From Lytechinus pictus (lineage: Eukaryota): DNA of 64,000 nucleotides. Numbering within the stretch: the first letter of the stretch is position 1; each line of letters starts with the position of its first letter. The DNA is taken from NCBI RefSeq assembly GCF_037042905.1, contig NC_087251.1, positions 868,001-932,000 of the forward strand. The letters run 5' to 3'. Under the pieces are notes generated by a model. That model was not told the origin of the DNA and did no database searches. It was given only the letters and a program-made list of their open reading frames with translations. The position numbers and the translations under genes were made by a program. Below, in pieces: positions 1-64,000 of the stretch.

Positions 1-1368
1 TTAAATTGATAGTATTGATTAGAGTGATACATGATACCATGTGATGGCATCTGTTAACAGTATTCTTGAAGAATATGATGAGTGTGAACACTCCTTAGGC
101 TTATCAGATAATCTCTGATGCACAGTCATTGTCCTACTATCATAACCTATACATATTGTGACATCTCTGCCGACCTGTTTTGACATAAAACATTCCCAGC
201 AGTGGGGGTAGTAGCCAGTGAAACTGAAAATAAACACTTTTATGAGATCTCAAACACCTGAATGAATTGAAGACATTAACCATGATAGTAGACTTGATGA
301 ATGGTTATAGTGAGAGTGTTTACTTGTTCCTTCTGCCCACACATTGAGTGATATTATATTGCACAATCTTATGAGAACTGTCATGTTTGTGATAATGGAT
401 TATACATAGCTAAACATTCAAACTTCTATCTCCTATAAATCACTTTATATCTAAAAATATACATTGATGGAATGCTTTGTTTTACTTCTCTCTTCTCTCT
501 CATTTCATTTCACTGTTTGATTTTTTTAGGGGCGGCAAATAAATGCAAACTGTACATACATATATGTAAAGAACATTCTTTTAAACAGATAAAATTTTCC
601 TTCCTTAGAGGAAACGAAAATCCAAGAATGTTTAATCAATCTTAGAAGAAAGAATAAAATAAGAGAACTGAAATATACATGTAAAAGTATTGTATGTAGT
701 TTTATCAAAATCAGTTAAAAAAAAAAGAGAGGAATATGAATGTTTAAAAAGTCTTGTACTTTCCATGGGATCCTCAAATTTGAAAAATTGTTTAAATTGG
801 CTGATTTTGTAGACAACTCTCCATATGTTTTTTAACAACTTTAAGACCTTTTCCCATTATCTTTCAAATTGCATTTTGCCTTCTTCCGAGCAAAACTTAT
901 ATCATGGGGAAATACAATTCACACCACATGCATGTATGTCAAGTTCAGAAAGAGAAAATATGAAATTTGTAAAATAATTAATGTGTACAAAATGTTTGTC
1001 TAAAACAAATAAAGTCAGCCATTATGATGTATGTTTGCCAATTTGAGGATCCCTGTAGAAAGTGTTGCAAGACTTTCTAACTTCCTTTATTATCTAAGTT
1101 TATAACTGATTTTGATGGAGTTTGTTTTGAATTAATCCTTCCATTTTATTAAAAAAAATGAAATTCTCTCGTTGGGTTTAGTTACATTTGATTAAAAAGA
1201 AAACAGTATTGTATCTTTGATTCTGGTTATTATCATATTTTAAAGAAAGAAAGGAAAAAATTGAATGGTAATATTGTAATGACACTGAATTTTTTTTAAA
1301 TTGTCAATTAAAATCCTTAATTGATAATTGAGGTTATATATATATTTTTTTTGCTGTTCTCCTAACAG

Positions 1369-1528
1369 GAAGCTTGTTTGCCCTGACTGCATCCCTTGAA
1401 ATGATCACTGGTCTGCTAGCATCACTTATATTTAATGCTCTATACCCAGCTACTATAGACATTATTGGAGGTGGATTAGTCTTTATTCTCATGGCAGCTA
1501 TTCTTATACTTCCAGCTTTGCTGCTTAT
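1369..1528 (+). CDS. Exon of an SLC46-family (proton-coupled folate transporter / SLC46A3-like) MFS transporter, last two TM helices
   Basis: Acceptor ttctcctaacAG and donor GTAAGT. Translates (G)SLFALTASLEMITGLLASLIFNALYPATIDIIGGGLVFILMAAILILPALLL, which matches the SLC46 C-terminal signature GALF...IFNSLYPAT...F...A...LIP. Exact orthologue not assignable by eye. Confidence 0.9.
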
Positions 1529-1759
1529 GTAAGTTTATTTGATTAATTTGATGGATAGATGACATTATTTTGAAAGTGATGGAAGAGAGAGAGATGGAGA
1601 GTTGTGAAGTAGAATCTGACTGACATGGAACTTGTGATAGGATAACAATGCAAGCAAAATTGACTGACAAAGTTTAGGATGATGGAGAGTTTGTCAAAAG
1701 TGGTGAAGAGACTATGTGACAATTTGTGCATGCTTGCAAAAATTGAAAGATGCTGTAAA

Positions 1760-1892
1760 AGATGATAATAATAATGAATATGTTATTAATGGTGATGATC
1801 GTGAAGATGGTGGTGGTGGTAGGAATGATGATTATTATAATGGTGGTGATGATGATGTTTATGATGATGATAATGATCACTTCGATGATGGT
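1760..1892. repeat. Degenerate (GAT/GGT)n microsatellite
   Basis: Directly visible. Confidence 0.8.
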
Positions 1893-1956
1893 GCTTAAGT
1901 CTAAATTTAGGATTAGTACACAATTTACACATTCGACATGTGATAATAATGCAAGG

Positions 1957-3016
1957 TTTTTGTCTCGGCTGCATAGCAGAGTGAGACTATAGGCGCCACT
2001 TTTCCGATGGCGTCGTCAACATTAAAATCTTAACCAAGGTTAAATTTTTGAAATGTCATCATAAAATAGGAGGTAAATGGACCTAGTTCATGAAACTTAA
2101 AAATTGTGGGTAATCAAGTACATCTGAACATCCTGCCTGAGTTTCAGGTCACGTGACCAAGGTCAAAGGTCATGTAGGGTCAATGAATTTAGACCATGTT
2201 GGGGAATCAATATCAAAATCTTAACCAAGGTTAAGTTTTTGAAATGTCATCATAACTTAGAAAGTATATGGACCTAGTTCATGAAACTTAGAGTTATGGT
2301 GTATCAGTGAAGATCCTGCCAGAGTTTCAGTTTACATGACCAAGGTCTAAGGTCACTGAGGGTCAACAAAAATTTGGCCATGTTGGTGGTATTTGTGGAA
2401 TCGTCATCATAACTTACAAATTTTATGGATTTAGTTCATGAAACTTGGACATTTATAAGACAATCAAGTATCCCTAAACATCCTGTGCAAGATTCAGGTC
2501 ACATGACCAAGGTCAAGTCACATGACCAAGGTCAAAGGTAATTTAGGGTCAACAAACTTTGGTAATGTTGGGGGTATTTGTGGAATTGTCATAACTTTTA
2601 AAGTTTACAGATATAGTTAATGAAACTTGGACATAAGAGCAACCACGTATCCCTGAATATCTTGAGCGTGTTTCAAGTCACATGACCAAGATCAAAGGTC
2701 ACTAAGGTCAATGAACTTTGGCTGTGTTGGGGGTATTTGTTGAATTGGCGTCATAACTTAGAACGTTCATGGATCTACTAGTAGTTCATGTAACATAGAA
2801 ACAATGGTAATCAAGTATGAATTATTGTTTTGGACATGTTTTAGGTCATTTGATGATCATGGTCAAAAGTTATTTTGGGTCAATGGACATAGTATTTTAT
2901 TATCATATTAATGTTTTGTTTTGTGAATAATTATTCAATACCTGTTTTCAAAGTCAGCACTGGTGCTATATCTAATTGCGTAATGCAGGCGAGCCTATCA
3001 GAGGCATTCCACTTGT
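1957..3016. mobile_element. HINE/DINE-1-like non-autonomous Helentron element, family A
   Basis: Starts at a T-run with GTCTCGGCTGCAT plus a hairpin and ends ATGCAGGCGAG...CCACTTGT. Internal tandem units contain GTCACATGACCAAGGTCAAAGGTCA. Inverted copy of 50556-51901. Confidence 0.8.
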
Positions 3017-3240
3017 ATAAATGAAAAATTGCTATTCTAGCTTTATGATTTATGGATTGTGATAACATTAAAAAGAAAATTGTGCAAAATTACACCTCAT
3101 ACGTGTATGTATGAATCAATTAGTACAAACTGATTAAAATAGTGAAAAGGGGAAAGTAGGACAAGGTTTTTGAATAGAGGAACTTCAAAGTCAAAGCTTC
3201 TCTATTCTCTCTTTCACTCTATTTTTTTGTTGTTTGGAAG

Positions 3241-3343
3241 TGGATCGAGACTATTTTCTCACCATGTATTTCTAATCGCTTATGAGACCATGCATGAATG
3301 TATGTGTGAGCTTGACATTGATGAGATAGTGGATAGCAGATGA
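3241..3343 (+). CDS. Candidate alternative terminal exon of the SLC46-family gene
   Basis: Strong pyrimidine tract ending ggaAG. Phase matches exon 1369-1528 and gives (I)GSRLFSHHVFLIAYETMHECMCELDIDEIVDSR*. Confidence 0.3.
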
Positions 3344-4401
3344 TGTGTAGTATCTAGTTCCAAAGAAAACAAGAGGGTGGTAGTACACAGCCTTAGGGGA
3401 TGACAAACCATCAGTGACATAGACATGTGTGTTGGTAAGAAACTGAATGAATGCAGGAGCCTCAGGCTGCATCTCAAATACTCCAGGGGACTGTTTCACA
3501 ATACCATCCTAAGTGAAATTTACTGACTTATACAGCCACATGTTTCAATGGGTTATGCAAGAAGTTAGACCTTAAACAGTCTGTTGAAACGTGTACTTGA
3601 ATGATGAAGATGACAAAAGCAGAGGTGACATATGAGTGAAGGTTGACTTTAGGGTAAAATTATTTCATGGGGTGCGTGAAGTTAATAGTCATTCACTTTT
3701 AACTTGATTCTTGGTCATTCATATAGAATATTTTATCTAGATATTGTGTTCTCCTTGTCTCTCTGATTTATTTTGTTATAATTGTAATACCTATAGTCCC
3801 TTTTGTTCAAGTAAAAATCATTGTTAAGCTGTTCAACAGTTGACATTTCTATCTTATTGTTTGATTATGGTTTAATTTTCAATTAAAAAAATCCTTTCAC
3901 TCTCTAGTAAAATGAAATCTTTTATCTTTGTAAACTTCCCCATATTTTTTTCTCTATGGACCTGTGAATATTTGTAAGCAGAGGTCCAAGTTCACAACAC
4001 AACCTGAACAAAAGTTATAATCTTATATCTGAGTTTCCCCTCCAGCATTATTATATTAGTGAAGTACATGTAACCATCATCACTGTTATTTGTGGAATGT
4101 TATTTATTCTTCCACTGACCCAGCTTCAGAGTTTTTACATCTCTGAAGGGGGTAAAATACCAAAACTACCTTTTCCATATTCCCTGCATCGATAAATACC
4201 CCCAAAGCTGAATTCTAAAGCATGTCTTCAGTTTTTTCTTAATAAAGATTCAATTATTGAATTACATGTATGTTTGATTAATGATTGAACATCCAAATCT
4301 TAAAAACAACATTGTGATTATAATGATTAATTCTTTGTTTAAAAATGAATTTATTATTTACTTCAGATTAAAGCCAAATTAGAGGCCAAAAATAATATCC
4401 T

Positions 4402-4578
4402 CAGGGGGTCGTTTCATAAAGCTGTTCGTAAGTAAAGAGCAACTTTAAGAACGACTGGTGATCCTTTCTTGTGGTAAATGATATGTTCATTGTTGATTAC
4501 TTAGCGCCTAAGAAATGTTCACCAGTCGTTCTTAAAGTCACTCTTAACTTACGAACAGCTTTATAAAACACCCACCTG
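4402..4578. mobile_element. Small palindromic MITE
   Basis: TTTCATAAAGCTGTTCGTAAGT..AGAG arm mirrored by CTCTTAACTTACGAACAGCTTTATAAAA; CAGG...CCTG ends. Confidence 0.7.
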
Positions 4579-4629
4579 GACAGGGGTTTAAATTTGCATG
4601 GGCTAAAGTGCTAATTAATGAATTAATTA

Positions 4630-6079
4630 GGGGTGTTTCCATTTACTGACACCCCGATTTCTGACACCTCTGACACCCCTATTCTGACACCCCTTTTCCC
4701 CATTCACTTTTGTACACATAGTGAATATTCATTAGTGTCTCATGTATTTTTCATCAAAAAGAGGCGTGGTCACCTTCCCTTTCTGCAATTGGCTTTTATT
4801 GCTATTAAATATCAGTTTGCCATCAACGCTTCTTCGTATCGATTGTCCCCTTTTCATTTCGCGAAGAAAACGATATACCTTTTCAAAAACTGATGATGCT
4901 TGTTTAAATTTTAGCGAGAAAAGTTAGAAATTAGTAATTAATGAAGTGTGGTTTTCGATCCTGGGATATTTAAATGTTATGAATCTGACAAATATTTGTT
5001 CTCATAACCAAGTTTTTATTTCAAGTCATCATGGCTCATCGTCGCTTGCTATATGGGCATAAACCTGTACCAGGGTCTTGCCCTAGCGTTCCGCCAACCC
5101 TGCCGGGCCGGGGTCTGCCAGGGCTGGCCGCCAAGCTGCCTGGCTGGTTAATTTATGCCCTAGGTAAAACCCAGGATTAACATAGGTATGTTTTTCAAGG
5201 TTTGCAGGAGTGTGAGTGCAGTGAGTGCATAGTAGACCTATTTAGATTTTACTTCGTCATACACTAACGTTAGGCATATTACATTAAAATTAGCTTATTT
5301 GTGCTGTTACCATACCTAGAATTATTGACCAAATCTTGAAATCAGCCACCAGTCACCTCCCTATGTGCGCTTGCTTCATGTACAAAGTCTATTGGAGTGA
5401 ACACGGATAACGCGCACCAGCACTGATGAAATAAATGACAGTGAATGGACTAAGTGGCTGATTTTATGATATCGATAATGCAGATTTCTTCTTCTTGCGC
5501 GACAAACCTTTGTTAATCCTGGGTTTTACCTAAAACCCAGGGTATAAATCAACCAGCCAGGCGTCTGGGCTGCCAGCATTGGCAGACCCAGGCCCGGCAG
5601 TTGGCGGAACGCTACGACAAGATCCTGGTACAGTATCACGGGTGTTTATACCCATATAGCAAGTGACGACGAGCCACAATGACTTGAAAAAGAAACTTGG
5701 TTATGAGAACAAATATTCTTGAGATTCATAACATTTGAATATCCCAGGTTAAAAAACCACTCCTCAGAGAACATTAATCACTAATTTCTGAATTTTCTCG
5801 CTCAGAGTTAAACGAGCATTATTATTTCTCGAAAAAGTTTATCGTTTTCTTCGCGCAATGAAAGGTGACAATCACCGATATGAAGAAGAGTTGATGGCTA
5901 ATGGATATTCAATAGCAATAAAAGCAAATCACAGAAAGGGAATTTGGCCACGCCTCTTTTTGATATAAAAATACATGAGACACTAATTAATATTCACTAC
6001 GTGTACAAAAGTGAATGGGGAAAAGGGGTGTCAGAATAGGGGTGTCAGAAATTGGTGTGTCAGTAAATGGAAACACCTG
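4630..6079. mobile_element. 1.45-kb foldback non-autonomous DNA transposon with TA flanks (Tc1/mariner-like)
   Basis: TA-GGGGTGTTTCCATTTACTGACAC...TGTCAGTAAATGGAAACACCTG-TA; the two halves are reverse complements over most of their length; no ORF. Confidence 0.8.
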
Positions 6080-7995
6080 TAATTAATTTACCCTGGAAAA
6101 AAAGTTGGAAAACCATTAAGTGTTTTTTTAGAAGGTTTACAAATCAAATATTGGATGATCTCAATCTTGTAAGTGGCAAGGCAAACAAGTTTAAAACTTT
6201 AATTATCTAGTTTTATACTAGTCCTTATTCTGCTACTATAAAAGCTTTAATTATCTGATAAAAACCATTCCTCTTCCTAAGACTCCATCTTTCTCTGATC
6301 CATTCACACCTCATCTGTTGTTCCTGCTCCTTTCCATTTCTCAGTGGTCAGAAGGGTTTGATTAGTAGGTTTACCCACATAGGGGGAATTCTTCTTGGGG
6401 TAAATTAAGTTCTTTGAGTGGGGGCTGATATCAAACATGTCACCATGTCTGAGAGATGGAGCCCTCTTGGAGATTACACTTTCATGATGATAGAATCCAG
6501 TGCAGTAAATCCCTATGGCTTTGTACCAAATTATTGTACCCCTTTCATATATTAACTTCCAAAAGATTGCCAAAGCTGTCAAAGTATGGATTAGAATCCA
6601 GTGTCGAACCCAAAACACTGTTCATATAATTTCCATGGTTAAAGCTTGACCTGTTACAACAGATCAACTTCAAACTGAGTGTGTGCTGGTATGTTCATGG
6701 GAAACATTGGCATTATTTTAATAGCCAATTTGAAATATGAACAAAATCACATTTGAAATTTTTTTTTATTCGTTTGTGAGACCTTCAAGAATCTAAGATT
6801 TCTTCTTACACGTTCAAATTGCATGTCCAGATTAGTATATCTGATTCTAGCATTGAACCATCTATCACTAGTTGATGTAACACTCATTAACATGATTATT
6901 GTAAAACACATTCACTTTATTTGAAGTGCTTATGCATAATTTAGTTTCAAAGGCATAGTAGGCCTACTTATGCATGTACAAAATATAAATGAAATCATAC
7001 ATGTATGTATCATGAATTGATAGTAAATATGGTGAGGGTAGAAATGTTTTAGCAATCAGCATCAAAAGATTATCAATAATTTTAAGTTCTAAAGATGCAA
7101 AATATTGTCAAATTCATGAAGAGAACATTCTCTGTTTATCTTTCATATTGTTGGGAATTGATCTTTTTCTTAGGAAATTATTTGGAAGCGAGGTGAATCC
7201 TCATCGCTTTTTGTTGGTTGGATGGAGGGGCAAAATATCTTCAAATTCATGAAGAGAACATTCTCTGTTTATCTTTCATATTCATGTTTGACACATGGAA
7301 GTTATTTTCAAAATATTGCTGTGAAGCTGATGGGTCAAAGGTCATGGTCACGGTTAATGTCATTGGCATATATTGCGGATGGACTCCAGATGCCCCCTGT
7401 ATACCCTGAGCTACCCCATCTCATCATCATCATCAGTAACACCTCCCCCTGGGGGGTAACAGTCTGATCCCTCCCTCATCTTACCACAGTAACAAATTCA
7501 AGGTACACACCACCCCTAGGGGTTACTAAAGAGCACCCCAGCGGAACATGGGGTTAAGAGTTCATGACCAGAAAAAGGTATGTTTAAAGTTCAAATAGAA
7601 AGGATGCTAATCAAGTTTTTGTAGTGTCGATTGAAAGAAACAGAACTAGATTTAGGATACTGTATAAGGATAAAATTATCAAGTATTTGGAATTTTTTAA
7701 ACACCAAATTGTAGTAATAATGTGTTTCTAAAATCTAAATGATCCTATTCAATTACAATGTTTGCTCACTCTCTGTAAGTGTAATAAAAATTTTCACCAG
7801 TTTGCCTTTGTAAATTGGTTCTGTAGTGGGTTATCTTTATCTTTTTGTTATAATAACATCAAATGTGAAACACACCCTTTATTACCAGTATACACATGTA
7901 CCAGTATTTATTTTATTTTCATTTATTTATTTTGTTGGGGGGATTACTTCTCCCAACCTAATGGCTGAATCTGCAATATTGGGGAAGCATTATCG

Positions 7996-8382
7996 CAGAC
8001 CTGCCAACCAGTACGTTTTTGGCGTATTTAGTACGTTTTTGCAACCAAAATACGGCAGTACGTTTTTTCTTTTAAAAATATGTTATTGTAAAAATAGAAA
8101 ATAATTTTTTTTTTTAAATCGTAATTTATTGAGAAAAATCATCTCTATATGTCTCTATTTCATTAAACTTACACAAATATGGTTATTAGATCAATGTAAT
8201 TTCAGGCAACTTTTTTTTTTTCTCATTTGCAAGAGCAGTGCGCATTTTAGCTTGCATGCAGCTTGAGCGCCGCAATGAGCGAGTGTGCCACGCATTTTAT
8301 TATGAAATACACTTTTTTTGGGAAAAATGCACTTTTTTTATCACAGAATACACTTTTTCATTCCCAGAGGTTGGCAGGTCTG
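7996..8382. mobile_element. MITE with CAGACCTGCCAACC TIRs (hAT-like)
   Basis: Perfect 14-bp TIR; target-site duplication not clear. Confidence 0.65.
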
Positions 8383-9034
8383 TCATAACGTTGCAGTAAT
8401 TGGGAATCTTCCACTGCTTGTTTGAGCATTTAGGAGCCTCCATTTAATTTTTTTCTGTGGTATATGAAAACTGCAATGTGTTTAATATTGGATAGAGCTT
8501 TATCTGCATTGGAATATGAAAGTTGGTTGGGTGGGGGTGGTGGTGGTGGGTATACAAAATTGTGGTCTTGTATTTGTGTTTCTGCAACAAATTTGTTTGT
8601 TTTGATAGTAGAAGGTTGATTGACTAGGTCCCCTGGATAGGATAATTGGATGGGTCCTGTCTTGTGGGTTGGTCTGAAAGTCCTAGCCTCTCTCCGGGAC
8701 AATCAAATTTGATGTGTCAGCTGGGACTATCTGGGAGTCCATTGCCATAGCTTCCCTGCTGTGTTCCAGGATCATGACCAAGCAGTTGATTAAAGACAAT
8801 CTCTACCAGTTTTTCTTGAAAGCTAAATTATTCAAACCAATTGGTAATTCTGTAACGTCTTCTAATAAAAAAAATATCTGAATATTTCATCTTCTCTCAC
8901 CCATTAAAAAAAAAATCCCTGCTGTACAACTTTTGTAATATATAAAAAGATCTAAATCCAAGTGTTCCTCTGTATATTGGAGATTCTCTTATCTGGACCC
9001 CTTGCAAATTGGAGACTCAATCTAATTACACCAG

Positions 9035-9213
9035 CAGGGGCCGCGGAACCGGGGGGGGGGGGGGGGGCTGGGGGGGCTTCAGCCCCCCCACTTTTTTCAA
9101 AAACCGTGTACAAAAACGTAAAAATTGACCATATGATTGTGATTTGTTAGCATGGTCAGCCCCCCCACTTTTGGCTCAGCCCCCCCACTTTGAAAACCGT
9201 TCCGCGGCCCCTG
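9035..9213. mobile_element. GC-rich MITE with CAGGGGCCGCGGAAC TIR and 6-bp TSD
   Basis: Perfect 15-bp TIR flanked by CACCAG on both sides. Confidence 0.8.
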
Positions 9214-9959
9214 CACCAGGATGCACCCCTCACAAGTAGGGGACATGATATTCTCCGACGTCAAGGGTTATCCTTTATATTTCAAAGCAATTTCCATGCA
9301 GATAGAATGTACATAATACCAACAAAAAGGTGTGCTTCATTACACTAAAATAATATACAGTTGTCAGTCATCATGCATGATTAGAAACAACATCTGCAAT
9401 TTCTTCCTTATAGATATCGAGTCTATCTTTTTCAAATCAATGGTATAAATATCTGAGGTTTATCAGGTTACAATAGGTTAAAGGTACATTCTTATGCCAC
9501 CTTGGGGAACATTTAACATTATTATCATGACAAATTATCTATTGTAAATACACTTCTGTTCTGCACCTAGTATTACATTGCATACTTGATCTAGAAAATA
9601 ACTTTAAAACAAAATCTTTAGAACCAGCGGGATCTGAACTGTCATTTTCTGACTGCCAGTCAGTGACTCAACCACCAGACTATTTATACTGGTTCATTTT
9701 ACAGTCATTATAAATTGAGAACCTTAGAACCTGTGTTTTTGTTTTTTTCAGTCGGTCCTAGACCATTGAATAGAAACCTAGATTATTATCCAGTGATGGA
9801 TATTACAAACATTTGATTTGAATTCTAAGAAATTGAAAATACATTTTAGGCAGAATACACTTGGAAATATGTATAATATTAACCTATTCATATTCCAGAG
9901 TAAGAGAAGGAGATCCCAAGAAAATGGCTTTTAGGCAATTTGAAGGATTTGAGTCTCTA

Positions 9960-10347
9960 GGGCTGTCTGCACCAGCCCAAGTTTTCAAATAATTGTGCTT
10001 TTTCTGATCGGCAAATTATCCTGATCTGAACAATCTCAAGATTATTTATGATGGAGACGCAATCATCGCGATTAGTTCGCTGGATTAATCTAAAGATTGC
10101 CATCCTACATGTAAGTCAACTTAGGATCATTTGCAAAATAGCGCGCTATTTACATGTGCAGACGCACTCGGGATTATTTATTCGCAGTGTCACATAATGC
10201 ATAATGCATTGATGCCTCGCTCGAGCACGAATTGTTCTTCTTGCGCTGGTGAAGATGGGGTTTCTTGAATCTAGAGATTAATCGCGAAGAGGGCTGATTG
10301 GGCTAAAATCTCGAGATTGAGCAAACTCGGGCTGGTGCAGCACTGGC
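9960..10347. mobile_element. Palindromic MITE
   Basis: CTGCACCAGCCCAAGTTT...AAACTCGGGCTGGTGCAG ends, with internal inverted CAATCTC(A/G)AGAT and CGCGATTA motifs. Confidence 0.55.
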
Positions 10348-10689
10348 TTCGGTCAAAATAATTTTTGATGCAAGTATTAACATCAGATAATATGAAAAGG
10401 GTCACAAAATGAGCATGCAAATGTACAAAGTGAATGGAATGGGAGCTTGGAAGGTCTAAATTACAGATCTTCTATTAAATACCAGGATGAATTTATCAAA
10501 CTTATTTCAAGCAAAGAGGGTGGGGGCAACAGCTTTACCCCTCCCTTCACCACCAAAATGAATAATACCCCTTTCATACTGCGCTTTTCCCCTGCGCAGT
10601 TCGCCAGCGAAGGGGAAAGTATCCAGTATGAGAGGTACACAGGAGAACTTCCCCGGCGAACTTCTCCACCTCTAGAGGTGGAGAACGAT

Positions 10690-10900
10690 TGATTGTGATA
10701 ATGATTATGATGATGATGGTGATGATGCTGATGGTGATGATAATAATGATAATGATGTTGATGATGATGATGATGATGATGATGATGTTGATGATGATGA
10801 TGAAGATGATAATGATGATGATGGTGATGATAACTATGGTGATGACAACGATGAAGATGATGACAATGAGAATGGTGATGATGATGATGATGATGATGAA
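10690..10900. repeat. (GAT)n microsatellite
   Basis: Directly visible; adjacent to a SINE/LINE-tail-like remnant at ~10912-10956. Confidence 0.9.
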
Positions 10901-11874
10901 ACTAATTATGTGACTTATAAAGCGCCAAATATACTTTGTAGAGTGCTCAAGGCACTCTTTTTTAAGAAGGCAGTTGTGCAAAGTAGGGCGTGCATGAGCA
11001 AAGGATCTTTTCCTCCAGGTTTTGTAGAAATAGCATGTTACTCGTTTGTTAAGGGTTTACCATTTACCATCACTGTTGTAGGGGACACCATTCTGGTTAC
11101 AGGGAGTGATTAGTAAATATTGTGTGATAATGAGATTGGCCTGAAACAGATTTGTTTTGGATTAAATCAAGCTGGCATTTGGACCTATCTGGGAGTCCAT
11201 CTCCTGCTGGGTCATGCTAGTGATGAGAACAACTGAGCTGAACTAAAGGAAATTAGATTAGATGAAAAACACTTTCTATAAACCATCATTTAATCTATCT
11301 GGGAGGGTGGTGATTTTCAAAAGATGTTTAACTTTTTTTTATTGCATTGTATTTGTTTTCTAACTTATTTAAATAAAAAAAATTGTGTCAGTGATCATCA
11401 GAATTATCTGTTTTCAGCTAAGATTTCATGATTTCACAAAGATAAGTTTATTTCAGGGTGTCAGAACTAGATCTATGATAATATGGTAACATTTAACCTT
11501 GATTTTGATTTTTCTCATGAAGTTATTGTTTGCTGCAACTACTCTTTTTTTACTTTTAAACAAGTGTAAACCCTCTCAAACATTAAACATGAAAATCCAG
11601 ACCTGTGTTGGGGAAAAGACACCCTAAACACAACACCCCCTATTTTTGTCTCTAAAAACAATGTTCCAATTTTATCCCTCTGTAAAGGGGAATTTTTAAA
11701 GTGTAAAGTGAACCTCTGATTGCATGTGTGTACAGCAGTATTATTTTATTGAGCCTTTTTATTTCCTGTGGATGATAATTGTACATTTTACTATTCAGAA
11801 TTATGAAGGTGTTGTTATTCAAAGTTTTTAATTGATGGTCTCTTTCTCTCTCTCTCTCTCTCTCTCCTTTGCAG

Positions 11875-11927
11875 AGTGATATGGCGCATTCAAAAGCTGA
11901 CTATAGCGTATGTTGAATACAATGAAG
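11875..11927 (+). CDS. Probable next exon of the SLC46-family gene (end of last TM, start of cytosolic tail)
   Basis: Long (CT)n tract ending ttgcAG, donor AG|GTAACG. Phase matches exon 1369-1528 and gives (I)VIWRIQKLTIAYVEYNE. Confidence 0.65.
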
Positions 11928-13093
11928 GTAACGCTACCAACATCTATGGAGATACATAATGCAACCCTTATTATCAAACCCATAATACATGATGTGAGTT
12001 TCTCTGTCACAAACTGCATGTAAAATTGTAATTGTGTTCACCTGTCCTTCCTTCATATAAATCTTATTGGTGGTTTACTAATTTCTCCTCAAATATGTTA
12101 CTCTTTTGGTACTTTAAGAAGGATTTACAAGTATGAAATGAACACAGATTTTTATTGATTAGCATTTCTTGAGAAAATCTAAAAGAATTCAACACAAAGA
12201 AAGGATGAAGAATCAAACATAATGCAAGTCTTATATTGTTGTGTACAGAAACCTGATGTACTAGTTTGTGTTTAATTCTCAGATCTATCCATTTGATCTG
12301 ATTGATGTTACATGGAGGTGTTATTATGGCCGATGTCCTACTTGTGATTATTTTTTTTTCACCTGGTATTCTATTAAAACTACATGTATTTTAATAAATT
12401 TTCTGTGACTTTCTTACTTCTGCACATTTGCCTTTAAAAAAATTGTACAATGCCTAGATTATTATTTTTTTCTCACATAAAACTTTCTTTATTGATGACC
12501 TGTAAAGAAGGGCCACCCGTCACTAATTGTCCCCATTGAAACATGTACATTACAAAAACCTCTCATCAAATACTACCTCCATTGGGTAGTCCTTGTTTAA
12601 TTATCTTATCCATTTCCCATATTATTTTTGTCTGCATATTTGTCTTTTGGATTGTGTGTGATCTCTTCCATTAGTTCCTATATTATTTTCATTCCTTTAT
12701 CTTTCTTCATTCAATTTCTCATAACTTTTTTCTTTTCCATCTTTCAGCTTCCTTGCCATCTTTTATCACTTCCAAATTAGCACAGCATTGTCTTTCATGA
12801 CGTAAATGTGTGGTACTTTCCTATTATACTTATTAATCCCATATATTTGTATATCTGTCGTTATCCCCCTTTTGTTAATCTGCACCTTTCATCTTGCTAC
12901 ATCTCAATAATACCATCTTCAGTCAGCATCCACTATCATGATTCCTGAAAACATGTCTCTGTTCTTTGTGTGTTTTGTTTCCCTTCCCTATGTGACACCT
13001 TCACTTTACTCTAAAGCTTCAGGTATGTAGTGTGTTGATGCATTGAGCTTTACCAACTAACACTCACTCTGTCTCATGTGAAATGACTCCTGC

Positions 13094-13343
13094 TTTTTAT
13101 ACGCCTGTCCTAGACGGGACTATTGTAAATGGTTTCATGCTCAGTGTCCGTCTGTCCATCTGTCTGTCCGTCCGTTAACTTTTCCGTGTAAACGCGATAA
13201 TTTAAACTTAACCTAGGCTCATACAAATTTGGTGCGTATGATACTAGCATGGATCCCAGGAAGCGTATTGATTTTGAGGTCAAAGGGTCACAGCGACATG
13301 TTTTCATTTTACCCTTCTGAAGTCCTTGTAAACTGATGAACAT
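13094..13343. mobile_element. HINE family B fragment, inverted
   Basis: TTTTTATACGCCTGTCCTAGACGGG terminus, (TGTC/CGTC)n tract and one internal unit; reverse complement of the 3' part of 27351-28079. Confidence 0.75.
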
Positions 13344-15281
13344 GTGACTTTCTTGATGTTTATTTAAATATCTCTGTTTGTTTTAATAGCATGGTGAAAA
13401 CTGACTCATCATTTACCTCTATCATAGAGATCACTATTTAAAGTACAATCATTTCAGATGAATCTGCCTCTCTTTGTCGTGTTTTAAAAATTTGATGTAT
13501 GCTTTGCTATCATAGAGGACAGTTTGAAAATGTGATACAGTAATCCATTTGAAAGAAATATTCTCATTTTATTTTATTTTATTTCATATCAAACATTGTC
13601 CAGTGGCAGCCTGAAGAAAATGTCTGTAGTCATGAAGTGCTGGATATTCTTTGGTCAATTTTTTTTCATGCCCAAAATTTTAATGTTATAATATTTTATG
13701 GCATAAACATTAATAAAGTTAGTTGTGCAAATCCAAAGTATAATTTTTTTCAGACTTTCAATTGAAATGTTTTCAAGGTCAATTTTTGTATCAGATGGTC
13801 CTTATCTAAATATTCTTTATTACTTGGTTTCTCATTGTATCATATTACATAAAGCTTATCATCCCTTGACAATTTCTATCAAATTAATTGCATTTCAATA
13901 ACATGCCTTGTGCAATAAACTTCATCTCATATTTGTAAATTGGCTTTACGATGTTAATGTGCTAAATATCACTTGTTCAATTTATGTAAAGTGCAGTCAC
14001 TTTTGATAGTCTAATTACAAACATTTGCACTTTTCATTTTGCAGTTCTCTTATTATCACCATGCGGTTTCTGCCTGAATAATTTTTTATCATGTATCTGT
14101 TTACAAATTACAATATAATTGATAGCCAGATCAAACAACCAATACTATAATTTGGAAAAAAAAATGGGGAGACATAAAGTAGCTCAAAGTGGAGGAATGA
14201 GATATTGAAAACTCCGGGAAGCAAGACTACATCAGCTATCAGGTCTGTGATGATAATTGCCCTTGTCATAGACGACCAATTTTATGGCAAATTAACATCA
14301 GTTTGGCCAGCCACATTAACACATCTCATGGGTTAAACTGCCTCTAACTGCCAAATACCTTTATTGAAATTGATTTCAAATGCTGATAGAAATAAACCTC
14401 TGTACATGGACAGCTTGTAGAGGTATGGTTATAATTTTCTGGAAAAATGTCCCATGAAAGTCAGTTAAAGGTCATTCTTATCCTCCAGCTTTTTATTTTT
14501 TCCTGTTGTTTTCCCTTATGAGATGCTAATTGGGAGCAGATGAGTTAAGCATAGCCTATAGGGGGTATTATTGGGCCAGCAACTCATAGAAAACAAATAT
14601 GCAGAATATTTTCTTCGTTGTAGTTTCATTCCAAACGTTTCCTTAATTAAACTTCCTTATCTCTTATTAAATGTGTTGTTGATTTTAATGTTCTAAATGT
14701 TCTATTTTGTGTTATGCAAGTGTGATTACCAAGTTGCTAAATTCACTATAGCAATTTCATTCACTTGTAATTGAGTTTTAGATGTTTATTTGTATTTTTT
14801 CATTTTTTCTGGTACAGATTAATTTGGGTTCTTTTTAATTAATCCATGGAAAATGTGTCGACCTTTTCTGTGCATTCAGTTTTATTTTTTTCCAATACTG
14901 GTTATTTTTAATTTGTAACAAACTTGTAATCAATTCACATTGACAACCTTTTTTGTTTTACTTTTCACATCCCTGACAATGAGTTATGTCCATTTTGAAA
15001 CAAAAGTAAGAAAAATAGACATAATCCATACCACCAACTTGTATTTAAACACTTATATACTATGATTGCATACATGTATATGTGATTTAAAAAAAACAAG
15101 TTGGTTGTTCAATATATCATTCATGATACAATGTAAACTGTAGTATCTATCACCATAATAATTCAGAGTGTTCAAACTTAACAGCCACTTGATATGTTAA
15201 AATTTTCGACATAGTATCATTGATCCCATTATTAATCAATTTCTTTTTCATTTTCATCCTAAATGATATGAAAACCTGTAG

Positions 15282-15349
15282 AATTTCTTGTGGACGACCC
15301 AGTAGACATCCAACCAGGACAGCTTAGACTCAGTGAAACAGACTGTTGA
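15282..15349 (+). CDS. Probable terminal coding exon of the SLC46-family gene
   Basis: Pyrimidine tract then ctgtAG. Phase-1 continuation gives (E)FLVDDPVDIQPGQLRLSETDC*, followed by UTR-like sequence with AATAAATAAA at ~17322. The acceptor is weak. Confidence 0.5.
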
Positions 15350-16196
15350 CAGTCAGAGAGAAGTGCTTGTTGATATCACCAAAGACCTCTGACAGGAGGG
15401 TCTACCCAGTACTGGTAGCCATTGGATGAAAATTCTCTGAATGATTGACATGAATTACATGAAATATGAACCTTCTGAAGTTTGGACCGGCAGGGTAGTA
15501 GATTGAAAATCACCAGGGTGTTTGCTTATAATCTCCATTTTAATTTTTTGTTTGAGGAAGGGATGTGGGCAGTAGATTCTATCCCTCCATTTGACATAGG
15601 AATAACAGTGCCATGGAATACATGTATGTTGTATTCACATTTCTTGTTCTCTTTATTTCAAAGATGAATACCAAAGAATAATGAAATTTTACTGATTTAC
15701 AACTTTTAGAAAGGGTTTCTTTCCCTTGTGTTTTCTATCATAAATGTTTTAAACTACAGTAGTATACATTGTTTGTCATATTATGAAGGAGAAAGGAAGA
15801 GTTGGCTATGTCGGTTTTGTCTTCTTTTTTTTTAGATAAAGAGAGAGTGCTATCACAGTATCCTGACATCTTCATATCCCTGAAAGTGTCTTTAAAAGGT
15901 AACACTAATGAATGACATACTGCTCTCATCTTTCATTTATTTAATTCACTCATATGGTAATACTTTATAATGATTGAGTAAAAAAACAGCATACAAAACA
16001 TTCATTTGGCAGACCCAGACAGTAACTGAATTTTAAAAAATGGGAGAGATTTTCTAAACAATTCTGAATCAATTTTGACTATAAATATTCAAGATTGAAT
16101 AATTTGTTCCATGTCCCATTCATTTTAAAACTTCATCTTCTCATTTTGAACAAATTTAGTTCAACAAAACAAATTGATTTGGTTTATTTCCAATTG

Positions 16197-16594
16197 GGCT
16201 AATGCCAATTCGTCCAATTGCCAACTCGTCACGTTCATTTGGTCTACCATCAGCTCGTCCACTATCCACATGGTCTTATTGCCAATTCGCCCATTCACCA
16301 TTTCGTCTAATAACCAGTTGGTCCAATCCATTCAGTCCATATACCATTTGGTCTAATTGGACTAAGTGTTAATTGTGCAAAATGAATAAAAATGAAATAG
16401 ATATTAGACCAACTGGTTATGAGACGAAAATAGTCATAGATGAAATGGTGATTAGACGAAGTGATGATTGGACCAAATGGCTATTGGACCTAATGGTTTT
16501 GAGAAGAAATGTTGATGGACAGAATGGCATAAGACATGAAAGTAGACCATGTGGTCAGTGGACGAGTTGGCAGTAGACGAATAGGCATTTTACC
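16197..16594. mobile_element. MITE built from short inverted sub-repeats
   Basis: AATGCCAATTCGTC...GCCAACTCGTC arm mirrored by GACGAGTTGGC...GACGAATAGGCATT; many GTCTA/TAGAC motifs. Confidence 0.6.
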
Positions 16595-16730
16595 ATTGAC
16601 TACACCTTGTATTCTTGTGGATTCATAACCTTTGAACTAATGATATTCTGCTTTTGTGTAGCATTTAATAACATCAGAACAATAAGCATATTTACAGGTT
16701 ATGAGAGTAATATTTGATTGGTACATTATG

Positions 16731-16914
16731 CAGGGGTGTGAGAGTTCAGATTTTTATCCAATTTCAGATTTTTTGGGTTTTTATTTTCAGCTTAATTTCA
16801 GCTTATTTTGGCTTTCCTCTGTACATAATGTATGGGAGCTCTTTCTATTTCAGACTTATTCAGCACTCTTCAGCTTTTTCCAGATCTTTTTATTTGTGAC
16901 TACTCACACCCCTG
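16731..16914. mobile_element. MITE with CAGGGGTGTGAG TIR and 6-bp TSD
   Basis: Perfect 12-bp TIR flanked by ATTATG on both sides. Confidence 0.75.
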
Positions 16915-17321
16915 ATTATGTTCATCAAACACTCAAATGTTTGTTCAAGGAGGGAGACCTTTCTTTAACATCATCAAGAACGCATTTCTTTTTGTCATTC
17001 TGGTTTTCATTGAATTTTAGAGTTGGTACAGGATTTCTCTGTTACAGACTAATTAGTGAAAAATCCATACACATTGCATTGTAATTGTATATTTACATAG
17101 ACTGTAGGTAATTCTGAAATATTTTATGTGCATGTTGGTCTTTTGAAGTGTATCAGGAGTTTGTTTTCACACTGCCCACAATTTCTTGTAATTTGAAGTA
17201 GCATGCAAGTGGAGTGGAATTCACTATCTTGACCTGTATATCTTGAAAAAAAAAGCTATTTTGATGAGTTTTATATCAAATGTCACAGCTTTGTTGACAG
17301 TCATTTTATTTCAACGATAAT

Positions 17322-17331
17322 AATAAATAAA
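17322..17331 (+). terminator. Candidate polyadenylation signal of the SLC46-family gene
   Basis: Overlapping AATAAA hexamers (AATAAATAAA) about 2 kb after the predicted stop. AATAAA is frequent by chance at this AT content. Confidence 0.3.
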
Positions 17332-18277
17332 AGTTGCATTATATTAACATTTCAATGCGCTTTCAATGATTCATTCTGAAGTATATAGAGTTTAACCTGA
17401 ATGTGCCCAAGCAGTAGCGAGTCCTGCAAATCTTCTGAAACTTTCCGACGTGATCTTGGAAATATTGTTAAAAAACTACTGTAGATTGTTCAGAAAAAGC
17501 AGCCACAATGTGACAAGCATGGGACTGTACTAAGTTTGCAAAGTACTTTATAAAAATAACAAAAACATCATTATCATAAATGGGTTGAAATGATGATAAT
17601 GTTACCATTTTCATTTTCATATCTAGTCATTCTATACAGGTGCATGATCATGTACTCACTAACCACTCATATGAGCCTATTAAAAGGTATGAATTAAACA
17701 TGTGTAAACAGAACTATTTTTTCATGAAAAGATAATATATCTTTCTCAATTAGGGGAAAGCACAAAAAGTAGCGTAATAACATGTATATGCATGGATACT
17801 TATTCACACAAATTTTATCTAATAAAGTATATATTTCATTCTCTTTCAAAAGAGAAAGAAGACATCTTAAAGAAGTTGTTTCAGAGTTTGGGAAATTTGG
17901 TAAAATCAGAGTTTTGATTGATAGATATGATTTACTGGCGATTTGAAATGTACTCTTGTTTACTCATGAAACTGAATTATGATTAGTGATACGAAAGCGA
18001 GCTTGAATGTTGTATACAATATAAAATTCTATGAAATGTTAAAATGTGAAAACTAATATAATTATTTTGATTACTGCCTTTTTGCATTGAAAATAAAATT
18101 GAAATATATTCACTTTAAATGCTTGATTCAACTTTTTGTTTCCTTTCTTGTTCTTGTGGATTTGTGAAAGAGATGCATTTTGATAGGTTAAGACACATAA
18201 TTTGGTGGTGTTCATGAGATCTTTATTCCCATTGGTCAATCATTAACTGAATATTTCTTGTTTTCATTGCCGATGTG

Positions 18278-18640
18278 TGAGAAGAGAGAGGCACAAATAA
18301 AGAGGTGTAATAGAAAGAGAGGTAAAAAACAGAGATGAGGATGAGATATGATGGATCCAAAGGAAGAGAGAAAGAATGAAAGGGAGAGAGATAGAAAGAG
18401 ATAATGAAAGGAAGAGAGATATAAATAGGGAATAAAAGGAAGAGAGAAAGAGTGAAATTGAGAGGGATAGAAAGAGAATGAAAGGAAGAGTTATATAAAG
18501 AGAATGAAAGGGAGAGAGAAGGGATTTGTGGCAGATAAATGGGAGGGAGTGGTAGAGAGAAAAGGTTAGAATAAAGATCAAAACAAGAGTGAAAGAGCTA
18601 TTAAAGGAGAGAGGACGGGGATGTTGAGAAAGGAAAGGAA
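18278..18640. repeat. GA-rich low-complexity tract
   Basis: Purine-rich degenerate (GA)n/(GAAA)n. Confidence 0.8.
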
Positions 18641-18744
18641 TCAATGGCAAGATTGTATCATTAAAAGATTGGTGTGTTAATTGTATTTTCGCCATCACTG
18701 TGCTTGAGAATATGGTTCGACATTATCATCTATAAGGTATAAAC

Positions 18745-19626
18745 ATTTGACCATGTGACCTAAGACATGTGCAAAACATTATTCATACTTGATTATCCTA
18801 ATGTCGATGTTTCATGAGCTAGATCCATAGACTTCCTTAGTTATGGTGCCAATTCAACACATACTCCTAACACGGCTAGAGTTCATTGACCTTTAACTGA
18901 CCTTTGATCTTGGCCATGTCCCTGAAATGCACACAGGGTATTCAGGGATACACTGCTGCTCTTATGTCCAAGTTTCATGAACTAGATCCATAGACTTAAA
19001 GTTATGACAATTCCACAAATACCCTCCAACATTACCAAAGCTTGTTGACCCTAAATGACCTTTGACCTTGGTCATGTGACCTGAAACTCGCACAGGGTGT
19101 ACAAGGATACTTGATTGCTCTTATGTCCATGTTTCATGAACTAGATCCATAAACTCTTAAAGTTATGACAATTCCTCAAATAACCCTAACATGGCCAAAG
19201 TTCGTTGATCGTAAGTGACCTTTGACCTTTATCATGTGACCTGAAACTCAAGCAGGATCTTCAGTGATACACTATTTCCCTTATGTCAACGTTTTATGAA
19301 CTAGGTCCATATACTTTCGAAGTTCTGACAAAATTTCAAAAACTTAACCTTGGTTAAGATTTCGATATTGATTCCCCCAACATGGCCTAAATTCATTGAC
19401 ACTAAATGACCTTTTACCTTGGTCATGTGACCCGAAACTCGGGCAGGATGTTCAATAATACTTGATTACCCTTATGTCCAAGTTTCATGAACTAGGTCCA
19501 TATACTTTCTAAGTTATGATGACATTTCAAAAACTTGACCTTGGTTAAGATTTCAATGTTGACGACGCCATCGCCGTCGGAAAAGCGGCGCCTATAGTCT
19601 CGCTCTGCTATGAAGGCGAGACAAAA
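18745..19626. mobile_element. HINE family A copy, one end truncated
   Basis: Same ~163-bp TGACCTTTGACC units and the same GGAAAAGCGGCGCCTATAGTCTCGCTCTGCTATG..GGCGAGACAAAA terminus. Confidence 0.8.
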
Positions 19627-21029
19627 AGGAAAAAGAAAGTAAATTTAAGTGATAACAATTGGGAGAGTTATCTCTTCATCTTTGTCAATGTTTACTCATA
19701 TCTTTTTTTAGAAAAGGGGAAGAGAAAAGTCAGTACATGTATTTTTATTTCTGTTTTAAACAATCATAATTTTCATATTCTTTGTCCAATTTCTTAAAAA
19801 CTTTTTTTTATGTATTTTCCTTGTCTTATCCTTGTTTTTAGTCAAAATTTTATTACCAATGGGAAAATTCTCTTTACCCCCCCCCCCCCCATTCCACTGT
19901 GATTTGTTTGCCATTTAAAAAAAAAGAGTAAATTCAAGCTCTATGAGAACACAAGCCCATACCTCAATATCTAAGGTTGTTTTCTAAAATTATTACTTTG
20001 CCTTTAGGAAGTAACCTGCTAACATGACAAGGTTGTAATTATTAAACTTACATGCTTTATGAGCATGAAGAAAAAAATGTAGCTGGATTTATTTCTGGTT
20101 TCTATCACTGTCAATTTCTGCTCAGCTATAAGTATTTTATGGAGACATTTTGAATAACATGTCCATCAAACGATAGATCTTTGAAGTGAATTTATTTTCT
20201 TCCCTTCTCCATGGGGTAATTTGGTGGGGGGGGGGGGGGGGGGGGCATGTCCTCGGGATAACATGCATGTATATTAGCCTGGTATTCATCAAACAGCTAA
20301 TTACCTCACAAATTACATTGAATTCAGCTGTTTTCATAAATCAATGTGCCCTTGGCTGTTTGGTGAATGAAATATGGCAAGAAATAATAAAAACAACTTG
20401 TAAGACATTTCTGGCTCATCATATATTAATTGTATTTGGCAGAAGGAATGTTATGGAAATTGAAATATTTTTTGAAGAAAAACATTCTATGATTCAAGTG
20501 TGTCATTCCATTTTGAGTCACAATATCTTAATTATTTTCATTCATCATACATTGTACACTAGATGATCTTAAAAAAAGAATACTGTACAAAATGCCCTCA
20601 AATAGAGTTTAAGATGAAAATTCATTATTTTCATTAAGCCACTCTCTTGGGTTTATCATTGGTGATTCAATCTAAAATGGATTTAAGTGAAATGTAAATT
20701 TCTTTACCCGACTTTCTGATGAAACATGGGTAATAAAAGTTACGCTTAAAATCCTCAGGGTATCACACTATTATTATCATTGAGAATTTTTATGCTGGTT
20801 TTAAAAAGGGTTTTTAAGTTAACTTTTTCTCATTTCTCAATTTATTTCCCAATTTTCACTCCTCCTAAAGGGAGAAAATGTATCTGGGTGTACATAGAGG
20901 CACATGACCAAAATTAGAGGTGGGCTTAGTTTTAGATATGGAATTATATTTAGAAAATTTTAAGTTAAACAAGAAAAATAAAAAATGTTAATAAATATGT
21001 TTATCTTTCTCACCAAGACGATCACAATT

Positions 21030-21232
21030 GCCATCCTCATCACCTACACTGCTATCATCATCTTCATCATCAACAACACATTATTAAACATGTATCATTA
21101 CAAACACTGCCATCATTATCATAAGTGCTATCATCATCACCATCATGATCATCTTCATCATTATCAACAGATTATTCCATTCACTTACCTACATTGCAGT
21201 CATCATCATCATCATGGTCATCATCATCATTT
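21030..21232. repeat. Degenerate (CAT)n microsatellite abutting the SINE tail
   Basis: Directly visible. Confidence 0.75.
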
Positions 21233-21233
21233 A

Positions 21234-21509
21234 TAAAATAATAATATAGGATTTGTATAGCGCACATATCCACCTTGCTAGGAGCTCAAGGCGCTTCTAT
21301 ATTAACCCGGCTAAGCTAGTCTACCGATTCCAGTGCGCACAACTTTTTGAGGAATTACTTCCTGCCGGTACCCAATACCTCACCAGGGTTGAGTGCAGCA
21401 CAATGTTGGTAAATTTCATGCTGAAGGAAAACACACCATGGCTTGGAATCGAATCCATGTCCTTCAGATTGAAAGACGAGAGTCTTGACCACTAGACCAC
21501 GACGCCCCC
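21234..21509 (-). mobile_element. tRNA-derived SINE with LINE-like tail
   Basis: Minus strand: GGGGCGTCG-TGGTCTAGTGG (A box)...GATTCGATTCC (B box-like), central TGCACTCAACCC...GGGTACCGGC, and tail AGCGCCTTGAG...GCGCTATACAAAT ending in (ATT)n. Confidence 0.8.
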
Positions 21510-22910
21510 ACAATGAATCTATGAACCAATCGCTCATTATCAAATATTTGAGGATTAGGATCAGAATTAGAGTGTACATGGATTTTATTATGCTTGGGTT
21601 CTATCACTGTATTTAACATACATGAAATAAATGAATCACACATTGTTGTATCACAAAATGTATGTTTATTCCATACTAACATAGTAAATAAGACATACAG
21701 ATTTACAATTTTTCATTTAATATACCATCTTGTGGCACTTATCAATTCACTGCCATTTATTTTGTCAGTACAGGAAATGGCTTTCCACTCCCATTCACTT
21801 AATACACAAAGCAAGAAGTTAGGTAACAATTTCATGAAAATGTTGTTCTCTTTGCATAAAACCTTTCACCATTCCATTGCCCACACACCCATCAAAAGAT
21901 GCATTGCTGTCTCTATTTGTACATTCACAAAATGGGAGCCATGCATGATAACCATTATAAGTAATGCCAATAATGCCCATGACGCACATGTATTTATCAA
22001 CGTACTCAAAACGAACTGAACAATTATCAGATGCACAAGGACATACACATATTAGAATGCAATGAATACATAGGGTCCTTAAAACCTTTTGAAACCGACG
22101 TCCCAGTGGTTGGGACCACCTTAGATTCATATGAATGCAGTTATCCTGTTCTTATCTAGAAAACTGCACTATGTAACCTACAGTAGATGGAATTTACAGC
22201 ACCTATAACCCAACATTCCAAATCAACAATGTTGTTAATTACATCAGGTCAATCACATTGTGCATTTCACCATGGTAGAATGTTGGCCAAAAAAATCCTG
22301 GTTGATATCATTCGATTATAATAATTATTACCAATACAGGGCATTTTAGCAGATAAATAAATGTCATATTTCGCTCGCTACTTTCACTCCGAGATCAACG
22401 GGTAAACATTTGCCATGTTGCCCTCCCCGGACTTTGCTAATAGGAATCCTGCACAAAAACAGGGGGCAATATTGGCCATATTTCTCCTAGTTTTGCTGGC
22501 TGAGTGTAATTTCAATTTTTGCAGGAATTTAAGCCTACATAAAGTTTGGTTTAATAATAAATAAGTTAATTTCCTATGAATATGAAAGCTATTATGTAAA
22601 TAGCAGTTTTAATTGAAATGATGAAAGTGTTTGCACAGAAATATCTGAAATTACGAATAATAACCTGTGGCATCACATGAGTCTTATCTATTAATAAAAA
22701 CAATGTAACAAATCAAAGAATGTCTGAATAACGACAATATTAGCTGAAATGTATCATCATCGCAATTCGCAACACTGATGATGGTTTTGTCTTTAGGCAA
22801 TATAATGTCCCGATGATTGTGGATATATAACAAATACCCATCTACTTTGTTACCAAACCTAGGTCTTGACAAAGCTGAATAACCTGAACTAAAAATGAAA
22901 AGGAGACTTG

Positions 22911-23379
22911 GGGTGTATTCAATGGCGGTTTCCAAATTTAAACAGCAACATGATTCATGATTGAAAACCTGATTACAAAACATGGATATAATGAGAATCA
23001 AAGGGTTTGTTCAATGTCCTTGTAAAAGTAAACATCTTTCAAATCATGTTTGGGAGGAAAATTCAAACGTCGAAAAAGATGCGTTTTTAAACGCGATCAG
23101 CTCAAATTTTACGACCTTGAGCATCGCGAATGCGACATTGAACACAATTGAGTTTTGAAACGTCTTTACATTTGCTCTCGCAGTGGTAGCCTACACAAAC
23201 AGTTGCCATAACTGACCTTTCTTGTGATGGGTCAAACTGCGCACTAAAGATGCGTTAACGAAAGCGGGAAATTTAAAGATGATATAAACAGCTTTATTTG
23301 TGTTCGGTGATTTGTAATTGAGTTTTCAATCATGATTCATGTTGCTGTTTAAATTTGAAAATCAACATTGAACACATCC
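22911..23379. mobile_element. PIF/Harbinger-like MITE
   Basis: ~70-bp TIRs (GGGTGTATTCAATG...AAATTTAAACAGCAACATGA and its inverse) with a 3-bp TTG duplication. Confidence 0.65.
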
Positions 23380-23852
23380 TTGGTTGGTTACAAAGGCTCA
23401 AACTTCTCTCCCCTGTACATCTTCAATCTCCATTTTTGTATAAATGCATACCTGTAAACCAGCTATAATTAGAGGATATGAATTGCTTCAGAAGCCCGAG
23501 GTTCAAGCCTGGTGACATTAAAGATCAGCTGTTAAACCTAGACATGTAATTGATACATTAAATCACAACTCATGTTTCTGATGGTAAGGATCTTGGTTGA
23601 GCTAGGTTATCATGGTTAGTAGGTTGTTGGTAACCTGGGCGTGTGTTCAATGGTTAAACTCTCATTGGCTCCTAAAAAGAAAATCTAAAACCAAGGCGAA
23701 AATTACACAAAAACTAGCTGAATATGATATAATTTATAGATCCCTCATATACTTAACGCACTTTCAAAGGTCTTATACAGGTTGGAATTCAGTCTATCAG
23801 TGGTTTACAGAATAGTTAGGTTCTTGCGCAAATCAAGGGATGCTGCCATGGG

Positions 23853-24061
23853 TTAAATTTCAGTCTCTTGAAACCTCAATAGTTTCTCTTTCTGTTGGTA
23901 TGAATCTAGACCTAGCTGTGATTCCATTATTTGTAGATTCTTGTTAAGCTTTGTCTTGTTGTAGCTATGCATGTAATGGAGTAATCTCTGCTCAAGAAGA
24001 TTGACTGTGTCAAGGGTGAGAACCAATGTCTTGTGTTTCAACATACTGTACACATTCAGAC
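23853..24061 (-). CDS. MRPL4: MRPL4 terminal coding exon
   Basis: (G)[68 protein letters not shown]; acceptor atatAG. Confidence 0.93.
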
Positions 24062-27000
24062 CTATATGCAAAGAACAAATGATACAAACAGAGATGACAA
24101 ATAAGATTAGTCATTGCATTCTGGGATGTATTAACAAAACTGACATCAATTCATTAACATACATCATACATTATCTTGAACACTGAATGACCGATGGTAA
24201 CTGCAATTTTAGGTTTGAGTAAATTAACTTGACAGATGTGGTACAGTGTTGCCAGTATTGGCAATGTTGTACTGGTCATTCACAACAACAAAAATTGTTA
24301 TATTTCTTTACCCTACTCTAACTTATTCAATGTATACCTTTTGGAAAAAAAGTAGCTGTCAAGATTAGCAAAGGTTACCTGCAAGAGGTAAAGTGGGATA
24401 ATGTCTTCCAATATTGATCCATTTTTATCTTGATTTTGTCTTTGAACAATTACTTTTTCATATTTTTTAGTCTTTATAAATTGATATTCACTCAATATAG
24501 TTCATCTTTAACTAACAAGTAAATGAGCTCTATGAGAGTAGCTTTGGCAGACATACGCATACTAGACGATAAACTTTGCGTGAGGGAATCTTAACACCAA
24601 ACAATCAATGATGCAAAAAAAATCTGAATCGCTGATAGATACCTCTCATTCCAAGCTTGTTGCATCAAGAACATAAATGATTTGTTTATCACTCAAGCGC
24701 AAGGGGGATGTGGACTTATCTCATCTAAAACACTTTGGAATGTGTTTCTCTTTACTATTAAAGTAGGATGATGGGAGAGATGAATAGCATCCAATAAACA
24801 GTGGAGTAAAAGGGCTCCTCGTAGAAAAAAATGTTCATTTCCTAGTTCTGATGAATATGCTTTAGGGAAATATCATATTTTGTGGTTCATACTTGTAATT
24901 GTTTTTAGGTTGTAACACTCCCAACAGATTGTGATAGTTGGTTAATGTATAACCATCCATATATTATTCCCCTGAAAGGAGACAAATGTTTAAAATATGA
25001 ATAGGTTGTGATAAAAAGGAAATACAACACCAGAAATTAATAGTTTTTACAATGTTTTTCTCAGCTAAGTGCATTTTTCTCTAATTTGTGGTTGAAGAGA
25101 AATATATCTGCATGGTGCATATTGGGTATATCATTATATCAGTGCAAGGGGGCATTTGTAATCACATTTTTGTGCATTCTTTCAGTTTTTGTGTAGAAAT
25201 ACAATGGGAATATGTATTCTGGTATCAATGTTACACAATTAAATGTAAAGCTAAGGGCATTATTATACCAATGAGGCAATACAACTGAAAATTTCCTAAA
25301 GCAAATTTTTTTTCTGAGGAAAGAGTTGATTGTAACTTATAATTTGATCGATCACACAGTTGTCTTAAAATTAACTTTCCTTATTTATTCCCTCCCTTTT
25401 TCATAGCCTGCTCCTAGAATTGTCTGCCGTTATTGTTTTTATAGCTACATGTATCTATAGATAGACTTTTCCTTTGAATTATCTTGATATCAAGTGTGAG
25501 GGTTTATGATGCCTCATTAAAAAGGGTAGAGAAGGCGTGAAGTCACGTTCTGAACAGAAACCAACTGTTGAGTGGTGTCTTACTTTCCAAAGATCTATTC
25601 TGATGGTTTGTTTAGACTTCCTCACGAAAATCTATACAAAGATGTTTAGAGAAATATAAATGGAAGAATTACTTTTTAATAAGCATTTTAATATGGTTGG
25701 AATCTTTGCCAAATTTTTCCAAAGAAGCTTCCGTTTCCCTTAGACAAAACCATTAATCCAGCAACCAAAGTTCAAAACTAAGTTCATGACCTTAGTAATT
25801 GTTCATAAGGGATTATTCCGGGGGGGGGGGGGGGCACTCAAATTATATTTTGATGGGGGTGTGCCTCACGAATCCCTGAAATGGGGGTCGAAGGAACTGA
25901 CCACATGGGTAAAATACAGGGTCTTGGGAACTAAATATATACTGGCTGGTGTGAAAAACAGGGTCTACGGAACATGATTGCGGTACAGTATACGGTGCAC
26001 GCTAGAGCACCGATTAATCCCGACTACCAGGTTCTGAGGAGATTTTCTATGGCTATAGGTTCTCTATTTGCTCACTAAAACATTTTTTTTTTTCTTGTAA
26101 TGGGGTAATAACCACACATCTGAATAGTGAGTCCATGTCCATCACTGTCATTAAGCAGTTTTAGAAACAAAACATAGACTGGTACAAGATGACGTCATTT
26201 TTTTGCCTGCCATATGCGTCAGGTACTTACCCTCGTCCACTACCAGAATTGAGAACCTCGCCACATTCATTCTGCGGTTCTCCTAAATCAAAGTCGACGT
26301 GCACGTGAGTGACGTCATTTTAACCGCTCACGCTCAGCATGAAGATCAACCTTTCCCTTTTAAAAACAGTTTTCCGTGACTTTTCACAAAATTAATGTAA
26401 GTTGTACAATGCATTATGTTTATCATATTTGAAATTGCTTTCTGATCTCCAAAATATATATCGATATATATCCTAACTCTCGTAAAAAAAAAATCAAAGT
26501 AAGTGAAATGGCAAGTGTGCACAATTTGCACCTTCGCATCACCCGACCAGGTCGCCAGGCGATGGTACGCCAGATCTTCCGGGTCAGGCAGCTTGTCATG
26601 ACCCACTGGTTATGACGCTGTTTCACGTGGACGTACCTACACGAACAAGTCAAGTGAAATCTCAAATATTCACATCTGTAGTGTACAAGGGCAGACGATT
26701 ACGTTGACTTGAACGATGAGACGACTGCAACGCCGTTCTTGTTCACTGCTCCTAAAACTCTCTATTATATGACTAGTACTACCAATCGATCATAAAGTCA
26801 TAGAAAAGAAAAATTGTGAATTATATAGTGAAAAATTTTGAAACTGAAAGAAACAAGACTAGGACTATGAATGGGATTTGATTTTAATTCTAGTATCTAT
26901 TTTTCACATCAAATGTATCATTTTGTTCCATGGATTAATCTATTTAATAGTCATGGTTCATAAAACTTTTTTTGTAATTTACAACCCATTGGATACTGCT

Positions 27001-30000
27001 CTATTGTGAGTGTGAACACATGCATATTCTCTGATGATCCATTCTAAGTGATACTTTACTACTAATCGTCATTTTGTCACGTTTCATAGAAGTGCCTTGG
27101 TAGTGATAGATGTCTTATTGTTGCTCTATACACAGAAGGATAATCAAATTTTAGATGGATGCTTTGAAAAACGACCATCTGCTCAAATGATCAAAACTTT
27201 GATACCGACTTCATTTGTTGTTGTTGAAAAGGTGCAGCTGGTTTTAAAAATTTCAGAAAGTAAAACAATATTTATTTTCTCATTTTAGAAATTAAAAATG
27301 ATTTATCGAACTAGAGATTTTACATATTTCTTCATTTGTGACATATGATTAAACAAGAGTGTCGCTTAGGCGAGCACATAATACGCCCACCTGTAATGCG
27401 GAAAATGGAGTTATTGGTCATGAAGAAAAGTGGAAGGTGACGACTTCACCTTTGACCTTCTGACCTCAAAATCAATAGAATTGCTGGGATCTATGCTAGT
27501 ACCACACACACCAAATTATATGAGCCTAGGTTAAGTTCAACTAAAGTTCTTGCGTTAACAATGACTTCAGAAGGGTAAGATCCTGACCTTTGACCTTTTG
27601 ACCTCAAAATCAATAAGCTTCCTGAGATCCATGCTAGTATCATACACATCAAATTCTATGAGCCTAAGTTAAGTTAAACTGAAGTTATCGCATTTACAAG
27701 GACTGCAGAAGGGCAAGATGAAAATATGTCACTGTGACTTTGACCTTTTGACCACAAAATCAATAGGCTTCCTGGGATCCAAGCTAGTATCATACACACC
27801 ACACTATATGAGCCAAGGTTAAGTTGAACTGAAGTTATCACGTTTAAAAGGTCTGCAGAAGGGTAAGATGAAAATATGTAAGTGACCTTGATCTTTTACC
27901 TTTTGACCTCAAAATCGATAGGCTTCCTGGGATCCATGCAACATGAAGTATCATACACACCAAATTATATAAGCCTACGTTAAGTCAAACTGAAGTTATC
28001 GTGTTTACAAGAAAAAGCTAACGGACGGACACCGAGCGTGATACCACAATAAGACCCGTCTAGGACGGCCATATAAAAAGCAATAACCCTCATATTTCAA
28101 AAGATTCCATTTAGATTACTGTAGTATAATAATATAGAAACAATTTATGTACAATTATTTTTCTATAAATTTTGTTTTAGTTGTTTGTGTAAAACCAAGA
28201 AAAGAGAATAAGCAGCTAATAATACACATTTATTTGTGTATACATTAATGTCAAAAATAAGCAAAAGTCTTAGAACAATAGGATTTTAGAAAATTCCTAT
28301 TTAGACACAAAATTTAATTGAAATAATTATAGGGATGATCCGCACAAAAATCATTACCAAAGCAAATCTACAGTTCTGGGAAAACAAGTTAATTTTTTGC
28401 ATCTCCTTGCATTATTATGGCATCATTACTCAAGATCAAACACTTGATTTGGTTTACATATGTTTTTTTTTCATGCTTAAGTTTATATCGTTGATTACCA
28501 AAATTTAAAACTATTTCAATGTTTACTATCAAATATTTAACATATCTACTTCCTTATCCCAGATGCAGGTGTGACAAACATGGAAACCCAAACCAGATGT
28601 TTACAAGATTCAAGCAACCATTAGATGATGAGTGCTTAGAAAGTGGCATAAAACCAGGTCCAGCTGAAAAGCAAGGACATCATTTTGAGTGAATGGGACC
28701 AAGACCAGCATGACTACCTTTAAAAGTCTCTGATGACAGATACAACCCCATTTCCTATATATAAAAAAAACTTTGTGAGTTTATGTTGTAGGCAAGAATC
28801 AGGAACCAACATATAAAGAGGAAGGGGAATGAGGGTATGCAACAAGTATACAATAGTTTACAGCCACTTGGTTTAACATCAGTTGGTCTAATTCCTCCAG
28901 ATGTAATATAAACTAAACTTCACTTAGTCTAATTGCTCTTTAAAAAGATCAAGTCCACCTCAGAATAATGACTTGAATCAACAGAGAAAAATTAAACAAG
29001 CATAACGCTGAAAATGTCATCAAAATCACAATTGAAGTAAAAAAAGTTATGACATTTTATAGTTTTGCTTATTTTTCATAAAACAGATATACACAACTCA
29101 GTGACATGCAAATGAGAGAATTAATGATTTCCCTCACTATTTCTTTTTTTTATAAATTATACAATATTTCAATTTTTACAGATTAGACAGCGAGGGCCAA
29201 CTTGACAGAACCATTAAGTTTTAAGACAATGGTCATTCCACATGTTCAGGGACGAATAAAACTTTGCTTCACAAGACAATGAGGGGAAAAATAGAATATT
29301 TCATATTTAATACAAAATACAGAAGAAATAGTGAGTGGGTGATGCCATCAGTCTCCTAATTTGCATACAGACCAGGATGTGATAACTGAAATAAAGCAAA
29401 ACTTAAAAATGTCATAACTTTTTTTTATTTTACACCCGATATTAATAAAGTTTTTGGTGTTATGCTTAATTGATTTTTCTCTTTTTATTCAAATAATTTT
29501 TTTGTTGGGGTGGACTTGTCCTTTAATCACTTGGGACATGGAGAAAATTTTGCATTTATGATCAAACGGTCTAATTCTCACTTCATTTATTCTATTTCCC
29601 ACTATGTACAATTGATATGAGGTCTATAATTAGTTAATATCACTAGGGAATATTTGAACAAGTTGGTATGAAGTAAAATGGGCACAACATATGTATCTTG
29701 ATATAGAGTTCAGACGGTAGGCCAATGTTAATATAAAAAATTTGAAAATATTGAATTAGATTTAGTAATTTTTTCAGATATCTTGTCTATCCAGAATCAA
29801 TGTGTTTCTAAAAACTAAAGGAAAAGTGAATAAGCAAAGATTTTTTTGGCAAATTCTGTATAAACTTTGTTCCAAGGGTTAAAATCACTTGTTAGTTATA
29901 TCTTGAATATTGAGACAAATTTCTTGTTTGAATGATGAATAATCTAACAAGTTTATGTCAAAGAGATATTGAGGAACAGTATGGAGGTACTCAGATACTC

Positions 30001-33000
30001 AAATACCTTTAAAATTATTATTTTTGTTATTATTATTTCTAAACATTGTTAGGCAAGAGGGAAAGAAAATTAGATACAGTTGATGCAAGATTTAAAGCTA
30101 GTGATCAATAACTATAACAAATCTTTTGGTGCTAACCCAATGAGTTTTATCATCCCAAATCCTTTGAAATTACATTACATATTGGTTTGATTTAACTATA
30201 ATGCTTAGAAAGGTTGAAGTCTATATGAACTCTGTACAACTATTTATACATTGTAGGAACCAAATGAAAGTCAATTGAATGTAAATACACAGCCATCAAT
30301 ATCTAAATCTCCAATTTTTCAACATCTCTACCTGATTCCTACATTTTCAAGATATACTCAAATTATGAAATTTTATGAGCATAAAAATCCCATCAAATAG
30401 AAGGCAAAGAAATTAACAATGTGGACCCAAGTGATTTTATTATTTCCAAACATGACAATTTGCTCCCATAGATTTTCAAACGTTCCGACATTCCGCAATG
30501 TTCCATAAGTTGTGATTCTTACAAATTGTAGTTGATGCAATTTACTACTGCCATGACACTAGAGAATCTGGGTTAATTTAACAGGGGAGACTCTTAACTT
30601 AGGGCTTGCAAAAAAACTGATTTATTTTATTCTCAGGGGAAATAATAAGCAATTGGGGAAAGGATAAGTTGATTTGTGTGGGCACATGTACAGAGCTTTA
30701 ACATATTAAAGGTTATACCTGTTGAGGTAATGCCATACTACATGTAAATATTAATTTTGGAACAGGTCTATACATAGAGTTTGAAGAAATACAGAAATCA
30801 TCTAATAGTGAATTTTTGGTAAACAAAGTCATATTTTCAACAATAAGTCATCTCTCTGTGAAATGCAATATGTAAAAATGTCTAGGTGATTGCATTATGT
30901 TAATTACAAGGTTGAAGGTATTATCACCTTTAAAAATAGAAGAGATTTATATTTTGTACTTATTTAACCATTTTAAACTATATTTTCCCCCATCATTTAC
31001 ATGTATGGGTAAGAACGACCAAGGTAATATCACCTTTAAAAAATATAAGAGATTTATATTCTGTACTTATCTAACTAAATAAATAAGTGTTTGGTACTGT
31101 ACTCTGATGAGTGCATGTCGAAAAGCTTCAGTATGTCAGTTTTTAAGGCTCTTTTACAACTTATCAAACTATTTTTACTAGATTTCCCCTCCCCCCATCA
31201 TTTATGGGTCAGAATGACCTCCTATTATAGCTTACTCTGTTTTGGATTAATTGTCAAAGGTCTTTTCAAATCTCAATAATGAATTTACATTCTCAACATT
31301 AATTTGTATTTTTTACATAAGTAATATATTGAAAATCAATTGTTCTATGAAACCTGTTTGCTTGATATGAAGAATATATTCTTCTTATTGTATTCAAAAC
31401 ATTTAAAATATCACTTCGTATTATCCTTCTGAGAATGAACTGGTTATAGAATTATTATTCAAAGATGAATGTAACATAACCTTTAAAGATGAGATGAATA
31501 TCATTGAAACATGAGGTTCATCAATTCAGACATTCATTTCCATATGGGAACATGAGGTTCATCAATTCAGACATTCATTTCCATATGGGAACATGTGGTG
31601 ATATCAATAATGGTACTGTGATCCTTCATACTTGCAGTGAAAAAATATGGTGCAGCTTTATTGGTAATAACAGCACAGCAAAATATTTTGATCACAATTG
31701 TTACAAACTAGGGTAAATATTTTCATAAAAGTCTTGAGAGCAGAGAGTAGTCTTGGGTTTCTTTTAAGAATGAGCTTGATTTTCTTATAAATGTGAATGT
31801 TTAATGCATACAGATAAAAAACAAAGTATAAAATTCATCATACAATAATTCTTACAATAAATTACCTTATCAGGTCTGTATAGAAGCTGATATTTGATAT
31901 TGAGAGGTTTTGTGAAACAGGGTCCAGGAGATTGTTACACAAAGCTCAACAATTGATTAAATATAATGATCAATAACCAATGAAGCATAACAAATCAGCC
32001 CTATGACCAACTGGTAAGCTCTGATTTACCGGCCCAACAAGAAAAAATATTAGAAATTTATTAACTCTTTGTACATGGTTTGCCATAGAATTAGCTATAT
32101 TAGTCCAGGATAGGCCCCATAGAAACTTGACCAAACCTTGTTTTTTTATATATACAATATTTTTTGATGGTTTCTTGTCAATTCGAGGGTGCTGATTACG
32201 AATCTTGATGATGCCACTCGTGTAACCTTGAGCATTTTCCGCAAATTGGCAAAATCCAATATGGCCGCCAAAATATTAATAATACCCATGAAAATCCTAA
32301 AATTGTCCGCACATTGGCTATGAAATGCATGAAATCGTGTGGCAGGAGTAAAATACTCTCTGAAAAAAATAATTTTTGACAAAATATTTATTTTCCTGAT
32401 ATTCAAAATGGCCGCCATAGGCCCTTGTATACTCTATTATGTACAATATGAATAGGGAAAACTAATTTTCACAAAAATGAGCACTGAACCGCAAAAAATC
32501 GCGATGTATGAACGAAGTAATGTATGCAAATCATCATTACGAACGAGATATATATCATGTATTATGTCATAATATGGGAACATTGCTGTATTTGATATCT
32601 AAAATAGCCGCCACTGGCCCAAAGAGTATGTACAATGGCAATGGCTGGGGCCAAAAAAATGACAAGAGTGAGCACTAAAATGCATATTATTAAGATAAAA
32701 TTAACGAGTGGAATACTGACTAAAAATAATATGCCATTTATGTGATAAATGCTGTATTTTGAAATTCAAAATGGCCGCCATAGGCCCTATATTTATCATG
32801 TACAATGCGAATGGAGAAACAAATTTTCACACGAGTAAGAAACATAAAATGCATGTAATTGTGATCTACGAGTAAAATAATGTCTGACAACATGTTTTAT
32901 AGCAAGACATATCATTTCTTTTGTCATGCATGAGATAAATGCTGTATTATGAAATTCAAAATGGTCCCTATATACCGTAGGTCCTAACAGTATTATCTAC

Positions 33001-36000
33001 AATACAAATGGGGACATATTATTTTGTAAGAATTTGGATTTGCTTGACTATGACATCCATATAATCCTTTTGTATGAGTAAAATGTTATTTGAAAACTTT
33101 TTTTTAATTATAGCATTTCTTCTGCCATATAGGTGATAAATACTTTATTTTGACATTCAAAATAACCTCTACAAGCCCTAACTAAATTATGTAACATGCG
33201 AATAGGGAAACTAATTCTCACATGAGTGAGAGTCATAAAATGAATATAACTGTGATGTACGAGTAAAAATATTGTCTTAAACATGATTTATAACTGTAAA
33301 TATATCACATATTGGTCATGGAAGTAATAAATGCTGTACTTTGAAATCCAAAATGGCTGCCATAGGTCCTAAAAGTATTGTGTACATTGTAACATGGGAC
33401 ATATAATTTTGACAGAATTTGGCTTTGCTTGACTCTAAATATTGCATATAATTGTGAATTGTGATGTAAGGGTGAAATATTGTCCAAACCCATGGTTTCT
33501 AACGAGATATATCATAATGTTGTGTTGTTGTGTAATTAAGGTAAAAAATGCTGCATTTTTAAATTGAAAATGGCCACCATAGGCCCTTATCGTATAATAT
33601 ACAATTTGAGTGGAGACAAATAATGTTCACATAAAGGGCATATGGCAGCCATTTTGAATGTTGAAATACAGTATTTATCACCTAAATTACATAGGATATG
33701 ATATATTTTGTTATAAATCATGTTTTCAGACAATATTTCACTCATACATCACCATTTAGCCAAGCAAAGCCAAAATCTGTTGAAATAATTTGTTCCCATT
33801 CAGTTTGTGCATAATACCGTAAGGGCCTGTAGCGGCCATTTTGACTTTCCAATAACAGTATTTATCACCTAACTGGCAGAGTACATGATATATCTAAATA
33901 GAAATTATGCTTTCAGACAATATTTTACTCATAGATCACTATTACATGCATTTATGGTGCTCACTCCTGTGAATATTGGTTTCCCACTTTGCATTGTACA
34001 TAATACAGTTAATGTCTATGGCGGCCATTTTGAAAGTCAAAATACAGTATTCAACATAAACTTGAAACCTAAATTATATATTTCGTTAGAAAATTACGTT
34101 TTTAGACAGTATCCCATTAATTTATCACATTATATATGCATTTTAGTGCTCACTCTTGTGATTTCTTTGCTCCTTTTTCTCATTGTGCTTAGTACTTTTA
34201 GGGCCTTTGGCAGCCATTTTGAATATCAAAATACAACGTTCATCACATACATGGCATATTAATAATATATTTCGTTAACAATTATGTTTTTAGTCAGTAT
34301 TCCACTCGTTTATCTTAATAATATGCATTTAAGTGATCACTCTTGTGAATTTTTTGGCCCCCATTGCCATTGTATACGCAATACTGTTTGGGCCAGTGGC
34401 GGCTATTTTAGATATCAAAATACAGCAATGTTCCCATATATGACATAATAAATGATATATCTCGTGAGTAATGATGATTTGCATATATTACTTCGTTCAT
34501 ACATCGCGATTTTTTTGCAGTTTAGTGCTCATTTTTGTGAAAATTAGTTTTCCCTATTCATGTTGTACATAAAAGAGTATACAAGGGCCTGTGGCGGCCA
34601 TTTTGAATATCAGGAAAATAAATATTTTGTCAAAAATTATTTTTTCAGAGAGTATTTCACTCCACACAATTTCATGCATTTCATAGCCAATGTGCAAACA
34701 ATTTTAGGATTTTCATGGGTAATTTGCATATTTTGGCGGCCATATTGGATTTTGCCAATTTGCGGAAAATGCTCAAGGTTACACGAGTGGCATCATTCAG
34801 ATTCGTAATCAGCACCTTCGAATTGACAAGAATTCATAAAAAAATATTGTATATATAAAAAAACAAGGTTATGCCTCTTCTATCCTGGACTATATTTCAT
34901 TGCTCAACTGATTGTCCCCTGTGTTTAAAGGTCAAGTCCACCCCAGAAAAATGTTGATTTGAATCAAGAGAGAAAAATCAAACAAGCATAACGCTGAAAA
35001 TTTTATCAAAATCAGATGTAAAATAAGAAAGTTATGATACTTTAAACTTTGCAAATGAGAGAGTTGATGATGTCCCCCTCACTCACTCTTTCTCTTGTTT
35101 TTTATTGTTTGAATTATATAATATTTCAATTTTTACAGATTTGACCATAAGGACCAACTTGACTGAAACATAAAATGATAAAACAATGGTATTTCCCCAT
35201 GTTCAAGGTGGAAAGAAAACTTTTTTAACAGGAGAATGAGGAAAAATTAGAATATTTCATATTTCATATAATAAATCCAAAGGAAATAGTGACGTCATCA
35301 GTCCCCTCATTTGCATACCAACCAGGATGTGCATATAACTGCTTTGTGAAATTATGCAAAACTTAACAAAAGTGTCGCTAAGGCAAGCACATAATACGCC
35401 CGCCCGTAATGCGGAAAATTTAGTTATTATTCAAGCAAGAAAAGTGGAAGGTGGTGACTTCACCTTTGACCTTCTAACCTCAAAATCAATAGAATTGCTG
35501 GGATCTACATGTATACTAGTATCATAAACACCAAATTATATGAGCCTAGGTTAAGTTCAACAAAAGTTATTGCGTTAACAATGATTTCAGAAGGGAAAGA
35601 TGAAACATGTCACTGAGATCTTAAACCTTTGACCTTTTGACCTCAAAATCAATAGGCTACCTGGGAACCATGCTAGTATCATAAACACTAAATTATATAA
35701 GCCAAGGTTAAGTTAAACTGAAGTTATCGTGTTTACAAGGACTGCAGAAGGGCAAGATGAAAATATGTGACTGTGACCTTGATGACATAATACCTCTCGT
35801 ATATAAATGTCATAACTTTCTTATTTCACATCCGATTTTGATGAAATTTTCAGTGTTACGCTTGTTGGATTTTTTCTTTTTATTCACATCAACATTTTTG
35901 TTGGGGTAGGCTTGTCCTTTAAGTTTGGTGCTGTGGAGGGTAAAAAATGGGCGAGCACCAACACCAAGAGGTCGACACCAAACTTGGAATAACCCACTGG

Positions 36001-39000
36001 AAGGATGAGGATAGCCATAATAAAATTCTAAAGTAGCAAAATATCCGATGGATGAAAAGTACTTAATTATATATCTGGGATTTACCTTCAGCGGATAAGA
36101 CATTAAATGTCTTGATACCATTCATGGCTTCTAAGAAATTGAGGGGCATCTCTTCAACATCTTGGCTGTAAAAAAAGAGAGATAATAAAAAAAAATATTG
36201 ATATACTTAAAGTTAGTCAAGGTTTTCTTTTGCTGAAAGAGAAAATAAGAAGTTTCTTTGCAGAGGTTAGAGGAAATTTAAAATCAAACATAAATGGTTT
36301 TAATACTAATGAATAAATCTACAAGTGGAGCGCCTCTGGCAGTCTCGCCTGCATTATGCGATTCAATATAGCAGCAGTGCTGACTCTGAAAATGACTATA
36401 AATAAAATAATCATTAAAAAAAACACCATTCATATGATAACAAAAATACTACCTTCATTGACAATAAATGACATTTAACCTTGATCATGTGACCTAAGAC
36501 TTGTGCAAGATGATCAGTGATACTTGATTACCCCTATGTCTCCATTTCCTGAACTATATCCATAAACTTTCAAAGTTAAGATGGCAATTCAACAATTATC
36601 CACCAACATGGCCAAAATTCATTGACCTTAAATGACATTTGACCTTGGTCATGTGACCTAAGACTTGTGCAAGATGATCAGTGATACTTGATTAACCCTA
36701 TGTCTACATTTCCTGAACTATATCCATAAACTTTCAAAGTTATGATGGCAATTCAACAATTATCCACCAACATGGCCAAAGTTTAACGCTTAGTGAGAAC
36801 GGTCGAAGCGGTCTTGGAAGCGATCTTCCAAACCACTTTGGAAAACCACCTCGCGATGTAGTTTCAAGATCGCTTTGCCTCGTTAAACTGGTTTTAGCGT
36901 AAGTGAGAACACAACCGTTCTTCGGAAAGCGATCTTCGCACATTTTGAGCGCGCTACTCCACACGACAGGTGTAGAATGCCCATGCTGCGGTTTTGAATT
37001 TCGCGCGAAACGTGTCACCCCACTGAGAGCGTTTCCATAGCAACAAGAGCGCTTTACGTGAAGTGATTTTGAAAACCACATTCGTGTGATCAAGTGGGAA
37101 CACTAGCAAAGCGATCTTCCAAAGTGGTTTCCTGAATCGGTTTCCAGTAAACTAGTTTTAGAAAGCGTAATGAGAACGGCCTCAAAGACATCTGGTAGAT
37201 CCTAGTCTATGCTCTCTCTCCTTTCATCTTCATTTCTGACATCATAACTAGTATAACACACTTTCTTGATTTTCATGCAAAAGTATGCTTACCATGTACC
37301 ACCGTAGATGAGACCATGTGCAATGTCAAACTGTTTGGGTCAGATACTACCACAAGTCCCTGAGAGATGCTTAACATTTAACAAAATGGCAATTTATCCA
37401 CAAATTTTTCTTAGATTTATTTTGGCATAGTGAAAACACACCTATGTGCATATATTCCTATCATAAACATATTACAATATAGAAAGTGAAACTCAAATTT
37501 ATCAAAATTTCAATTGAAAATAGACCCATTTTATTGCATTTTCTGACAAAAACGGATTTCCAACTTTAATACTTCTATAGAAATTCAATACTCTAGCGAT
37601 CAATGGTGAATCCCCTGGGTCATTCCTGAAAATGAAATACTTTATTTTTAGTTTCCTCTTCACAAAATTGCCTAATAAACTGTAGAACCTGTATCGTGGC
37701 ATAAAAAGTTTGAGCTAAGAAAGACCCTTATTTTTCAAGGTGGTACCTGTCAATTTGGTAGTTGAATATTAATAGACCAAGCGATGGCCAGACATATTTT
37801 ATTTGTTATTGACTGGTAGACAGGGTAGTCATTTGGGAGACATCGGAAAATAAATAGAATAAATAAAACTATTTATGAGAAAGGAGCCATTCTTTATCAT
37901 ATCTCCATTTTCTGGTTTTCATTCGATTGAAATACTCAAGGCATGCTCACACAGCCTTCTATTTTAAGCCCATCCATTCTCTCTCTCTCTCTCTCTCTCT
38001 CATATTTTTATATAAAAGGACATTTAGGGGGATCCAATTTCCTGCTGCCTTCAATGTTTGTCAGAAGATATGCTTGTTCTAATTTCTAACTTTTGTCTAT
38101 TCTTCCATTCATTAAAAGGTATTCAGCCAATTTTTTAAATTTTTTATTTATGGCTTACAGCACAAATATCTGAAATATTAAAATTATTTCCATGTGATTT
38201 AGCAGCTGTGGGCCAATAAATCAAATCATATAAGCCTATATTTGTATCTAAAATGTAGTCAGCGTTTTTGTACAGGGAAAATCTGTACTGCTCAAACCAA
38301 AATTACAAGCATGTAGCTGTTTTGCGATATTTTCTCTAATCCTTGGTTTTTGTGTAAAAATAAAGAAACTCAAATTTTAGTTAAGGTGGAGTTCAAACAT
38401 GATTTTACAATTGAGAATAATATGCTATGTATGTAAATATAAAACATGAGAAAAAAAAACAAGAAAATGACAGACATGAATATATATCATCTTTAGCAAA
38501 CAGTAGCTATATTTGTTGTTATATATTTCAAAAACTTAATAACTAGTAAATGTGATTAAAGTAAAGATGAATATGTTAAAGAAAATATCAATTAGCAAAC
38601 ATTAAAAACAAGACAATAGATAGAGAGTTGTGATCATGCAATAACTGTCAGAGGTGTTCCTTTTTTGTGATCTCACTATGGGGTCTGTATACTGTCTTAT
38701 CTGCACCTGACTCTTACCATCATTGCTCTCCAATGGATACCATTCCACATGATAAATCTACTACAGACTTCATTTTGACATCTGATAATTGATTGCTAAA
38801 CACTAGGGTATATCCTCATGACTGGGTTAGAACTGGGTGGAGCTAATAACCAAGTTGATCTATCTAGGGTGTGTGCATGTGACTTAAGTTTATTTGTAAA
38901 AAAAAAAGTTTGCCCAATCAAAATAGCTATGTACAGGGCTATTGGATCAGTTTTTGTGAAAATTAAGTAACTAATTGATATAAATCAATTTGTGAAAGGT

Positions 39001-42000
39001 ACTTTTACCTGATTCCTAAATACCTGTTCATTAATTCACCCTCAATTTCCTCAAAGAATTGATATGAAAATGGTGCACAAATTTAATTGTACATGTATGC
39101 ATACATTCCACAGGGGTAATACTATCATTTGTCTGCAGAATCCAAACTATTTGAGAATTCCAAAATGAGATCTAGTGTACCTATAGTGTGGACTGGGGAT
39201 AGCAGTACTAGAACTGCAAGACCATTCTGCTCTTAAAACTTTCATTATTTCATTTTTCAAGAAACAGTTCGCTAACAATCATCACCTATAGCAAGAGAAG
39301 ACATAAGCAGAGATTATTTTGCCAAAAAATTCACTTTTTGGGATCTCTTATATTGCTGCTTGAACTCTGCTATTTCCATTTCTGAAGCTTGAAAACTTGT
39401 TTCAATGGTAACTGACCATGAAAGATTGACTAGGCATGATCAAGATTGTCATTATTTTCATTTTCATTATTTCCTTTTTTAAGGAGCAGTTAAAGGACAA
39501 GTCCACCCCAACAAAAAGTTGATTTGAATAAAAAGAGAAAAATCAAACAAGCATAACACTGAAAATTTCATCAAAATTGGATGTAAAATAAGAAAGTTAT
39601 AATATTTTAAAGTTTCGCTTAATTTCACAAAACAGTTATATGCACATCCTGGTCAGTATGCAAATGAGGAGACTGATGACGTCATCCACTCACTATTTCT
39701 TTTGTATTTCATTATATGAAATATGAAATATTCTAATTTTCTCCTCATTGTCACATGACACAATGATTAATTCCTGGCTGAACATGTGGAATTAGCATTG
39801 TTTAATACTATATGATTCAGTCAACTTGGTCCTTATTGTAAAATCTGTAAAAAATGAAATATTGTATAATTCAAACAATAAAAAACAAAAGAAATGTGAG
39901 TGATGGACATCATCAAGATTTTCATTATTTTCATTTTCATGATTTCCTTTTTTAAGTAACAGGTAACTTATAATCCGCACCTATAGCAAGAGAAGACATA
40001 AGCAGAGATTATTTTGCCAAAAAAATCACTTTGTGTGATCTATTATATTGCTGCTTGAACTCTGCTATTTCCATTTCTGAAGCTTGAAAACTTGTTTCAA
40101 TGGTAACTGACCGTAAAAGATTGACTAGACATGATCAAGATTTTCATTATTTTCATTTTCATTATTTCCTTTTTTAAGTAACAGTTAACTAATAATCCGC
40201 ACCTATAGCAAGAGAAGACATAAGCAGAGATTATTTTGCCCAAAAATTCACTTTGTGGGATATATTATATTGCTGCTTGAACTCTGCTATTTCCATTTCT
40301 GAAGCTTGAAAACTTGTTTCAATGGTAACTGACCATGAAAGATTGACTAGACATGATCAAGATTTTCATTATTTTCATTTTTATTATTTCCTTTTTTAAG
40401 TAACAGGTAACTAATAATCCGCACCTATGGCAAGAGAAGACATAAGCAGGGATTATTTTGCCAAAAAATTCACTTTGTGGGATATATTATATTGCTGCTT
40501 GAACTCTGCTATTTCCATTTCTGAAGCTTGAAAACTTGTTTCAATGGTAACTGACCATGAAAGATTGACTAGACATGATCAAGATTGTCATTATTTTCAT
40601 TTTCATTATTTCCTTTTTCAAGAAACAGTTAACTAATTATCCGCACCTATAGCAAGAGAAGACATAAGCAGAGATTATTTTGCCAAATAATTCACTTTGT
40701 GTGATCTATTATATTGCTGCTTGAACTCTGCTATTTCCATTTCTGAAGCTTGAAAACTTGTTTCAATGGTAACTGACCGTAAAAGATTGATTAGACATGA
40801 TCAAGATCTCTTGCAACTAACAGCGAAAGATCAATATGGCACCTTCAAGAAAGGAAATCCACTTGGAATGATGGAAGAAAGGTTTAGAAAAATAGTTTAG
40901 TATTTAGAAACTGCTATTTGTAATGTTCAAATCCTTATGCCAGCTTGAAAAGTCATGTTCAAACTGCATTCCGAGTCTCTCAAAGAAATATCATTATTGC
41001 AAACATTGTAGCCTCATCAATCTTTCATTATTATTTTCAAGAGATTCAAAGAGTTCAATACCAGTTCATCATCTTCAGTTGTAGACTTAAACCAGACAGC
41101 TTTACCTTTCTTCATACAAAGGAACATCTTAACCTCCTCCTACGTAAACATTTGAAAGTTCTTTTGAAGGGGTTGGTTTCATGATATTTGTTCATGTTCT
41201 CCCTTTCTCTCATTTCTTTCATAAGGCATGTCTTCATCAGCTCTAGTTCGCTTGATCTTGAAATTCTAACCCTTATTCATTGAAGCCACATCCCTGACCT
41301 GGGGGCTACTTTAAGGGGCAACAAATTCAGGGGAGGCCAAGGGACCGACTACCAAGGGGCCGAGTAGAGGATATATCGCCAGCTGAAGAGGCCAGGACTG
41401 GGCTGACTGCCATAGGCTGAGTGGGGCGTGTCACAGGCTCACAGCCAGACAGACGATGGTTTAGGGGCTCACTTCCGACTTTCTTTATAAAATTAAGTTA
41501 TCCTCATTTGTTTTCAATATATACATATATAAATATATATTATTGAATGCTTATTTACAAACTTTGTAAAACAAAAAACAAATCAAAAGGGAATGGATTG
41601 AGACTTGAGCATTAAATCTGTATAAACTGTAAACATTTTTACACATTCTATTTGTGCGTCAAGTAGTAGTAAATAAACGAAAAAAGGTCACTTCATTTTT
41701 CATTTTTTGTGTGATATCATTAACTTAGGCTGATGGAGATCAGTCTATATTCCAGCTGAGTGAGCTGACAGCAACAAGGAAGAGGAAACATGATTCTAAG
41801 CATTGTTAGGGATACCAAACACCAATCCTATTAAGAGACTCAGAGACGTGTTTGATTGGATCTTGCCCATGGTAAGCTTTTCACACGAATGGAAAATGCA
41901 TTATTGGCCCTTTGAATTACCAAAGATATGATTGAACACAGAAACCCACAATAGCAATGACAAAATTATAATTGCTACAAGATACAACTAAGCTCATTGA

Positions 42001-45000
42001 CTAATATGCCAATCAAAGGTACACAAAACTTGAAAAATTGTGATACATTCATGAAAAGATAGTCACTCAAGGTAGGCGATACTGTTAGTAAGTTACAAAT
42101 GACTTACTGTACACATAGCTGTGGACCCTTACTTCTGCTTTATGATGTATCCCAGTGTAGCTGACTTAATATCGAAGGAAATTTTCCAGTTATGCATACT
42201 GCAGTGTTTTACTTTACAAACAACTTTATTTAACACCCATAAGGTTTGCTTAATTTCACTACAGAATCTAAATCACCATTATTTCATATGATTGAAGATT
42301 CTGCATTAATTTTGCTTGCCCTATATGAATTGTCCTATACACGCTCTCAATTGGACCCAAATATTGCCATTCAAAGGTATATATTTTAAATACTACTGAA
42401 ATAGCTTGTGTGAAGGAGGTCTCTGGGTGATGACTGTGCCACTGGCTATCAGGGTTGCGAAGTGTAATGGCTATGTAACAACTGGCATTCCAACAAGTTT
42501 ACATACACAATGCTCGTGAAGTGATATGGGATTAAATTAGGCAATACTACTTCGTGTAAATATGTACACTATTCACCTGATGTAAATGTATTAGCCTCAT
42601 TTTTCCTCTTCCTCCCTTTTCTCTATGTAACTGACATTTTAACTTACTTTTTGAGAACTTTAAACACATATTGAATTCATTTGAAACTATTTTTCTCCCT
42701 GTCCTTTGAAAACAAAAGTGTGCACTTTACTACCCACTTATCTCACTCTAAGTTTCATTAATTGCAGGGACCTGTGATTCCTCCTGCAGTAAATGGTAGA
42801 ATAAAAATGTTCTTTTTCATTCTTTTTTATTAATCTTTTTGAAATAATCTAGCTTAAAAAATAATAATCCGGACAAAACTACAACAAACCTCGCACTGCA
42901 AGAAAACCATTATCAATAATTGTAAGGAAGACTTTACAAAAGAAAAAAAGAAATATCTCTTAGCATTTCAAATCATGGGAGTCACTATAGCAAACCATAT
43001 GACTTTGTATTTGACCTTGATAGCAAACGTTCGTAAATGTAAGTCAAGGGCAGAGTAGATCAAGGCAATGTCATCCAAAATGACGAGAAATATGACAATT
43101 TTCCTAAAAGCGGTTTCTCCCAGAACTGGGTTAAACCTGCTGCTCACCATTATTATTATTTTTTTGTTGTAAAGCCTTCAGTTTGACATCTTTTCCCTCT
43201 CTCCCCCACCCCTCAAACCCTCTGCTTCATTGTTCATATTAATCTGTGGCAATCTAGTTTATAAAATATCATTGGGGGAGATAATTGTACTCATGTGAAA
43301 TATACATACAAATGTACAATCATATAATGTACATAAAAGGGATTACCATTTCCAGGTGAATGTTCAGCATATGTTGGTGCTTCCCTAACAAGGATAACAT
43401 GCAACAGATTTGGCAATAGTACAAGTATGACTGCAACATATCTCACATTCAAAGATTTATATTTAGATAACATCTTGAAACACAAACGTCATTTCCACTG
43501 AAAAGAAATAAATCATGGTTATTTTGGGGGGCCAATCACAATAAATCGACAGTGTGAGAGGGAGCAGTTATAGTCTGTGCTTTCTATCATCTGCAGCTTT
43601 GCTTCACTGCAAGTCAAATAAATTCTTAATCCTTGGAATGTTATTTTCTCTATTTCTCTTGTTGCTCACTTTTCGTGATTTATTTGCATTGCTAGGGTTT
43701 GCGATGAGAAACATCTTGCCAAAAATGGACAGGTGTCGCCAAAAACATGAAGCATAAAACAAGGCAAGTACAGTATAGTAGTGAGTGCAAACACATTTTG
43801 GTCAGTATTGACTTAAACAATAGGAAGATGATATCAAGAAACTATTTGAATTGGAAGTTACTATTCAACTGCATTTCTGACAGATTTTTTTTTTTCACTT
43901 TTTCTTGAAAAGTTGAAAAAGATAAATTGATTAATGAAAATGAATGGATCTTGACAACCTGAAGATAGAGAGGGAGGGGAGGGGGATGAAAGATAGTAAA
44001 ATAGAGTGTAAGATCTACAGTTAGGATTCAAAGTACATTCATCAATACAGTCATAGAATGGAAGAGGAGGGGGGCAGGGGGGTCTCAACTCTATAACTGT
44101 ACAAAATACACAAAATTATGATAAGGGTTAGTTTGCCAGTTACTTATAATTAGAGGTTATGGTATCATAATAGGAGAGAGATAGTTTGGGTATGGGGGTA
44201 CATCTGGAAGAAAGAAACAGGTAAGCTTATCATTTTTACACCAGACAAGATGTATGATAAACACAAAAACAAGAAAATGGTATTCAATTTATTCTTTCAA
44301 ATATCCTTGTGTGGGCCTGTTATCAAAATGAAACTAGATCCTTAAATAAGAATCAATCCTACTTTAGAGTGCCTTCTTGTAATTTCTATGCATTGCTCAA
44401 TGACAACTACCACATCACAATTATAAACATACTCCAAACTACATGCACATTCTTATCATCACTTCCTCCTCCATCACCATGGCAACAATACAAGATAGAG
44501 AAAGGAGACCCTAACAGCTTGAAAGATTTTGCCTTATCATCCGTCTGGAGGTGGATCATGACAAATTACTAGATTTAACTGAATCTAGGTATAAGATACT
44601 TACCAGCCCCATCAATGTTTTGCTGAATTGAGGATCAATGAATGACAATAAACAGAGATATTACGTGCATTTATGGTTTGAACTGAAAAGGGAATGTGAA
44701 GAGACTCAAGTCCTTGTCAATCATCAGTTAGAATCTTCAAGAAAGAGTCTAGACATGGAGACTAAACAGAGGTCCCAACTGAAACTTCCCCACTTTAACC
44801 CATCCAGACCTCAAAATTTAGACTTTCTTCAAGCCTATCAGGGACTGTGTTAAATGACTATACCAACCCAGAATTGATACAGAGTAAGAAATATGAATCT
44901 TATAAACCTTAGTTAATGTAAAGAGAGCTAATATTGAATAGGAAGTTTGAGAGTTCATCCTTCAGATGAGTCATACCAAAAACATATGACGTTTCATGTA

Positions 45001-48000
45001 CCCTTAGCTGGCTGCAGTTTACTTTGCTACTGTAATAAATGTATGATCATGGAGGTATAACAAAGTGAGACTAAATACCCTCAATCTTGTTTTAATTGCT
45101 TTTATTTTATATATCTATGGTCCGTGTTCTGAAATCTGGCTTAACTGTCTTTAGGCCATTGCCTAACTCTATGCTAAAAATATGGGAAGCCAAACAATTA
45201 AAAATTTTGTTAAAATTGTATGTTTCTTATGTTCACTTTGCTTTTTATCATGCTATAATGGGGAGGATAACTATTTCATTTATCATTTCCATAAGTTCTA
45301 TGATCTGATAAATCAAATCTTGTTAAAGATTTGTGTAACAATTGGCTATCCATAGTTAAACCACACCTTTAGATCAGAGTTTACAAAACCTGAGATCAGA
45401 ATACAGGCCTATGACTCGTTGCAGGTTTTATTTTACAACATACTGCCACTGGACATTTGTTAATACAAAAAAATGAAAGCAAGGATATAATGTAAGCACC
45501 CAATGTTTGTACTTATGCCACATCAGAGGCATCATTTACGTTTAGCTTAATAGCCAAGATATACATGAAGCCTCTATACAGTGCGTATCAAAAAAAAGTT
45601 TACACTTAGAAAAAATCCTGTAAAATTAAACATTTGTAATATCCTGAAGATTTTTTCCACATTTTAACATTGGTACAGATCCATTTAAGCAAATGACGAT
45701 ATAACTGTCGAAAAATATTTCCGCTTGAGTGAGCACCACTTACTTTTGAAAAGTTAGTGAAAAATTATTTGCGCAGAACTTTGAAATAGTTATGCGAATA
45801 AAAGTAGACCTTAATCCTGAAGAACACGTGGAATATAGCTAGTAAAATTGATTTGAAGATATCTTTTACATTTTAAAAACTTGTTTCCTTGCCCAAAACA
45901 CTTCGAAGAGTGCATTGCGCCCAACCCCACCCCCAACACACCGAGGCCATCGTGACGATATTTGCTTTACACTGAGCTATGATTTACATGAAATGGCTTA
46001 GGCTTGATTTTCATTTTGTTAGTCATTGTCCAGCTTGGAAAAAGTGTAGAGAAACAAGTATTAAATGAAAAATGAAATGTAAACCCATTTTAAATGATAA
46101 AAACTTAGTGAAAAATGCTGGAGATGTCTGATATAAACTTTTGTTCAGATTCAGTTATGTCATCAGATCAAGCTGGCACAAAAAGGGTAAAGGTTGTGCT
46201 GACTAAGTGTTGAAAATTTCAATTTGGGTGGCAAAATTGTTACAAAATGCTTGAATGTATCCGTTTTTATTTCAATTGACTAAAAGTGCAAGGGAAATGT
46301 ATGAGAAATGTTTCGCAGGATAAGTTTGATTACGCCCTTTCCCCTTGACACAGACGTGAAAACAAGCAATTCTGCGCAAACAGATTTATGCAAGCTTTAC
46401 AAAAATGGAGAGTACTCACTCAAGTGTAACATTCTATCAAAACTTTTACTTTCCTTGGATAGATGAGACCCAAACCCAAGATTATATGTGAAAAAAATAC
46501 CCACATGTTGTATATTTTTTAATTCCAAGGGCTTTTTCAAAGTGTAAACTTTTTTTTGATACGCACTGTATAGGCTACTCCTAGCCAGGAACTTTGTATA
46601 GGCCTACTTGTAGTATGAAGAATGGTAAATAAACCCTTAGAATTTTATCATGAATATAACATAATGCAATAGCTGGAAAAACTTGTTATTTTATGAATAG
46701 ATCCATACTTTTCATTACAGCTTTACATCATTTCATGTGACATGTAGGCCTAATGATGAATGTAAAATGAAAAGCTTTGGTATATATCTCTGATATAAAT
46801 AGGACCAAACTTTTTCCTAAATATATCTTTAGACATTTTTTTTAGACAGTTTACAAGAGAAGATGCCAGAATGAAAAACATTTACAGATTCTCTTTGAAA
46901 CTTGACAAGATAGTAAATTTTCAAGATGAATGTCAAGAGAAGCAGGTGGAGAGATATGATGACTTACGAGAGTCATTCTCTCCCGCCAAACTTTGCTAAT
47001 CGGCTCGTTGAGTGATCTCTCATACCAGTCTTTCTTACTTTGAAAGCAGGCAAACAAATTCTATATACAGATTCCACTCATTGTCACATCAATTTTCACA
47101 AAAGTAATGCTGATCTTTAAGGAGGGAAGCATGAAGAGAGAAAGACAGAGAAAAATAGTACATACAGATTGACAGACAAAGACAATGAGAGAGAAAGAGA
47201 GAGAGGGGGAGATGTGGGGGTAAGAGAATCTATAAAATAATTTTGAATAAAAAATTTTCATCTTACATTGTCAAAGTAATTTGATTTAAAGTATAACATA
47301 ACAAGTGCTAAGATTTGCAATCTGTCAAAAACTTGATCTATTCTCCAAACAATTCATACACAGATGTATATTGGTTTAAAAAATACATACTAGGCTAGCA
47401 TTAAAAAACAAATTCATCTCTATGTACTCTGTTTACACAACTTATTTTTTTTCATTTTCAACTAATGTATTCTAATCTTCTACACATAATTCCTTTCAGA
47501 ACCCTTTCATCACTTTTTATACATACATATGTATAAAAAAATCTTGCAAGCTCAAATCATATCTATTCCACCCAAGTGCTAAATCTTCTTGCTCTGACCA
47601 TGGACCTAGGGTCCATGCTCTGACTTTCTGCAATGCATCTTCTTTTGTCCACCTCATTTTCCTCTTACATTTACCCTCTTAAAATCTTCCAATCTTTAGA
47701 GTGTTTTCATGCAAGAGTACACATTACTTACTTATCATATACTCAGTTGTGGTAAGACACACAAACTGAATTATAACAGCATCCAACAATATCTATGTAC
47801 TGTATATATAGTATTTATGCTATGAAATACATCATAGAGAGAAGAGTAATTATTCAGTAATTAGCAAATTAAGAAGGCTTCCTATCCCTTGCAAAGTTTA
47901 TTCAACTTTGTGAATTCATGTAACTATGTATTCATTATTTCATGTTGGGTGTATCTTACTAACAAATTTGATTCTAAGCTTGACCCCAACTGTCTACTTT

Positions 48001-51000
48001 AAAATACTGAAATAAACATTTTAACTTGCAATTGACTGGAACCATTTGCCATACATTTACACAAACCTTGAACTCGTCAATGCAACATTGGTGTGTTAGT
48101 CATAAGATCAGCCTAGAATTGGTCTCGATTATATGACTATATACAAGTATGGATCTCTCAAACCTAACTACTATAATCTTGCAAGGTGTTCTCGTGTGAA
48201 AGACCCCAATGAGAGGCATGGTCTTGTTGACAGAGCGAGACATGATTGGAGTCAATATTAGTTTAGGTGAGAATAGTTCCAGATAGGGATGGACTGATTT
48301 ATCATGCCAACATACCAAGGGAAGGATATCGATGATGTATTTGTTGAGGACTTCCTGTACCATCATCTTATCAAGTGGAGTAGAAAGTCAAGATAGATAA
48401 CCTAAATCTCATCTAGGGGCGTGTTCAATCAGTCTTTCTTTGGCTACAATCACAAACATGAATGACAAATCAAAACCACAAACATAGATCATGGTAACTT
48501 CAAGAGTATTCAATCATTTTTTCTTCAATATTTGTTTTCTCTTGAATCTTTTCCATCCAACCTACTGAGCATCACATATCATCGAGTTTGACCTAGGAAA
48601 TAAAGGTCAACTTGGAGTATACTCAATCCATGTAAAAAGCAGCCTAAAGTAGAATCATGATTGACATCTCTATTGTATTTGATTCATTTTAATGAACTCA
48701 ATTCTGCAGGGACTCTTTTCAAATTGTAGCAATTTCAACATTTCATATTTGTGTTTTGTAAGACGTTTTTACTCCTGTGGTTTGTACAATACTTCTTTTA
48801 AAACCTGTTTTTAAGGTAAATTTAAAAAAAAAAGAGTTGAATGAAGACAATCTCAGACAAACTCCCATCATTTAAAATAAAATAAATTGTCAATAGTGGC
48901 ATACATACATAATTAACCCATCTTTCATAACTTAAGGATTATTCTGATCTAATAATGCTTTCTAATTCCTCTCACTTGTGTTTTAAAAAGTGTAGATAAA
49001 ATATATTGTATAATACTTCTGAGAGTCAAAAGGGGCCTAAGCTTTCGATCCTAGCAGAATCTTCGTCGGAGGCAAAATGACAAAATAATACTTCTGATAT
49101 TTTTTTTCAGCAAAAGCATCATCCAGCAATGTCAAAGGTAACAAAATATCTTGCATGACATTTACAACAAATTTTCCCTTTCTCATCAAATATCAGTTTT
49201 TTAATGCCTTGTACAATCATCATAACAATTATTAACAAATATAATAATATTCTGAAACCGACTATAATGTCGAATTGTCATTTTAATTGAAAGATATTTG
49301 TGTGACATTAAATCTTATATTGTGCTCATTTATCATGACTTCTGAATTTTAGTTGACTTCTCAACTGGGTATGAACAGCTATGGTAAATAAGATGTCTGC
49401 ATGCAATCCAATAGCAATTCCATCCATCCTCTGTGTAAATTACAAACCAGAATTTCTAACAGTTCATGTCATGTCCAAGAAGCTATATAAGGCGACTAGG
49501 GAAACTTAGCTATTTCAAACTCTAATTTTCTGTGTGTGTATTCATCTAGATTTCATGAATATCTAGTTTTCTTTTAAAGTTTTTTTGCCAAAATCAAGAA
49601 ACTGTACATTCAATCATTGGGGAAATCAAGTGTAGTAAGACGGCTTGTTTGAAATGCAAATGTTATGCAACATGTAAACCTCCTTTGTTTATTATTCACC
49701 ATGCTCGATTAGAGAATATAACTTACCTCTGGAAATTTTAAAGACAAAATATTCCCATTAAATACTTATAGAAGAAAATTCTTAGCCTGTTAAACATATT
49801 CATATACCCTATCAATATTTCAAGAAAGAAAGATGAGATCTACAAAAAAAAGTGACACACTGAGTCATTGCATCTTCATGACAGCAAAGGTTTCACTGAA
49901 ATAATTCAAGATGATAAAATGATATGTCATTACATCAATCCCTGGGTTGAGTATCAATTAAAATAAAAACTAACATTAAAGCATCATCCCAATCACCTGA
50001 CCAGACAAAATGTGAGGAACAAAGTTAGACACTGCTGGGACTTATTTCTATTGCTATTCCATTTCACTTCTTTCTAAAACAATAACTGAAACACCCACTC
50101 AAATGCCCTTTATATGTTATGACATAAATCATGCAGATAACAAAGAAAATAGAACAATAAAAGATGGTATCAATATTTCCTGATTCTTTTCCAGTTACAG
50201 GCTTGACTCTTGGTAATAGAGTAGGAGTCTAAGGAAATAAAAAAAAGGAACTCTCTATTGAATAACTAGAAACCAGGTTCATGACCTCTGAATGCCGACA
50301 TGATGCTGAAATCTCAAGAGCTGGAGTCCACCTGCCGCTTGAAGTTTTCCAGACAAGCGCAGTGTCACAACCTGGTATCAACCCACCAACAGAGGGGGCC
50401 ATTCTCACTTTGGCATTGAGTTCCTTCTTGGAACATCTAAGTCCACATTATACAGATTCTGGCTTGCACACAATGCATACCCTTTATCCACTCCAACAGT
50501 TATAAGATTAAAATCAGAAAAGGGGTTTCACATTCCTCACCAATTAGGTTTACATAACAAGTGGAACGCCTCTGGCAGTCTCGCCTGCATTACGCAATTT
50601 AATATAGCAGCAGTGCTAACTTTGAAAACTACTATAAAATAATCATTCACAAAAACATCATTCATATAATGACATAATACCACGTTCATTGACCATAAAT
50701 GACATTTGAACAGAGACTTAAGACTGTCAACTACACCCATGTCCACATTTCATTCACTCTATCCATAAACTTTCAAAGTTATGATGGCACTTCAACAATT
50801 ACCCCAACATGGCCTAAGTTTATTGACCTTAACTGACCTTTGACTTGGTTTTGTGACCTGAAACTCACAGGGGATGTTCAGTGATGCTTGATTACTCTTA
50901 TATCCCAAGTTTTATGAACTAGATCCATAAACTTTCACAGTTAGGATGGTAATTCAACAAATACCCCCAACACGGCCAAAGTTCATTGACCTTTAATGAC

Positions 51001-54000
51001 ATTTGACCATGGTCATGTGACCTGAAACTCTTACAGGATGTTCAGTGATACTTGATTACTCTTATGTCCAAGTTTTATGAACTAGATCCATAAACTTTCA
51101 GAGCTAGAATGGTAATTTAACATATACCCCAAACACGGCCAAAGGTTCATTGACCTTAAATGACCATTGACCATGGTCATGTGACCTGAAACTCGCACAG
51201 GATATTAAGTGGTACTTGATTAACCTAATGTCCAAGTTTCATGAACTAAATCCATAAATTTTCAAAGTTATGATGGTAATTCAACAAATACCCCCAACTT
51301 GGCCAAAGTTCATTGACCCTAAATGACCTTTGACCTTGGTCATGTGACCTGAAACTCAGGCAGGATGTTCACTAATACTTGATTAACCTTATGTCCAAGT
51401 TTCATGGACTAGATCCATACATTTTCAAAGTTATGATAGTAATTCAACAAATACCCCGAACTTGACCAAAGTTCATTGACCCTAAATGACCTTTGACCTT
51501 GGTCACGTGACCTGAAACTCGACCAGGATGTTCACTAATACTTGATTAACCTTATGCCCAAGTTTCATGAACTAGGTCCATAAACTTTCTAAGTTATGAC
51601 GTCATTTCAAAAACTTAACCTTCGGTTAAGATTTTGAAAATAATTTTCCCAACATGGTCTAAGTTCATTGACCCTAAATGACCTTTGACCTTGGTCATGT
51701 GACCTGAAACTCAGGCAGGATGTTCAGTAATACTTGATCAACCTTATGTCCAAGTTTCATGAACTAGGTCCATACACTTTCTAAGTTATGATGTCATTTC
51801 AAAAACTTAACCTTAGGTTAAGATTTGATGTTGACGCCGCCGCCGCCGCCGTCGGAAAAGCGGCGTCTATAGTCTCGCTCTGCTATGCAGGCGAGACAAA
51901 AACCAAAGGAATAATCATCAGACCTAATGCTTACACAATTGCCTGTGGTTGTTATGAATTGATCTATATTGGACAATTTTTTTTTGGGGGGGGGGGGGCA
52001 TAGATAGCTCAGGCAACGTTCTCGCTACCATGCGTCACGGTGGGCAGGCGCCGACTACCCTGAAAGTTTTCAGGGCAAAGCCGCCAACCGTGAATTTCCC
52101 CGACAAACGTGGCCAACAACTGTAAAACAGGCCTAGATCTACACCAAAAACTGAATATGTAAAAAAAACCAAAAAAACAATTTGCTTTTCAGATCCTAAA
52201 ATAAACTTGTCGATTATTTCGTCCACGATATCTTCCCAGGATTTCTTTGACTCACTCTACCCTATACCACTCAAGGGTTCATTACATGCCGCCACGCACA
52301 GAAAAATCAAGCCATAGAAGTAGTGTATTGTGGACACCAGAAGCGGGATCGCAGCACGCGCGACCCACTAGTTAGAAATCCACTGCCAAACGCGGTTCAT
52401 GGTGCGAGGTTAGTATACTAATACTAACCTCGCAATACGTGTGAGTGACCCTATACAATACGACCTCCACTCGAGGCCCAAGACTCTTTCTCAAGCGCGA
52501 AGATGTTTACCCCGCATTGCTCACATTATTTACGTCTTAAATATTTAAAAAAATAAAGTGAGGAGAGAGGGGTACCCTCGGTTACTGGGTTGAGCAATGT
52601 AATTCAGATGTTACAAATTTCAGTTGATATTGTCACTTATTTTGTCATAAGTAAAGAGTGTCCAAAATCATATCAAAATTCGATCGAAATTTAATTTCAT
52701 CCAGTCAGTCCCAGCCTTAGGACCGGGGTACATGAATGCTTTTCCGATGACACTGCCGGAGCTCGGAGGGGCCTAATCAAAGATCACGTTAATAATGAAA
52801 AAGCCAAAGGAATGGATTGATATAATATCCAACTCATTTACTTACAGCAAAATGATTTATTAACATTTGATGATATATGAAATGAGTTAGAATGTGTGGA
52901 ATTACGAGACGCCCTATTAAAAGCCGATGGCACGTGATCGAATTAGTATTCACTTTCTGGGTTGAGCCAATTATTGTGCTTGAAAACAGGTTTCCCCGAA
53001 TTCCCGCAATTGGAATGTGTGCCACGTGCGTGACCTGTTAATCTGTTGTTTGAGTGCTAATCAGCTGATTTCGTGACCTCAAATATTCTTCATGTTGTTT
53101 ACGCTGGGTGGGGGCTATAAAATTAAGAAAATCTTTCTGACTTTTTTTTTCTTCATTAAAAAAAAATCTGTTTGTGCATTTCTGTAACTTTAAAACTGCA
53201 CCTATGGTTATATTGTGTTGCAATTTATTGAATCACACACCTCTTCCCACTCATGGTGCAAGAAAACACTTTTAAATTTAAAATCGCCATAGTATACATG
53301 TAAAGTAAGATGATTCAGCCGTCATCATCATCAGTAGTGTAGATACGTCTATAAATGTGTATTCTCTTCGAATGTTGACTTCTTCACCAATCCCACACAC
53401 ACGATCTCAAAATCCCCTTTTCACTGTCCACGATCCCCTCCCTTTTCGCTCTCTCCCTTCGACCATCCTATAACCCCCCCCTCTTTCTCTCTCTTTCACA
53501 CACGCTGTAATTGTACATAGTGTATTATGTAAAAATAGAAATCTGCTTTCCTGTCAATTAAGCTATCCTTTCAAAACAAATTTTAGATCGTGATTATTTA
53601 TTATTTTATAACAACAAAATCGTAATATTAAAGTATTCATTATGAATGACTAAAAATATTTCTCATGCTCATGGTGAGCACATTCATTATCTTAAATGAA
53701 CATAGCAATAACTGATAGTGAGAAACAAATCTTCATTGGATATTATTAGTATAAAAATCATCAACAGAAGTCTTATGAGAGTTATAGTTTCAGTGAGTAT
53801 CTGAAAAAAACATGCAAATTATAGAAGTTGGGGACCCCGTCTCATGATACCGATGCCCAGTATTTTGAAGCCTAGGAACTTCCGAGGCTTCGATAAAGTC
53901 GGAACAATCTTTGGATTTTGATAAGGGCATGGTGCAGCGCAAGGGGCTACGCATGCGGTCCGTTGATGTAGTCGGTCATTGACATAAGAAGCAACAAGCA

Positions 54001-57000
54001 TTCACAAAATAAATCAAACTTTCTACAGGATGTAGCGATCTAAACATTGGAAAGTATGGAGTAAATTTATCAATATCATCGATGTGAATAAATCTATTAA
54101 CTGTAAGTATAAAATGAGATTGACTTTGAATCCTTTCCTTTTGAATTCAACGGTTTTGAAGTTATCAGTAATGCCTTTGATTTTCTGCTTCAATCGCAAT
54201 TCCCGCAACCGTTACGGCTGTGTGGCCGGAGAAGCATTAAATAGACATAAAATGTGTTGCATTTAGCAGCAACCTAAGCTCGTCGATATTGATATTTTCG
54301 CTAGTTCCGGCGCTTCGCGCGGGAGGTGCAACACCCCCCCCCCCCGTGCATGCTTTGCACGCACCGAAGCCGCTGCGCGGCTTGCGTCGTTTCGCGCCAC
54401 CAACCGCCATAATGAACCTGGCGAGAACGTTGGATAGCTGTGGTCTATGATACATTTATTCAGAGTTGCATCTATGGAAATGGAGTTTGTGGGCCAATTA
54501 GGTAAAAAATATATACACTGTATATAGTTCACAGTCCCAGATTTTGTTTGCTTGGTCAGCGGTGTATTTAATGAGCTGAAGTTGAGGGACAGAACATGGC
54601 ATATGGGCAAAATCCCTGAAGTTGCGAGTGAGTGAGCGAGAAATTTTTTTGGCCTTATCAAAATGAAAATACAATTTTCTGATAGATTTTGATATATTAC
54701 ATTTCATGATTTTCCTTTGCTTTACAAAAGGGAGTGATGCTGCTAGGAAGTTTGTGAAATCATACCATAATTGTACAGTCCTACTTTCTTTCTTTAGGAG
54801 GACATAATATCCTTGGAAATGTCAATGTTACCGTAATATTGACATTCTATGCCATGAGCCCCAGCACTCTCACTATTCAATCATCACTTTACACATTGAG
54901 TAACTAACTTTACTTGCCACAAAACTCAAAAACTTGATGAGAATATCTCATATACATGTATATCTATAACAAGTTTGATAAGGTTTTCACTAATCAAACA
55001 CATGTGCATGCCCATCCAGACACACACACACTTCTTAATATCTCAAAAGAAGTTCCAAAATTATAATCTAAACCTTCTTGTTACTTCATCACCAAATTGA
55101 CCATGGTATAATTGTAAGCCTAGTAACTCTTCTTTAAAGGAGAAGGTCACCTTGATGATAAGAAAAATTAGAGAAAGATATTGGTCAAGGTTCGGTGAAA
55201 ATCCATTGAAAAATAATAAAGGCTGTAATTTATGATGTGAGCAGCTTAAAATCCATAAATTCTGTTTTTTAAGGAAAATGGTGAATAAAAAGATCATCTT
55301 ATAAATACAAGGTGAAATGATATGTCTGATGATAAATATCCATCCCAAATATCAAAAAATTCTGTAGTTTATATCACATGAATATAGAGGAGCTGCCCAT
55401 CTGTGACATCAGAAAAATGAAAAGTTTAAAAATTCATAACCCTGTTATTCTTTGACTCATTATTATTTATCAAATCTTCACCAATATTTTTGTTTTTTTA
55501 AAGCATTTTTTTTTATCTGTGGGAACTTCCCCTGTAAAAGATGTCCTCAAATTGTCCATATTCAACTATAATTCAAATTCAATTATTTATAGTCAAATAG
55601 TGGCATCATAATAAAGAGAATACAGGCAACAAAATCAAAACTAAAATCTTGAAGGATTTTTTTTCCAAGCCCAGGAAAGTGAAACAGAAGCTTTGAAATG
55701 TATGTTGACAGTAGGGATTACCCTATTCACTTGCAAAATTGTCTGAAATGTTTTGTGTTGCTTTATTTCTTTAACCGCAGTCGTTGTAACGTGCAAAATG
55801 TATGGAAATGTCAATACTTTGAAAATAACAAGTTTGCAGTGATGACTTAATGAAATGCTACATTATGGCAATGAGAAACAAACAGAAGCCGAAGTGTGAA
55901 TTGCAGTTTTAAGTTTTTTTACATGAATGCTTTGTCACTTTCCAAACTTACAATTCAAAGAAGAAAAATAATAATTGGAAACTTACACATCTACAAAGAG
56001 CACTGATTCTCCCCAGTAACGTTCCTTGCATAGATCTTGCAGGTACTGGAAAAAACACAAAATAAATACAAGACTATGAAAAATACACACATTAAATGAA
56101 AAAGATTTATTAAAAAAACATAGATGTAAAGGAAAAATCACAATGTGGGTTTTCATTCAATCTTAGCAAGATTTTAGGCAAAAAAGAAGAAGAGCCATTT
56201 CAATTGTCTTGTCTAAAACAAGTGGAATGCCTCTTACAGTCTTGCATGCATTACACGATTCAATATAGCAGCTGAATAGCAGATGAATAATTATTTACAT
56301 TAATAAAATACTAAGTACATTAACCCTAAATTACCTTTGACCTTAATCATGTGACCATAAACTTTTGCAAGACAATCAGTGATACTTGATTACCCTTTTG
56401 TCCACCAATTTTCATGGGCCAGATCCATAAGTTTAAAAGTTATGATGACATTTCAAAACCTTAAAGGGGAATCCAACCCAAATAAAAACTTGTTTTTATA
56501 AGGAAAAGAAAAATCAGACAAGTTGATAGGTGAAAGTTTGAACAATATTGGACAAACAACAAGAAAGTTATGAATTTTTAAAAGTTGTAAATATTGGTAA
56601 TCACTATAACCATGGAGACTTCAAATTGGCCGCATATGGGATGTCATAGTGATGTAAGGCAAGGACTACTCTTCCATGTACTCCAATACATATTATGGCT
56701 AAAATGTCATTTTTCCCATAAGTTTTATTTCAAATTATATTTTTCTTTCATGAGGACATAAAACAATATACTACCTAGGTTATATTTAGATTACTGCCCC
56801 AGGGGAATGGGTACTTTGGAGAAAACCACAAATCCCTGATAATAAAGTACATGGCCTATGGGAAAGTTGTCCTTGTCCCTTATCATAATTTACTTACCCA
56901 GTTGCCATTTTGAAATCTACATAGTATTAGTGATCTCAATTTTAAAGCAGCTATAACTTTCTTATTGCTTGTCCAATTTTTTTCAGACTTTCACCATTCT

Positions 57001-59251
57001 GTTTAATTTATTTTTCTCCTTCCCAACACAACATTTTATGGCCAAGGCTGGATTCCCCTTTAACCATGTTTAAGATTTCTATGTTGATAACCAAAGCATG
57101 GTTTAAAGTTCTTTGACCCTAAATAACCTTTGAACTTGGTCATGTGACCTGAAACTTATGCAGGATGATCAGTGATGTTTCAATTTCATAAACAAGGTCC
57201 ATATAATTTCTTTAGCTATTATCACATTTCAAAAACTTCACCTTAGTTAAGATTTCAATGTTGATGACGCCGCTGTCGAAAAAGCGGCACCTACAGTCTC
57301 GATCTACTTTGCAGACAAGACCAAATAAAAAAAAAACCAAAATTTTAAACACAGAGGCCCACATTCTGAATTCAGGTGTAATTCAATCTCTGATCTATAG
57401 CTGTGGTTTAACTATGGATAGTCAGTTATGACACAAATCTCTAACAGTACAGGTTCAATCTATCAATTCATTTGACATTTTAATCATTCATATCTTTCTT
57501 GGAATAATGACTTAAGCATGAGGAACCAAATAATAAACATAAGAAATATAAAATGTAAACAAAATGTTGACATTTTCAGCTTGCCATAATTTAAGCACAG
57601 GGTTAGACCATGGTTTATTGTAAATTGGGCTTAAGAATACAAGCCAAAGTATAACATGCCTTTCGTGTCATATATGAATTGGCAATTTTCACACTAATTT
57701 CATATTAATTTCAACAGATTTTCAAGTCTAATACTATCAAGGGTCCATATAAAATAGGTTTTCAGATCAAATATTTCATCATCATATGAATGAAGTTGAT
57801 GATATTAATCATATAATATTGCACATGTATATAAGTATGAATGGAGCTTCAGATTGTTGTAACCACATGTCTTCTAAACTTGATTTGCTGACTGAATAAC
57901 ATTCACACAATACCATTTATCAACCCTTCTAACTCATAAACTGAACTTATATCTTGATTGGATTAGATGCTAATTCAGAGGTGCAAACAAGCTAAGGAAA
58001 AACCACAGCCACAGCAACAAGAAAATGGATTATAAACTGTCATAGACCCACACCAGAGCTAAAAGTGAAATTGACAAGTGGAAACTCTATATTATGCTAC
58101 AAAGCACAACAATGTAAATTTCACAAATACTAACCGCTTGCCAGCTGAGTTATTTGCATAAGAAGACTCCAATTATCGGGTTTCAAAAATATAATTTATG
58201 GCGCTCTTAAGGGCCTGAATTACTTGACATTGACATTTTACTGTGTCAGAAGTTATGTGATTACATAGGTTTAAAAGATTTTTTTTAAATTGATTTCCAG
58301 ATTTTGAATATTTCTTTAAAAACAATTTGTAGAGGGATTGATAGAGGCCTGAAGCTCTTGACTATGATTTGTGATTTCTATCTTTGGCTCTTATTTGGCC
58401 TTAATTGTTATGTCATGAAAAACTGTTACACATGATCTGAATGAAGATAGAGATGGTAAGTTGTGCCAAATAAGCAGGAAATAAAACATGGCAAAAACTA
58501 AATTAAAACCAGTAGGTTTTATAAATAAAGCATGCAGTAAAAGCTATTAATGATATCCTGATAAAGTGAAAATTATCAATTGTGTAATCTGGATAACGAA
58601 ACAATTATCCATTCCTTTCTGTGTACAAACCAATAGATGGAATCACAACGTTTCTGACACAGAAAGACATCATGGAATTGAGGCTGGTGGAAAGCACAAT
58701 TAAGCCTATTTGCAAAACCCAATATTGGAGCTAATCTCAAGCAAAATACTCAGCTGATAATGGTGAAAATACATAAAACTTGCACTGGTGTGTCTTGTAG
58801 TTAATAAGCCTCTGAATGCTATTTCATTAATCAATTTCACTTTTGGGTCTGGTTGGGGTCTCCAAAAATGATTTTTGCTATGCTTTGTTGCTTAATTCTT
58901 ACCCCAGGATCGGATGATGGGATGTCAAGTGAGTCTACTATATGAAGATCGTCTTGGGTCAATTTAACAGTGAGCGCAACCCTCAGACCATGAGCTCTTA
59001 TTTCATTAGGTAATACATACCAGTAGCTTCTAGGACCTCTTGGCCCCAATGCTTTACCACCTGTAAGTCAATCATATGAATGATAGAAGAAAAAAAACAT
59101 ATGTTGTATAAAGCTAGGAAAACTATGAAAGATGCTCTTGAAATCACAAGAAATAACATTACATACAAAAATTAAAGCTTTCATCATACTAAGCTCTAAC
59201 TGAAGACAACGCCATCCTAATCTAACAGCGATGTATGTTTCATTATACTAT

Positions 59252-59287
<36 letters not shown>

Positions 59288-59462
59288 TACTATTACTATT
59301 ACTATTACTACTACTACTACTACTATGATGACTACTATGACTACTACGATTACTACTACTACTATGACGACTACTACTACTACTACTACTATTACTACTA
59401 CTATTACTACTACTACTATGATGACTACTATGACTACTACGATTACTACTACTACTATGACG

Positions 59463-59494
<32 letters not shown>

Positions 59495-59543
59495 GACTAC
59501 TACTACTACTACGACTACAACTACTACTACTACTACTATGATG

Positions 59544-59602
<59 letters not shown>

Positions 59603-59624
59603 TTCTACTACTACGACTACTATG

Positions 59625-59656
<32 letters not shown>

Positions 59657-60101
59657 CGGTACTACTACCACTACTACTACTACTATGACTACTACTACTA
59701 CTACGACTACTATGACTACTACTTCTACTACTACTACTTCTACTACTACTATGATGACTACTACTACTATTACTACTACTACTACTATGATGACTACTAC
59801 TACTACTACTACTACTACTATGATGACTACTACTACTACTACTACTACGATGACTACTACTACTACTACTACTACTACTATGACTACTACTACTATTACT
59901 ACTACTACTATGACTACTACGACTTCTACTACTACTACTTCTACTACTACTACTACTACTATTATATACTACTATTACTACTACTACTACTACTACTACT
60001 ACTATTATATACTACTATTACTACTACTACTACTACTACTACTAATACTACTACTATGACTACTACTAATACTACTACTACTAATTCCACTACTATGACT
60101 A

Positions 60102-60138
<37 letters not shown>

Positions 60139-63100
60139 AATGATGATTATAATGACTGACCTCCAACCCAGATAGGTGATCTTCTGCTACCATGTCTAGC
60201 TCGACCAGTACCCTTCTGTCGCCATGGTTTCCTTCCACCTCCTCTTACCTCTGCCCTGCTTTTAGCATTTGCTAAACTCTGCAGCAATCAAACAAAATGT
60301 GCAACAATAGGATAATGGCTTTACAATTTTGTTATTTAACATAAATATTTTCAATTTTGTCAGTTTTTAAACACCATTTTGTTGACAGCCTTGGCAGAGT
60401 ATTAAACCATTGTTGTACAAAAACAAGTAGCACGCCCAAGGTACCGTAGTAGACTTCCCTAGAAATATAGAACAATTCCCAGACAAAGCATTATTCCTCG
60501 TTGAAATGTTAAGACATGGCATTGAAAATCCTGGAAAGGAAATTATTTTTCTACAAATTCAAATTTCTGCTCTTTAACAAAATCTGAAAGAATTTTATTT
60601 CAATGCAAATTGATGCCTATATTTGCACCCCACCCCACCCATAGAGAACCCACTACTTCTACTTGCCTGCCCATGTAACAAACAAAAAAGGTTTATACAT
60701 GGCTCAGCTTTTAAAGAAATGAATTGGTGGGCACATTAAAGTTAAATTAAATGTGATAGAAATGAGTCCTTTTCAAATAATACTGATACATGGTTACAAT
60801 CAAGTCATCCTTCTTATTCCTTGCTCATTTAAATGAGATGTCATATAATACACACATGATTTCAATTTCCAAAACTGAATATATTTTCAATTTCTCCTCA
60901 ATATTAAATCTCGAATGCTTTATTGTGCAGGTCCAAATTCACACATTATTGTGTGAGTAATATCAAACAATAAACAGGAAAAATATATATAATTGACATT
61001 TATAATTTATAATTATGGCTCGGTTAGGCTCAGTACTTCTTAACACTAATTGTTTATGGGTACAATGCATCATAAATCTGGAAAATTTTGATTTACCTTT
61101 GAAAGGTAAGAACATAGCTTTAACTTGATTAAGAAGATCATTCTCTGATATTATCAGGAAGTTTGTTTCATGCTGAGGGACTGTATACTGAAATGCTCTA
61201 TGTCCCTCTTTTTTCTATACGATATTTATATAGATACATACTATTCTCTTGTAATTTCTCTGCCATAGAACATTCCTATGTAAGATATCTATCCTGTGAA
61301 TGGAAGGGAAAAGAAAAGAGAATGGGGATAAAACAATAAACATGTAAGAAAAGAAATAAGACTTGTAGGAAGGAGGTGAATTCGTATAGTTTTGTATCCA
61401 GTAATGATTTAATTATTCCAAAGGCATGACTAGATTTCAACCTGTAGAGAACAGTTTTCTTACATTATAAATGATGATATAAAAAGAGATATATGTGGTG
61501 GATTCACAAAGCACAAAACCAAAAACTGACACTTGTGTTAAAGGGATGGTCCGGGCTGAAAATATTTATATCTTAATACATAGAGTAGAATTCACTGAGC
61601 AAAATGCCGAAAATTTCATCAAAATCGGATAAGAAATAATAAAGTTATTGAAGTTTAAAGTTTAGCAATATTTTGTGAAAACAGCCGTCATGAATATTCA
61701 TCAGGTGGGCTGATAATGTCACATCCCCACTTTTCGTTTTCTTATGTTATTACATAAAATCATTATTTTTTCATTATTTCATACTTGTGTGAATAATATG
61801 TCTCCCTTATAATGAAATACGTTGCAGCAATAAATATCTAATGCACTGAATCAGTTGTCAATCCAATTTTTCTAGTTCTTGGAGGAAAAAATTTGAATAA
61901 ACCTAATTTCATATAATAAAATACAAAAGAACAAGTGGGGATGTGACATCATCAGCCCACCTAATGAATATTCATGACGACTGTTTTCACAAAATATTAC
62001 TAAACTTTAAAATTCAATAACTTTGTTATTTGTTATCCGATTTTGATGAAATTTTCGGCATTTTGCTCAGTGAATTATACTCTATCTATTCAGCTATAAA
62101 TACATTCAGCCCGGACCATCCCTTTAAATGCTAGTCTATTTTAATATCAAGTTTATTAGAATGATCTCCAAGAAAAATGACACATGTTTACCAATGAAAT
62201 TTCATACAAAATCACACAAGAATGTTTTGTGTTGTCATTTCTGTTTAATTAGCAGAGGTAACATATTTATCAATAATACTATTCTATAGCATGAGTCTAT
62301 TGGATGTAACCTCACTGTGTAAATGTCCTCTTTCGTTTGGAGAACAGTATCCCTTTAATAAAATTCACCTCATGGTGATACTAGCTTGCTGTGCAACACC
62401 TTTCACTTTAAAACAAAGTGATCTCTAGTTGCAGTCTCAAGGTCCTTTAATACAGGGAATTATTTATTGAAGCCTTTCAACTGAATCAACAACTTGACTC
62501 TAAATCAACTTTTGATTAAAGGTTATAATCAAGGTCTGTGTCTATAGACTAGGATGGTACCTACCTAGGAAATGTAGCAAAGACATGTGGATGAAGATCT
62601 ATGAGACCAAGTTTGTTGTCTTCAAGTGAATTCATTGTTTCTAGCCATGCTTGAACAGGTTCTAATGTTGGATCAGAGTGAAGTAATTCTCTGCTTGTAA
62701 CCAGAGGTAAACCTGATGCTTCATCACTGGAGTAATCTACACCATATATTGAACAAAAAATGCATAATAAATTGCTTTAAGGTCAAGTCCACCCTAGAAA
62801 ATTGTTGATTGAATTGACAGAGAAAATCAAACAAGCATAACGCTGAAAATTCTAAGGGACAATTCTAAGTTTCGCTTATTCTTCACAAAACAGCTATATG
62901 CACAACTCAGTGATATGCAAATGAGAGTCGATGATGTCCCTCACTCACTATTTCTTTTGTTTTTATTGTTTGAATTACCGGTATACAATATTTAGATTTT
63001 AACAGTTGACAAGGACCAACTTGACTTTTTAATCATTATCCGTTAAAATAATGGTCATTCCGCATGTTCAGGGAGGAATAACATTTTGTTTCATTCACAT

Positions 63101-63733
63101 GACAATGAGAAAATTATAATTTTTCATATTTCATATAACAAAATACAAAAGAAATAGTGAGTGGGTGATGTTGTCAGTCTGCTCATTTCCATACTGAAAT
63201 AACTATTTTGCAAAATTAAGCAAAATTTTAAAATGTCATAACTTTCATATTTTACATTCCATTTTGATGAAATTTTCAGTATGTTTATTAGATATTTCTC
63301 CTTTTATTCAAATCAACTTTTTATTGGAGTGGACTTGTCCTTTAACAAAAAAAATCTGATAATGGTTTGACTTAGCTATAAGTGTGACCTTAGAGAAAAT
63401 TTGAAATGTCATACATGTTGGTATCACTTATTAGTGAATTAAGATAATAGAAAATGAACCTTTCATTGTCTTAAAGCTAACCGGGGCCTTCTTTCAATTA
63501 TATGTCATATCTTAGGCTATTGAAAGTGTGAAAGTAAGTGTTCAAATAGCAAAAACAAAATTGTCAAAGAATGTAATCTATATTTTATGTGATGTGCTAA
63601 AGTTAACAAGATACTTACATCTTTCTGTATTGCCATTCTTTTGATTGAACTTAATAAGCCATGAAGCATTCAGAGACCAGGAGGACCAGCATGATGATAG
63701 GGCTCCACTTCTACTAACTGATTTTACAAAAGT
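23853..63733 (-). CDS. MRPL4: 39S mitochondrial ribosomal protein L4 (uL4m), spliced gene, 5' end outside the window
   Basis: Exons 63619-63733, 62565-62736, 61242-61293, 60161-60278, 58903-59060, 55987-56045, 36086-36165 and 23853-24061 are all GT-AG and phase-compatible, totalling 963 nt. The product contains the uL4 motifs [42 protein letters not shown] and [16 protein letters not shown]. Confidence 0.95.
26185..26345 (-). promoter_or_regulatory. CpG-rich promoter-like island with CRE and E-box motifs and a candidate first exon
   Basis: TGACGTCA at ~26190 and ~26310, and CACGTG at ~26302 within GTCGACGTGCACGTGAGTGACGTCA. Minus-strand ATG at 26270, donor GAGG|GTAAGT at 26230. Confidence 0.45.
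27351..28079. mobile_element. HINE/Pearl-like element, family B, complete
   Basis: AAACAAGAGTGTCGC...GCGAGCAC hairpin end, four ~140-155-bp units containing TGACCTTTTGACCTCAAAATCAATAG, a (GACG)n tract, and the terminal hairpin CCGTCTAGGACGG followed by an A-run. Confidence 0.8.
28944..29522. mobile_element. Kolobok/T2-like MITE, family 1
   Basis: TTAA flanks; TIR AGGACAAGTCCACCCC...GGGGTGGACTTGTCCT (left copy degenerate); long internal inverted symmetry. Confidence 0.75.
31096..31140 (+). ncRNA. Minimal type I hammerhead ribozyme (Penelope-like element type) with degenerate stem II
   Basis: ACTG-TACT-CTGATGA-GTGCATGTC-GAAA-AGCT-TC-AGTA-tgt-CAGT: canonical core, palindromic AGCT loop, UC cleavage site, bulged stem I. 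Confidence 0.65.
31508..31594. repeat. Two-copy tandem duplication of about 42 bp
   Basis: AACATGAGGTTCATCAATTCAGACATTCATTTCCATATGGG occurs twice in a row. Confidence 0.85.
32101..34892. mobile_element. 2.8-kb non-autonomous Academ-like foldback transposon
   Basis: Termini TAGTCCAGGATAG / CTATCCTGGACTA with a 3-bp TAT duplication; inverted arms longer than 500 bp; internal repeats with AAAATGGCCGCC pointing outward symmetrically. Confidence 0.8.
34929..35918. mobile_element. Kolobok/T2-like MITE, family 1, carrying a HINE-B insertion
   Basis: TTAA-AGGTCAAGTCCACCCC...GGGGTAGGCTTGTCCT-TTAA. Confidence 0.8.
35366..35783. mobile_element. HINE family B fragment nested in a TTAA MITE
   Basis: Closely matches 27352-27740 and lies inside 34929-35918. 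Confidence 0.75.
36086..36165 (-). CDS. MRPL4: MRPL4 exon
   Basis: [26 protein letters not shown], matching uL4m EEMP...EA...KTFN; ttttacAG / GTAAAT; phases fit both neighbours. Confidence 0.9.
36320..36783. mobile_element. HINE family A copy, truncated where another repeat begins
   Basis: ACAAGTGGAGCGCCTCTGGCAGTCTCGCCTGCAT terminus plus two internal units, breaking off at ~36783. Confidence 0.75.
36784..37182. mobile_element. Truncated CpG-rich DNA-transposon fragment
   Basis: Repeated GTGAGAAC and AAGCGATCTTC motifs, ends GAGAACGGCC; abrupt composition change where HINE-A breaks off. Confidence 0.45.
39240..40806. repeat. 222-bp tandem repeat, about 5 copies, first copy interrupted by a MITE
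   Basis: The CACCTAT(A/G)GCAAGAGAAGACATAAGC anchor occurs at 39283, 39978, 40200, 40422 and 40644. Confidence 0.95.
39494..39913. mobile_element. Kolobok/T2-like MITE, family 1, right end lost
   Basis: TTAA-AGGACAAGTCCACCCCAAC left end; body matches the other copies and then merges into the 222-bp array. Confidence 0.75.
45119..45409. mobile_element. Degenerate Harbinger-like MITE
   Basis: GGTCCGTGTTCTGA...TCAGAATACAGGCC ends; related in inverted orientation to 57356-57645. Confidence 0.5.
45579..46568. mobile_element. Tc1/mariner-like MITE
   Basis: TA-CAGTGCGTATCAAAAAAAAGTTTACACTT...AAGTGTAAACTTTTTTTTGATACGCACTG-TA. Confidence 0.85.
49035..49073 (-). ncRNA. Minimal type I hammerhead ribozyme (Penelope-like element type) with a core U4C change
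   Basis: Minus strand reads GCCT-CCGACGA-A-GATTCT-GCT-AGGATC-GAA-AGCT-T-AGGC: stem I, CNGANGA core, stem II, GAAA, palindromic stem III, UH site, stem I. Confidence 0.7.
50556..51901. mobile_element. HINE family A, complete copy
   Basis: Sub-terminal inverted repeats GTCTCGCCTGCAT (50578) and ATGCAGGCGAGAC (51885), terminal hairpin, A-run flanks, and about 6-7 tandem units of ~163 bp. Confidence 0.85.
55138..55533. mobile_element. Degenerate Kolobok/T2-like MITE
   Basis: TTAA-AGGAGAAGGTCACC left end, GGGAACTTCCCCT right end, residual inverted symmetry. Confidence 0.45.
55987..56045 (-). CDS. MRPL4: MRPL4 exon
   Basis: [19 protein letters not shown](V), matching uL4m YL...WGDSVLLVD; ttccAG / GTAAGT. 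Confidence 0.93.
56217..57325. mobile_element. HINE family A, diverged copy interrupted by a TTAA MITE
   Basis: Both family A termini are recognisable; the copy is split at a TTAA by element 56465-57059. Confidence 0.75.
56465..57059. mobile_element. Kolobok/T2-like MITE, family 2
   Basis: TTAA-AGGGGAATCCAACC...GGCTGGATTCCCCT-TTAA; duplicates a TTAA of the host HINE. Confidence 0.8.
57356..57645. mobile_element. Degenerate Harbinger-like MITE
   Basis: GGCCCACATTCTGA...AAGAATACAAGCC ends; shares an internal AACTATGGATAG...ACACAAATCT block with 45119-45409. Confidence 0.5.
58903..59060 (-). CDS. MRPL4: MRPL4 exon
   Basis: (G)[52 protein letters not shown]; tacAG / GTAAGA. Confidence 0.97.
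59246..60138. repeat. (TAC)n microsatellite, ~890 bp, imperfect
   Basis: Directly visible; source of the poly-Y/T/V/S ORFs. Confidence 0.97.
60161..60278 (-). CDS. MRPL4: MRPL4 exon (conserved uL4 loop)
   Basis: [39 protein letters not shown]; tgcAG / GTCAGT. Confidence 0.97.
61242..61293 (-). CDS. MRPL4: MRPL4 exon
   Basis: (R)[17 protein letters not shown]; cacAG / GTATGT. Confidence 0.93.
61542..62123. mobile_element. Kolobok/T2-like MITE, family 3, young palindromic copy
   Basis: TTAA-AGGGATGGTCCGGGCTGAA...TTCAGCCCGGACCATCCCT-TTAA with ~200-bp near-perfect inverted arms. Confidence 0.85.
62565..62736 (-). CDS. MRPL4: MRPL4 exon
   Basis: [56 protein letters not shown](R), matching uL4m PVQAW...GLxDLHPxVFA; AG/GT boundaries. 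Confidence 0.93.
62780..63341. mobile_element. Kolobok/T2-like MITE, family 1
   Basis: AGGTCAAGTCCACCC...GAGTGGACTTGTCCT-TTAA with the same body as the other copies. Confidence 0.8.
63619..63733 (-). CDS. MRPL4: MRPL4 exon, N-terminal presequence-like region
   Basis: ttccAG / GTAAGT. Translates [38 protein letters not shown]: Ser/Lys/Arg-rich and acid-poor. Joins the next exon in frame as R-Y-Y-S-S, resembling a mitochondrial processing site. Confidence 0.7.
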
Positions 63734-64000
63734 CTGGAAAAAAGGAATTAAAACTTTAGTAAATTTGGGTTGATAAGTATGCTTTGGAGTGTGCAAGAAG
63801 TACAGTTAGGTAGCATCAAGTGCAGGTAGAGAGGGCAAGAGAGTTTAGTTTAGCTTCCAACTTCAGGACAAGGATAATGACCTTTTGCTTCACGACATCG
63901 CAAGAACTGCTTCATGCTTTAGGCACAGCATCCAAAACTTGCTTCATAAAATGTATGTGAGCACATGTTGGTTTGTTTTGGTTTTGAAAGTCCATCTACC

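What the first reader, a model, noticed from the sequence alone, without database searches (positions are those of the whole stretch)
49010..49097. 62-bp insertion that is essentially only a hammerhead ribozyme, with a perfect 13-bp target-site duplication
Seen: ATAATACTTCTGA is repeated at 49010-49022 and 49085-49097. The 62 bp between them read on the minus strand GTCA-tttt-GCCT CCGACGA A GATTCT-gct-AGGATC GAA AGCT T AGGC-cccttt-TGAC. Established: this is the minimal type I hammerhead architecture with palindromic stem III found in Penelope-like retroelement repeats and retrozymes, thought to cleave as dimers. Inference: a stand-alone ribozyme RNA, or an extreme truncation, was retroposed by target-primed reverse transcription. 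It lies in sense orientation in the 20-kb MRPL4 intron. The core reads CCGA instead of CUGA, so this copy may be attenuated.
Basis: partly seen in the sequence, partly recalled or inferred. Interest (0 to 1): 0.72.

Follow-up and report, generated by a model that had tools for sequence, protein, structure and literature searches.

The report
Tiny Penelope-element insertion carrying hammerhead motif
A 62-base insertion flanked by a 13-base duplication is the shortest common form of the tail end of a Penelope-like jumping gene, a piece that folds like a hammerhead ribozyme; it is a real and fairly recent insertion, but an ordinary and probably inert one.

Summary
ATAATACTTCTGA stands at 49010-49022 and 49085-49097 around a 62-bp insert. 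DNA contigs of a related organism, from two studies, join the flanks and skip exactly 75 bp. So this is a true insertion with a target-site duplication.

The insert is not a stand-alone element. It is the 3' terminal module of a Penelope-like element (PLE) family with about 1,600-1,700 copies in this genome. The family has an RT + GIY-YIG ORF, variable 5' truncation, partial tandems, head-to-head pairs and an optional ~60-nt tail.

The motif fits the published minimal PLE hammerhead in every feature except U4. The C at position 4 is family-wide: 1430 copies have C, 21 have T. Rfam finds no hammerhead.

One result was unexpected. Hammerhead-only copies are the commonest form of the family: 35 of 82 sampled copies begin within 9 nt at the motif's 5' edge. 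The cause of this hot spot is unresolved.

Verdict: a new member of a known kind, of modest interest.

The parts
49010..49022 (.). Left copy of the 13-bp target-site duplication (ATAATACTTCTGA on +). Its last two bases (GA on +, TC on the element strand) could instead be the element's last two bases.
   Evidence: sequence. table 5: the empty site in runs X2 and X4 skips 75 bases, with 12 letters fitting both sides; other copies end GACTC-TCTAA.
49023..49084 (-). 62-bp minimal, tail-less copy of the 3' terminal module of a Penelope-like element family. It lies at the very 3' end of the element, about 840 bp downstream of the RT/GIY-YIG ORF in long copies.
   Evidence: It is the only copy of this family in the window.
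49085..49097 (.). Right copy of the 13-bp target-site duplication.
49070..49073 (-). Helix I, 5' strand (GCCU). It pairs with AGGC at 49035-49038. An outer pairing GUCA (49078-49081) with UGAC (49025-49028) closes the fold.
   Evidence: sequence; the minimum-free-energy structure contains these pairs; descriptor.
49063..49069 (-). Core box CCGACGA, in place of the hammerhead CUGANGA. Position 4 is C instead of the conserved U. It is followed by the unpaired A at 49062.
   Evidence: Family-wide status. [quoted passage not shown]
49047..49061 (-). Helix II: GAUUCU, loop GCU, AGGAUC. It has 6 bp and is closed by G10.1-C11.1.
49039..49046 (-). GAA (positions 12-14), the palindromic AGCU (15.1, 15.2, 16.2, 16.1) and U17. 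By the hammerhead rule the cleavage site would lie between 49039 and 49038.
   Evidence: Numbering follows the min-HHR description read. Cleavage was not tested.
49035..49038 (-). Helix I, 3' strand (AGGC).

Best explanation
The insert is a dead-on-arrival, minimal copy of a Penelope-like retroelement (PLE). The element's GIY-YIG endonuclease cut an AT-rich site in what is probably an intron. Reverse transcription began at the first of the family's two internal start sites, just 3' of the hammerhead-like motif, so no 'tail' was copied. It ended about 62 nt later, at the 5' edge of that motif. Repair of the staggered cuts left the 11-13-bp duplication. The copy therefore holds only the element's terminal RNA module. 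That module has the architecture of the minimal type-I hammerhead of PLEs but carries C at core position 4, as the whole family does. As a lone copy it has no partner for the dimeric helix III. By analogy with the anole PLE, it also lacks the downstream RNA that the PLE protein needs. It most likely neither cleaves efficiently nor moves again. Shown here: the insertion, the duplication, the empty site, membership of the PLE family, the family-wide C4, and the clustering of 5' ends. Inferred: the order of enzymatic steps, the inactivity, and the cause of the 5' boundary.
For: Insertion and duplication. Contigs of a related organism from two studies skip exactly 75 bp. A contig of organism A runs from the left flank into the insert (48600-49047).

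Same 62 bases at the 3' end of long elements: in 30 loci around identical copies, homology extends upstream for anything from about 0 to more than 1000 bp and always ends at GACTC-TCTAA or about 60 nt further on. Other copies have their own 9-17-bp duplications at their own truncation points.

PLE identity: a 611-aa reading frame about 840 bp upstream of one copy has RVT_1 (35.3 bits, cut-off 29.6) and GIY-YIG (21.1 bits, just under the 22.6 cut-off). A second copy gives GIY-YIG 24.5 bits, above the cut-off. Other PLE traits seen: head-to-head inverted pairs; a tail in 28 of 82 copies, always ending raggedly at the same place; and 10 of 21 5'-complete copies preceded by a partial upstream copy, that is a pseudo-LTR. 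All of these are published PLE traits (passages of PMC8557442; main text of PMC11167929).

Motif: every min-HHR feature listed by Cervera and de la Pena is present except U4.

Abundance and youth: 1708 matches to a 34-mer at up to 2 mismatches, with 0 control matches; 1601 and 1430 exact 20-mers.
Against: The 5' boundary is not random. 35 of 82 sampled copies start within 9 nt (+3 to +11 of the 62-mer), against 13 in the 25 nt upstream and 7 in the 22 nt downstream (binomial p 2.5e-11). So 'truncation' may be the wrong word for this class. The window copy itself starts at +1, just outside that peak. It shares this start with only about 20-25 other copies.

One 3' variant is over-represented among short copies: 14 short to 3 long, against 13 to 27 for the commonest variant (Fisher p 0.001). 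That could point to a partly separate source.

No hammerhead is found by Rfam at gathering score in the window or at E up to 10 in 48900-49200. The fold is no more stable than shuffled sequence (z -0.59; 52 of 200 shuffles fold as well).

Inactivity is inferred, not shown. A U4C viroid hammerhead is reported to be weak in vitro yet viable in vivo (passage of PMC3088659).
Confidence: 0.88

Rival explanations
1. The short copies are not truncations. They are complete cDNAs of a very short RNA. On this view the module contains the element's internal promoter. Transcripts start at the 5' edge of the hammerhead (about +4 to +9). The PLE reverse transcriptase can start at the first internal start site it meets, 55-120 nt downstream, so the whole RNA 5' portion is copied and inserted.
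For: There is a hot spot of 5' ends at +3 to +11 (35 of 82 copies). The same end positions appear as heterogeneous loose ends in contigs of the related organism, at 49077 and 49080/81 (table 7). Of 23 short copies with a recognisable duplication, 10 show no junction microhomology, so microhomology alone does not explain the peak. Of 21 copies that run on from the tail into the 5' UTR and ORF, 4 also begin in the hot spot. Published background (passages; text): PLE transcripts start in the upstream pseudo-LTR; D. virilis Penelope has a TATA-less internal promoter with initiator and DPE, and its start site lies 46 nt before a 75-nt intron whose end abuts helix I of the hammerhead. From my own recall of consensus motifs, not from any call: TCATTT at +5 to +10 fits an initiator, and GGATC lies 28-32 nt after its A, where a DPE would be.
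Against: No RNA 5'-end data are available. All 24 listed runs are contigs, which cannot show starts. Ten of the 21 5'-complete copies extend upstream of the hot spot, so many templates started elsewhere. The window copy starts at +1, upstream of the proposed start. The promoter-motif match is recalled and was not scored against a background. Thirteen of 23 junctions do show 1-5 nt of microhomology with the T-run.
Confidence: 0.28
2. A distinct non-autonomous mini-element (retrozyme-like) that consists only of the hammerhead and is itself transcribed and re-mobilised in trans by PLE proteins.
For: Many copies share nearly the same boundaries and each has its own duplication. One 3' variant is enriched among short copies. 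A 2026 preprint (abstract only) and the abstract of PMC7229834 (search listing) derive animal retrozymes from PLE pseudo-LTRs.
Against: All three main 3' variants occur in both long and short copies. The short copies are dispersed singles or inverted pairs, not the head-to-tail arrays that define retrozymes. Inserted copies end exactly at the reverse-transcription start sites. They therefore lack the RNA 3' of those sites, which the anole PLE protein needs on its template (about 55-60 nt beyond the start; PMC11167929). This last point is an analogy and was not tested for this family.
Confidence: 0.05
3. This copy is a working ribozyme that cuts the host pre-mRNA in which it lies, in sense orientation.
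For: It lies on the same strand as the Ribosomal_L4 exons. The architecture is complete apart from position 4. A U4C viroid hammerhead keeps enough activity in vivo (passage of PMC3088659).
Against: Minimal PLE hammerheads showed no detectable cleavage as single motifs and only low activity as dimers (PMC4209133). The anole PLE hammerhead cleaved only with the PLE protein present (PMC11167929). The window holds no second copy to pair with. C4 adds a further handicap. Intronic location is unverified.
Confidence: 0.05

Closest known systems
Minimal hammerhead motifs (min-HHR) in the terminal repeats of metazoan Penelope-like elements, and their solo genomic copies (Cervera and de la Pena 2014, PMC4209133; parts 1-2 of the text read)
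   Same: Type-I layout. [quoted passage not shown] Long helix II (6 bp). An unpaired base between positions 9 and 10.1. A G10.1-C11.1 pair. Palindromic 15.2-16.2 with no real helix III. Location in the PLE terminal repeat. The paper already states that most motifs occur as single elements, probably truncated PLEs, and that pairs occur close together on opposite strands.
   Different: Position 4 is C in the whole family here, and the published descriptors fixed the catalytic boxes. The paper stresses extreme sequence variability within genomes (D. virilis excepted), whereas this family is nearly uniform. The paper as read does not mention a sharp hot spot of 5' ends at the motif's edge.
Poseidon PLE of Anolis carolinensis (PAc): internal initiation of reverse transcription and the 'tail' (Frangieh et al. 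2024, PMC11167929; main text read)
   Same: Two alternative 3' ends a fixed distance apart, with or without a tail. AT-rich target sites. 5' truncation. A hammerhead next to the start sites. Hammerhead catalysis is dispensable for insertion in vitro, which fits a successful family with a non-consensus core.
   Different: The tail here is about 60 nt, not 30-40. Here the hammerhead ends about 5 nt before the first start site and lies far from the ORF (5' UTR of several hundred nt). In PAc the ORF starts inside the hammerhead. No biochemistry was done here.
Metazoan non-LTR retrozymes (abstract of PMC7229834 seen in the listing; Li et al. 2026 preprint, abstract only)
   Same: Small non-coding units with a type-I hammerhead, related to PLE pseudo-LTRs and presumably moved by PLE proteins.
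   Different: Retrozymes are tandem arrays whose monomers become circular RNAs. The copies here are dispersed singles or inverted pairs. The window copy is solitary and lies within a gene region, where the preprint reports retrozymes are depleted.
Natural U4C hammerhead variant of a viroid (cited in Perreault et al. 2011, PMC3088659; passages)
   Same: The same core substitution, kept in a replicating lineage.
   Different: It occurs in a viroid with full tertiary contacts and a stable helix III. Activity of the present motif is untested.

Membership tests
Penelope-like element (canonical, C-terminal endonuclease) | Single ORF with reverse transcriptase followed by a GIY-YIG endonuclease | tested here: met
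   RVT_1 at 35.3 bits (cut-off 29.6) and GIY-YIG at 21.1 bits (cut-off 22.6) in one 611-aa frame, about 840 bp upstream of a 62-mer copy. GIY-YIG at 24.5 bits in a second copy; a third piece gave no hit.
Penelope-like element (canonical, C-terminal endonuclease) | Heavy, variable 5' truncation with a constant 3' end, and target-site duplications of variable length | tested here: met
   5' ends range from inside the module to more than 1000 bp upstream. Duplications are 7-17 bp.
Penelope-like element (canonical, C-terminal endonuclease) | Partial tandems (pseudo-LTR) and adjacent inverted 5'-truncated copies | tested here: met
   10 of 21 5'-complete copies are preceded by the 3' part of another unit; head-to-head pairs (for example L007/L008, L029/L030, L035, L037, L056, L083, L131).
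Penelope-like element (canonical, C-terminal endonuclease) | Optional short 'tail' at the 3' end | tested here: met
   28 of 82 copies carry a tail of about 60 nt ending at ...TTTTTGCC(ATTG). The published length is 30-40 bp, so this one is longer.
Penelope-like element (canonical, C-terminal endonuclease) | Telomerase-like placement of the RT in a phylogeny | not tested
   No tree was built.
Hammerhead ribozyme (minimal type I of PLEs) | Core C3 U4 G5 A6 N7 G8 A9 | tested here: not met
   the box reads C C G A C G A, so position 4 is C. This is family-wide: 1430 exact copies with C4, 21 with T4.
Hammerhead ribozyme (minimal type I of PLEs) | G12 A13 A14, A15.1/U16.1, H17 | tested here: met
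   GAA, A-GC-U, then U before helix I. Descriptor hit.
Hammerhead ribozyme (minimal type I of PLEs) | Helices I and II with G10.1-C11.1, an unpaired base after A9, and palindromic 15.2-16.2 | tested here: met
   There were 0 descriptor hits in 200 shuffled windows.
Hammerhead ribozyme (minimal type I of PLEs) | Covariation in the stems across relatives | tested here: inconclusive
   Copies are too alike to vary. The changes seen are scattered point changes and CpG decay. More distant PLE families of this genome were not examined.
Hammerhead ribozyme (minimal type I of PLEs) | Match to a curated covariance model | tested here: not met
   no hammerhead family at gathering score, nor at E up to 10 in 301 bases. 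I did not test whether Rfam's models recognise helix-III-less PLE motifs at all.
Hammerhead ribozyme (minimal type I of PLEs) | Self-cleavage | not testable with these tools
   All runs found are contigs, which cannot show RNA ends.
Non-LTR retrozyme | Head-to-tail tandem repeats of a short hammerhead-bearing unit | tested here: not met
   there is a single copy in the window; the 82 sampled copies are singles or inverted pairs.

The most novel reading that the evidence does not exclude
The hammerhead-like module of this PLE family doubles as the element's internal core promoter. Transcripts would start at the 5' edge of helix I. The reverse transcriptase starts internally just 3' of the module, so the commonest product of the family is a complete cDNA of the first 55-120 nt of its own RNA. 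On this reading the thousands of 'solo hammerheads' in animal genomes would be abortive first-site products rather than random truncations. The conserved non-consensus core (C4) would be kept for promoter or protein binding rather than for cleavage.
Probability: 0.2. Interest if true: 0.55.

Novelty: new member of a known kind. Interest (0 to 1): 0.3.

Why it matters
For the window itself it matters little. This is one inert retroelement scrap in a probable intron, useful at most as a presence/absence marker between two related organisms.

For the field, the family offers two small natural experiments. First, a PLE lineage multiplied to more than 1,400 copies with C at the otherwise invariant U4 of its hammerhead. 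This fits in-vitro evidence that hammerhead catalysis is dispensable for PLE insertion (PMC11167929). Second, over 40% of sampled insertions start within 9 nt at the motif's 5' edge. That points to a defined RNA 5' end or a reverse-transcription stop there. It could explain why solo minimal hammerheads so greatly outnumber full PLEs in animal genomes, and 5'-end RNA sequencing could test it directly.

Tried and rejected
1. Rfam scans found no hammerhead. The four weak hits (two snoRNA and two lncRNA families, E 2.7-4.9) are chance.

2. Thermodynamics: the minimum-free-energy fold is the hammerhead secondary structure, but z is -0.59, so it gives no support. My hand-typed structure string was two characters too long, so its energy value is meaningless and I discard it. 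The cofold dimer in the same call is a domain-swapped prediction that I do not use.

3. I searched for the family's 5' end. Four 9.6-kb loci and 3.4 kb upstream of one long copy showed no upstream hammerhead or tail. Those copies are 5'-truncated. The junction was found only through L065.

4. Sequencing runs: no RNA holder is listed and all 24 runs are Logan contigs. RNA starts, ends and cleavage therefore could not be examined. Contigs of run X10, whose RNA label is only a guess, cover parts of the 62-mer, and I draw nothing from that.

5. MRPL4 intron: Pfam scans of 300 minus-strand ORFs found no further L4 exon. The weak hits (B12-binding_2, TcpE, DUF6585, DUF3573) are below cut-off and I ignore them.

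6. Earlier scan notes: nothing on this genome or sequence.

7. Lunse et al. 2017 on dimeric PLE hammerheads is not held. I know it only from a review's passages. Its supplements, and those of Cervera and de la Pena, may list C4 variants that I could not see.

8. A U4 (T4) subfamily as an 'active' lineage is rejected: 21 T4 copies against 16 for the control CpG.
Full report
**1. The observation**

One search shows ATAATACTTCTGA at 49010-49022 and 49085-49097, around 62 bp. The bases next to the two copies differ, so the repeat is exactly 13 bp. Among exact 13-mers repeated within 100 bp in this window, almost all others are micro- or minisatellites.

The strongest check is the empty site. I laid contigs of four public runs on 48600-49500. 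Two DNA runs of a related organism (coded B, studies P2 and P3) each hold one contig (3086 and 3368 nt, depths about 80 and 68). Each contig aligns to both flanks and skips 75 bases between 49010 and 49086, with 12 letters that fit either side (tables 5 and 8). The flanks differ from the window by about 6% substitutions plus small indels. A contig of the run labelled organism A covers 48600-49047, that is left flank into insert. That run holds 0.66 of the sampled words and may be the source sample.

So the 62 bp plus one repeat copy are an insertion in the window's lineage, and the repeat is a true target-site duplication. Other copies end GACTC-TCTAA. The first TC of the duplication could therefore belong to the element, making the insert 62-64 bp and the duplication 11-13 bp.

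**2. What the insert is**

The 62-mer is repeated. 41 places in the 811.7-Mb assembly match it at 62/62 (40 of 569 first-look candidates scored; one place is the window). A 34-nt core pattern has 1708 matches at up to 2 mismatches, against 0 for the reversed control. Exact 20-mers from its 3' and 5' halves occur 1601 and 1430 times.

In the 30 loci cut around identical copies, most are preceded by the same sequence (...GGTTGTTCCACTTTATATG). Homology to a reference copy extends upstream for very different lengths, from a few bases to more than 1000 bp. The downstream end is always either GACTC-TCTAA or about 60 nt further on. Many copies show their own 9-17-bp duplication at their own upstream break.

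Longer loci show a reading frame about 840 bp upstream of the 62-mer. Pfam finds RVT_1 (E 1.3e-8, 35.3 bits, cut-off 29.6) and GIY-YIG in it. GIY-YIG scores 21.1 bits in one copy, just under the 22.6 cut-off, and 24.5 bits in another.

RT followed by GIY-YIG in one frame defines canonical Penelope-like elements. So do heavy 5' truncation, partial tandems, adjacent inverted copies and an optional tail (passages of PMC8557442; main text of PMC11167929). All were seen here:
- Inverted head-to-head pairs.
- A tail in 28 of 82 sampled copies, ending raggedly at one place.
- A partial upstream unit in front of 10 of 21 copies that run on into the 5' UTR and ORF.

The window holds only this one copy of the family.

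**3. The hammerhead question**

Read with the standard numbering, the motif is as follows:
- Helix I: GCCU paired with AGGC.
- Core box: C-C-G-A-C-G-A.
- An unpaired A.
- Helix II: GAUUCU/AGGAUC, closed by G10.1-C11.1, with loop GCU.
- GAA.
- Palindromic AGCU, then U17.

Cervera and de la Pena (PMC4209133, parts 1-2 read) describe metazoan PLE min-HHRs with the same set of traits. [quoted passage not shown] A descriptor written from these features, allowing C or U at position 4, finds only this locus in the window and nothing in 200 shuffled windows.

Against this stand three results. Rfam gives no hammerhead hit at gathering score, or even at E up to 10 in a 301-base scan. The fold is not unusually stable. 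Position 4 is C.

The C is not private to this copy. Of the first 100 listed exact matches, 98 have C and 2 have T. Genome-wide, 1430 exact 20-mers have C4, 21 have T4, and 16 have T at the neighbouring CpG used as a control. T4 copies are therefore ordinary CpG decay, not a subfamily.

Perreault et al. (PMC3088659, passages) note that core changes usually cause a drastic loss of activity. They also note that a viroid U4C variant, weak in vitro, is viable in vivo. I therefore file the motif as a relative of the PLE hammerhead with a non-consensus core and unknown activity. Covariation cannot be assessed because the copies are nearly identical.

**4. An unexpected regularity**

I drew a sample that is blind to the upstream sequence. 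It comprises the first 80 places listed for the 34-mer (contig 1 and part of contig 2), which gave 82 copies.
- 44 of 82 have the usual upstream sequence.
- 35 of 82 begin inside the first 11 nt of the 62-mer. Maximal-extension starts are +3 (1 copy), +4 (4), +5 (7), +6 (1), +7 (about 10), +8 (about 6), +9 (about 4), +10 (1) and +11 (1).
- The remaining three are one internal deletion and two starts at about -5 and -1.

A BLAST-based estimate agrees. Of 68 copies with a qualifying alignment, 21 start inside the 62-mer, 13 within 25 nt upstream, and 17 reach the 290-nt limit; 14 had no qualifying alignment.

Copies truncated deeper are few. On contig 1, 25 copies have the 3' 20-mer but lack the exact 5' 20-mer. 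Of these, 7 start between +13 and +31 and about 4 share one internal deletion. The rest are point mutants or copies starting in the +3 to +8 zone.

That gives roughly 4 starts per nt in the zone, against 0.3-0.5 per nt on either side (binomial p 2.5e-11 for 35 in 9 nt against 13 in 25 nt). In the related organism's contigs, heterogeneous loose ends pile up at the same positions (49077 and 49080/81). The loose end at 49084 carries the usual upstream sequence (table 7).

Of 37 short copies, 23 have a recognisable 7-15-bp duplication. Junction microhomology is 0 nt in 10 of these, 1-3 nt in 9 and 5 nt in 4. The T-run helps, then, but does not explain the peak.

The window copy starts at +1. Only 36 copies genome-wide have the intact first 28 nt preceded by a base other than the usual G. 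In the 30 of these that I examined, about 20 are independent starts at or just before +1, several with extra Ts. Four are inverted pairs meeting there, and four are ordinary copies with a mutation or duplication.

The window copy is a slightly longer member of that class.

**5. How it most likely works**

Shown: the insertion, the duplication, the family, and two fixed 3' ends about 60 nt apart.

Inferred by analogy with the anole PLE (PMC11167929):
- The protein nicks AT-rich DNA.
- It starts reverse transcription at one of two internal sites on the RNA. The stretch between the two sites is the tail.
- It copies towards the RNA 5' end.
- The copies lack the RNA 3' of the start sites, which the protein needs, so single insertions cannot serve as templates again.

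That paper also reports that hammerhead catalytic mutants do not affect insertion in vitro. This fits a family that spread with C4.

Why so many copies stop at the hammerhead's 5' edge is open. One option is a stop or template exit of the enzyme once it has copied the structured module. The other, which I rate at about 0.2-0.3, is that RNAs begin there. Published work places PLE transcript starts in the upstream pseudo-LTR (review passages). It also gives D. virilis Penelope a TATA-less initiator/DPE promoter whose start lies 46 nt before a 75-nt intron (PMC2377424, passages), and that intron ends at helix I of the hammerhead. From my own recall of the consensus motifs, TCATTT at +5 to +10 and GGATC 28-32 nt after its A would fit an initiator and a DPE. 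I did not score this against a background.

In support, 4 of 21 5'-complete copies also begin in the zone, among them one that runs hammerhead, tail, 5' UTR, ORF. Against, 10 of 21 extend further upstream.

One 3' variant is enriched among short copies (14 short to 3 long, against 13 to 27; Fisher p 0.001). I cannot explain this.

**6. Context**

Two Ribosomal_L4 (PF00573) exon matches lie at window 60156-60287 and 58897-59064 on the minus strand. The motif's sense strand is therefore the gene's strand, and the insert lies 9.8 kb downstream of the nearer exon. I found no further L4 exon among 300 minus-strand ORFs between 20022 and 58543. This is a crude test, blind to short exons and to sequence outside the Pfam domain. 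'Intronic' remains likely but unverified.

**7. Comparison with what is known, and verdict**

Solo minimal hammerheads as remnants of truncated PLEs, their dimer-only design and their low activity were described in 2014. The tail and internal initiation were explained in 2024. Earlier notes of this scan on other genomes reached the same kind of verdict for truncated PLE 3' modules in rotifers.

The present case is a new family member with three points of detail that I did not find in the texts I read:
- A family-wide C4.
- A sharp 5'-end hot spot that makes hammerhead-only copies over 40% of insertions.
- A longer tail.

I searched the paper library with 'Penelope-like' plus 'hammerhead', with the title of Lunse et al. 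and with 'hammerhead' plus 'U4C'. I cannot exclude that supplements I could not see, or Lunse et al. 2017 (not held), list such variants or boundaries.

Interest is modest: the finding is real, well explained and largely ordinary.

Noticed in passing
L145, L153, L163 and L150 (contig 1 of the window's genome): Three copies, and a fourth that is truncated, share one internal deletion. It removes helix I's 5' strand, the core box and half of helix II (...GTCATT|TTGCTAGG...), between two short direct repeats. So a hammerhead-less variant of the module has also been inserted more than once.
   Followed up: partly
82-copy sample (loci L065-L144): The 3' end of the module exists in three main variants (four Ts + GACTC, as in the window; four Ts + GACTT; five Ts + GACTT). 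Their ratios of short to long copies differ: 5:5, 14:3 and 13:27.
   Followed up: partly
window 39490-39914, 28938-29531, 62858-63345, 34924-35366 and 35804-35923: These are copies of another interspersed repeat of about 400-600 bp. It is also present as an inverted pair in the flank of locus L033. It is unrelated to the Penelope-like family and was not classified.
   Followed up: no
window 10690-10899, 1761-1893, 21030-21231 and 59246-59700: Minisatellite and microsatellite blocks (TGA/TCA- and TAC-rich). The first three resemble a tandem array next to locus L033.
   Followed up: no
window 31508-31595: A 47-bp exact direct repeat whose copies start 41 bp apart, that is an overlapping tandem duplication.
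   Followed up: no
window 58897-59064 and 60156-60287, minus strand: Two exon-like matches to Ribosomal_L4 (31.3 and 60.2 bits). A second L4-family locus lies on contig 3 of the genome.
   Followed up: partly
L013 and L015 (contig 11): Two copies of the element have identical flanks on both sides, about 3 Mb apart. This is a segmental duplication that includes the insertion.
   Followed up: no
L038, L043, L036, L042, L054, L061: Several copies that start at +1 carry two or more extra Ts between their duplication and the element. These may be untemplated additions at the 5' junction, or a start a few bases upstream in one subfamily.
   Followed up: no
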